Assembly (NCBI GenBank): GCA_051362555.1
Contig: CM120641.1
Coordinates: 2,728,001 to 2,792,000, forward strand
Source of the DNA: Lingula anatina
Taxonomy: Eukaryota > Animalia > Brachiopoda
Reading direction: 5' to 3'
DNA: 64,000 nucleotides
The translations under genes and the position numbers were made by a program. Of the stretch, positions 1 to 64,000 are shown piece by piece. The notes under the pieces were generated by a model. That model saw nothing but the letters and a program-made list of their open reading frames with translations. It had not been told where the DNA came from and did no database searches. Each line of letters begins with the position of its first letter. Within the stretch, counting starts at the first letter, position 1.

Positions 1-184
1 TATTTTGACGTATATAATACGATATGTGGCATAAACAATTTAATTATTGCAAATATATTTTGAGACAGAACGAGTTGCTTCCACATAATGAACTTTGAAT
101 CTTAAGAATATGACATATCTTCCCACTTCCTCTTACTTCCGGTGAGGAGAGCATGCATGAGTAGAGTGAGTTTGGCTTTTTGAC

Positions 185-1642
185 ATGGCTGATGCTCTTT
201 CAACCCTATTTATCAGGCACTTGCCTGCAGAGTTAACTGAAGATGAGAAGGGGGATTTACTTAAGCATTTTGGGGCCGTAAGAACAAAATGCATGGGCAC
301 AGCAGGAAGGCTAAGGCATACCGCATTCGCTGTGTTCGATTCTAAAAAACAGGCAGAAAAGGCCTTAGAACGACTTCATCAATTAGAGATCCTTGGTTGT
401 AGACTAAGTGTAGAATTTTCAAAGAAACAATATGAGAAGTTTCATCCCAAGTTTTCTGACTCTGAGACATTCAAAGACAAGCTCAAAGAGGAAAATTTCA
501 AAAAACAAGAAACAACCAAGAGCGAAGAGGAGGTGCTTGAAAATCAAATCCCTTCGTTTGGAAAAATAGCAGAAAAGTTAGGTATTGATTATCCTTACAA
601 CCCTAACTTACATTACATCTACCCACCGCCAGATGTTAATATCTTGACAAACATTGCTCATACACTTGCAACTGTGCCCAAGTTTTATGTTCAAGTTTTA
701 CATCTGATGAACAAAATGAATATGCCAGCACCGTTCAGTCCGGTTACACCAGCCCCTCCCCTTCCTGAAGGTAGGCCTATAGAGTCCAGACCTTCTGAAC
801 CAGACTGGCCAGATATGGAAGAAATGGAGGTGGTAAGCACGGATGAATCTGAAATACAGAGTGACACTGATGATGAGGCTAAAGGAAAGAAACAAGAACC
901 AGTGAAAAGACAGAAGCAGCAGAAAAAGAGACCAAGAAAGAAACTGAAATTACATGATCTTATAATCCCTAAACCTATACCAAGTGGAACTTTGTCAAAT
1001 GCACCAAAAGCAGAGGATGTTTTTGAACAGCCACAGCCTACAGCACAAAAGAAAATAGAAATCAAAGTTCCTGCAGTCGCTGACCAAATAGAACCAATTG
1101 TACCCAGTGAAAACTTAGAACTTGAAGAATCATTTGAGAAACCACCAGTGCAGGTTGAGGAAGGTGGATTTGGAAAAATTGAGCCTGTAGTTAAAGAGGC
1201 AGAAGCTGATGACGGCGAAGAAAGTGATTCAGATGTAACTCAATTCATTTCATCTAGTGAACTCAAACGTGGGAGGTTATCCTCAAAAGAAATGAAAGAT
1301 ATAAATGTGTTTAAAAGATATGATGCTGGTGATCAAACCAGTAGGTTGTATATTAAAAATCTTGCGAAACATGTTACAGAAAAAGACTTAAAATATGTTT
1401 TTGGTCGGTACATTGACTGGACATCAGAAGAACAGACAAACATGTTTGATATTAGACACATGACTGAGGGTAGGATGAAAGGACAGGCTTTTGTCACATT
1501 GCCTAATGAGGATCTTGCTCAAAAAGCCTTGAACGAGACCAATGGATTTGTTTTAAATGGGAAACCAATGGTTGTCCAATTTGCACGCTCTGCTAAACCT
1601 AAAGAAAAAGAAGACCCCAAGTCAAAGGAAACAAAACTGTGA
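185..1642 (+). CDS. RNPC3: U11/U12 snRNP 65K protein (RNA-binding region-containing protein 3), single-exon CDS
   Basis: 485-aa uninterrupted ORF with N-terminal RRM (TLFIRHLPAEL...AFAVF...LHQLEILGCRLSVEF), the conserved YIYPPP...NIAHTLATVPKFYVQVLHLMNKMNMPAPF block, and a C-terminal RRM (RLYIKNLAK...MTEGRMKGQAFVTLP...NGFVLNGKPMVVQFARS). Confidence 0.96.
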   Translation: MADALSTLFIRHLPAELTEDEKGDLLKHFGAVRTKCMGTAGRLRHTAFAVFDSKKQAEKALERLHQLEILGCRLSVEFSKKQYEKFHPKFSDSETFKDKLKEENFKKQETTKSEEEVLENQIPSFGKIAEKLGIDYPYNPNLHYIYPPPDVNILTNIAHTLATVPKFYVQVLHLMNKMNMPAPFSPVTPAPPLPEGRPIESRPSEPDWPDMEEMEVVSTDESEIQSDTDDEAKGKKQEPVKRQKQQKKRPRKKLKLHDLIIPKPIPSGTLSNAPKAEDVFEQPQPTAQKKIEIKVPAVADQIEPIVPSENLELEESFEKPPVQVEEGGFGKIEPVVKEAEADDGEESDSDVTQFISSSELKRGRLSSKEMKDINVFKRYDAGDQTSRLYIKNLAKHVTEKDLKYVFGRYIDWTSEEQTNMFDIRHMTEGRMKGQAFVTLPNEDLAQKALNETNGFVLNGKPMVVQFARSAKPKEKEDPKSKETKL

Positions 1643-2050
1643 TACTTGGATCTAAAATGTAAATCATGACTGGAAAAGCTTTTTGGGTATAAAGTAGATT
1701 GTATTACAGTGCATCTGGATGGATTATTAATAACAAATTATATTACTTGAATGCTTGTTTTTCTTTAATATAAATATATTAAAATACATTTGGTACTGAT
1801 GGAAAAAATTACTTATAAGTTTGAAACATACAGTTAAATTAATCTTAAAGATGACAACCAAAGTATTTTTATACAAAAACTTTATTATTGACCTTCTTTG
1901 TAGTCTAAAGTCTCAACATTCACATTCTGACTTAAATTTAGTCAACCTAATACTTAAAGATGTACTCATTTCTTGATAAATGAAAACAAAGGATCATAAT
2001 GTAGTTATGTTATTTACATTTAACCCTCTTTCATGGCATGTTACCAGCAT

Positions 2051-3989
2051 TCAGTCTGTTCTCCAAATTTTTTGAACATTTTCAATTGCTTTTTTGGGAT
2101 CATTTTTATGAAACATAAAATATCCTTGAATCTGTGCAGCACTAACATCCTGACCATGTGACATAACACAGTCGGCAAATATTGTTGCTTCTTCTTGATT
2201 TTGATCTGGGAAGAAGCGAAGAAACATTTGTTCAAGTTGATACTTTGTACAAAAGTCAATTTTCTCTTTCATGTCCACTCTTCCAGGTCTTATCAAAGCT
2301 GGTGGTAGCCTGATAAAAATAAAATGGTTGATTAACAGGGAAAAAAGTGTATATATTATTATAAGTATTTGTCTTTGGAAATAGTCATTACACTACTGAA
2401 ACTATATTTTTCTTAAATTCCTAATATTTTGAATGACCATACCAATATACTTGTACTGTACATTTTTTTTTTACAAGTGATAATTACAATGAATACCTTT
2501 CAAGGTGGTTAGTTGTCATAAAAACTATTCTTCCCTCTGTGGATGCCACTCCATCTAAGGCATTAAGCAGCCCACTAAAAGTGAGGCTCCCCATGCCTGC
2601 AAACCTATCTGGATCTGAAACAAAAAAATAGCATTTTGATGCTCTATTGTCACCAAGCACTTTTTTGAGGAGCTTTAAACATAATAAACAGACTCTACTT
2701 TAAATAATTGATGCAGATTTTAGAGCACATGTTTTTGCTTATATTTCAGAGATGAATCCTAATTGAAATATATAAGATTAATATTCACCCTCTCTGGACA
2801 TGTCCCTTCCAGCGACTGCTACATCGACATCTTCTAATAGTATGATGCTGTCCTGTGGTGCAATACTCAGGAGATAATTCAGTCTATCATCTGTCATACC
2901 TATTTCACTAAGGCTCAAAATGCAAATGCTAAACTGCAATTCACCTAAAAACAAGATAACAGCATGTTAATTATGACAACCTGCACCTTGACAATAATAC
3001 ACCATATTTTGTCAAAACTATTCAGTTCAGGATAAGCATCTACTACTATGTGATTAATCACTTAAAAAACTCAGACTAATAGACCTGTTAACTTGGGTAC
3101 AGTAACTATGTTTTTACATCAAACAAAAAACTGCTTTCACCCCCCTCCCTTCAGATAAAATACTTCAAAATTTGTAGGAACAAGATGGTTTAATATAACT
3201 TTTAAGAATCATTTTTCCCAATTTCTTTTCACAGGAGGAAACTATGTTGTTTATACCTGCCAAAGCTGTAATAAAACTGGTTTTGCCACAACCAGGTGGT
3301 CCATAAAGCAAATAACCTCTTCTGTATGGTATTCCCCGAGCTGAGTACCATGGCTGATTACTTATAAACTCTTTCACATCAGAAACTATTGATTCTTTAA
3401 CACCCTCTTCTAGGACTACAGAACTCAGTGGTCTTGGTGTTCTCGGAAATCCAAACTGCCTCCATTCTGCTCCTTTGGCTATATAGGTTATCAGTTTCCC
3501 TTCTATACTGTCCAGTGCTAACATGCGAGCTTCTTCCAAAATATCAAAGAATATAGATCTGTTGTTTCCCAGTGCTATGAATGTAACTGTTTCCCAGGGG
3601 TTTTCTCTGTGTGCACCGGTCATTTGTTGCTCCCGAACCCTTTCTACCTTGATCCAGTTTTTCTTGTATCTAAAGAAATGATCTCCAGGACTCGGGATAA
3701 AATTGTATTTTGTTGTTAACTTCCCAACATCATTTTGAGAAATAGAGGTGTCAACGCTTAAATGGTGTGTTTTGGTGCCTCTTACAGATATCCATTTCAA
3801 GATCCACTGATAGCTTACGTCTTTGCTGGGAACTTCCATTGAAATCATGCAGTGCCTACGGAAGAGTATTGTCGCCACAACTAAGCCCTTTCGTAAGACG
3901 GCGGCTCCCGCTCCCAAACCAGCAAGACCAAATCCTGCCCCAAAGTAAGGGTTGTCTCCAAGAGATGAAAACAACTCAGCGATCGTCAT
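2051..3989 (-). CDS. BCS1L: Mitochondrial AAA chaperone BCS1, 4 coding exons, 421 aa
   Basis: Exons 3989-3257, 2944-2789, 2614-2497, 2309-2051 with GT-AG introns; 1266 nt in frame. Motifs [11 protein letters not shown], Walker [15 protein letters not shown], Walker [44 protein letters not shown]. Confidence 0.96.
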
Positions 3990-4325
3990 CTTCAGGACCT
4001 TTGTGGTAGATGACGAAAGCTCAATTCAGACTAGGCAAGGAAGTTCTTCTGCTCAAAAAAATAGCTGTTGTTTTCAACATGTTCAGGCCATGGGCGCTGC
4101 CATATTGTTCAATAGCAACGACTTAAAAATCTCCAGTTGAACTTCAATTCATTTTACATTAGACCTCAGACGTCCCGTTGACATGTACAAACTTTGTGAC
4201 GAGAAATAAAATTTGATTTTATTTATATATATTTCTCTCAATACACTTACATTTCAGTGGAAAATGTGAAAACTTGGGTTTGGTGTGTCTTGGTAGTCAT
4301 TACTTCTAAACAACGTTTCACGATT
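3990..4325. promoter_or_regulatory. Bidirectional promoter region BCS1L/NRDE2
   Basis: Divergent start codons 336 bp apart; local CpG retention; YY1-like GCCAT cores near 4087-4105. Confidence 0.65.
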
Positions 4326-7300
4326 ATGAGTGAAGACGAACAGCGCGCTGGACTTTTCCCTGCGTTCTCACAATATGCAACAACATCTACAAATGAAAAA
4401 CAGACATTAGGTCTTTTCCCTGCGTATCAGCAAAATACCGCAGAACCATCAGCCTCAGGTGAGAGCAAAGTCACGTGCCCGTCCTTGTTCGTGGTTCTGG
4501 TTGCCTAAAACGAACAGCGGTTCACTAGCGGCCGTTCACCTGTTCTCCTCTTATAAAATTCATTGGCTAGGGGAAAATATATTGCAATGACAGTGAGGTC
4601 ATTAATAGCTAACTTCAATCAAGGCGAGAAAAGCTTCCACAATTTTCCCTTCCACTTTTAAGTGTGTGTGTGTGGGGGGGGGGGAGGGGGGGGGGAGGGG
4701 GTATATATGTATTTGAACAAGGTTCCTGAAGTAGTAAACCCCAAATGCCTTATATGATATGCTAATGTTTTTCTGTTGGAAATTTCAGGTCATGATTGGT
4801 TGCACAATCCAAGTTTTAAAGCAGAAGATGCATATGCTTTGCAAATCTTACAAGAGGAAGAGGCAAAATTGAAAACTCCACATGAAAGCAGGTAAATGTT
4901 ACTTTTGTTAAAATTTTCTACCTGCTTGATATAACTTAATTTTGACAGTCATAATATGTAGCTGTATTACTTCCCTTAAAACATGCTTGTGTTTCAAAAA
5001 ATAAATAAATAAATAAATAAAAATAAAAAAGAGAAACCCAGTAAATTGTACCATTGAGTTTAGTTTAACATTTTATATCTAGACAAAAATTTATGTCAAA
5101 CAGTGATTAGCATCATGAAATTACCTCATTTTATAAAAACAGAATTGTTGGTAAATTTTACTGTTCAACAATTCAAAGTTTAATTTCGTTTCAAAATCTG
5201 GACAACATATTTATATAAGACAATGGATTATTATGTACAGACACAGATGTGTCTGTACATATTGCCATCACCTGTGTCTGTCGTCGCCGTCGCCATCCCT
5301 GTCGATGTCGCCGTCGCCGTGCACTTTCATCGTTAACACGATAAGTGGAAGACAGTTTTACTTTTTGGCTGTATATTTACAGAGCTGTTGAATATTCATA
5401 AAACGCAGGTCAAGTTCGAAAATCAGCATGTTTAGGCCATTATTGTAGAAGTTATGCTGTTTTTTCACTTTTCAGCATATATGCAACACTGTTAACACAT
5501 TTTAAGGAAAACCGATAGGCCTGTTGTCATGAAACTCACAGGAGTAATCAATCTCACTAAAATACAGGTCAAATTCGAAAATCAGCATTATCGGGCCATT
5601 ATTTTAGAAGTTATGCTGTTTTTTTCACATTTCCTCAAATTCAATTCTTAGGCATGTTAATAGTCTCATTATTTAACTAATAAGATACATAAAGGTGTTT
5701 GTTTGACATTTCCTGCATCTTTACAACATTGTTAGTTGATTATGTAAAAATGATGGTAAACTTGTTATCGTGTATTGTGTAATAAAGTGTCAAAAATGGA
5801 AATAAACTCATATCATTGCAGTTTGTCAGATTCAATCATTCACTATGTTCAGAATCTCAGAATGGAGGAAATTGGACATTTAACACTATTCTATTTATAT
5901 TTTTCCCATCTCATCAATTTTCTTAGTTGATCATATAAAAATTGCAGTAAACTGTTTATTTTGTTTTATGTTAAAAAAAGTGTTAAAAATGGAAATAAAC
6001 CCATGTCAGAACAGTGCTGTCTTGTTTCACATTTCCTCAGATTCAATTCTTAGGCATGTTAACAGTCTCATTATTGAACTAATAAGACATGTAAAAGTGT
6101 TTGGTTGACATTTCCTGCATCTTTACAACATTATTAGTTGATTACGTAAAAATGATGGTAAACTTGTTATCGTGTATTGTGTAATAAAGTGTCAAAAATG
6201 GAAATAAACTCATATTATTGCAGTTTGTCGGATTCAATCATCCACTATGTTCAGAATCTCAGAATAGAGGAAATTGGACATTTAACACTGTTGTATTGAT
6301 ATTTTCCCCATCTCATCAATTTTCTTAGTTGATCATATAAAAATGGCAGTAAACTGTTAATTTTGTTTTATGTTAAAAAAGTGTTAAAAATGGAAAAAAC
6401 CCATTTCAGAACAGTGCTGTCTTGTTTACTTTTTGGCATTTTCAAGATGTGACTTTGAAGTTCCATGGTCCTGAAGAACTTTGCTAGTCACATTTTCTGA
6501 AAATCCATGATACGTATATTTCATTATTAAAAATTGATGGTCATTATGCTGTTAAGCATTATATAATATTGCATCAAAATAGAAGAAAACACAATTTTGG
6601 GTGCTGCTGCTATGATGACCATTATGGGTAAACCATGTTACTTATGATTGTCAAACTTTCAAAAAAGAAACACAGGACTAAATTGCAGCCGAGTTGGAAA
6701 AGCAGTCTGATTTGCTTCTTTTTCTTGTAGTTACACATTTTAGTGAAATATTCATTTTTATCATGTTGGCATATTCATTGTGGGACTCAGAGCTCCCATG
6801 GACATAAAGCCGAATGGTAACCAAATTTTCTACATGTCCATGCTATTTATAGTCAATAATTGGTGATAATTATTCTGTAATTGATTATGTAATGTTACAT
6901 CAAAATTGACAAAAATGTACTGCTACTACAAACATGAAAAGAAAACTGTGTTACTTATTATTATTATTTTTAACTTACAAGTATTATTTGTAGGATTGGC
7001 ATGCAGTTCAAATTAGAAAGCCAGCTCAATTGGGTTATCATTTATTATTGAATTTATGCAATTTTGTGTAAAATTTTCATTTTTCTTATTCTGGCACTTT
7101 CAAAGTGTGAACTCTCATGGGCCTGAAGCCTTATGCTTGTTTCACATTTTACTTACATTGGTATTACCTGTTGAGCATAACTAAAATTTGATGTTGAATT
7201 TGCAGGTAAGCATAATGTACTTTTGTATCAGAATTGACAGTAGCCTATTTTTGTGCATTGTTGTTTTCTGCTTTTTGTCTGTACATTTGACAGCTTTGCT

Positions 7301-10300
7301 GCCTTGTTTTTAATTGTATGTTCATATTTTTTGTAGGTCTTCTAATTCAGAGGAAGAGGAAGAAGGAAAAACTCTTACTGTGAGAAAAAGTGTTGATGAA
7401 GGTAAGAGTGATATGAAAAAACTCTGTGGTTATAGTAACTTCTGTTCGTGATATTAAATCATTTATATTTACATTCATAATTTTATAACAAATTTTTTGA
7501 AAAGTAAAAAAAATCTTGAATTTAGATGTGTGCAATTATTGTTTTAGTGTCTTGTAAATGCATGCTTTATTGTAAGCTAAAATGTGATTTTTTGCATATG
7601 GTATACTGTTTTTCTCAGGTAAATCAAAAAGACATCATGATGATGAGGATGACAGCAGGTATATGGATAGAAAGAGAAAAAAGAAAGAAAAGAAAAAATC
7701 CAAGCATAAACATAAGCATAAAAAGGAACACAAGAAACATAAGCATGATAGGCTATCAGATTCGCCGGAGGTATTATTGGATAAAGAGAGGTAGATACAT
7801 GTGTTTATTAGAAATATACATAATAGTGTTGAGATTTTGATTTATTTACAAAAAAATATGTTAAGATGGATTAAAAACACAATTTACTTCCAAGATGTTT
7901 TTGGTTAAAAATGTATATACTGTGCTGTGTAAATTTTAGGTTCAGGATTGAGACTGAATCGGTTCCTCCTGGTAGCTCAGGAAAGATATTCATTGAAGAC
8001 ATTCCTGACCTGCTTCCTGAGCATGCTTTCCGTGTTGACAGGAAGCCAGACAAAAACAACATCATGTATGGCTCAATATACAAGCAACACATTGCAAGGT
8101 CTAGGAGCAAAACTGGGAATTTCTGCCTTGGACTTAATAAAAATCAGACATTCCTCTGGGACAGTAAAAGTAGTGAGTCAAGGAAGCATAAAGATAATAG
8201 ATATTTTAGCAATAGAAAGACACTGAAAGATGAAGAGCAGCCTGCAATTGACTTATCAAAACCAAAATTAAAGTCTGGTGCAGATAAACCTTTTTGTGGT
8301 GAGACTGTGGAAACCTTGCCTTATCTCTCAGTTGAAGTCAGGCCAGTAGAAACTTTGTCTGGGGACAAAGAATACAACCCTCTTGGTGTTTATGATGAAT
8401 CTACTGCCCTCTGGGCCCAGGGAAAGGGTCTCAGTAAAACTGAAGATCTCACACCTGTCACAGTCCAGGAAGATACTCTAGTAGAAACACATGAGCAGTA
8501 CATTCAGAGAAGAACTGCCGAGTACAATAAACATACAAGAGAAAACCCAGGTGATATCAAGATGTGGTTGGAATTTGTTTACTTTCAAGATGAGACAGTT
8601 GCCAAAGACCAGGAGCTGTTTAAACCCAGTGAGCATGAAAAGCGGAAGAGGAGAGAGTTGTTTGTTCTTGAAAAGAAAATCTCTATTATTGAAAAAGCAT
8701 TGAAAACCAACCCAGCTTCACTAGAGTTGAAAATGAAACAGCTGGAGTTATCTGCTCTGATTTGGGAGGCAGATAAATTACATTCTGAGTGGGAAAACCT
8801 TGTGTTTCTTCATCCCAACAATCCCCAATTGTGGCAGAAATACTTAACATTTATTCAGTCCAGATTTAGCACATATTCTACCCCAAAGACATTATCTGCC
8901 TTCCACAAAGCACTTCAGGTACTGAATGGGCTTGTGATTGGGTCCACAAAAAGTCACCCACTCTTACCCTCCACTGAGGAACATATGATAGGTGAGTTCA
9001 TATGGGAAAAGTCTAGAAATACAATGTTTCCCATCTTATTACACATTTTATGTATATTCAGAAACTTAAATCACAATAAGTTTTTTTTCTCTAAATGTTT
9101 TGGGTGAGTTTAACTTATCGATCTGTCAGAATCTATTTAGTCTTTCTGTATAGACTACATTTTTAGGACTTTTCAATGAGATGTGTACCTTTTTGAAGCA
9201 AGCAGGCCAAATGGAAAAAGCCATAGCATCTTTCCAAGCTCTAATAGAATTTAACCTGTGTTGTCCTGAGTCACTGATGGCCTTGCCTCAGAAAGACAGG
9301 TTGGATGTCTTTGAAGCATTCTGGGACAGTGGAATGCCTCGGTTTGGGGAGACTGGGGCCATTGGATGGGCAAATTGTGTGAAAAAAAAACCCTTCCACT
9401 GTTCACCTATGAGATATAAAAGTAGGTGCATTGTGATCAAATTGTTTGAGTTTTAAAGCTGTATGAGATCTGATGTTTTAAACTCTCCTTTCCCCACAAG
9501 TTGGAAAACAAAATGGCTTTTCATTATTTTGAGACTACTACTTTTGTTTGTAGTTAAGATTTGATGTTAAAATAGTAATTTGAACATTTGAGATAGAATT
9601 TGTGTAATTTCGTACATTAAGGTGAAGAAGATAATGCACTGGAAGATGCAGTTATGGAGAAGCAGTTGGGAAGATGTGCCACGTGGCTGGAGTTTGAAAA
9701 GATAAGGCAGTCCAGGCACATGTTACCATGGCGACCAGACGTGGAAGAAGGGGAGACTGAAGAAGATTGTGAAGATCCAGACAGACTTGTTTTATTTGAT
9801 GACATTGTGCCTTGCCTGTTTGTGATATCTTCACAAAAACTGAAGTTCAGCTTGATAGTCTGTTTCTTGGATTTACTAGGAGTAAAGAATGAGACACTGA
9901 CACAAAGCTCTGTACAAACATGCAGAGAGAGGTTCTCTTTGAAAGTTGAGAGTGCAGAAGAAATTTTTCAGGGTGAAGATGAACTGTATGGCATGGTGTC
10001 CACAAGTGTCAAACTTGATAAAAACTTCCATCAAATATTTACTAGAAACATGTTTTCTCAAGCATCTAAAGTCTTCTCAGGAAATGGACAGGCTTTACTT
10101 ACATTAGCATGGGTGGAATATGAAATCAGAACTATTCTTGGGAAAGAAAATGCCAAAGAACAAAAGCAGGCCACAAAAGAACTCAGAAAAACTGTCAAAG
10201 GCATGCTGAAAGAAAGCAACAATAGAAATAATCTTATCTTATGGGATGTGTATGCGAGCCTGGAATGGCAACTAGGTAACGTAGAAGAAGCTGTCCGGAT

Positions 10301-12668
10301 ATATGACACTGCCATTGCTATGAACTCACAGAACTATGTGAATTTGCCTGAGGATAAGAAGACTGGAGTGTGTAGGCTTTATAGAAATTATGCTAAATTG
10401 ACTCTAGGGCTGTGCAATGAGGAGGGTGGGCAGTCTGAAAACGGTGCTAAAATTTGTGATGTCTCCAATGAAAGGAAAACTAAAGCACTTCATATACTAT
10501 CTTGCCTTGGTGATGATGGGAAGTATGAAATAAACAAACCAATGGCTGATGTCCCTGGAACCAAACTGTTGAAAGCTAGAAAAAATTACCAAGTGATACT
10601 GGAAAGTACACTGGATGCATACTTCAATGTGGGATCACATGGGATCTGCCCAGAGTGTGACAGCTTCCTGGCTGTATGGACGGAGTGTTTTGCCTTATTT
10701 CAATACCTCACAGTCAGCATGCAGGCTGCATCAGTGGTATTTGGACAAGTGCTGTCTAAACTCAAGGATAAACTGTCATCTTGTGACATGGAAACAGAAG
10801 TGAGTGATGTGTGCCCCTCCCCCTCACGGTTGCAGGTGGACCATGAAGAAATAATGAAGGCATTTGTGAAGCTTGTTTTTTATCACCAACGGACGTCCAT
10901 TTTACCAATGTCTTTTGCTAGGTAAGGTGTTGTGTTTATTATAGATACAAGTGTCAACACTTGAAGCATGTTATCAACACATGTTGGTCATTCAGCATCT
11001 GAAATTAAAAACCAACGTGTTGGTCTGAAATAAAAGACCAACACATGTTGGTCTTTAATTTCAGATGCTGAATGAAAGTGTAACTTGTAGTATGAAAAGT
11101 AATGTTATCAAAGAAATACCATAGGTTTAAAAAGTGGAATGAGTTTTTGATACACATATCAATTCAGTAATAAATGTTGATTATGTTTTTGCCATTTATA
11201 TGGTTTGCTCAACATGAAATTTTCAGATCCACACTTCTCCTAGCCTTGAAGGACTACCCAGAACATCCATACTTCTTGCGCCTGTATATCCAGCTGGAGT
11301 CTCAGTCTCATATATTGGGGAACTTGCGTATGTACTTTAACAAGGCTGTCAAGACGTGCTCCACATGTATACCATGGCTGATGGCAATACATGCAGAGCT
11401 ACTGAGACAACAGAAGATAGAACAAGGAATGAATGTTGGACCCAGTGCATTAGCAGGTGCTCCAGGTAAATCATAAAATTATATATATCTGAATCTGTTT
11501 TAAATGGCCTGCAGCATCAAAATTGACATTTCCAAAATGCTACAATTTACATTTTATTGGATGATGTACAGGGGAGTACAGCGTTACATTGTTTTTCAAT
11601 TTTTTATTCCATAATTATGATTTGAGATTTGATGTATGACTGTGCATGAAAACGAAAAGTGAAAACAAATGATCAGGCATTTAACACTGTAATTCTGAAT
11701 ATGTAATTCATTTTAACTCTTAACTGTACTCGTTCAAGGTTATGCTCACTTGCATTGTAGGTTGGGTTAGTGCATCCATTCCACAGACTGGCATTACACA
11801 CAAACTGCGCTCAATATTTGAGAGAGCTGTGGAAAGCACATCTGGACAAAACTGTATCTTGTTATGGAGATTATATTTGAGATTTGAGGTAAGGTTTTAC
11901 AGTGGAATACCATAGTTTGTTGAAGAATTGAGATTTAAAAAGGATCGATTGAGATTATTGTAAACATCACATGAATAGCTTTTATTTATTCACTCATCTG
12001 TGCATATTTTAATATTGTTATATTTGACTAAAACAGTCACATTTTTGTATAAATGGCAGTCAGGTCAAGATAGTTGATACTAGCATATGTCCTAAACAGA
12101 AGTCTCTGTACTGTGAGGACATCTCTTAATAAATTTTATAGTTCAACTTTGTGTTGTTCCAGGTGTCCACAGAGGATGTTCACAGGTCAGAAGGAGTGTT
12201 CTACAGAGCACTGCAGGATTGCCCATGGGCTAAAGTATGCTGCTAGCGTGAAACATTGTTCAAGAACAAGTCAGATAATTTACTTAATTATTAAGATTCC
12301 CGTTATGATTCACACCATATTTTAAGTGTCATTCATAAGAAGCTGCCCGCAATGTGTCAGCGAGAGAGACTTGAGCATGTCAAAAAACTTCTAAAATGCT
12401 GTGTCATCTTCCTCTACTTCCGTAAAATTTTGCCATATTAATTCATCAGCCATTGTTAGGACATCTACTGAAACTTTATTGTACTCATCTTTTCCAGAGT
12501 ATATACATGGATGGCATTCAGTACTTTCCAGACAGACTACAAGAGATAACAGATCTTATGGCGGAGAAAGAAATCAGAGTCCGCGCCCCACTGGAGGAGG
12601 TCGACCTCCTCATTGGTCACGAAGCCAGTAAACAAGATGACAATGACAGTGATTGTGGAAATGATTAA
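4326..12668 (+). CDS. NRDE2: Nuclear exosome regulator NRDE2, 11 coding exons, ~1229 aa
   Basis: Exons 4326-4458, 4789-4891, 7337-7401, 7619-7790, 7940-8991, 9167-9421, 9622-10921, 11227-11465, 11761-11888, 12163-12234, 12498-12668; all GT-AG, 3690 nt in frame. Motifs LFPAF, DWLHNPSF, K/H-rich tract, FRVDRKPDKNN, YNKHTRENPGDIKMWLEFV, EDPDRLVLFDDI, FYRALQDCPWAK, EKEIRVRAPLEE. Confidence 0.94.
5228..7310 (+). mobile_element. Non-autonomous Helentron/DINE-1-like (HINE-type) element in NRDE2 intron 2
   Basis: 5' inverted repeat TATGTACAGACAC (5232-5244)/GTGTCTGTACATA (5249-5261), then a (GTCGCC)n microsatellite, ~160-bp core repeats (CAGGTCAAGTTCGAAAATCAGCAT at ~5406 and ~5564), and at the 3' end the sub-TIR TGTCTGTACAT (7276-7286), a short stem-loop GACAGCtttGCTGCC and a T-tract. 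Confidence 0.8.
5623..6427 (+). repeat. ~401-bp near-identical tandem duplication inside the HINE-like element
   Basis: TTTCACATTTCCTCA.ATTCAATTCTTAGGCATGTTAA starts at ~5623 and ~6025; both copies end in ACAGTGCTGTCTTGTTT (6011-6027, 6411-6427). Confidence 0.92.
10988..11075. repeat. Foldback palindrome with nested palindromes in NRDE2 intron 7
   Basis: TCATTCAGCATCTGAAATTAAAAACCAAC is the reverse complement (1 mismatch) of GTTGGTCTTTAATTTCAGATGCTGAATGA; internal ACCAACgtGTTGGT and AGACCAACacatGTTGGTCT. Confidence 0.85.
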
Positions 12669-13448
12669 ACTCAGGAACACTTGTGAAACAAACTATTTTC
12701 TCATAGAATAAAGATGCATGTTTATACTACTTACAAGAATGTATTTGTTTTGTGTCTTACATTTGAGCAAGGTTGGTCAATACCATTGACTGGTAACATC
12801 TGTACATGTAGGTTTTACAGATTACCTACTAATTATCGAGCAATTGTTTACAAAAAAGAAAAAAATTGGGAATAATAGTCACCAAGGCACTGGAAAAAAA
12901 AAAGACTTTTTGGAGATTTTGGTGTTTTTCATGACACCAACACAAAAGTTCAATATGTAATTGCGTTATATATCATTATATACAGAACACTATATTCTCA
13001 GAATACAGTTGTTAAGCAAAGCATAACTTGTGTTCCTTGATTCTAACAATTAAATTTATTTGAAATAATATAGATATTACTTATAACTTATAACCATACA
13101 GTTAGATAGCATCTACTTATTCCATCCATTCAATATTATACATTTACTAAATAATATAAATAATTGTTGAAAATAATAAAAGTGAAAAAATCTGATAATA
13201 CTAGATCAAGTTTGCACTTGAAAAGTGCAGTCTGAAATCAGCAAGGATCCAAAACATAAAAAAAAAAACAACAAAAGCTGAAAAAATGTTATTTCTGCCT
13301 TGTTAACTGCATAACTTTGAAGTTAAAAAAAGAGACTTTGAATCCATCCTTGTATTTCTCATTAAATGTATCTTGCAAAGAAAGATGAGCATCCATATTG
13401 AATGCTTGCCTCCTAGTTAATATCTTTAGTTGAAATGAATGAGGTCTA

Positions 13449-14655
13449 TTATTCTTTAGTTGCTTTTGTCTTTGATTTGCCCTTGGCTTTCTTTTTAAGT
13501 CCATCAATATTTGCCTTTAATACATTTGCATATGCCTGGAAATATAAAATACACATCTATCATTGGCAATTTAAACTCGGATATGTCTTATTACTTCAGT
13601 CTTATTATAAAACTTCACTGGCACCAAAAGATGAAGGTTAATGTAATTTTCCTTACCATTTGAAATTTTGTAACGTCCTTGTGTGTAACCTAAAATTTGA
13701 AAAAAAAAATATTCAATTAATACAAATAATGGCTAATTTGCACCTTAATCAAAAATGTCACCAAATCAAGCATTTTAATTATATATAAACCAGTGAATAT
13801 AACATTCATTTAACACTACCACTACATAAATTTATACAGATGTAGGTTAAATTTTAATAAAACTGCTGACATCAATGTACAGTAGTTAATTTATAATTTT
13901 ACAAGGTGGGATTCAACATAAGATATTCTTAGGTACATATTACATTTTACACAAAAATGAGAGAAAAAAATTCATCAGTTTCTTCCCATATCACATTTAT
14001 TCAATACATACTACTGTTGAAATCTTTTTATTTCCCACTGTTGCTCTGAAGAGACATTTGTAGTCAATTTCTTCAGGATGTGATGTAGATTTCTTTACTT
14101 TTGGTTTTGGTTTATTCTGACCATCATCTGAAGAAGATTTACAGTGGTGCAAAGATTAAAAATGATAAAATCCGTTGCTCTGCTAGACATCCTTGCATAT
14201 TACATTAAGCATAATCAATCCTTCTGAAAAGTAGCCATTGAAAAGCACACACTGAAACATATGTCAATTAGAGTTAAAATCAAAATACAAGTTAACTTTT
14301 TTGGAAGGCATCTCTAAAAGACAATCATGGTGAATTACAAGCACAACTTGAAATTAGTTCATACTTTGTGAGTTCTCAGGCCAATTATATTAATTTATTT
14401 GGCTAGGATTACCCCTAAAAGTTGAATCAACCTACAACTTTTAAAGACAGGTATGAATACTTACATCTCTTCATTGTAACCACCACGGATCCAGATGGTT
14501 TGGCCTTTTGATAAAGTCTCGTGAGTTCACTAAGAAACTACAAAAGAGAAAGGGAGGAAATTCGGTTACATAGCCAAATATTTTGCAAACATGCACGAAA
14601 ACAATATCAGAAAATGTCATATTTCACTTACAGCATCGTTCTCCAGTAGTACCAT
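13449..14655 (-). CDS. SRP14: Signal recognition particle 14 kDa protein, 5 coding exons, 110 aa
   Basis: Exons 14655-14632, 14537-14465, 14127-14012, 13689-13657, 13535-13449 (333 nt). Translation: MVLLENDAFLSELTRLYQKAKPSGSVVVTMKRYDGQNKPKPKVKKSTSHPEEIDYKCLFRATVGNKKISTVVTHKDVTKFQMAYANVLKANIDGLKKKAKGKSKTKATKE. Confidence 0.96.
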
Positions 14656-14865
14656 CTTGCCACCTGTGTAGTTCTTGTGTATTTTATTTTCATTTCCGGT
14701 TTTTGTAAAATGAGTTCTTATTGGCCGAGTCCTGTATGACCCTGATCCTACCCAATAATAACCGAGTTTAGAAATGTTTGCAGCACACGTGGGGACCGGC
14801 AGAAATTGAAGCATCAAAAGAGAGACTTTGTCATTTATACATGGTTATTTTATAGAAATTTTAAA
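14656..14865. promoter_or_regulatory. Very compact bidirectional promoter SRP14/SAE1
   Basis: Divergent ATGs only 210 bp apart; contains TTCCGG (ETS-like), ATTGG/CCAAT and a CACGTG E-box. Confidence 0.7.
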
Positions 14866-17800
14866 ATGGTAGAACAAAAAGAGATGAATCTAACAGAGGA
14901 TGAGGCAGCACTGTACGATCGGCAGATTCGATTGTGGGGCCTTGATGCCCAGAAAAGGTAAGCAATTATGAACAAAAAAATTGATGAAAGCACACAGATG
15001 TACCATGCAACAAAAACATTGTCAATAACAATAACAATGAACAACTTACATTGAAATTGTAACTAAATAAGTGTTACCATGAATAACAATCGCCATGCCA
15101 AACACCTATATATTTTTGTAAAGTAAAACAAATTAAACGTCCTTTTAATTAAATTGATTCATGTTTTCAGTATATTAACAAGGAATTGTTTTTGGGTTTT
15201 TATCAATACATACGGTGTGCTATGTAAAAAAAAGACAAGAAAGCTAGAGATTTTTAGATTAGTTTGACCATATTTTTTTGTAAAACTTGACAAACCATTC
15301 CCACATGAAATTAGATGTTCCACTCTTGAAGAAACAACACTGACAGATCACAGCCATTTCAAGACTACCACAACCTTAAATGTACTGATATATCATTTTT
15401 TCCTCAGTTGTTTGACATAGCTATATCAGTCATTGTTAACTTGGTTTAAAATGTTTCAGATTGAGAGCAGCTAGAGTGCTACTGATTGGCCTCCAAGGAC
15501 TGGGAGCTGAGATATCTAAGAACATTGTGTTAGCTGGGATAAAGTCACTCACACTGATGGACCATACTGTGGTAAATTGTTGTTGTTGTCTAAATTCCTT
15601 ATAAATATTTCTATGGCTAAACCAGTCATGATCAATGATTACTTTTTTATTTTGGTATTTTAAAAAGAATTACCCTATATCTTTAGTTGGTGTCATTTGA
15701 CAACATGTGCAGTGAATACATTTAATTTAGATTTAGACGCCAACTCCCATTGTGGCCTAGGTTTAACATCATGTGTTGAGCAATTCTATAGTTAAGGCGA
15801 AGAAGTTTTTCAAATTAATTTAATTTCGACATTTTTTTTATTTATCTCTAAAAATATGTGTATAGTAAAATTTGTATTTGAGTTTGTTAAAGAGTCTGAC
15901 AGATTCAGTATTGCTGCATAGACTTGTCTATAGATTTGTAGATGAATGAATGGTTTGAAAGTGGAAATGTTTAAAGACAAAATGGTATTATGACTGTTTT
16001 TATTATTATAATTACAATTACTGAATTGTCCTTTTATTTCTTTTACATTTTAAAATAAAGATCATTTTAAATGATATTTTTGCTTGTAATTATCTTTTTA
16101 TTTTCAGGTGACAGAAGAAGATGCATGTTCACAGTTTCTCATACCAAGGAGTAAAATTGGTGAAAATGTATGTTAACTATTTAAAAAGTTTTGTGGCATG
16201 ACTTCATTAAAGTAAAAGCATAATTGTGCATTATATCAATTGACATTAATGTGTGTGATACATGTGAAACTCATTTTTTCCCTTTTTTTTTAGCTTGAAA
16301 ATAACAACAGGGATATCCTTAAAATCGAAGTCTTAATATGAAGACATACTGCTAACGTTTTACCAGTACAATACCAATCATCTGATATAATCAACATCTA
16401 AATTTCCAGAGGGCCGAGGCATCTGTTGAGAGAACTGCCCTGCTTAATCCAATGGTAGAGGTGACAGCAGACTCCAGTGATATTGCTGAAAAAGATGAAA
16501 CTTTCTTTCAAAATTTTGATGTGGTTTGTGCAACCAATCTGATCAAAGACCAGCTCCTCAGGATAAACTCTATATGTCACGAAAACAAGATAAAGTTCTT
16601 CGCAGGCGATGTTTTTGGTTACCATGGTTTCATGTTTGCTGACCTGAATGAGCATGAATATGCAGAGTGAGAGTCTTCAAGTTCACATTATAAAGATGAC
16701 AGTGGGTTAGATTTCTTTAACTTGGATTTTTTTTTTTTTTTTTTTTTTGGGGGGGGGGGGGGGGGTACATTTGCAGGCAAGAGGCAATAATCCTGGTCTT
16801 GGTCTGAAAATCTTTCTGTGATTTTCGTCATCTTCTGTTGCATATATTTCATAACAGAATTCAGCCTTTTTGAAGGTGGAGAAATTCTATATCTTATGCA
16901 TCTAAGTTGAGATATTTTCAGACAATGCACTGCTTAAAGAAACCTTACAAAACATATTAATGCTTTAAGGTAAATAGTTATTAAAATATTCCTCTGAAAC
17001 TTCTAGGGAAACAATCAAGAAGAAAAAAGAAAGTGGAGAGGCTTCTGCAAAAAAAGCAAAAACGCAAGAAGAAGAAACAGTTGTTTCCAAAAAGGTAAAT
17101 ATTTACCCGCTGAGATATTTATATTGATATTTTCAACTTGTACCAGTGGATGAATCTCAGTTTGTATTACAATATGTAGAGGTTTTATATTCTAAATGGC
17201 ACCTTAGATCAGTAAACAATGAAGGGAATGGATCTATTTACGGTTAGGGCTAAATGCTAGATTACTGGAATCCCTAAAACTCCTTGCTTGAAATTCAAGT
17301 TGAATGTATTCAAAAGTTAGTTTGCATGATCATTTACTTCTGTTCTTTTTCTCCAGTCGATGTCTTTTGTAAGATTAAAAGAAGCACTGGCTGTGGATTG
17401 GAGTTCAGAAAATATGTCCAAACTACTGAGAAAAGTACCTAAGACATTCTTTATCATACAAGGTAAGATCAATACGAAGTTATTTGCATCTCTTTCGTTT
17501 GTTATGCAATTCATTCATTTATTAGTTTATTTATTTATGATTATTATTTCAGTACTTATGTCATGTTTTACAACCAGTGTTGACTATGTTTTGTGTCATT
17601 GTTTTTCAGTTTTACTCAAATTTAGAGCTCAATACAAAAGGGACCCTTCTCCAAAGTCCAAAGAAGAAGACGTTGTCAACCTGTTGAAATCAAGGGATCA
17701 AGTGCTGGAGGAACTGAAGATTAGCAAAGATTTTGTTGATGATTCTTTTGCCAGGTGAGAGTGGCAAAAAATGAAAACAAAATGAAATTGACTAAGAATT

Positions 17801-19560
17801 ATCTTTTTTTTTTCATTTTAAAGCTTTGTATTTAAGTGACAGTGATATTTATCCTGTTATGTGCAATAGTGATACTTATTTATACCTTTAAATGTATTTA
17901 TATGGTCTGTGAATAGGTTAATTTGATTTTCAAAATAATAGTGTTAGTGCTGAAAATGTTCTGTTGATTACCACCTTGTTTTCAATAGAATGCTACCTTA
18001 AAACAGAAGAATCCAACCAATCAAAACGTGAATTAATTGAAAAGTTATAAATGTTTTCTTTTAAAGAAAGAGCAAATTGCTCACCTTGCTATTTTTAAGA
18101 AAATAAACATGTCAGTATTTTTCTGTTGTTTAGCTACTGTTTTGCTGAACTCAGTCCAGTTTGTGCAATTGTTGGAGGAGTCTTTGGGCAGGAAATCATA
18201 AAGGTAATTTTTTTTTGGAAGGTATATAATAAGAATTCTAGAAGATAAAATGCATTTCTCAATTATCACCAAATTAGTTACTGATTTAGAGGCACATAAT
18301 TTTGTTTTAAAAGATGATCATAATATTTTTCAAAAAAAGAAAAAAGTAATAATAAATGGTTAATCAACCAGCTGTTGCAGCACATTTTTAAAAAGAATGT
18401 GATTTTTTAAATTCAATTATGTTGCCTTAACTGCTTAAAGGCTTGCATTTCAAGGCAAAATTTGCTTCATTGTCAGTCTTTCTACATTGGTGCACATGAG
18501 AGAGAGACAGTGAGAGAGTTTTTCTAGAAGTTCAGATGTCATCCATCTCATATCTTATGGCTTTTTCTGAGGTGTGGCTGAGACACAGTTTGCTTTATCA
18601 CAAAAGAAATGTCACGGTCCGTGTAACACAGGCATAAGGATATGTTGCTAATGGCTTGCTGCCTCAGAGACATAAGAAAGAATAATAGACCAGTTCCTGA
18701 TGCAATGTCTGGCTTGAGGTCCTTTGAAATGAGTTCATTTTCTGGGAAATCAATTTCTCTTAAAACATTGTACAAATATTTGTCTTGACTCTTAGTCCCT
18801 GAGGCTATTTGCCATGGAAAGTGATATGTTTCAGCGTTTCAAAGATTTTTGGGAAAACAGGATTTGTGCCATGTTTTAACGTTGGATTGCCAAGATCTTG
18901 AGAAGTGGAATAAAAGGGGTTGTCATTAAATCAGTTTTGAGAGTAAATGGGCAGTGGGGAGTTTTAGTCATGTTTAGGTTAACTTTTTTCATGTATTTTC
19001 TATAGAGAAGGGAAGCCTTTCCCAGGATCATTGATTTATATTGTGACAGTTTTTGCAGATCGCCTGCAGATATGTAATCATTTCCTCGTGCAAACTTTTT
19101 TTGTCTCTCACCTTTTTCCCTGTAATTAAACAGTACATATGTATTTGCCTCTGTAACACATTGTACCCTTGACCTAGCGCTAAGCTTTTCATGGTACATC
19201 CAGATTTTGCTCTTTGGTCAAAGAAGTCGTCCATCAGATTTGCTTAAACAAAACCGTTGAAGTATAACACCATTTTATGTGCTTGTGTTCTGTAGATCTT
19301 TCAGTATTTTGATTGCTTAAGTGGTTCTATATTTACTTTTGTGTGATTCAGTAGTTTTATTCTGTACATCTTATTTGTTTTAACAGCTCCATGCCTACAC
19401 AAGCCATTTTGTGTTTTTCCCCATTCCGATGACTTGTAAAATATATCCTTTTTTATGTTTGTTTAAGGCTGTTTCACAGAAGGATGCACCACACAACAAT
19501 TTCTTTTTCTTCAATGGTCTTGATGGAAGTGGAATGGTGGACTGTATAGGCAACAGTTAA
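14866..19560 (+). CDS. SAE1: SUMO-activating enzyme subunit 1 (Aos1), 9 coding exons, 340 aa
   Basis: Exons 14866-14957, 15460-15571, 16108-16167, 16410-16666, 17007-17094, 17357-17462, 17610-17754, 18134-18203, 19468-19560 (1023 nt). Motifs EAALYDRQIRLWGLDAQKRLR, GLGAEISKNIVLAGIKSLT, FFAGDVFGYHGFMFADL, ELSPVCAIVGGVFGQEIIKAVSQKDAPHNNFFFF. Confidence 0.96.
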
Positions 19561-19584
19561 AACCTTACCTCATGGCACAGAGAC

Positions 19585-19830
19585 CATTCCCAAGAGACTG
19601 TTGTACTAACTTTGGATCAAACCATCTCTGAGGGGATTCTCGCTTAATTGCAATTAACTTCGGCGGCTTAGATGTGTGTCACGCTTGCTAAGGCTGATAA
19701 TGGGTAATTAACTATCATTTAGCAGCTTTAGTGGGCATCCCAGACGTCTAAGCCACTTGGGCTGAAAGCAATTTAGCGAGGGACCCGTGGAGATGGATCC
19801 ATCCTGTTTGATCGATCTAGGGATGGGAAC
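19585..19830. mobile_element. Foldback MITE-like element, copy 1 (SAE1 3'UTR)
   Basis: Nested inverted arms GATCAAAC/GTTTGATC, CCATCTC/GAGATGG, CTCGCTTAATTGC/GCAATTTAGCGAG, GGCTTAGATGT/ACGTCTAAGCC centred near GGGTAATTAACTAT; colinear with the element at ~39.3-39.5 kb. Confidence 0.7.
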
Positions 19831-20381
19831 CCAGTCACAGACACATGGCCTTGGCATGACACAAAGTCAACTGGACGTGATCCTTGCCAGGATGAATTGT
19901 GAGCATTGTGAACTGTGTAAGAAATGGTTTAAAATTTACCTCAAACTAAAACCATGTGTTTTAGTGATATGTTCACCTCCCTATTATATGAAAGTGAAAA
20001 TAAACTGAACATGAGCATTGTCATAAGAAGAGGTGAAGAACAGAACTGCTGTGAAACAGTAAATACTCTAGCTCTGTTTTAACTCCAAACTAGTTGGTGA
20101 AAGACTCACTGACATTACATTGAAATGTTGAAAATTTATCAGAGTTTTTTTTTTCTTTTTTTTTTTTGCAACAGTTTTGGCCTTCAAAATTATCCCAGAA
20201 TGGTACTTTTATTTTTGTATTTATTGTTATTTTGTATTTTGAAATGCTGGTATATTAGTATGCTGAACATAGCTTTTCAGGTACCAGCATATGAGGGTTT
20301 GATGGTTTTGCACTACTTTGTAGTATTCTGCTCTGCATTGTTATTATACAGAGAGTTATGTTTTGACTGACATATGTGCTT

Positions 20382-20641
20382 CAGTGGCAGATTTATAGGG
20401 GGGGGGGGGGGGGTCAGGGGTGTCTTGACCACCCCCCCTTCGATTTCTGCCCCCCTCGTAAAATTGGAATTTTGACTAGCTGAATCACAGTTCTAAACCA
20501 TACCAAATGGCACTGTTCGCCCTTCATCAGCTCTGAACCCTGTGTCAAGTGTGTGTGTGTGTGTGGTGGTGGGGGGGGGGGGGGGGAATTGGGTTGGCTC
20601 ACCCCCACCCCCCCTTTCAAATAATCCTGGATCTGCCCCTG
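20382..20641. mobile_element. MITE with CAG...CTG termini
   Basis: Termini CAGTGGCAGAT and ATCTGCCCCTG are imperfect inverted repeats; internal G/C homopolymer tracts; flanked by the direct repeat TGCTT on both sides (possible 5-bp TSD). Confidence 0.75.
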
Positions 20642-22805
20642 TGCTTATTAGAAGATATGTTTCTGTTTTTATTGGAAAATCTATTTCTCAAACAGAATGG
20701 TGTGTTGTTGTTTTTAATCATCTATTAATAAATGTTACAAGGAGGTACAAGCTTGGCAGTGACTTGAAGACACTGATTATTTGAAGTGATAATTATGACT
20801 AATATAATTCACTCCAGTGGTACCTCCAAAAGGGTGATAATTTTTGAACCAAAAATTAAGAGCAACCTGAGACAAAAGGCCTGTCAAAGGTTGGACATAA
20901 CCTCCATTATCATACCTCCTTTTGAAAAACCCTGAAAACACAACTTATATGAAACAATTTTTCTGGTTGACCAACAATTTTGAATTGTGATATCATTTTT
21001 CAAAATATCAGCACTTACCTGTTCTTGACACATGCCCAGAAATAGAAAAGATGATTCAGCAAGATAATGGCATTAAACTGTAGTTTATTGTAGTGTTGTG
21101 TTCAATAAACTGAGCACTAACAAATAAACTGACTGGTACATGTTTGTAGTCATAATTGTCTATTTCCTGATTTTTCTCTTTTTTCAAATCTTAATTTTTT
21201 AGTTAAATTTCCTAATGACATAATGGTAAAAGTGGATAAGCCTTGTACAAATATTGCCTATAGTCTAGGTAATAGACTGCACCAGTGCATCCTGATCTAA
21301 TAGTGTTTTAAGTGTGATAGGTAACACACTGTCATTTTATTAAGCAGTTCAGGTGGAAGTTGATTGAACATGTACTTTGTTGATGTTATGGCTATCTTTG
21401 CTGCCAAGTTGAAAAGCACCCTTAATTGCGCTTCAGATAAATTTTGACAAGAAAATGGGTTTTGGTGCACACTTTAAAGGTCAACTTCCACGATCTGTTG
21501 ATCATATGCTCCATTCAAAAATGTTAAAGTTACGCTAATCAGCATCACAAGACTTCCAAGTACATGTACAGGTGATCCAGTTAAGTGGATGTATTTGATA
21601 TTCTTTTATAAATTATTTGTGTAATCATCAATGAAAGCCTTCATTTGAGGAGTGCTGGGAATCAATCACAATAGCAACTGATATTCAATATGCTAGGTTT
21701 AATTTCTGTTAATCTTGGATTACATGTTCATAATTGCATAACATCCCAGTTTCTTTGAATCCCTATCACTTGGAAATGTGATATCCATGAGAATATTTCC
21801 CTTGAAGCGTCTTGCTAAGTTTTTTTTTCTCAGTGTAAATGGACATTTTTCATTGATGTTTTTCAAGTACTTTTCTAATAGTTTTATTTTAAGTTATAAG
21901 ATAAGATTTTGTCTTTTTTTTTTTTCGTCATTTACAGCCTAAATTCAGGGTAAACCTGAGGAATAACCTACTGCACCAACTTTCAAGAATTTTTTTTATA
22001 GTAAGAAATGGACATTTTGGAAATACTAAAGTTTTTTTTTTTTTTTTGCTGAACATGAATCATGCTGTTTATTTATTATTTTATTTTTTCTGTCCTAGAT
22101 TGAAATCATTTTTTTTATTCATCAAGTATTTTTATCTTTATCAGATCAACTCAATAAGTGAGCAAATTAGCACTTCCTAAGAAAAGTGGTCCATCTACAG
22201 GTGATACATCACTTATTTCGCAGTACTTACGGACCCCCACCTGTTTTATGCACCCAAGATCAAAGCGGTAGCTCTGCACGCACTAAACTGGCGGGTGAAC
22301 AAACGACTGCTTGGCCAGGGTACAAGCGGTGATACATTGTATTTTTGACAACCCGTACCAGTGCATGAATCAAAAACTACAAACGTTTTAGCCCAGCTGG
22401 TGGTAGAGTTACATAGAGTCTCCTTCTGTCCTGGCTACACTTAAATCAGCTGCTGATAGAAATCGGAAGTTTCTGGGAGCTTTTTGGAACCAGTTGTCAC
22501 ATAGAATTAATTTTGCTCTGATTTAATTGGTCAGGCAGTTTTTTGCGGGCCTCTTGGTAATGTTTCCCTGTAAACTAACCCAATCGTTAAATGTCAGATA
22601 CGTAATTTAAGGCTTCTTTAAACATAAGCATGCAGGGTGGATTGGATCCTCTTACAGAGTGTATTGTTGTGGGAATGGCTGACAAGTTTATCTGAGAAAT
22701 ACCCTTACAATTCATATACAGACAATCAGAAGGAAAAATCCTTCGTAACTATAGCTATGATTTTAGCTTGTTTTATGGTGTTTTCTTTAAGAACGCTGAT
22801 TCTGG

Positions 22806-22838
<33 letters not shown>

Positions 22839-22859
22839 AAACCTGCAAAACGTGAGAGA

Positions 22860-24410
22860 TGGAATAAAATGCCTTGGACGCTCCTCGTTAATAAGGGGAA
22901 TCCCTAATCCCATTAACTGAGAGCCAGACGGAAAAAGATCGTCCACGACAACCTATTGAATTGATCTTAATTTGTTTAAATTGGTAAAAGCGTCTCTTGA
23001 TTTTAAGTTTTTCCCCAATATAATAATTTTACAAGAATAATGCATATTCCAATAATAAAAAGGCAATTATTTATAGTGTTACAACTAATGATTGATTTTT
23101 TTATGGAGAGGTAAATAAAAATTTTAAAGGGGTTAATGAGGCCCTGACGGTCCTCAGTTAGACGCTGATCTGTGACATGCCCTTTCCCCTCAATATCTGA
23201 AACCCAGGAGAAAAAAACTTACCCGGTAATTAAGTTAATCTCAGTTTATCATGTATTGATTAAAAGTTTTATGACTTGATTCATACAATCGGATAAAAGC
23301 ATGCCGCCATCACACGCCAAAAAAAAAAAAAAAAAAAAAAATGCGGCTGCAGCCAGCTTTTTAGTTGATTCTTAGATCTTATCAAGAAGTACACAAAAAA
23401 ACATTAAAGGGGGCTAACAAGGCCCTGGACGATCTTCAATAAAGGGCGAACTGCGATCCATCCTTTCCTCAATTTCCTGTATCATCTGACTAACAGACAG
23501 AAAAAGGTGCTCCTCCCGACATTTACATACATAACCTTAGTTAATTAAGCATTGATTGAAAAGACTTAATTTTAACAATTGGCGGATTACATTTTATTGT
23601 TAAACTTATTCATATGATTGACAAAATATATAATTATACATTTGGGTGCAGATTACCATCATTTGCTTAATAAATATGTAATATCCCCCCCCCCCCCACA
23701 CTCTTATCTGTAGACCCCGAAACCGCATACAAGTTTTTAATAGTCTATTGATTGACCAATTAAGTAATGGCTTTTATCTTCAGACAGCAGTGCGCCTTTT
23801 TCAGTAAATGTGAAAGGTTAGGCGTTTGATAATTCAACCAATATTAGTCCCAAACTTTTTATCGCGAGTGGCAAAAAGTAGAAAAAGTATAAAATACCCT
23901 GCGGGTTATGTCGCTTCACGATCTAACAGACACGTACCAAGATAAAAAAAAAGCGCGTCCTTTGTTACTGCTACAATCCCATTTAATCTCGTGTAATGAA
24001 TGACAGTTTTATGACTTGATTTTTACAATCGGACTAGAAAACTGATATCCATCAAATGAGAAAGCGCAGTTCCTTTGTAATTAAATGTTATCAAGTGGCT
24101 CACAAAATATAGTTATTGTGGTCTCAAGTGACGCGATCACCAAGCATATGTCCTTTCTTTCTTATTTGCAGACACGCAGACAGAAAAACGCATCCCTGGT
24201 AAATTTCTTCGATATGGCATTTAGTGTAACCATATATACGTGCATTGATTCATCGATTCTTCTCTCGATTTTGATAAGTAGACAAAAGTACAGATCAAAA
24301 GCAGGGGTTACAAGCAGGGGCACAATTGATGATTAGATCTTATCAAGAGCAGGCGTAAGGGTATCAATGGCTGTGTCGGAACCCTGGACAATTTTCATCC
24401 AGGGGATTCT
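22860..24410 (+). repeat. Highly diverged tandem array, about 5-6 units of ~270 bp
   Basis: Recurrent blocks TTAAAGGGG..TAA..AGGCCCTG (~23124, ~23404), AGTTTTATGACTTGATT...TACAATCGGA (~23265, ~24005), TTAGATCTTATCAAGA (~23372, ~24333), CAGACAGAAAAA-like (~22925, ~23494, ~24177). Confidence 0.7.
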
Positions 24411-26787
24411 ATTTATATATCTGATGTCACCGTGGAAAATCCAGCCGAAATTAGATCTTGGTCATCATTAACGCTGGGTTGAGTCATGCCCGGCTTCATA
24501 TCCGTGTCCAGGTGTGAGCGTTTTTCGATTTATGCTAGGGACTATGGTAATAAATCTAGTACTTAACTGCTTGAAGAAACGCTACCTGAACAGAATTGCG
24601 AAGAGAAAACTGCCAGAAGTTGGAAAATGACTTTTCATTGATCTTGTTTCCTGCATTGATTGGTATACACGAAAAGATCAAGGAAAATATACTAATAAAA
24701 AAGAAAAAAAAAGAAAGTGTTTAAGGCGTCACTTCTAAATCCATGTACACGTGCATTTTATTTCTTAAAACTAACTAAAAACATAGAACGATTATCCATG
24801 ATAATGAATACCACATGTATAAGTACAAGAAATCAATCAATATCACGCAAAACACATTATTTTACTGCGTGTCAACCTGTCATGGTTAATTACTGGAGAA
24901 GGTGAGGGTTGGCTGTGAAAACATCCGTCAGCGATCGCAGACAAATTAGATAGCACGTCCACCTGTTCGCGCCTTCGCGAAACGTTTCTAGCACCCTGCG
25001 CGTCGAGGCTTTAAACGCTAACGGCAAGCGTATCCTGATGTAGAAGCAGAGTCACTTTGAGTGCTCTGACAGTCGGGGTGATACCTGTTATGTGAAGTGG
25101 TCATTAGATGACAGGTATCTCACGTGGACAGTTCACTGACAGTAGGTGTCAGATGGGAAATCTATCTTCCCGTTTAACGCACCACGCTGTAACCGCATGA
25201 CTATCACGTTTAACGTTGGATGAAAGGGTTTCCCTCATAACTATATCTGCCTATAGGCTTCGCCCAGATAGACATATTTTTTGTTCCATACAAATACACC
25301 CCGGTTTTTATTATTTTTCTTTGCATCCGTACCACAGTTCTCGGGGTCCTTGCTTCAGTGGTGCAGAGACGTAATTAATAGTGTTAATATTAATGTCCTT
25401 AACACTTGCCACATTCACACCTGCCATGCATATGTGTTAATTATTTTGATTAGACGTTAATGTGTTTATTTTCAATGCTGACTATACCATACATAACATC
25501 AATCAACTGTGCTAATGGCTTTGCAATGCACATTTAAGGTATTGGTCAGGACTAGGCAACCGATCATCAAGTGTTCCGGCGAGCAATGCAATCCATTTAT
25601 AATAATGGATTTATTGCTCTTATCTTACCGGGTATTAGTCACAAAAGATTCTCTTAGTATAACATTTCGCCCAGTTTGTTAAGAGCATGCTATTTAAAAG
25701 ATGATTTAATTGCTTAGGATTTGGATCTACAAATCCCCGCAATTTCTATTAGTGCAGTGATTTTGTGGTCAATACTAACCTAACGCCGAAGGGAATTTCT
25801 TTTGTTCTCTCCTTTTTCTTTACTTCTTTCTTTCATTCCTTCGTTCCATTCAATTATTTTTCCCTTCTTTTTATGTGCATGTCTGTCTGATTACTTTGTC
25901 TTTTCATTTGGCTTTCCTACCTGACGTCCACAAGGACATCTCTTTGACGTTTTTGTACTTTTTTTTCAAATTTTAGGAACTCACTGTCGATTTAATGAGA
26001 CTGAAAAAATTTGGAAAAAATTGTTGTTCATAAAACTTAAATGCATCGACTTGATTTGTGTAGATGATTTACATTTTCATCTTTTTGGATTTTCCCTTTT
26101 ACTAATTGTTGTTCATCCTATTTTTATTTGGTTTTATACACAAGGCGGGGTAGAAAATAAATTGCCATGGTTTATTTTCACTTAAATAGAGTATACGTGT
26201 CATATATTTTATCTAAAAATCGGCAGTCTTAAACTGCAACTGCACTTTATACCAGTCCGCTAATAGATGTCACTTTTCTTTCTGTGACAATTTTTGGACC
26301 TCAGTTTCACCTCGGAGCATTTTGACAGTGTCTTGTGACTTTATTTCGAAAAACGTGTCAATAATAAATATTGTCTTATCACAGCCTGCCCTTCTGTTAT
26401 CTCCCCAGCACCAATTAGTACCCGTGTCATTTCGCTTGTAATGTCCTGCCATTTGCCCTCGCTGATATCATAGGCAGATTTTTGTCTCTGACTAGCGTCT
26501 CATGTCTATGTTTAAGGGGGATAATGACTGATTAATATCATTTTATCTAACCTCTTCTCATTCTTGTAAACTGTCAAGTGCCTGCCAATTAGATAGCTTT
26601 TGTTTTGTTCTGGAGGGTGATTTTCGGGTTACATTTATAACTTTAAATCATCATAAATTTCATCTAAGGTTTCTTTGTATTGAAGACTGTGCTTGTTCCT
26701 TAAAGTTTACAACATTTTAAGCAATGTGTCTATTTTTACACTGCTTGTTAAAAAACACTGTCTTCTGTATAAAAAAGAGTATCGACG

Positions 26788-26998
26788 TACATAACCTACA
26801 GGGGGTTATGTTTTTGGTTCCGTAAGTTTGCCTGTCTGTTAGAACATTATACAAAAAGTTATGGACAGATTTTGATGAGATATTCAAGATAGATCAGAAA
26901 TGAGTTTGCTTAAAAGTGATTAGATTTTGGTTCTCTTAATTAAATAATTAATGGTTAAATTATTTGTCTTGGCGGAGGTCTGCGTTTTTAAGTGCATT
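26788..26998 (+). mobile_element. Short degenerate DINE-1/Helentron-type non-autonomous element (different family from the NRDE2 copy)
   Basis: ATAACCT...GGTTATGTTTTTGG 5' hairpin, GTTTG/CTGT microsatellite remnant, AAAAAGTTATGGACAGATTTTGATGA core, and 3' TTGGCGGAGGTCTGCG....AGTGC end, a layout typical of these elements. Confidence 0.65.
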
Positions 26999-28725
26999 TG
27001 TCGTTACATCTTTTTAACCCACTTATCTCCATTGCTCTCTTTTCTATTTCTCTATAGTGGTTCGTATTACATTTTAAACATTTCGTCGCTTCAACCAATT
27101 TTCGTCTCTACGTTAATTTTGCATGTGGGTGTTTAACAACCGGTAGTGAACAATTAGTTCTTATCACGATCTCATATCCCTCTTCCATCTCTTCAGCGGC
27201 GGTTTGTAACTGCCGGCGCTCAACTTTTGATCGTTTTTGCTTTCTTATGTATTTAATTTGCTTTCACAATAAGTGTGTTTCATCCTATATGTCGACCAGC
27301 ACCGGTAGTCATTATCATTTATCTTTCTATCTGTTGTCTCATTTTTATCTCTTTAACACGAGTTAGTACCTGTCTGCTCACCGAAGTTGGCGTGCAGAAG
27401 TACATGTCAAACACTTGGAGAGTCCCGAGTATTAACATAATGATTCTGTGCGAGTCGCCCGGTCCCATCGGGATCAATAGGCGCTTATCAAGATGAAGCA
27501 TCAATGCTTATTATAAAGCACCGATAACGCTCATATTTCACCAGCACCTGCAATTTCCAGTGTTTGCGGTGAACAAGTAGTTTACACATCATTCGTGGTA
27601 GATAAGACAAGATTTGTCTGATTTAGACCTAGTGGTCAGTGCCCATTCACCCGTAGGGCGTGGTGGACATCAATAGGTCCTGACCGGTTGATATATTTAT
27701 GGTCTATTGTTCGAGAGTCAGTCTATTCTATTTTTTATTTTCAACCAGCGATAAATCATCCTCAGAACCTACTTTTTTCATGACTCATTAAATCGATTGT
27801 GCCCTCACATCTCCGTGCATTGTATACTTATTGAAATGCGGCATAGCGATACTGCAATTGTTTTTGATACGAAGCTTTTGGTAGGAAATACATTTTACCA
27901 TCAATATTACTCGGTTTTTGATCATCTACAAATGTTACTATATTCCCAGAAAAATGGCCGTTTTGTAATCTATAAGAAGAATATTGTCCACGGTACTCCA
28001 TTGGTATTTCTATGCTATGCGTTATTTTGCAAAAATAATTTATTGTTTTTCATAATTAATATAGACGCAGAGAACGCATAGAGAGCAATTTGTCACGAAC
28101 TGTCGGTATTTGTAGTTATAGCATATTTTAATCTAGAACCTGTGACATTTTCTGGGGTAGTGTAATTGGACAGAATTTGAAAAGGCAAATAAATTATAGA
28201 AAGTAGAATATCCAAAGCCTTCGCTGGCGCTCTTCATAGTAGGTGCATTGACAATATGTAATACATGTAGGCAACATTTTACTCATACATCTGCGATAAT
28301 TAAATTTAAACATTGCACCCTTTTTGCAATAGATATTTGTGAAAGTGAGCCAAAATTTGTTTGTCATGCCGTTGCAAGTCCGGCGTATCATTGTATCATT
28401 TGGCATGGTTTTCCGAGCACTAGTGAAGAGCAATTTTTCTTACTAAAGAGTAGCGTATTGATGGGAAATGATCTAATACTAATCTTTAAAAGACACCGCA
28501 GGTTAGGATGGGATGTAAACGTGTGATGCAGTCTCTCAATAGATCCTCAGTTATCAACCTGTGTTTTCTATAAAAGAAAATACAGCTGTGTGATTCACTG
28601 TATAAACCGACGTAGAATGAATTTCCAGATAAGAAGCCGTAACATCAAAGGAAATGTAGAGATCTAATCTTGGTTTAAATAGCAGCAATTGGAATACTCA
28701 CCAGAGCTATTACATTAATTGACGT

Positions 28726-28899
28726 GTTTCTTAGACTATTTCTTGGCATCAGAAATATTCGCATTATTGCTATAAATTATGTATGACACACCAAATAATT
28801 AGATTATCTACTGTTTCTTAGACTATTTCTTGGCATCAGAAATATTCGCATTATTGCTATAAATTATGTATGACACACCAAATAATTAGATTATCTACT
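28726..28899 (+). repeat. Perfect 87-bp tandem duplication
   Basis: GTTTCTTAGACTATTTCTTGGC...AGATTATCTACT at 28726-28812 and again at 28813-28899 with no visible mismatch. Confidence 0.95.
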
Positions 28900-30869
28900 T
28901 TTCAAAACTGAATGGTTGCAATTGTAGAGTTTTTTGTCCACTCTTCGAAGCTTTAGCATGACCTTAATGAAAAACGAAATCTCTTTTTCATACTTAGAAA
29001 GGTTTTCTCATACAGTTACTCTGTTACTCAATCAAAATCACAAATTGTTTTCTGATACGTGCATCTTCTCCTTTTTTTAGTCAAGAGAAAAAATTTAGAA
29101 AATACCTGCGACGTCTGGTAGGAAAATAGGACAAAAGCTCGTGTCACTCTAAAATTTCAAAACAAATTATATATTTGAAACTTAGTCACATGAGTTGAAG
29201 GTTTCGCATAAATTCGCAAAGGACAAGCTTTTAATTCGATTATCGTTTTTATAAGGATGTACAGTGAAACTGAATCACTTAATGTTAGAAGAGAACTCGC
29301 GCACGAGGGAGAAAGTTATGGCATTTGACATTCTCTCTTGACTGAAATATTTTTACGACCCACCGGCGCACGTATAATTATCAGTTAACACTACGGTTTT
29401 TTTCACATTATCATCAACGGCACACGTCTGGCTCGCCTGCCACGGTGAACTGTCTGCGCCACTTAGGCTCTTGATCGGGATTTCACGATAACTCACAGAC
29501 AGTTATTGTTCAATGCTAGACCCTTGTCGTCTTGTTAGCTGTTTTCACCTCAGTGTAGGGACATTTGTCTGAATCTCCTGCAACGAAAACCGTCTGGTTC
29601 AAATGCTGTCCGGGATGCAAAATTAGTTTTATCACTGCTTTTTTTATTGTGCTTTTTACATGTTTTCTTTGTCGGTAATGGCCATTTCCTTACCTAAAGT
29701 GATTTGTTTCACGCAGAGAGAAGACTGTAGCGCTATGAATTATTTTGGAATGATGCTAGTTAAAAGGTTCTTTTCAAATTGATAGGAAATTATTACTCAT
29801 CCTTACAGATTTTTTTTACAAAACAAAATTGGTGTATTGCAAACGGTAGCAAACTGCCAGCGGCTTTTTTCACAGGTAATTTAATGGCACTTGCCATAAA
29901 ATTTGTTGGCAGGGCATTTGTTTCTGCTTCTCAGTTTCTGACATGCATCAACACTGAATGACGCTTTGCGACAGTTGCTTTCAACCGGCCACCATTCATT
30001 TAAGGATATATCACAGTGTACACAACGAGTATAACAAAACACGCTGCAATAGTCTGAGAAAAAAAAACGCATTTACAGAGTAGCCCCTTCTCTGCCTTGC
30101 GGTTAAAACTAAGGATCTTCGCAGGAGATATTTCATTTGCAAATAAACGTGCGATCGGATCTAATGAGTTTTGCAACACGCAAAAGAAAAAGTCCCGCTT
30201 TTATTGAGACTAATGCCGTGACACTAATTTTATCATCGCGTCACAGCCCAAAAAAAGAAAACTCACTTATCATCGACAATGTACCGGACACAGCTTGAAA
30301 ATCATAAAAGTCCAATTCCATCATTTTATATAGACAGATGGACTTAATTCCTGCGCTGGGAATTATCTTTGCAGTTTACTCACTGAAATATTGCCAGATT
30401 TGTATTGAATTGTTTACTCTGTTACTGTATATCATAGTCATCTGATGGAGGACTGATTAGAGACCCTACAATATTCTACATGCAGAAAGAAACAAATAAA
30501 TAATTTACATCCCAACTTTAATTTTTCATCTTGATATTTTTAAAGATAGAAGGACATGTCTAAGCAGGTCCATTCTTGTATGATTCCATTTTTTACGCTT
30601 GATAAACTGAAAGTTAAAAACATCTGCCGACGTTGTTAGAAAAGTCTATGATACTGATTTAAACTAAGAGTGGAAACCTGGTGTCACTTAGAATTTTATT
30701 TGAAGTCATAACAATACATCAAAGTGGGGGTGACTTCATGGGGTGAAACAAAAAATAGAAGATATTTATTCTGGACTGAATGTTCAACTTAGCTCTAAAA
30801 CTGGGGCCAACTTTACGATAGTGTACTTGTGGCAAAGAGGTATTCTGGGACATACAGTCTACTGTTAGT

Positions 30870-30900
30870 ATGCGTGCGTGTGCGTGCATGTGCGTGCGTG
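30870..30900 (+). repeat. (TGCG/TGTG)n microsatellite
   Basis: atgcgtgcgtgtgcgtgcatgtgcgtgcgtg. Confidence 0.8.
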
Positions 30901-32659
30901 TTTACAAGTGTCGAGTACGTAGAGCTATGTCGTTGCTGATCGCGAGAAAAACTCGACCTGTTTCCCGGACACCTTCATACAAGCCAGGCTTGGCAAACGG
31001 AAGGGAGCAATGACAAAGATAGTTTGTAATAGGAAATGGTGTTAAGAACGTCGTCCTGGTGTGCTGTTTTACCTATTTCAGACCCACTGGCGCTGTAACC
31101 AGAGAAGCGGATTACTGGACGCAATGTATCAAGCGAAAAAGACCTGGTTATTAAGACAAATCTGTTTTCTCCTTGTAAGAATAAATCGTTCTATTTGTTC
31201 AAGCACATAATCATAACATTTATTGATCTGCTTATACGACCATGTTTAAATGAAAAAAAAAAGAAGTTTACCGTATCGTTTGCCATTCTACAAACAAGGA
31301 AAACAAAGAAATTAGTCACTCACTCAAAATCGTTGCGACCTGTCAAAATGCCAAATCCAAATTGTCAAATTTGCCCTCATTTCGGGCCTAATCATCACAC
31401 CTCGTTTCACTCAATTTCAATACCGATTGTTCAAATGAATCGTTGAAAATTAACTGTTAATTGAACAGTTGCCAAACTTAATATTTGTATTATAATACGT
31501 TTGAAAACATTAGCCCTTTATCAACTTCTGTATGATTAAATGTATGAAAAATACAACGGTTAAAGAACAGTCAAATGTCACAGGTGTTGTGGGGAGACGG
31601 TTAATAATCTCTTGCGGTTAAAATTTTCTACAACAACGACAGTTCAAGTAAATGGCGTTTTGGAGAAACCCTGGACCCTTTAAGGAGGCACCTGGAATAT
31701 TGCCAAACCTGGATCGACCTTTTTGTGCTTTAACATAAGCTGCCTAAATGAGCGTCACGTGTCGGGTTTCATGGTAAAAAGCGCTTGTCAACAGTTCTTT
31801 CGTCTTGCTTGCTCTATTATAGGTAGTAGCGTATTAACTCGGTGACGCCTATTGTTATAAGTGGTATAAGAAAAATAAATTAAGTGTTACTCCTCCCCAT
31901 TCGGCTGTATTTACAGAAAACACACCTCTCTCCAGATGATCGCGTCTGGAAGCGTGTCAGTGATCGGGTCTATTCTCTGACGCGTGGCGAGGAGATCGTG
32001 AACGGGTCCAAAATATCATTATTATGATTGATGCCCGTTTGCAAAATCAACCATTTATACAGAGAAGAAAATAGAAATGAGAAAAATACATGGCAAAAAT
32101 AGATCTTGTCCTAAACGACTGAGTTCGGCACAGAACCGCGTCGAGTTGCCGTAGGAAGGTACAGTCAGCAAAGGGACGGCGTTTGACACTGTTTAGATAA
32201 GGGTAGAGGGCCTTGGGTTGTTGCCAAAACGGCTCGTGTCAAGTCAGAGGAAAGCCGTTGGGGCATGTCTTCACTGTAATTATTACCTGAACAAGGTAGA
32301 ACGGCGAACAGACGGGCCATTATTGTTATGTCTACGTCTTATCTGTGGTTTGGACCGCAGCCAAGTGTTACACAGGCAGACAAAGAGATGAGGTTTCCGA
32401 GTACTAAATGAAAATGAATTTAATTCAAACCATCATATGTGTGTGTGTACTTCTCGACGTAGACCCTGGATCTTTTCTATGGACCCTAGATAAGACTACA
32501 ACTGCAAGATTTATAAGCTTTTTCTTGACTGACAAACGATCTGTATGGTCACGTCAGCCTTTTACATAGACAAAAACGTGGACTAGTGTATATACAAAGT
32601 ATATTATACAGTGAGATAGATTGAAATAAATAAAGTGACAATAAAATAAAATGCTATTT

Positions 32660-34605
32660 GTTAATGTCAGCTAATATAATTTATTATTATAAGTTGAATT
32701 CATGGATACACTGTCCAAACACCATTTATTATTACAATGGCACGGATGTACAAAGAACGGAACATTTCTTCTACAGAAAAAAAAAAAAAAAACTGATCAA
32801 AGTCCAAACAGCTTCACCGCATACTGGCATTTCAATGATTTCAGAACTAACTGATATGATACTGATAACTTGAAAAGCAAATAAATAAATAACATATACT
32901 GAGACAAAACACAGGTGACTGATTTCCATTGCACAAACACATGAGTATAAATAAATTCACACTACCAGGAACAAAAACAATATCATTACATTCCAGATAA
33001 AAGTGTTTCAATACTGTTGTAACCAATATAAAAGTGTTTCTGTAATAAAAAAATTGCAAACTGAGACTGAAAGTTGGTAAGGCCGTAAGAATTTTTTGTC
33101 CAATAAAATGTCTGCCAACTCCTTATAAAAACTCTCCTCCCTTGATTGAAAAGTACCCTCAACTTAGCCCAAAACTGGCTTTTTGCACATAAAATTGCAA
33201 TGCTAGCCCCATCTTAATGTTTTTCTATATCTTTATATTCACACAAATAAACACTATTTACATATATACAAGCATGTATTATTTAACCAACCACATATTA
33301 TGACCATGAAATCACGACAAACAATGAACATTTTCTGTGACCAAATTATTGCTACTGATGTCCTTCGAGTTGTTCTCACATTATCTTTACAACAATGACA
33401 TTACTCTCACTTAAAAAATATCAATTATTTGCTCTAACTGATCTGAATGTCTTTAAACTCTGTCAGAGATAGTAGGTGACACTTGCTTGGAATTGAATAA
33501 TTGGCAAGTGACAGTAAAATGTGAGGCTGGTTTAGGATTCCATCACAAAAAGGACATAAGTGTAAATTTTTAGAGATACCATAAATACATCAGTAGTTTA
33601 AAAAAAAATCCTTGACATGAAGCTTCTATGGTATTATATATATATATATCTATAGCCATCTATGTGTATAAACATAATGTACAGGGTTATATATTGCATA
33701 GTGAAAATGATTAAGTGAAGAATCAATATATACATGTAGAACTAAAAATCAAACAAAAACAAAATATTATTGGACTCTTTATATATTGGTCCATGAGATC
33801 ATTGGAAAACTTTTGACATGTGCCGACCTGGCAAGCATTCATCATACATATTGGCATTAAACTGGAAATCCGTTATGCCTTGAAAAAATATGAAATCTCC
33901 ATCTTAAAAAAATTGGCAATCATTTTCTTCTCTCCACAATTCTCATTCAATATAAAGGATTCAAATATATTACACCAAGCTTTAAAAAAATAAAAATTTC
34001 ATCAATACAAAAGAAATGTTCATTTGATTCAAAGCCCATTGCTTTTACCATCGTTGAAATGTTTTATAAAATGGAAATGTGTGAAAATGTCAATTGAAAA
34101 ACAATGAGGCAGACGTCCAAATTCAATAACATCTACTAGGTAGATTTTCTGCACCAGTCCCAACTTCTTTTTTGGCAATGACTAGACTCTGGGACAGAGA
34201 ACAAGAGTACACTAACAGTCTTCTCAAACCCTGCACCAAATACTACACAAACTGTACAAGAAAACAATTTGACAGTTGCATCATGGCTTTATGATTGAGA
34301 TCAATATTCTTTTATCAAAACATTCCTGACTGTAGTAATCTCAACAACAACATCCAACTTCTTAGAAGGAAGACCACAATCCTTATACTAGCCAGCTTAC
34401 AGGCATCTCTGGAAAAGTCCCATTTCGGAACAGCACCATTCCATCTGAAAGTGATGAAAAATCTCCCCTTTCTTTCATAATACACGTTAATAATTATAAT
34501 AATAACAAGTTTGGAATTTTTTTTTTTTGAAAACTTTCATAACAAAACCTGTGAGCAGTGAACAGTTAAACATGTACGTGTCTCTGACTTAGCAGCCTAT
34601 AACTG
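32660..34605 (-). other. Probable ~1.9-kb 3'UTR of the BH3-only gene
   Basis: AT-rich, CpG-poor, no credible ORF downstream of the stop; minus-strand AATAAA at 32725-32730 and 32680-32685 followed by a U-rich tract (A-rich on +, 32620-32650). Confidence 0.6.
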
Positions 34606-37083
34606 TCACGATTCTTCTGAATCAGAAGGCTCCGATTGTTCATGATGCACCAGACCGTCCCCCGTGTATCGTCTTTGTCGTTGAGGCTGAGGTGCTACGA
34701 GGCGGCGCTGGGAGAAGAAGTGTCTAATTCTGGTGAAGAAACCTACGTTATGGTGTCCAGTTCCTGGAAAAGATGAGGCCTGCTGGTCCTGCGGTTCTCT
34801 TTCCTGCAAGAGAAAAATCAGATAAAATTGTTATAACATGTTCTCACATAACTGATGACAAAGTCTGTTGTTTCTGTTTTTCCAACCTTTCTGATAAAAT
34901 GATAATAATGATGTTACTGCAATGCAGACTTTGCTCTACTTAAAATGGGTAAAAAAATTAAACAATAACAAAGATAAGATCAATCATTTTTAACAAACAA
35001 AATCTGATACCATAAAAAAGTCACAGATGTAGTCTACATGTAGATACATCGCCACTGCTCTGAGTCTAATGAGAAGAAACAAAGTGAACTTACTGGTACT
35101 TGGTATTCAGATCTGTATGACAAATGAAACTCGTCACTGATTCTCCTCAATTCCTGGCCAATTTCAGACTCTGTCCGGATGCGCCTGAGAGCGGGGACGG
35201 ACATTGCTCTTCCCCGAGACACAGGGACGATGTCAGGCAAAGGCATGGAGTCGGTTCTCTGTCTTGTTGCTTCATCCTCCACATCACCATGTCCAAGTCT
35301 GATCTGTTCAACTGCATTGCCTGGTAAATATTTAAAACAGAAAACTTAAACCAACACTCAAACACACGCATGGAGCCTTCCCGATTAGTTCAATTTTGAT
35401 ATTTTAAAAAAATAACTAAATAAATGGATCAATACAAAGTTCCTATCTACTGTTTATACATGCTTTTTCAGTGTCATAGCAACTAATGAAACAATTTTAT
35501 TACTTTCTGTATGAGGACATCATGACAGTTTAGATTTATTGAAGGAAAACTACTTTCCTTTTTTTACTGGATTTATCTTTACATGATTAGAGGTTAATTT
35601 ACATTTAAATCCTTCAATTATAAACAAGAAAACTTTCAACCTCAAACACTAAACACGATAAAGAAAATTCCCATTCAAGTTTAGGCATGTTGCAATAGAC
35701 AGGTGACTATGATCAATATGTAAATTGGATTCCCAATCAAAACAAATATTGCCAACTCAGTGAAAATGACCAACTGTTCCATTATGACACAAGAAATTTG
35801 GCAAAGCTTTACCCTGTCACCCATCTTATCTCAACGTAGTCACATACACAGGGCATGACATGTGACATAGGGACATTATTATCAACATAAATCAACACAT
35901 GCTGAGCAAGTTGTATCAGATAAAATGGAAAATTACACAACGTGGGTCATCTTTAATAAGAGCCTCAGAGCATAAAAGCGTTTGATTGTCCTGAACCTTA
36001 ATGTAAACTAATAGTTATTTTATACTGGTTCACCCAACTTGGTAATCTTAATTCAGTAAAACCACAAATACATAAATTCAAGTGCATTAATGTGGGAGCA
36101 TGGGAAATTTCCAACTCTCATGTTTCTTAACCTTAATTCTCATTTCACTTTTACACCAATGGGATTTACAAGCTTATTTCACATTTTCCACCACCTACAT
36201 ACAATTCAGTTATAGTAAATAAAATGAAACTTAACAGAATAAATATTTTTTTCTCATTGACATTTTAGAAATTGTATGGCTCATCCTAATTATAATGTGT
36301 ATACATATTACAGGTGATTGTGCAATTTGATAATAATTGTTTTTGTCTCTTTATATATATATATATATTCAAATGGGATCTTAATACTGTAATGTCTATC
36401 TTTGGTGAAATGATGTTGAATCAAGAAGCTGGTAGAATTTCTATACAGTTGCAGTATAATAATTATGACATCAAACTGATATGACTTGACTTACCAACAA
36501 AACTGATCCTTCTTGTGATCCCGTAAGCCCCACACAGAGGTCCGTGTTCAAACACCAGTTCTCCTCTAATAGCATGTGTCATCATCTGTCCTGCGATGTG
36601 CGTGGTTTGCGTGCCAACCTCACGACAATCGCACTGGCGCCCTGTAGCGTGGTCTAAGAATTCTTGGGGAAAGGATCCAGTAGAAAAACGGTGCAATAAT
36701 GGCGCTGGACGGGCGGTGCTGGGGGAAAGGCCAAGTGGCGATGGCACTTCTTGGTAAAGGGGTGCATTAGCGCCTGAGCGGCGCTGTGACCGTGACCTGC
36801 GGGGAATTGCGATAGGCTGTGAAACTGGAGTTGAGGCTCCTTGTGGTTCATCTTCAAACAACTGGTCTTGATCTTCTGAGGTAGTCTCCGTATCCCACAT
36901 CACTGAGGAGTCTCCAAATGTGAAATGTGACTTTTCCTGTAGAACATTACCCGGTGAGGCATAGCCACTGTCTCGTTTTGAAAGAGGTGACAGCTCTTGA
37001 CTTTTTACCCTTTGGTCATGTTTATCTCCTGTGTGAATTCTGTGCAATGGATGGGGTTTTGTCTTTTCAGTGTCTTTCTCCAT
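34606..37083 (-). CDS. BH3-only pro-apoptotic BCL-2 family protein (BIM/BMF/BAD-like), 3 coding exons, 337 aa
   Basis: Exons 37083-36495, 35320-35094, 34803-34606 (GT-AG, 1014 nt in frame). BH3 motif EIGQELRRISDEF, LC8-type motif CREVGTQT, DSGYAS, RQRTDSMP and RGRAMSVP in a low-complexity, probably disordered chain. Acceptor at 37112; probable non-coding exon 1 ending at donor 38009. Confidence 0.88.
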
Positions 37084-38009
37084 TTTTACATCTTATTATT
37101 GCAGCTCTGATTCTGAAAAATAGAGCAAACACCTAATTAAATTCTTTGAAATTCTGTTTTTTTGTTTTTTTTTTTTTGTAGATTCACCCCTTCGATTTTC
37201 CATGAAGTATTTCCCACAAACAGATTAGATTAATCTTGAAATGGTTTAAACTTTCAATTGTCTACGTAATACATATAGATGAGACACAAGTTGCTATGTT
37301 TTAGGCTACAAATCATAATATTAAAATCACACATACATACGAAAAAAAAAATGTACACGCAATTTTGATAAATACAAATACTAGTATTCCCATTTTTGTC
37401 TCTGAACAGTCTCAAGTTTTGCAATTTTTTTCAGAGGTAAAAATCAAAAGCTTGGGTTTGACGATCAACAATGTTTTAGTTAAACTTTAGGTATAAACAG
37501 GGAATATTGGAGTTAACTGCCAAGCAGTGTGATGATCAAAACTTAAAACTTGTTGAGGGTGTCAGAAAATTACATCTAAATCAAATCTTTTGGAACCATA
37601 AAAAAATTGAATCATAAAAAGCGATCAAAATGATACTTATACACTCATTAAAAACTCCCTAAAACAATCAACTCATTGAAACACCCTAAAACGATCAACA
37701 GTGATAAAGATCGTAATTAAATACCAATTAATTCACCTGTGAAAGTTAACCATAGTTCTTAATTGAAAGCTAATTAAGGCGAGTCCACAAATATTAACGC
37801 TGTAACATGATCAGAATCCATGCTGACAGCGACACGCTAGCTGCACATGATCGATATCAACTTCAATTTCATCCTCAGTGCGCCAAATCTAAACAAACCC
37901 GTCCATAATCTGATGTAATCTACGCAGGTAAATAAAACGGATATAAAATGAGGCTTGGCATTGTGAAAAAAAGATACAAGTTCATGTTTATATCGAACTT
38001 AGACTTACT

Positions 38010-38503
38010 GAACTTTGTCCTCAGTGTCAACACTTCTCCCGCCCAAACATAGCTCAGAATTTCTACTGAAGGTATTTAGCTTACGCTTTGTGTTTTGATG
38101 AGATCATCTGTTTACACCACGCTGAACCAATCACGGCAAAGGTGATTCCAAAAGTTTTTGACAGGTCCATGCACGTCCCTAGAGACTTAAGAGCCGCTGA
38201 CAAGAGTAGCAAGTTGCATGCTAAATTTATCTGTGTACTCTACAAATTTCCACTGACAAGATGTTCTAGTAAATGGTTTAAAATCTGATTGCTTGTTCTA
38301 ATTTCACAAATAAACAGCTAAGTTTATCCAAGGTCAACTTCACAATGTTGAAACTGCCACCAAAGACGTCATCGTTGTCAAAAATTCTCGCGAGATTGTA
38401 AAATGGCGGCCGCCACAAAATTGAACAATGTGTGGATTAGGTTGCTGTGTCCATGAATTCGGAAGTCATTAAGATGTAGTCACTTGCTCATCAAATTTAT
38501 GCA
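38010..38503. promoter_or_regulatory. Bidirectional promoter BH3-only gene / kinase
   Basis: TGTTTAC (FoxO-type) 38109-38115, CCAAT 38127-38131, GACGTCA (CRE-like) ~38365, palindrome TCTCGCGAGA 38386-38395, YY1 consensus AAAATGGCGGC 38400-38410, CGGAAGT (ETS) ~38460; lies between the first exons of two divergent genes. Confidence 0.75.
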
Positions 38504-41500
38504 ATGGATAGCAACAAAATAAGGTGTTTTCAGCCTCCTATGAGGTAAATGTTTATGTTTTATATATATTGCTTTTGTTTTAACAAGAACTCAAACGAGT
38601 CTAAGGCAGGTTTCCGCATCGCGTTATTCCTCTTTCTCTTTCTTAATTTAATTTCTTATAAGAATCTAGATTCACATAATGTAAGCTCGAATGTCTACAA
38701 CTACCTTTTTAAATGTGTCAAACAGTATTCTGATCCCATTGCCATGTTTATGAGTAGTCGATGTTTGGGGACATCAAAAGAGTAAACTAGCAACAGTTTG
38801 AATTGCAACTTAAATTTTTTTTAAAATAAGGTTCTGGATAGTGGATTAACAATGACATCAAAGTGTATACATGCCACACAATTCGGCAAAAGAGACACAG
38901 TAGAACCAAGTGTTTAAAAACCCTACATCTTAGGCTACATTCTCCGTAGCTAGCTGTACATGAGTGCAAAACAAACAATACCATTTGAGATAAGGAAATG
39001 TCAAGCACATTATGGGAGTAGCTGTCACATTTCACATTTAACGAACAGTTACTTGATCAGTAGGTAGCTGATGAGTGTCAAGTGACAGTCATATTTTCCT
39101 TATACAAACAGCAGTTGCAAACATGACAATACTCGAAATGTGTATATCATTTTAACAATATTGTGTAACACCTGTAAATAAGTCTGTCCGAAATAATTCA
39201 TAGAAAAATTAGAATACACATACTTATGAAGTGTTCGCAATGCTGTAAACAGAAAAAATTCTTACCCATGGGAATTGAGTTAATTTAGTTACACCCCATT
39301 TCCATAGATTTTTAGATCGATCTATCCCTGTGGGGAGTCTCACTAGATTACTGTCAGCTTGGTCAGCTTAAGCGTCTGTCCCGCCTACTAAAAGCTGTAA
39401 GGGGGTAATTAACTATGGTGTCTGCTCGGCTGACTGCAATTTAGCCTGAACCCCCAGGGAGTTAGGTCGATCTAAAACTTAATCTTTAGATCGATCTAAA
39501 TCTCTGGGAAAGCACCTTTAGGAACCCAGAGATTTACATTGAAGAAGACTGGGAGTGGGGCATGTGTGATCATAGATGGTTCTGTTCAACATAATTAAAG
39601 TCTAAACAGTGTTTTCTCATTGTTATTTTTGGCAATGATTTGTTGTCAGTGCTTCATCTTGGTGGTTTCCCAGGGTACAATTTCTACATCTAATATTTAG
39701 TGAACTATTATCTTAAAGCTTGATTGACAGGTAAATTGACAACCTTACCTTTGGGTCTTTTTCAAATGTTAGTTGGGATTTTGAAGTACCTGGTAAAGCT
39801 TATTTCAGAACAATTGAATAACCGATTTAGAAAAATCATCATTATGTCATGACATTTAGCCCTTGCCAAGTTTTGATCTGTATAAAATTAAAGATAAAGC
39901 AAAGTGTGACAAGATTTGGCACTATTTCTAGATTTGCCTAAAATAAAGAAGAATACTTTGCTTAAATCATAGATATGCTGGCCTATCAGTCTGTTATCTT
40001 TGACTATTGAAAAAAAAGTTATTGGTATATTTTGTGATCAGACAGTGCATCCAGGCACCATATCTTTATAAACAAAACAAAAAAGTCAAAATATTTTGAT
40101 GCAGCAATATGCCTTAGTTATTATTTGATTTATCATTTATGACAACAGTTCAGTTGTTCAATTTTTTTCTTCTCTAGGTCCAGGGACGTACTTGTTCGAA
40201 TCCCGCCCCCACTTACGCACACCTCGGCCTATGTCACTGGTGGGCTGGGGAATCTATACAGTAGGATACACAAGAAGAGAAATACTAAGAAATCTGTCTT
40301 GGTTCCAGAGGCACATCCTAACCGTGGTTAGTATTTGAGAAAAAAAAATATAATATTTAATTTTTTTTTAATTTGTGTTTTTTAATAATATGTTATTGGT
40401 AGAAAGTTTGAATAGCCAAAATCATTTAATTAACTAAGTAACTGATAAGGAGCTAATAAAAGCAGAAACACAGTTTTGGCAGGAAAAGTGAAAAAACATA
40501 ATAGAAAACTAGTTCCTCAAGTAAGTGATGGAAAGCATATCACAGTAAACTAAGACCTCCATTTCTTTTAATCATACACGTCTGGTTTAAGTTTGAGGTT
40601 GTGATCGCTGTTTATAATGGTGTTTTCTTACCACTGAGGAAGGCTTTCTTTACATATATTCATCGCATTAACAAAATATATTTTTACTACATTAAAAAAA
40701 CTGGATAGGTTTGTTTATGAATCCATTATATATTGCCCTTAATCTCATAAGGTTTTTAAAAGCTTTGATTATTTGTATTTTTCTTTGTGTCCTGTAATAA
40801 CTTGTCTAACATATATGTGTAAAGGTTAATTGTGTGGAAAAACAATGAACAGTGTGTTTATGTTGCTCCCTAATATAAAATTTAAAACTGGCATTTGAAT
40901 TGAAATCGAGAGAAGAATAACAAATATTGATTTGAAATAAAGAATTCATTACATTATTGATTCTATCAATAAGATCAGATGGAACAGTGTCTTTGTTTCT
41001 GAGGTCAACTTAAAATAACAACGATCCAATAAGTGAAAAGTTTAAAGGTCTTTGAAAAGTAAACACTTGGAAAATTGCCAACAATGACACTCAAACAGGA
41101 CATTGTTATTATGTACATATAACATGCCCAGCTGATATCCTTAAACATATAAGAGAATTGCCTGACAAAATGGTACAGTGGTTTAAATGAAAGTAATAAA
41201 TTAAAATCAATGGCTATGTGAGGCCTAACATGTCATTTTGAGTGATGAGTAATGGCTATGTTCACCAGGGAGACTGCCATAACAGAGCTGGTAATATTTC
41301 TTAATTTAAAAACAATCCCCATTCTCACACATAATGTACAGAATAAAATATCAATAACCTACCTGATGTGATGAAACTATGGAAATTAGATAAAGTTATG
41401 TAACCACCAAATAATCTGTCCACCTCTTCCTCTCAGAAAGCTGATGTCGCTACTCTCTGCTTTCAATTAGATTAATCTGCTTTTTAAATCTATACACTGG

Positions 41501-44500
41501 CCAGATGCCAGGGTTTGGAGCGAGGAGCTCATTGTTTACCTTTGCTGTGCAGCACGTTGGTTATATGTATTGTACTGCAGTCTGTGCACTAAGCCTCGGC
41601 ATAGGGCAGCGTGTGTACATAAAGGAATATGTCCTGCTGGCGAGGTGAAGAGATCAACAGGTGACTGGTGCAGGCTATGGTAGTGCCTAGATGTGTGCTG
41701 TTCTTCAACTTGCCCGTGTCAGAACATTAGACAATCAATTACAGCCTAATCTCCCCCCCCTCTCCAATTTTTTTTTCTGAGCACTGAGCTGGTCTGGGAT
41801 TGGTTAAGACAACAGAGAGAGAGTGCACCGCCGCAGTGTGCAGAGCCCCTCGATGCTGCAGCTCTCTGTCAGTCATTTTCTGACTGAGCAAGTTTTAGCT
41901 CCAGGCGATGCTACCTGGGACCCTATCAAGATCCACTGGTTATTCACTCTCTGCTGAGTCATCATCTTCCACTGTGCTTTTTTATTTCTTTTGCGTCTTT
42001 GGTCTGGGGATTTTGTTCAGCACTTTAAACTCAACACACCAGGGAATACTAAGATACGAGTTCTGCTTGATCTAGTGGCTTTTCTTTTCTTTTTTTTTTT
42101 TTTTTGAATAAGTAAAGAAGATGAATAAACAAACATGTAAATTAAATTAAAAGTTGAACGTTTAAAAATAAATCAAAATACATAAAAAAATAATGTTGTA
42201 AAGTTGAGTGGTTGATAATTTTTCACACCTGCCCTTGAAGTTTAGTTTTCTTTGGTATCCATAGTTAAAACAAACTTATTTACAGTTTTGATATTTCATG
42301 ATTACAAAAGAAGATAAGTAAACCAACATGCAAATTTAATAAAAAGTTGATGTACATGAAAAAATAAAGCAAAAGAGATTAAAGATAATATGTTGATAAT
42401 TTGATGAATTGATAATATTTTAATTTTCACAGCAGCCCCTTCACCTTTGTAATGCTTGTTAAAACAAACTCATTTAGAGTGAAGAAAATGTATCAACTAA
42501 CAGTCCCATGATATTTCTTCACTTTCAGGTCTTGTCCACTATACTGATGAGAAGGGCTGTTTTCATCCCGATTGCACCCTACCACTGCTGGCACAGCGCT
42601 ATAAATTCTTGGGGATGATAGGAAAAGGACAGTCTTCAGTTTTTCTCAGGGCACAGGTAAGATAAAATAACACCTGTAGTTCTCACTCTATTGTAAACAA
42701 AATGTTTACCTAGGCTTTGTTCTTTGAAAATGTGAGATTTTGGAGTTTCAGAGATACAGCCTCTTTCCATACTTCTCTCTCTACTAAATTTTTAAAAATT
42801 TTCTATTATCAAGTTTTTGCATGATTAAAATATTTAGTTATTCCCAAAAGTGATAAAAAGAGCATTAATATAATGATCATGTACATACAAGTCTTTTCTT
42901 ATCAGTAATTTTTGCTATTTTTAGTAAGAAGTCATAGAGTTTACTTTAGTGACATACATCTGGTTACAGTGGTACTTTCTAATGTTAGCTACAGAGGACT
43001 ATATTTAACCCTTCACTTTTGCCTTGTTAAACTCAAAGAATACAAATAGGATCCCTGGTTTACATTATTTAACATTGGCTTTGTTGGTGGAACTGAGATC
43101 TCAAGGTATATAAATAAAGGTGACCGGTCCACATGTGAAATAATAACTCACATTTGCCAAGACAAACAAATATTTACAGTGAAAATTAACAGTTCGTAAC
43201 CTCGCCTGGTCTTTCTTGTATAAAATTGGACGTAAATAGATGTCTCTTAGTACACAAAGAGCTGTTGAAGTTGCTACATTTGGTAATAATGGCGCTGGAT
43301 GAAGTTTACAAAAGGAAAGATTAAAGGTTTAATTGTTTCTAATTGATTTCCTGGATTATTGTTATAAAACCTATTATCAATCATCACTCTGAAATTAAGT
43401 CCATTGTGTATCTAATGAAGAAAAAGAACATGAAAAATTATGCCAATATGCATAAGGAAATATAGATTTAAAAAGCATTGATTTTTCATGATAAGTCAAC
43501 GTTAAGTACACATCAATTTCACACTCATTTTGATATGTTTAATCTGCAGAAGATAATAGATATGATAAGTACGTGTGCTGGCACACACAAGACACCTGTA
43601 CAAATATTTAGTGCAGTGTTAATTACATGCTCAGGATATTCAACTTGTAATGCTCCGTCAACTGTTGTCTTTGTGTGGTCCCTCATTGCAGGAGTAGCTG
43701 AGAGTTGAAAGTGTTTCTTTACCAATAGTCCACAAGTTACTTTGAAGTTGATATTGATATTGACACTGGTGATACAATGGGGGAAAAAACCTTTTATCAT
43801 ATGTGAGGTGGAGTTAAAAAACATGTTTTTCTTTTGACATTGTGAAGGAGGAGTGTAAGAAGCTAGTATTGTTCTTGACAGAAGGTTATGCACGTGGCTA
43901 CAGATATCGTGTTACTCTGCTATTTCTCATTGGTCCATGGCATGTGTCAAATAATTAAATCCTGGTTGATTTAGATTTATGCTTCTCATTTTTTACTTCA
44001 AATGAGGTTGCCATTTATATCATAACAATATCATATTTAACACATCCAGTTTTGTTTATATTATGTTACTTAAAAATTTTCCTGGAAGTGGAAGAAATTG
44101 TATCAGGATTTTGATTCAGGCATGAGCTTTTTTAGTCTACATTAAAAGAAATAATAATGCAGATTGTATTGAGCAATTCCCTAAAGCATCATGTTCAAAC
44201 ATAAAAGAATGTTATGCCTAACCCACCTTTGACCAACAGATAAGACAAGAGATAAAAAATTGCCCTTCCATATTTTTTTATCAAAATGATCAAACAAATT
44301 AAAATGGCCCTGATAGTAAAAATCCACCTGTGACAGTTTTGGGTTTGGTGGTTTTATAAGTTGAAAAATAAAATATTGTTTAGACTTACCTTATTTTAAT
44401 GAACTCTAGACCAGTATCTTTAGCAGCTTCACTTATAGTTTGCAACATGCAAATATCTCCTAAGTTCTAGCTGAGTGAAATCTAATATTGATGTCATGGG

Positions 44501-47500
44501 CATTATTTAAGTACCTGTGCATCACATTTCCCCTTTTATTTGCCTGTGGCCGTCCTTGCGTCATGACTCGGTGACATGTCTTTATGAATCACACGTGGGA
44601 CGTGTTCTATTTGCTGTCCTAATCAAAGGTATTTAGGAAAACCACAGACGCCACATCCAGATGATTTGTTTTAGGAATAACAAAAAAGAAAAGAGAAAAC
44701 AAAACAGAAACAATGGCGGAGGTAGGGCTGTGTGGATGCTGTTATAAACATGACTTTTATTAATAACAATAATAATATCCGCAGGCCCATAGTATTTGTT
44801 CCAACCATAGCAAGTTAGAAAAGACAACGATGAAAAAAAGATGAAAAATTGACTTTAAATAAATGGAAATAAAGGCATTAGCTCACATTGCGGATGCTGT
44901 TGTAAACATGATTTTATGGACAACAACATCAGCAGTCTTATTTATTGACCAAGAACAGTGACACTATTCCTTTCTTTTTGATATTTTCTTAAAAACCTCT
45001 AGCTTTATTTGATGTTGCCAATCCTTTAAGGACTTAATCATTATTGATTATTAGTGCAACTGTGAAATAAGTTGACTTGATAAATAAACAAGGTGGTTGC
45101 AATTTTTATTGAAAAGTGAGTTAAGGACAAGTTTTGCTTCTTCCATCTGATGGAAGTTATCAGTAAAAATTATGAAAGAAGAATTTTTTTAAAGATCAAT
45201 TTGAATCGATTTCAAATGAACATTTTACATTAATTTCCTTCTCTTAAAATTATGACAAAAGGAGAAAATTTTGAAGATCAAGAGGAATCAATTTCAAATG
45301 CAGAAACTACATTTTAACTCATTTCCTTATCCAGTAACTTAGAAAAAAAAAACAAAAAAACTCTCATCAATGTTTTTAATTGATATTTTAGGACACCTTT
45401 AAAGATGAGGTTAAAGTATCCATCAAAGTCCTCCACACCAACTTTCAGCCTATAGGTGCCCAGGAGAGTGACTGTATACGCCGCCTGAATCAAGCTGATC
45501 CCTACCACTTGGCACCAATCTTAAGATTACAGGTAATTGATATATTAACTGTTATCGAATTTGACAAAAAGTTAAAAAAAAAAACAAGTAGCTGAATTTT
45601 TAAAATTGAATCTTTTTTTTGAAAAAAGGTGTGTATATTTATATTGTGAAAATTTACTTGCAAAGTTTACTCAAGGTCCTTTAATTTTCTAGCTCATGTT
45701 CTATCTCTGAAAGTCATTAAAAAATTAGAAAGAACCTTTTACTAACCAAGGAAAAAATTTTTTTATTAAAAATGAACGAGTTGGTTCTGACTTTTGTATC
45801 ATTTTGAGAACCAAAATGTTTCTGTGCCAAACACATATTACTTTCAGTGCTTAAAGAAAAGTAAGATTGTTTTTTCTTTTACCTTATCATCAATTTAAAA
45901 TAAAAAATTAACTGCCTTAATTATGTCCTTTCTTATGTATTTTAGATATTTTCACTTAATTTATACAAGTATGCCTAATTCTTTTCTTAGTATAGATAGA
46001 AGTAGATAGAAGCATATATATACAGAACTAACCTCTGTCTTTGTTCCGTCAAGTCAACCATCCTGATCAGTGTCTGCCCCTCTTAATGCCACAAGAAATA
46101 TTTCTATGTAATATATGTATGTGTTTGTACTTCATTTATGGTGCTACATTTTTGTGGGTCCATCATTTTCGCAATGCCTTTCCTGGACCTAAGGTGATAG
46201 TTTATCTGGCCACACCCATGGATAACGAATACACACACACCTGGATATGGATAGCAATTGTTGCTAACTACATTTTCTTGCCAAACTGGTGATTTTAGAA
46301 CAATATATATCATTCTTATTCTTGGCAGCATTCTTTTTTTCTTTCCTATTGTTTTGGCTATGGCTGTTGCAGTTTGTAATCCAAACCCTTTTTTCTCTGC
46401 CATTTATCCTAAAAGTTAAACAAAATGTCCTTTTCTCTAATGCTTTTGAAACAAAAAATATTGTTAAAAGATACAAATTACCCTTTTTGTTTCTTGCTGT
46501 GGTTCCATGATTGAGAAGTTGGTCAGACTAATAGAAATATTGCCTCTTCACAAGGTGTTTTTGATCCTGCGGCAATACTTATAATACAAACATGTTCATC
46601 TCCAGAACCCCACTGCAAACTCACACAGGTTTACCCACCTGTATTTTAAACCCAAACCACCTCATTCCACACATATGAAGGTTTGAGGTGTCGGGCGTGG
46701 TCGCGATACAGCATACAAATTTAGCAGACCCACAGTGTTCCTGCATGCGTAATGCACATATTACTCGCGCTCGCGTGAAGACACCTTGCCTCCATGACAC
46801 ATCGGAAAAGAATGTTGCAGAAACCCGAAGAGAGAAGACTAACTATCCAGATTGACCCTATTTTGCTAGATAACCACACATGAAGAAAAAATGCACTACT
46901 TAATATGATACGATACACTAATTGTTGATGATATCCAGTTAATTGATTCATAACTTGGTTGAATTATTGAGTTATATCAGTGACTTGCATTATGATTGAA
47001 GCTCTTCGAAATGATTGTTGACAGCTTGAATTAATTATTAAAAAAGAAAAAGATATATATATGAATATATTTATAAATACCATTTTCAGTCAGCAATTTT
47101 TGTTCAAAAGAAAAATGAAAATGAGTCATGATAGGAAATCTTAAAGTTCAAAAGGTTAAATCTATTTAAGAAAAAATTAAGAATTATGGAGAAGAATTGT
47201 CATCAAACAATGACCTGTGTAAAATAAGTATATTCAAAGAAAAACTAGGTATGTAATTCTTGATTCTAAACATAATTTTTTTAGTCTGCACCCCCCCTTC
47301 CCCCAAAATAAAAAAAAGAAAAGACTGCAAAGTATACATGATTAGTCATAAACTTGATAGATAACAGCTGCTAAAGTATATTATACCTGGATAACATCTT
47401 TTTCTAACTTATCTCTCTCTAACCTGCTAATCTTCTGTCAAAACAGGCTTCCCTTTTTTTATTCATTTTTTATCCAAAAGAATGTTGTTTTGCAATGTGA

Positions 47501-50500
47501 TGATTTTTTAGTCACTTTCTATACATCCTAGACTCATGATAAAAGTTGTCACTCAATTGATGAAAATTTGTCAGTTGTAAAGGTAAAATAATTTTTGTTT
47601 CAAATTTATTATTTTTGGTTGTATTTGGTCAGTGTCATTTGTTATTAGAAAGAAGAAAATTATGATTAAGTTTTGCCTTGGATAACAGGTAAGTTGCAGA
47701 TGTGCTTGTTATATCTAAAAAAAATTATATTATTATAAAAATAAATTGAGGAAAAAATTCCCATTTTTTTTTTTTTTTTGTCATAATGTTTTCTTTATAT
47801 TTCAGAATACATTCATGCTGGACAATCACTACTGTATGGTATTTGATCTCCTGGACCCGTCCCCTCTGTCACTGCACTTCAAAAAAATAGATAAAAATCA
47901 GGTAAATATGTTTGGGTATTCGAATGTGGTGATTAAAAAACAGAAATGTGCTCTGAGTGAAGTCTTCATATGTAATTCTTTTGGTACAGCATAGAATGCT
48001 CAGGATATTACTATTCCTAATTTGCTGTATTGATATGATGTTCAAATTCACTTTTTTTTCTGTGTATCTAACATCACTTTTATTTAAAAATGTGTGAAAT
48101 TTCCCTGTATTGTCATTTTATCCATGGGCACCTATTACCTTTTTGATCTATTGTGTCTAACTGCTTATGTCATGTGTATTTTGATGTAGATATTGTTTAG
48201 CTACCTAGGTTTGGCTCAAATTTCACAGTTAAGCTATTTTTCTTTTGGTACACTTTCATCTCTATCCATCTGATTTATTGTGCTTTACTGTTCATTGTGA
48301 CTGCATTTTGACATGGCTGAGTTATGTTACACACGGAGAGAAAAAAAAATGCTCAGAATTGACAGCTCAAAAATGGTTTCTGAAATGTATTTAGTTTTTT
48401 TGTCAGAAATTTCCTGGTGTTTTATTGTGCATTATACTTCATCATGTCTCTGTTTTGATGTTGGCTGGTTACATGACATGGTATAATACTCTTATTATTG
48501 ATCGCCATGCACAATTCCTAATGACCCTGCTGCAGTAATGTACAGGCATTTCAGGTAACCCGGGCTCCGCTTCCCTTTGTTTGTTTTTATTTGCTGACTG
48601 TATCACAGACAGACAGGAAGCAGCAATTGTGCACAAGTCCAACCCAGGTTTCCGCCGGGCTTCCTTTAATTTTCTCCACCATTTCCATGACTCGGCCTGA
48701 ATTCTTTGTATTCTACCTGTTGAGAGAGATGTTGGCAGTCCAGGTGGTCTATTGTACACCTTAAAGCTTTTTGCAACTTTTCTATTCTGTCTGAATGATT
48801 CCTGTAAGGATAAGGTGGGATCTCCTGGGAGAAGACATTAGTGTGAGGCAACCTGGAAAATTGATCCCTTGTTAGCTAAGAGATGAAAGATAAATTGAGC
48901 AGTGTGTATATAATTGTTTGATAAGCTTTTAAGGGGCAGCACATGGGATAGTGTCACTAGGGTAATGCTGCCGTTTAAATTGCCGCACATTGTTCCAGGG
49001 ATAAAGAACTGACATAATACTTTCATCCGTCATAATTCCGTGTTGACACTTGCGTCTTCTTTTGATCCTTTTGTTAACTCACACTCCTCACAATGCTAAT
49101 AAGTGTCATTGTGACTTACATGATACTGCCTAATGCTTTTGAAGCTTTTAATAACTGGGAAATATTAGAGCAGAAAGGACATTAAATATAATTGAAGTCT
49201 TAATAAATCATTGCATAATGAAACACTGTTTCTTTGTATTTGCTTTATATGTTGAATTCACCTTAATTATAAAGTAGCATGCATTGTGGATGACTTAGAA
49301 AAATATCATGGATGTATATAATGATATTGGAAAATGATGTTTTAATTTTTTGAAATTTTTTCTTATTCCTCAATATGCTCCATGTTGCCGTACTGTACAC
49401 TTTGTGATTGTTGTAATAGAAATGTTTCACAGATTCTGTGGGAATAAAAAAAAAAAAACCCAGAGGAGTCATTGATAGTTCCAAGAGAGTTTTGACCAGG
49501 TTTTCTCCTTAATGGTGAAAGAATTAATGGGCTTGTGTGTTATTTTTTCTCTCTGAGAGGATGGCAGACACCAAGTCGCATTGTAATAGGAAACTAGCAG
49601 TCTACCTGTTGCTGCCACTTTATTCACTCAGCGGTGGTAGAAAAACTGGCGACTCTTGCTTTCTAGGGAACCAGAATTAAGGCTGGGTACAAAAGTAAAG
49701 TTTGTTTTGATCTTCAAACTGTAGACTTGAGTTAGGACAGCGATTAGACTTTTTGGATCTAGTCTGTAAAAAAAAATGAAAACCACACCAAAGATTGTGA
49801 GAGACGCAGTTAATGTGCCATAAAAATGATTGGCTTTGAGATGAAAGTCGGAGCCCCTCTTTGAAAATTTAATCCTTCTGGACATCAAATTGTGCACTAT
49901 ACATTTCCACAGGTGTGGGGAGGAGATTGTGAAATTGTTGCAAACTATCAGTGTTTGATTTGAGGTTTGTTTATTCATCTGATGTGGCACATGTTTCGCT
50001 ATGAAGCCTTAGTGGAGAGTGGAAGGAAATAGGAAATGCCTGACTGTGTTGTTTTTTTTTACATACGCGCATTTTGAAAGGGAGACAACCATATGGTTTG
50101 GTGTAACTGGATAAAGGAAGAAAATTAATTAAATGATTCTGTTGAAACCCAGTGTAATCTCTGCTTAATTAGGGAGAGGGTTTAATAGATTAAAAAAGTT
50201 AAGGTGAATGACCTCAGGTGAGACTTACTAGACCTGTACCTAAAAGTGTGCCTTTAATCTAAATGGTGAGCTAGTAATGACTTAAAGGTGGAAACAATCT
50301 AATTGAGTGATATAATTAAAGGTTGATATATGTTTTAATGATAACTGTTCTATTTTTGACACACTTAATACTTCACAGCAAATCACATATTGGTTTATAA
50401 ATTTAACAGAAAACATTCTTTAACTTAGTTAAATGCTGTCTTTTCTCCACATCAAGACATCTTGCTTTTTTCTAAATGAAATAAATATTTTAAAAAGGAT

Positions 50501-53500
50501 GCTATGTATTTCTAAATGTTTTCTCAAAAAAGATTATTTTATTGTCATATTGAAGAGTAACCATGAAAATGTATTCCTTGATGCTGTAGAATTATTTGAA
50601 TTTCCTGATAACCTTAGAGGGGAAATGCCCACCATTTTTACCCATAGTCTCTATCTCCTCCTTGGATTAGATTTTATTGAGGTTGTGTTTACAATAAGCC
50701 TGTCCAGTCCGCCTTAATAATAGGTACCATTCAGGTGTGAGGAATTACAGCAGACATCTTTATTTTTTTCTCTTTATACAAAAAGTGATAAGAACAAGCC
50801 ACAATTTATTGCCATTTTTCTTTTTATTCCACATGAAAGAGTACTTTTTATCATGACCACAATCTTTTATAAGATAATTAACTTTTAGGTGTTTTTTTTG
50901 TATTTTTTTATTACAGATGATTCCACTGCTGAAGAAAGTTACAGTGAAACTGCTTCAGGCTTTGGGGTTTTTGAAACAGCAGAATGTAATCCATGCGGAT
51001 CTTAAGCCAGAAAACATACTCTTAGAGTCAGGTATGAATACATAATTGATTATTAAGGATGGATGAAAAGAATGTTTTATTGAAAAAATATTGAGAGTTG
51101 ATTCAATAAGTATGTTAGCTTTAAAGAACAACGGTTTAAAAAGGGTACAAAGATAGACTGATTTTTGCTAAAATAAAAAAAATTGATTATTTTATTGGCC
51201 ATTAATCAGATAACACTGATAAATAGCTATAATTTTACAGGTTGTGTTGGACTTCTTTTTTTTTTTTTACTTCATAGGTTTTTTAAGATCTTTATATTTA
51301 GCGTGTCAACTTTAAAGATAAATTTAAAAAAAAAAAAACTTTCTTGAGCCATTTCTGATGCCCATTACGCACTGATTAACATCCATAATTCAATGACAAA
51401 TGTTTCCATTTCTCTGACAGCATATCAATCTCTTTGGATGAATAATCAAATTGAGCCTGTAACGCTAACCTAAGGACACTTTAATAAACTCATAAACCCT
51501 GATTCACTTAACACAAGTAGTTTGCTTGTTAACCTTTTCCATTGCAATCCATGGCCTTAAAGCGCTATTGACAGTATCAATTGGATCATGAGGGATTAGT
51601 CGGTAGATTGTATTAAAATGGTACTTAGGGGAGACTGGTAAATGTCATTAGTAAATAGAAAAATGACGAGGAACTGTGTCTGGACAGAATGTACGGCACC
51701 TATTTCTTTAATTCGAACAGAACTTTATGAACTTATTTTTCAAGATTAAAATAAAATGTATGTGCAGAATTGCTGAAAGATTTTTTCTGAAATTCTCTGT
51801 TGCATATCAAGTTGGGCCTCTCAGAAAACTTATTTTTCAATCAATAACACTAAATTATATATCTTTCAACAGTAAATATGTTCAGAATAAATCCCCTATT
51901 TCAAAATTTATGTGTAATTACGGTAGTCTAAATCGATCCATGTCCTTTCTGTGCCCCAGCCAGGTGATGGTTTTAGGGAGAAGTATTGATGAAGGGATTA
52001 GCAGGGTTTGTATTCATGGGCTCCCGGCCAACTCCAGCACAGAAAAATATTGTCTGATCCCCTGGGGTAGAAAATTGGTGCATCTGTTATAACCTTGTGT
52101 CATGGAAACTAAAGCAATCCTTTTTTATATTAAGACTATCATCATCTTGTCTGGATTTGTGTTGAAAGAAATAATTTTGGTTGTATTGTTTGATATAATA
52201 TTTTTTATACAATAGTGATTATAATTTAGATAATGATTTAAAATGATATTAAAAATATAATGGTGTAAATGCTTTGTTTTTCCAGTACAAATTTAAAAAG
52301 CCCTGTGATATTTATTTCAAAACTGATCCAACTTATCCTTCTTACACACCTCATCTGATGACTACTAATAATGTTTTGATTTAGAATAAAAGAAATAAAA
52401 ATATCCAAAGTGCCCCAATGACACCACAGTACTACCATTGTGGTTTCAAGTACCAAATTGCTCTATTAACTTTACTTAGCATGTATAGTTTGATCATTAC
52501 CTTGAGGTCTCTCAGAAATAGCCAGATGAGTAATTGCTCTAAGAACAACATGGGGTGCAGGAGAGGGCTCCACCTTTGCCCCTCTGGAGTCTGATCCTTT
52601 GATCTACTTTGATCATCTGGAGATTGGTACTATCTGATTGATCTGACCATCTCACCCAACCTTGCTCCACTGTGAAAATAAACATCTAACTACTCTAAGT
52701 GAAGTCTTGGAATCTCCTGGAATGGCTGGACTTAACTTAAGTCATCTGTATTGATTAAGATGGAGTGCTAATCAGTTGCTGCTGCTGTAACTATGCTCAG
52801 TAAGGATTTTTGTTGTCTTAATATATATATATGTCCATTCTGCTTTGATCCTGTTTTGGTGCACATCAGTTTGACAATGTCAGCTTCAGGTAAAATTGGC
52901 AATACTGCATCAGTAGTTAAATGCACCATTATAGGCAACACGTATAGGTGGAAGGTAGACCTTTAAATTTTGATATTGCCAAAATATGTATCATAGTATG
53001 TAGAAACTTTGACTAAAACAATAGTTACACTCGTGTGAAGAAATGCCAACAAACATGACAATCAGGCAACAGTGCTTTTTATTTTAGTTTTTTTTTTCTT
53101 TTATTATAGTTTTTCTCAACATTAGTCTTGTTGTCTGAACAATTTGGGGAATTTTAAGCTTGCTTTTCACCCCCCCTCCAAAAAAAAAAAAAAATAATAA
53201 ATAAATAAAAAAAGAAAGGAAGAAAGAATGAAAGAAAAAGAAGAATTTTTTTCCAATATGAACACATTAGAATACCTCACTAGCTACATGAAGTGTCTCT
53301 TACTGTGTGTTACCTGTAATAATAAATAATGGAGGAGGCCACTTGAGATCACCTGGCTGCCAGGTTAGATAGGTACATGCTGTGGACAGTAAGTGTTATC
53401 ACAGCAGAGGAAATCAGTTCATTTTCTCTGATAAATGAAAAACACTTGTTGCATCCACATCTTGAACCACCTCTGCCATACGTGTAACAGAAGTGAAGAT

Positions 53501-54375
53501 GAGCAGGAATTGTTATTTAGTCTTTTTTATTTAGTGAAAGGAATCATATATCTTGAGTAAGATTGAAATCTATTTTACTTTTGAAAAGCGCAAATTGAAA
53601 AATAAAACAAAAATGTTGTCATCCATCTATTTTTGACCTTACGAAAGAGCCTGAAAAATGTTTATTGTTAATAAAATTGAAATTGATATTACTTTTGAAA
53701 AGTTAAGGTTTAAAACCAAAATAAGATATTGCTTTAATTGTTATTTTTTTTTAGCAAGTATATTTTTTATTGAGTTTTTTTGAGCCAGTATGTTTTGATT
53801 TCAGAGCACAATTTCTCTAGTCTGAAGATAGCTGATTTTGGGAATGCCTTCCACTGTGTCCATGATGAAGTCTCTTTGTACTATGATGACTTTGAACTAC
53901 AGACTTTACTGTATAGAGCTCCTGAGGTAAGGGTTGGACAAAAAAATAAAAAAAGAATGTGACCATTGCATACTTTATTTTGTTGTGGCTGTTAACTGCA
54001 TTTATTCTTGTGGAATTTTTTTTTATTTAAGAGACACCTGTTTGATACTGCTAAAATGATAAGTCATTAAGTGATGCATTTGTTCAGAAAATAGAATATC
54101 TCATACAAAAGAGGATATTTTTGATACTATAACAAATAATTTTGAGTGATATAGATTTTGTGATAACAGGTTGTTTGTTTATGTCAGTGATGAAAACTGT
54201 CACCAGTCTTTTTTTTTCAGTTTGTATGTATTCCTCCTCCTCAGTCTTAATAATTGTTATATTTATCAGAAAACCCTGCAGATATCTCACCACCTGCTTA
54301 TTAATAAATTCCAACCTTCATGGAAATAATCCTAGGGATACCGCAGAACTAAATATTGTAACAAAATAACAAATA

Positions 54376-54411
<36 letters not shown>

Positions 54412-57400
54412 CCTTCGTCTGCCCTGTAAATAAGCCTGCACAATCACATCAAAACAAACACAATTAAAACAGTCACACAAGTATAGTAGAAATACTTACC
54501 TGTAGATCTGTATCAATGGGACTTCTTTCAATTCACTGTTGGTTTGCAGAGAGCTGTCTTGGGCCTTTTAAATGCTGTATATGTTGATGAGATATTTATA
54601 AGGAAGTGGCCAAGCGGTCTCTGAGGATCCACCGGAATCAAACCAGGGGTTTTTCCCCAATGATTAATTCTAATTGTTCGTGTGGAAGCATTGATGAATC
54701 TTACTTTGACATCATTGAGGGTTAACAGGGTCAAGAAGTTCAGTCCGCTATATTTTTTTGGCTGCTCGTCAACTTTTTGTCCTAGTATTGATTGTGCTTG
54801 GCTAGGTTAAATAACCTGGGAAATTGCTGGCAAAATATTTGAGTGCTATGCTGATATTCCGTTAATTTAAACAATCTGGAATATTGAGATGTATTTACTT
54901 TTAGAAATGAGTGACACTTGTATTCCTACCTGGCAGGCCTCTCACCTGAATCTCTGTCTCACATACTATCTAGGGCAGGGGGTCTGTGAACAGGTGTCCT
55001 GTGAAATGCGAGAAAATAATTATGAGATTGCAGTATTGTTTAACTAGGAAGCTGACACTTGGGCTGATAATTGCTTGCTGGAGGGAATCTGCTTTCTGTG
55101 GAGAGGAAAATGATTAATCACGATCTCCAAGTTTTGTTTTTGTATTGTCTATGTAAATTAAAGTAACTGGTCTGTTTGTTTTATTTTTGTAATTAGGTGA
55201 AGATATTTCCTTCTCCATTTTTTTTAGAAACATTATTAATCTCTATAACAGTCTGATTCTAAACAAAACTTAAGCAATTTTTTTGTCACAAAGGTTTTGC
55301 CAGGGAGCCAGATGTATTCATTTTTAAGCTGTTATTGTGACCCGAGTTTTGTCTGTTCCACCTCTGATTATTTTTTTCTACCTTTCTTTCATTTCTTCAT
55401 TAGCTGGTCTTTGGTGATATTTTGTTTTACAGGATATGAATTTGATATTTTCACAATAAGAGCGGTTGCCTCAGGTTAAATGTTTAAATTGATTGGTAAC
55501 AATTTCAATCAATATACAAACAAGAGGCACCTTAAAGAAGCCAAGGAAACTTGTAAACAAACAAGCAGATGTGTTTGAAATGAAGGTATTGATCGAAAAG
55601 GTTACAAAATTAATCGCACGAGACAATTGCGTCTTGTGGATAAGTAGGAGAATAAATTGAGAGTATATCTGAAACCTTTCATTAGGTAATTCTAAAATCC
55701 TGAAAATGAAGTGCAACATGTTCTTTTTGCATATTGATTTTTTGTTGCATAGCTGCATTGCACAACATAGTAATCATTTTTTGAATAGCTTGGTCAAGTT
55801 AACGACAAAGTAACATATTTCCCAGTCAACCAATAACAATTGAGCAATAGGAATACCACCCCAAAATGATGGATCAATTGCATGCTGTCTTTTTTCCTTA
55901 TTTTCATCTTGGTAATTAATTTTTTCACCATTCCACTCTCTTTTGCAGCCTTTTTTTCCATTACTAAATTCCAAAGGAATGAGGAACTTGCATGCTGATA
56001 GAGTCATTTTTGATTGCCTACAATGACCTTGCTGAGTTGGTCTTAAGCTCGGCTTAGTTGGCTTTTTATGAGATAATCCTAAGTATAGGAAATTATGATA
56101 TAATAGTACTTGTCATGCATTTAAGAGTATTTGTGCTTATGCAAATTGCAGCCTGGCATAGACATTGTTATGCAAGTGATTTCAGACATGGGATTATGGT
56201 GCATGCTGGATCTGGAAAAAGCCATCTGTGCAAGGGAGTAGAATATTCTGGGTGAAGGGATCTTCCTTGTAAAAACCTCGAGGTCATGTTACCCTGGGAA
56301 AAATTGTCATCTAATTTAAATGTTTAATAATGAAACAAGGAAATCTTTATAACAGATTGTTCACATTGCGTTGATTCATTTTGTATAAAAAAAGGAAAAA
56401 AATAAGATTGTTATTGTTTCCTCCATTGGCTATCCTTATTTCCTGGAGAGAGAAATGACAGCCAACAGATGTTTAGAACAGTTGACATTGCAGATGTGGT
56501 AAAGAACATCTTATTTTAATTAATAGAATGTGATGCATTGGAATACCAATGAAATGCTGTAAATACTGAGCTCTATTCAAAATTGTTTCTCTTTGCAGTA
56601 AAAATGCATCGAATGCAACAGTTGCAGTAAGTTAAGAAGTAGTGTCCATTTATTTGGTAGATTGAAACTTCTGCTTTGAGATAGAACCTGTTTTATGATA
56701 TCGATAAAGGTCTGGTTGATAGCAGACAAGGTCTGCAGTAGATATGTTTTTAAAAAAAGTGAAGAGAGTAGAAAAGAAAAGAAAGCATTTGTGTAAATTG
56801 ACCTAATTGCAATCCAGGGACAAGATCAATTAACAAGCTGAATCTTGTACACAAGATAGACATTGTATTATCGATTCTTCCACCTGGAGGGAATACATGA
56901 TCTTATTTTGCAGATAAACCATTCATGCATTTTGCCTTTAGCTCTGCTTTCAAATTTTAGTGGTTTTTTATTGGATGAATTTCTCCATTAGTCGAGGCAC
57001 ATGTCGTCTAGTAATGTTCCTGTTGTCTAATGAATAATCCATTTAAATGAAAAAAGAAATCTGGATCAAGATAATGAACTGAAATATGGGTCTTTGAAAA
57101 TATGTGTTGGTAAATAATTGGGCAATAGAACGACATCATAATGTAGTTTTGATTGGTTTTGATGTAGAGGAAAGGATCCAGTCTAGATTGCACAGATGAA
57201 TCAGTCTTTGCCCTCAAGGTCACATCTTAGTGTCAATAACAGTATTTTGCCTTATTTCCTAAATCGATAAGCTCTTAGATATTCTGGCTAATTTATTGGA
57301 TTCTGCCCTTCCATGTTTCAGTAATGTTGGAGTTTGTTGAGGTGTTGCAACAAGTTGGTCTTCATGGACTAATTGTATTTGATTTTCACTCTGGAAATCA

Positions 57401-60400
57401 GACTTTTTGTCCATCATTGTTTTATCCTTAGAATAAATAATTTTTTGTTTTTACAATTATATACATCAAACACGTTTAAAGTTTGTGAATTATATAATTG
57501 TACATATGTATAATTGTTTGTTTTGCTCTATTCATTTTTTGAGAAGGCTTTAAGATTATTTGAAATGGAAATCTCTATCTTAATATCTGCTATTACACAA
57601 GTGTTAATTTATGCCAAAGGTTGTTCATTTTCTTTACTCTATCAAAAGGTGAGTATAAGACAATTAGGGTGATCATTTTGTTTTCCATGAAAAATTGGCC
57701 CCTACCGTACTGTATGTATATTTAGTTATTGTAGGATTTGAAGAAATGGAAAACTGCACATTGGGAGAATTTTTGTCTACTTGTTGAGTACTAAATTGTT
57801 TTGTTTACACACTTACAGTTTCTATATGTGCACTACTACAAAGTTCAGTAACAGGTGAGGTGACATTTTTATTTGGCACTACACAGTTACCACACAATAT
57901 ATAGTACATGTAATTACTCAGTGTTTCTGTTGCTGAACTTGGCACTGTATTTATCTTCAATACTTTAAGGAAGTATCCTTGTGTTAGTGTGTACATCTTC
58001 AGCTTGTTGCATGTTTTCCATCCCAGGGGACCAGGGCTCCTAAATACTCTGGTTACTTGCTAAAGGGGTAATGTATTACAAGTGATCATTTGTTTATACC
58101 TAAAGGCATTTCTAAGGTTTTAGAAAAACTGCAAAATCATGAACATTTTTAAAACTTTATTTTATATTAGAAATTGAATTAAATGTGTTTTTTAAATATA
58201 AATTTACTGTTTGATTGTCAGACTTTTTTTATATTAAATATAAAATTTTCTGTTATCAGTGATACTCTTTGGTATGTTTTTGTTTCATCTTTTAAGTACA
58301 CATTCTTCAGAGTTAGGACAACTGAAATCATATTTTATTGATAGGCAACCCTTTTAAGATGATAGGAAAACTAACTGCATAGATGTACTTATACATTAGA
58401 TGTGGTGAATTTCTCCTAAATATTTACAGAAGTCACCAGTCAATACAGGGGAGTTGTTTCTAATTTGATTTTTCTGGTGTTTGATGTGTTTGATGCAGCC
58501 TTTTGAAAACATGTGAGAGAAAGGTACACTCAACCAAACCTAATGAATAATAAACTCTGTATTGGTGTGAAGTCAAGAGATAATTGATTGTTTAAGGACA
58601 CAGAGGTTTACTATCGCCTGAAAGTAAATATACACAGATATTTGAGAATATATAAACCTGAGGCTAAGGTTTTATGAAATGTCAGCGCAGACACTTCATT
58701 TCCTAGATTTTGTAATTGTTAGTGTTTGTTTGTGTGTGCATCTTGGAAAACATAAACCTGGAGGCAATGTTTCTAGTAAATGTCAGTAAAGTAAATGTCT
58801 TATTACTTAGATTTCATGAATATAAATAGAACATTGGAATGGGTTTAATTTTTTAGAGTTGGGATTAAATGGAACAAAGATCTTTCAACCAGTTGAGAGT
58901 TTTTAAGTATAGGTATCTGTTTCCAAGATGTGTAGTGTTAGTTTAGGATAAAATGAAGGCACTGAGTACATGTACCATGAGCTTTCTAAGGGCCTGTCCA
59001 CATATTTTCTTTCTGAGCAACATTCCAAGAAAAAAGAATATAGATATGCCTCTCATCTTAAAATTCTTGAAATGAATAGGAAAACCTTTGTCACCTTTAG
59101 ATGTAAGATAAGAGGTTTTTGAGAGGGGGAAAGCATTGTACCTGTACCTCATTATTTTACAGCATGGGCTTAACTTTTTTTGTAAAAAATGATAAGGAAA
59201 ATAGAAATAGTGTGATCAATTTAAGAAAGAGTTTTGACTTTTTTTATTGGGTAAGGTTGTATGAAAGTAATACTGGAGTCAGTTCAGGAAATGAAATATT
59301 AACAACATTTGTGTCTGATGATTCTGTACAGTGTGTGAATATAGACCTTTTTGTAAGTAAAAACTCCAGCCCCTCTTCTGTAAAGGTTGACAAAACCACA
59401 AGACTTCACTTGTAATAATGCATGATTCTTGGCAGCCAGACTAGCACAACTTTTATTCTACAAGTTATGCCATATTCATTGTAAGTAAGGAGCCCTAGCC
59501 TATGAATTATTGTCACGCATACATCTCTATTGGTCTGATACAAGATAATGGTGCCCTGTGTGTGTATTGTGAATGTGTTAGATGAGACTGATGGGCAGTC
59601 CCAGGTGGGTATATATATGTTATATAGCATTATGAAGAAATAACTGCCTAAGGTAAAGAATATACATATATACAAAAAATCTTTTTAGTATACATGGTTT
59701 GTGGTCAGTGTATATGTTGCTGGGGCCTTTGTGGTGTATTTTTAACATAAATGACATCGGATTGATAGGACCTCTATTCCTGTCTGCTCCCTCTGTCCTT
59801 TCTGTACACCATAAAATATCCATGGCTTGAAGACATGAAGTAAAGTTATAGGGCCACTGCTATGTATTATGATCCAAATATACATAGCCATCCTACTGAC
59901 CCACGAAGGGAGGTGGTCATCTGGATTGTGAATGTGTCAGAGAAGCTTGACAGACCATGTGCATACTATTCATTCATGTTACCTGGCATTAAGTGTTGAA
60001 AAGAGGCTGTGAAATGCATTGTGAAATGTGATTGTTGAGCTTGACAAACCTCTCTATGCTGCACACACGGTCAGTGCCCATGGTTTAAATAGAGGGGCCA
60101 AAAATAAGAATTTCAAATGTGTCAGGTTAAAGTGGCAGGTATGTTATAGCTAGTTAAGGAGGATGAAGGCCGGATATTCACCTAAATAATTTCTTGTTTA
60201 ATACCAGATGTGAACCGCCTGTACACACAATTCCAGCCCTGTTGCTCATCACCTCCATGTAAAGTTCAACCCATCTTTCCCCATCAAATTGATGAAATAT
60301 AGATTGTATACAGTAGCTAGCAGGGGCAGGGGTGATGTTATCCAACCCACACAAGTTATTAGCTGCCATTAGTATTGACAGTTACTGTAGCCTTTGATCA

Positions 60401-63400
60401 TATCTTCACCTGGTGTTTCATTCAAACCAGTGTATCTGTAGCCCTGTCAAAGACCTTTTTGCTTTTTGGTAACGTAAACTAATGAAGATGACTCAGCAAA
60501 ATAGGAAGAGGCGGGCGATGTTTTACACAGCCAGGGATAGAAATGTTTATGCCATGTCCAATGTTGATTAAAATTTACACAGCCATATGTTATCATATCT
60601 AGGTGTGTCAAAACAAAGTTTATTGGAAAATTAAAGATGTTAGTTTGTGCATTTTGTCCAAGTTGTTCCAGATCTTGTAACACCCTTTAACAATCTTACA
60701 CATACAAGATACGGAATGACTTATAATAAGTTCCTGTGGTGAATTTTTTGACAGGAAATCTTTGGAGTTAGACCACAAAGATTTCAGGAGGAAGTTAAGG
60801 ATAAGAGAAGGCCTCAGATATAAACAAAACAAATATGAATGAATGGATTGATGCCAAATTGATGTATTATTTCATCTAAAATATGTTCTCTTTGTGGTTA
60901 TTGGGGAATAATCTTTAAAAAAAGCAGAATCTGTGTAAATGTTTTGACATTAAATAAAGTGACATATGATTTATTGACATTTTAAAATATATATAATTTG
61001 AACATACATTACAAATTGATAAATTTAATGTAAAAATCCTTGAGTATTGGACCATGTGAAAATTTCTTTAGAATTATCAGACACATTTCAGTAAATTTTC
61101 TAAATGATACATTTGAACATTTGAAGTCAGTGGGATGGTGTAGACATTTGATGAGCAAAAATCATTATAAATTTCAGGTGTCTTTGGAATTCTGCAGGTG
61201 ACGCTTGGTCTACCATAAGGAACTGTGGTGGACATGTGAGTCCTCTTTTTGATCAGAGATCTACCAGAAACATTCCCAGGTGTTGTTTAGTCTACTGTAT
61301 CCCATGTGGTTGTGGTCATTTCTTTCTAAAAACATATAGATTTCCTGAGTTTTTTTATCTGCCATTTAGCAGAGATGTGTGGTTACTGTTGTGTATTAGC
61401 TCTGTTAATTGATATTGCTACAGTTGTTGAAGTTTGTATTTTCCAGGTAATTTCTGGTCTTAGAATGACTCTGAGATACATCTATGATCTCTAATTTGTA
61501 TCAAAATTATGTTCATTTTGTAACTTTCAGGACTGATTTTTCATTTAACAATGTCTTTCATTTGTAACTAGGGTGGACATAAGTATTTTTCATTTTGTTT
61601 TTCAGAAGAAATAAAAATTGTGTCAGTTTTGCCCATTTTCCTGTACTTTACAGATAATGTGTGGTCTTCCATTTGCTATGAAGTATGTCTTAGTACACTG
61701 CTATGTGTTAGCTCTGTAATTAAAAGTTGTCATATGTATCAGACGTTTTCCCATATTTTCCAGGTGATGTTTGGCATCCCGTTTGGCACGGAGGTGGACA
61801 TGTGGTCTCTGGGCTGTATCTTGGCCGAGCTCTACTTGGGGCAGCCATTGTTTGGGTACGGGAACAAGAAATTGGTCCTTGAACAGGTGAGAACTATGGG
61901 GAATGAGAGAAATAAGGCAAAGATGTAGTTTTCAAAATGAATACAGTAGATTATAGAAAGTGTTTTAAAGAATATAAAGTATTCAAATGTTTGATTTGTT
62001 GGTAATACTTCTGAGTGTTTTTTTTTCTTTTAGCAAACTCAAGTCCACAGCATTATGAAAAAAATTATTCTTAATTACCAGTTTATGAACAGTTTGGTAA
62101 AGAGCAGTTTCATTCAGTTTTTTGTCGTTATCTTATTTCAAGTTTCTCATCGGTGATTCTTCTCCTATATACAGATTACGAAAGTACTTGGCCCTTTTCC
62201 ACGAGATCTGTGTCAGAGAGGGAAGTATTTCCAGGAATTAAAGTATTTGACAGAACCAGGACAGCAGAAGGAAGGTAAGGATAAGATTGTTAACTGTCTC
62301 CATCCTCAAGTTAGATGTATGTTGTTAGATTTCCAGATACCAGGCTCACACTAAGTAGATATTTCTTGCACCTAAATGCGTGGAAAATTTGAGCTAAAAC
62401 AAATCATTTGCTAAAAGAATTGATTCCTTAGTTAAAATCTAAAATAACAGTGCTTGGGAGTTATCAGAGAATGTTTATTGCATTGCACTGGAAATGGTTT
62501 TGAACAGAAAGGACTTCAAATTTTGAATGTGGGAAGAATTATTGTAGCATTTGTTGTATTATTGTAATTTTTCAGCATTTTCCATGCAAAAATAGAGAGG
62601 GAAAAGTATAAAAACTGTTCAAGGCATATTTCATGTTGAAATTTTGTAAGTCGTTCTCTTAAAAAATATTTTGCATAGATCTTACATAATTTTCTTAAAG
62701 ATTATTGGTTTTGTTGCAGCCACCATGAAAATATTGAAGAAGTTGAGACAAAGCTCATCTGCTGTCACGGACTTTTCCTTTGCAAGTTTTTTATCAGGAC
62801 TTCTCAGATACAATCCAGGTAAGAAATACTGTACTTGATGGGGAAATCACAATGGAAGTTTGGATGAAAAATAGTGGTATTACTAGAAATGCAACAGTTT
62901 TATTGTCATTATTTAGCTTGAAGAGTAAACAGATACTTTACCAGGCAATATTTTGTCTTCTTCCATTCAGAATTCAATTCATCAAACTGACAAAAGAACT
63001 TCTATATTTCTACAGAGATTTCAACATTATAGAGATTTTCTGCCTTGATACATCTTTTAAAAGATTACTGTAGAAAGAAATGCATATTATTGACAATATC
63101 AGCATATAGCATTATTAGAAGACTGAAACGTAACACTCTCTTCTGTTTTCTGTCATAGAACACTTGACAGATTTATAAATGTTTTTCACATCTTTACAAA
63201 AATTCATGAAGTTAATGAGCTAATTAACTTTCATATTTAGGTTAAAAAAGCATTTTTGTCTTGAATAATGCTTCGATTTTTATTTTCAGCTGAGCGATTG
63301 ACACCCTCCCAAGCAGCCAGGCATCCATTTCTGGCATCAGAGCTGGGATTCAGATATCTTCTAGACAATGGTAATTGAAATATTTTTCAGTAATTTAATA

Positions 63401-64000
63401 AATCCAAAAATGTAAAATACAAGATAATTTATATGTGATGATGAATTTTCTGTTTAGTTATTGCTTACAGTTCTTGTCATAACAATATAACAATGTATTG
63501 ATCAAGCACATAGTAAGAATACAAACTCTCTCCTCAGTGATAAGAATTCTATATTTTGGACAGGTCACTGATTATCAAGAGAAAACATGTAAAATGCAGA
63601 TTCCTTAGTATTAAGCTAAAAGTTTCTATTAAAATAGAGATTTACTTAAGCAAAAGGAATATTTCAAATCATGCTCTCTCAACATTTTTCCAGAGACCTA
63701 CCCTTCGTGCCATTTGACACGTGAGATGTATGGTGATTATGGACCAGCGATAGCACCGCAAATCTCAAAGCGCTTTCTATCCCCCGTAGCTCTTCTGCAC
63801 AGGGGCACTTCTATTCAGCCCCCAGTGGAATTACCCCAGGGCTGTAATGGTGCCTCACGTCATTCCAAGATGCTGGGACACAGCAGCAGACAAGTAGCAG
63901 AGGTTCTGCCACTGAAGAAGGTCACACCAACCTCAAAACTTAGAGTGAATGAGCATCGAGGCAGTACGAGATGGTTAGATGCTGATGTGGATAATGGTCC
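38504..64000 (+). CDS. CMGC-group Ser/Thr kinase, divergent DYRK/HIPK-like; 3' end outside the window
   Basis: Exons 38504-38544, 40178-40326, 42529-42656, 45392-45532, 47806-47901, 50917-51031, 53805-53926, 61764-61886, 62175-62274, 62720-62818, 63290-63370, 63694->64000, all phase-compatible. Motifs [103 protein letters not shown]. Start codon less certain than internal exons. Confidence 0.9.
39292..39517. mobile_element. Foldback MITE-like element, copy 2 (kinase intron 1)
   Basis: Arms TTTCCATAGATTTTTAGATCGATCTA / TAGATCGATCTAAATCTCTGGGAAA and CCCTGTGGGG / CCCCCAGGG; shares GGGTAATTAACTAT and GCAATTTAGC with the SAE1 3'UTR copy, with part of the right arm deleted. Confidence 0.7.
54372..54411 (+). 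repeat. (TAA)n microsatellite
   Basis: About 12 consecutive TAA units. Confidence 0.95.
61170..61763 (+). pseudogene. Decayed tandem copies of kinase exon 8 (pseudo-exon array)
   Basis: CAG acceptors before 61178, 61198, 61280, 61447 and 61654 are each followed by sequence resembling the real exon start [14 protein letters not shown], e.g. VTLGLP*GTVVDM* at 61198 and IMCGLPFAM at 61654. Confidence 0.7.

What the first reader, a model, noticed from the sequence alone, without database searches (positions are those of the whole stretch)
34606..37083. A single BH3-only protein carrying both BIM/BMF-type and BAD-type control modules
Seen in the spliced 337-aa product, in order: DSGYAS (36955-36972), CREVGTQT (~36604-36627), RRISF, RQRTDSMP, RGRAMSVP, BH3 EIGQELRRISDEF (~35125-35165), and an amphipathic VGFFTRIRHFFSQRR tail with no hydrophobic TM anchor. 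Established: DSGxxS is the beta-TrCP phosphodegron (BimEL uses a related SSGYFS); xxTQT is the DYNLL/LC8 motif of BIM and BMF; BAD has two RxRxxSxP 14-3-3 sites (RSRHSSYP, RGRSRSAP) ahead of its BH3 YGRELRRMSDEF, which contains a PKA-phosphorylated Ser; BIM's BH3 is IAQELRRIGDEF. This BH3 is a hybrid of the last two. Inference: the gene may resemble the undivided ancestor whose degron/dynein and 14-3-3/PKA modules were partitioned among vertebrate BH3-only paralogues, i.e. a one-gene integrator of death signals in an invertebrate.
Basis: partly seen in the sequence, partly recalled or inferred. Interest (0 to 1): 0.9.

Follow-up and report, generated by a model that had tools for sequence, protein, structure and literature searches.

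The report
Ancestral-type death gene behind BIM/BMF/PUMA/BAD
This is a real, spliced lamp-shell gene for a likely cell-death trigger protein that carries control motifs which vertebrates spread over several proteins, and it lies beside the same two genes that flank vertebrate BMF and PUMA, so these vertebrate death genes likely descend from one ancestor.

Summary
The gene is real: Lingula anatina LOC106166313, 337 aa, both exon joins seen in RNA reads, mostly silent variation, a Pfam BIM-type BH3 above threshold, predicted disorder, no BCL-2 fold. Relatives in molluscs, an annelid, nemerteans, a bryozoan and a hemichordate keep the order degron, TQT, RxRxxS, BH3 (20 of 25). Corrections: RRISF is not conserved (0 of 25); only one of the two 14-3-3-type sites is conserved with its proline (23 of 25); the degron sits far from where BIM has it and is missing in the hemichordate; the tail's amphipathicity did not beat shuffles. 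Best reading: the unduplicated co-orthologue of BMF and PUMA and probably BIM and BAD. No binding or killing was tested. A 2022 paper lists a Lingula BH3-only candidate (BH3 region only), and this scan noted the same idea before in a sea urchin (e1-7810998).

The parts
36495..37083 (-). Coding exon 1 (residues 1-196); its acceptor is at 37112, 29 nt before the ATG
35094..35320 (-). Coding exon 2 (residues 197-272), second-to-last exon, holds the basic Ser sites and BH3
34606..34803 (-). Coding exon 3 (residues 273-337 and stop)
37737..38200 (-). Two alternative 5' untranslated exons splicing from 38009 or 37737 to 37112 (upper end approximate)
   Evidence: join 37112/38009 in 4 of 4 runs, 37112/37737 in 2 of 4
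36955..36972 (-). DSGYAS (38-43), beta-TrCP-type degron; DSGxx[ST] in 21 of 25 relatives, mostly DSGYxT
   Evidence: consensus from PMC13097077; binding untested
36916..36924 (-). FTF (54-56), conserved aromatic motif after the degron, role unknown
36604..36627 (-). CREVGTQT (153-160), LC8/DYNLL-type motif; TQT in 24 of 25 relatives, TQTP in 19
   Evidence: motif from PMC3078936 and PMC6607443; binding untested
36502..36513 (-). RRIS(F) (191-194): present but not conserved, probably chance
   Evidence: 0 of 25 relatives; RRxS in 29% of shuffles
35241..35264 (-). RQRTDSMP (216-223), upstream basic Ser site; relatives have RxRxxS without +2 Pro, 19-32 residues before the second site (16 here)
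35232..35243 (-). PLPD (223-226); LPD invariant in 25 of 25 aligned sequences, role unknown
35193..35216 (-). RGRAMSVP (232-239), conserved 14-3-3-type site next to the BH3; R, R and S invariant
   Evidence: with Pro in 23 of 25
35112..35180 (-). BH3 helix (244-266), core LRRISDEF with Ser258 in an RRxS context
   Evidence: Pfam PF08945 26 bits, cut-off 25; aligns to BIM and BAD peptides in PDB; helix 244-268
34702..34773 (-). SFP (283-285) and predicted helix 292-306; no transmembrane anchor
   Evidence: (S[FYL]P in 17 of 25)
13449..14655 (-). SRP14 gene (five exons located), neighbour of vertebrate Bmf
   Evidence: Srp14 no. 9 and Bmf no. 10 in physical order, PMC3435402
14866..19560 (+). 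SAE1 gene, nearest identified coding gene on the 3' side, neighbour of vertebrate BBC3/PUMA
   Evidence: SAE1, BBC3 consecutive in two 19q13.32 gene lists, PMC8872157

Best explanation
The gene is transcribed and spliced to a 337-aa protein that is predicted to be disordered and likely acts as a pro-apoptotic BH3-only protein, and it is likely the unduplicated invertebrate counterpart of vertebrate BMF and PUMA and probably also BIM and BAD. Inferred working: the BH3 helix binds pro-survival BCL-2/MCL1-like proteins and frees BAX/BAK; LC8 binds the TQT motif and dimerises or tethers the protein; Akt/RSK-type phosphorylation of RxRxxS237 recruits 14-3-3 next to the BH3, and PKA-type phosphorylation of Ser258 inside the BH3 blocks groove binding; phosphorylation of the N-terminal DSGY degron sends it to SCF-beta-TrCP. 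After vertebrate genome doubling the copies would have kept different subsets: TQT in BIM and BMF, the triple-serine block in BAD, with SRP14 staying beside BMF and SAE1 beside PUMA.
For: [quoted passage not shown] Ordered motifs in 20 of 25 relatives of 240 aa or more; among 9 hits whose single matched stretch excluded the N-terminal motifs, 6 have the degron and 8 TQT against 0.36 and 0.40 expected. Ptychodera P0040 passes PF08945 (45.4 vs 25) and PF10514 BAD (29.7 vs 28.2, model positions 61-145) and weakly hits BMF; it reads DVRPEI against BIM DMRPEI and has serines 192/216/235, spacing 24 and 19, the same as human BAD Ser75/99/118. Neighbours SRP14 and SAE1 are neighbours of Bmf and BBC3; rough chance 1e-5 to 6e-5 (post hoc). 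Lingula has BAX, BAK, BOK, MCL1 and BCL-2-like genes (PMC11463336).
Against: No vertebrate full-length sequence was retrieved, so no tree or direct alignment. Bim_N was hit by 0 of 27 relatives and not by the Lingula protein; only 1 of 27 passes the BAD cut-off, 3 of 27 the BIM-BH3 cut-off, none BMF or PUMA. No neighbour link to BIM or BAD was seen. The degron is not at BIM's position and is absent from the hemichordate. Many TQT peptides do not bind LC8, and Lingula lacks the favoured +2 Pro/Asp/Glu and -3 basic residue (PMC6607443). Gene order is from one invertebrate genome; 15 kb separate SAE1 and this gene, with 0 of 108 ORFs hitting Pfam but no RNA view of the interval. The 25 relatives include close kin. 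BH3-only proteins are described as polyphyletic (PMC11463336).
Confidence: 0.7

Rival explanations
1. It is the orthologue of a BIM/BMF/PUMA ancestor only; BAD arose separately and the BAD-like serines are convergent short motifs.
For: Neighbour links reach only BMF and PUMA; Atlas look-alikes name PUMA, BMF and BIM clusters and no BAD cluster among rows shown, all under 0.9; short basic motifs arise easily; best PDB matches of single proteins are BIM.
Against: 21 of 27 relatives hit the BAD model at E up to 2, several well beyond the BH3, and P0040 passes its cut-off; exact 24/19 spacing; Gly before and Ser within the BH3 as in BAD; no transmembrane tail, as for BAD.
Confidence: 0.18
2. It is a spiralian/ambulacrarian BH3-only family that gathered common motifs independently and is not ancestral to any vertebrate BH3-only gene; the neighbours are coincidence.
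For: No vertebrate hit in three sequence searches; BH3 motifs are hard to assign by sequence (PMC7022251); degron position differs from BIM.
Against: Two independent neighbour matches; DVRPEI/DMRPEI and dual Pfam pass in the hemichordate; fast-evolving disordered proteins escape word-seeded searches.
Confidence: 0.07
3. The protein is a signalling scaffold whose BH3-like helix does not control apoptosis in Lingula.
For: No binding or killing data; conserved FTF, PLPD and SFP motifs have no BH3-only explanation; vertebrate BAD has non-apoptotic roles.
Against: BH3 Leu and Asp invariant in 25 of 25 aligned sequences; exon position and disorder fit BH3-only genes.
Confidence: 0.05

Closest known systems
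Vertebrate BIM (BCL2L11; Pfam PF08945, PF06773)
   Same: BH3 aligns to BIM peptides; TQT LC8 motif (BIM DKSTQT); a beta-TrCP-type degron; TQTP in 19 of 25 relatives.
   Different: No Bim_N hit; degron 120 residues before TQT instead of within about 25; Ser in place of the BH3 Gly; extra RxRxxSxP beside the BH3; tail less hydrophobic; 337 aa.
Vertebrate BAD (Pfam PF10514)
   Same: RxRxxSxP just before a GxELRRxSDEF BH3; upstream basic Ser site; no transmembrane anchor; hemichordate relative has the same Ser spacing.
   Different: Lingula scores 18.1, under the 28.2 cut-off; spacing 16/21 rather than 24/19; carries TQT and a degron; no neighbour link seen.
Vertebrate BMF (PF15185)
   Same: TQT motif (EDKATQTL); SRP14 neighbour.
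   Different: No BMF Pfam hit for Lingula; 1 of 27 relatives weakly (E 0.004).
Vertebrate PUMA/BBC3 (PF15826)
   Same: SAE1 neighbour; weak PUMA-model hits over the RxRxxS-BH3 stretch in 3 of 27 relatives; Atlas lead.
   Different: No hit for Lingula itself; p53 control not examined; absence of TQT in PUMA is recalled, not checked.
Candidate invertebrate BH3-only proteins of Suraweera et al. 2022 (PMC8998228, Fig. 5)
   Same: The legend lists Lingula, Octopus, Crassostrea, Mizuhopecten, Lottia, Saccoglossus and echinoderms, the same range as this family; probably includes this protein (figure not visible).
   Different: Only the BH3 region is aligned; 'dynein' and '14-3-3' occur 0 times in the text; no shared origin or gene-order argument in the passages read.

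Membership tests
BH3-only proteins | BH3 motif with conserved Leu and Asp on a helix | tested here: met
   PF08945 26 bits vs 25; L254 and D259 invariant; helix 244-268
BH3-only proteins | No other BH motif or BCL-2 fold; disordered | tested here: met
   No Bcl-2 Pfam hit; mean pLDDT 55, pTM 0.26
BH3-only proteins | [quoted passage not shown] | tested here: met
   rule from PMC7022251
BH3-only proteins | Binds pro-survival BCL-2 proteins and kills in a BH3-dependent way | not testable with these tools
   No partner sequence was on hand; bench test needed
BIM | LC8 motif TQT upstream of BH3 | tested here: met
   (motif only)
BIM | Bim_N region (PF06773) | tested here: not met
   0 of 27 relatives and no hit for Lingula
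BIM | beta-TrCP degron shortly before the LC8 motif | tested here: not met
   Degron 120-251 residues before TQT; BIM Ser93/94/98 and Thr112
BAD | PF10514 above cut-off | tested here: not met
   18.1 vs 28.2 for Lingula; met by 1 of 27 relatives
BAD | Two basic Ser sites plus a Ser in the BH3 | tested here: met
   S221, S237, S258; in relatives 19, 25 and 22 of 25; phosphorylation untested
Pre-duplication co-orthologue of BMF and PUMA | Shared neighbours | tested here: met
   SRP14 and SAE1; one invertebrate genome only
Pre-duplication co-orthologue of BIM/BMF/PUMA/BAD | Tree or profile alignment grouping it with the four vertebrate genes | not testable with these tools
   No vertebrate full-length sequences returned
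Pre-duplication co-orthologue of BIM/BMF/PUMA/BAD | Single copy in the invertebrate genome | tested here: inconclusive
   One Lingula-named hit; no genome held

The most novel reading that the evidence does not exclude
BIM, BMF, PUMA and BAD are four whole-genome-duplication copies of one bilaterian gene that sat in an SRP14-SAE1-BH3 block and carried degron, LC8, 14-3-3 and PKA control in one chain; this gene survives undivided in brachiopods, molluscs, annelids, nemerteans, bryozoans and hemichordates.
Probability: 0.55. Interest if true: 0.8.

Novelty: new variant of a known kind. Interest (0 to 1): 0.63.

Why it matters
BH3-only proteins are described as a polyphyletic set whose ancestry is hard to trace because they are short and disordered. 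Gene order gives a sequence-independent handle: if it holds, half of the mammalian BH3-only genes share one origin, the sensitiser (BAD) and activator (BIM, PUMA) split arose by partition after duplication, and molluscs and their kin have a named upstream trigger of mitochondrial apoptosis. The invariant PLPD and the FTF and SFP motifs point to binding partners not yet known.

Tried and rejected
No genome was held, so copy number and other Lingula BH3-only genes were not searched. No RNA holder was listed by index; raw runs of the same species label were laid instead. Exon 1 alone found only the protein itself; the 25-sequence profile found 18 proteins, one new fragment, no vertebrate, arthropod or cnidarian name. 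Atlas structure matches were all TM 0.30 or less and feature scores under 0.9, leads only. The amphipathic-moment count (25 of 26 at 0.5 or more) was rejected because shuffles give 21 of 26. RRISF rejected as a module. RNA coverage between SAE1 and the gene was not obtained, so a small or non-coding gene there is not excluded; ORFs touching one short stretch were not among the 108 scanned. No complex prediction was run because no BCL-2, LC8 or 14-3-3 partner sequence was on hand. Aouacheria 2013 and Dehan 2009 were not held; supplement alignments of PMC8998228 were not readable. Earlier-note searches by sequence, by neighbour words and by place gave nothing.

Full report
Observation. A source names the protein LOC106166313 of Lingula anatina, 337 aa, one residue different from the window. 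RNA reads give the second join in 4 of 4 runs and the first in 3 of 4, plus two alternative 5' untranslated exons; no skipping join was listed. Of 27 listed coding variants 21 are silent against 23% expected (40 of 61 variant rows were shown). The gene is real and under selection.

What it is. Pfam gives PF08945 (BIM BH3) 26 bits against a cut-off of 25 and PF10514 (BAD) 18.1 against 28.2. A family profile ranks BIM and BAD BH3 peptides equally at the top of PDB, then PUMA and BMF weakly. AlphaFold2 on a 25-sequence alignment gives a disordered chain with helices at 163-172, 244-268 and 292-306. [quoted passage not shown]

Conservation. Searches returned 41 non-self relatives; 16 under 240 aa were dropped as fragments and cluster members were left out, leaving 25, some of them close kin. 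Named sources are bivalves, gastropods, cephalopods, Lineus, Tubulanus, Owenia, Watersipora and the hemichordate Ptychodera. Counts of 25: DSGxx[ST] 21, TQT 24, TQTP 19, LPD 25, RxRxxS beside the BH3 25 (with +2 Pro 23), a second RxRxxS upstream 19 (with +2 Pro 0), BH3 Ser 22, RRISF 0, full order 20. Because hits are chosen by likeness to the query, I checked 9 hits whose one matched stretch excluded the N-terminal motifs: 6 have the degron and 8 TQT, against 0.36 and 0.40 from shuffles. So the architecture is a family trait, not a Lingula oddity.

Corrections. RRISF is probably chance. Lingula's RQRTDSMP is 16 residues before the second site, where relatives have a Pro-less site 19-32 residues before, and the aligned place in Lingula has decayed. 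The degron lies 120-251 residues before TQT, whereas BIM's Ser93/94/98 lie close to Thr112 (PMC12363959 and PMC4695108, passages), and Ptychodera has none, so it may be convergent or moved. BIM has its own Akt/14-3-3 site at Ser87. Three scallop proteins have Gly for the BH3 Ser, so that residue toggles. The tail has no transmembrane segment, but its amphipathicity does not beat shuffles. TQT alone does not guarantee LC8 binding (PMC6607443, passages), though one relative reads VSRGTQT, the phage-display optimum in PMC3078936 (passages).

Link to vertebrates, sequence. Ptychodera P0040 passes both the BIM-BH3 (45.4 vs 25) and BAD (29.7 vs 28.2) cut-offs and weakly hits BMF. It reads DVRPEI against BIM DMRPEI, has TQT, and has serines spaced 24 and 19, as human BAD Ser75, Ser99, Ser118 (PMC8503815, passages). 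Against this, of 27 relatives only 1 passes BAD, 3 pass BIM-BH3, none BMF, PUMA or Bim_N; whether the Pfam seeds already hold invertebrate members was not checked. No vertebrate full-length protein was returned, so there is no tree.

Link to vertebrates, gene order. On the 3' side the nearest identified genes are SAE1 (14866-19560, plus) and, head to head with it, SRP14 (14655-13449, minus). In mouse, Srp14 and Bmf are numbers 9 and 10 in a list stated to follow the physical map (PMC3435402, passages); human SRP14 and BMF share the 15q15.1 locus (PMC6826789, passages). SAE1 and BBC3 (PUMA) stand consecutively in two 19q13.32 deletion gene lists (PMC8872157, passages; also PMC5897035, one passage). 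An SRP14-SAE1-BH3 block that doubled and lost one neighbour in each copy explains both. Rough chance is 1e-5 to 6e-5 (post hoc, assumes 16 target genes and 6 neighbours). The 15 kb between SAE1 and the gene gave 0 Pfam hits in 108 ORFs of 48 aa or more; no RNA view was obtained. That SAE1 and BBC3 are tail to tail in human, as here, is recalled and comes from no call. No neighbour link to BIM or BAD was seen.

Mechanism (inferred throughout from vertebrate biology): BH3 binding to pro-survival proteins, which Lingula has along with BAX, BAK and BOK (PMC11463336, passages); LC8 dimerisation or tethering; 14-3-3 capture at Ser237 and BH3 masking at Ser258; beta-TrCP turnover through a DSGxxS consensus (PMC13097077, abstract and passages).

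Prior art. PMC8998228 (section 2.4, legends, passages; figure and supplement alignments not visible) lists Lingula and molluscan BH3-only candidates by BH3 region, without dynein or 14-3-3. Searches listed no paper that argues the combined architecture or the SRP14/SAE1 link; PMC3238295 (passages) names no BH3-only duplicates. The library lacks most subscription journals, and Aouacheria 2005 and 2013, which I did not see, may discuss these relationships. This scan noted a sea urchin gene with the same reading (e1-7810998); my reading, including the neighbours, was written before that look-up.

Verdict. Real gene, BH3-only by every testable feature, a mixed architecture shared across invertebrate bilaterians, and good but single-genome gene-order support for common origin of BMF and PUMA; BIM and BAD rest on motif evidence. 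New variant of a known kind; interest 0.63.

Noticed in passing
window 13449-14866: SRP14 and SAE1 start codons are 211 bases apart, head to head, suggesting a shared promoter.
   Followed up: partly
window 34606: In run X9, 4 of 4 reads change the stop codon to Cys, which would add three residues; runs X7 and X9 differ from the window by a few percent and look like another population.
   Followed up: no
window 39316-64000: A widely spread, many-exon DYRK/HIPK-type kinase gene on the plus strand; plus-strand RNA begins near 38100-38400, head to head with the BH3-only gene.
   Followed up: partly
window 170-12665: An RRM protein resembling RNPC3 (name recalled), BCS1L (minus) and NRDE2 genes.
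   Followed up: no
ESM Atlas: The top look-alike for both the Lingula and Ptychodera proteins is an unnamed 119-member, mostly arthropod cluster of about 247 aa (scores 0.85 and 0.88, leads only): possible arthropod members of the family.
   Followed up: no
P0013, P0026, P0030: Two named cephalopod relatives and one unnamed protein like them are much longer, with Q/N/D runs and a second TQT-like repeat; the Octopus record is named 'transcription factor mef2A-like', probably a misnomer.
   Followed up: no
window 5399-6427 and 28725-28902: Local tandem duplications in non-coding DNA.
   Followed up: no
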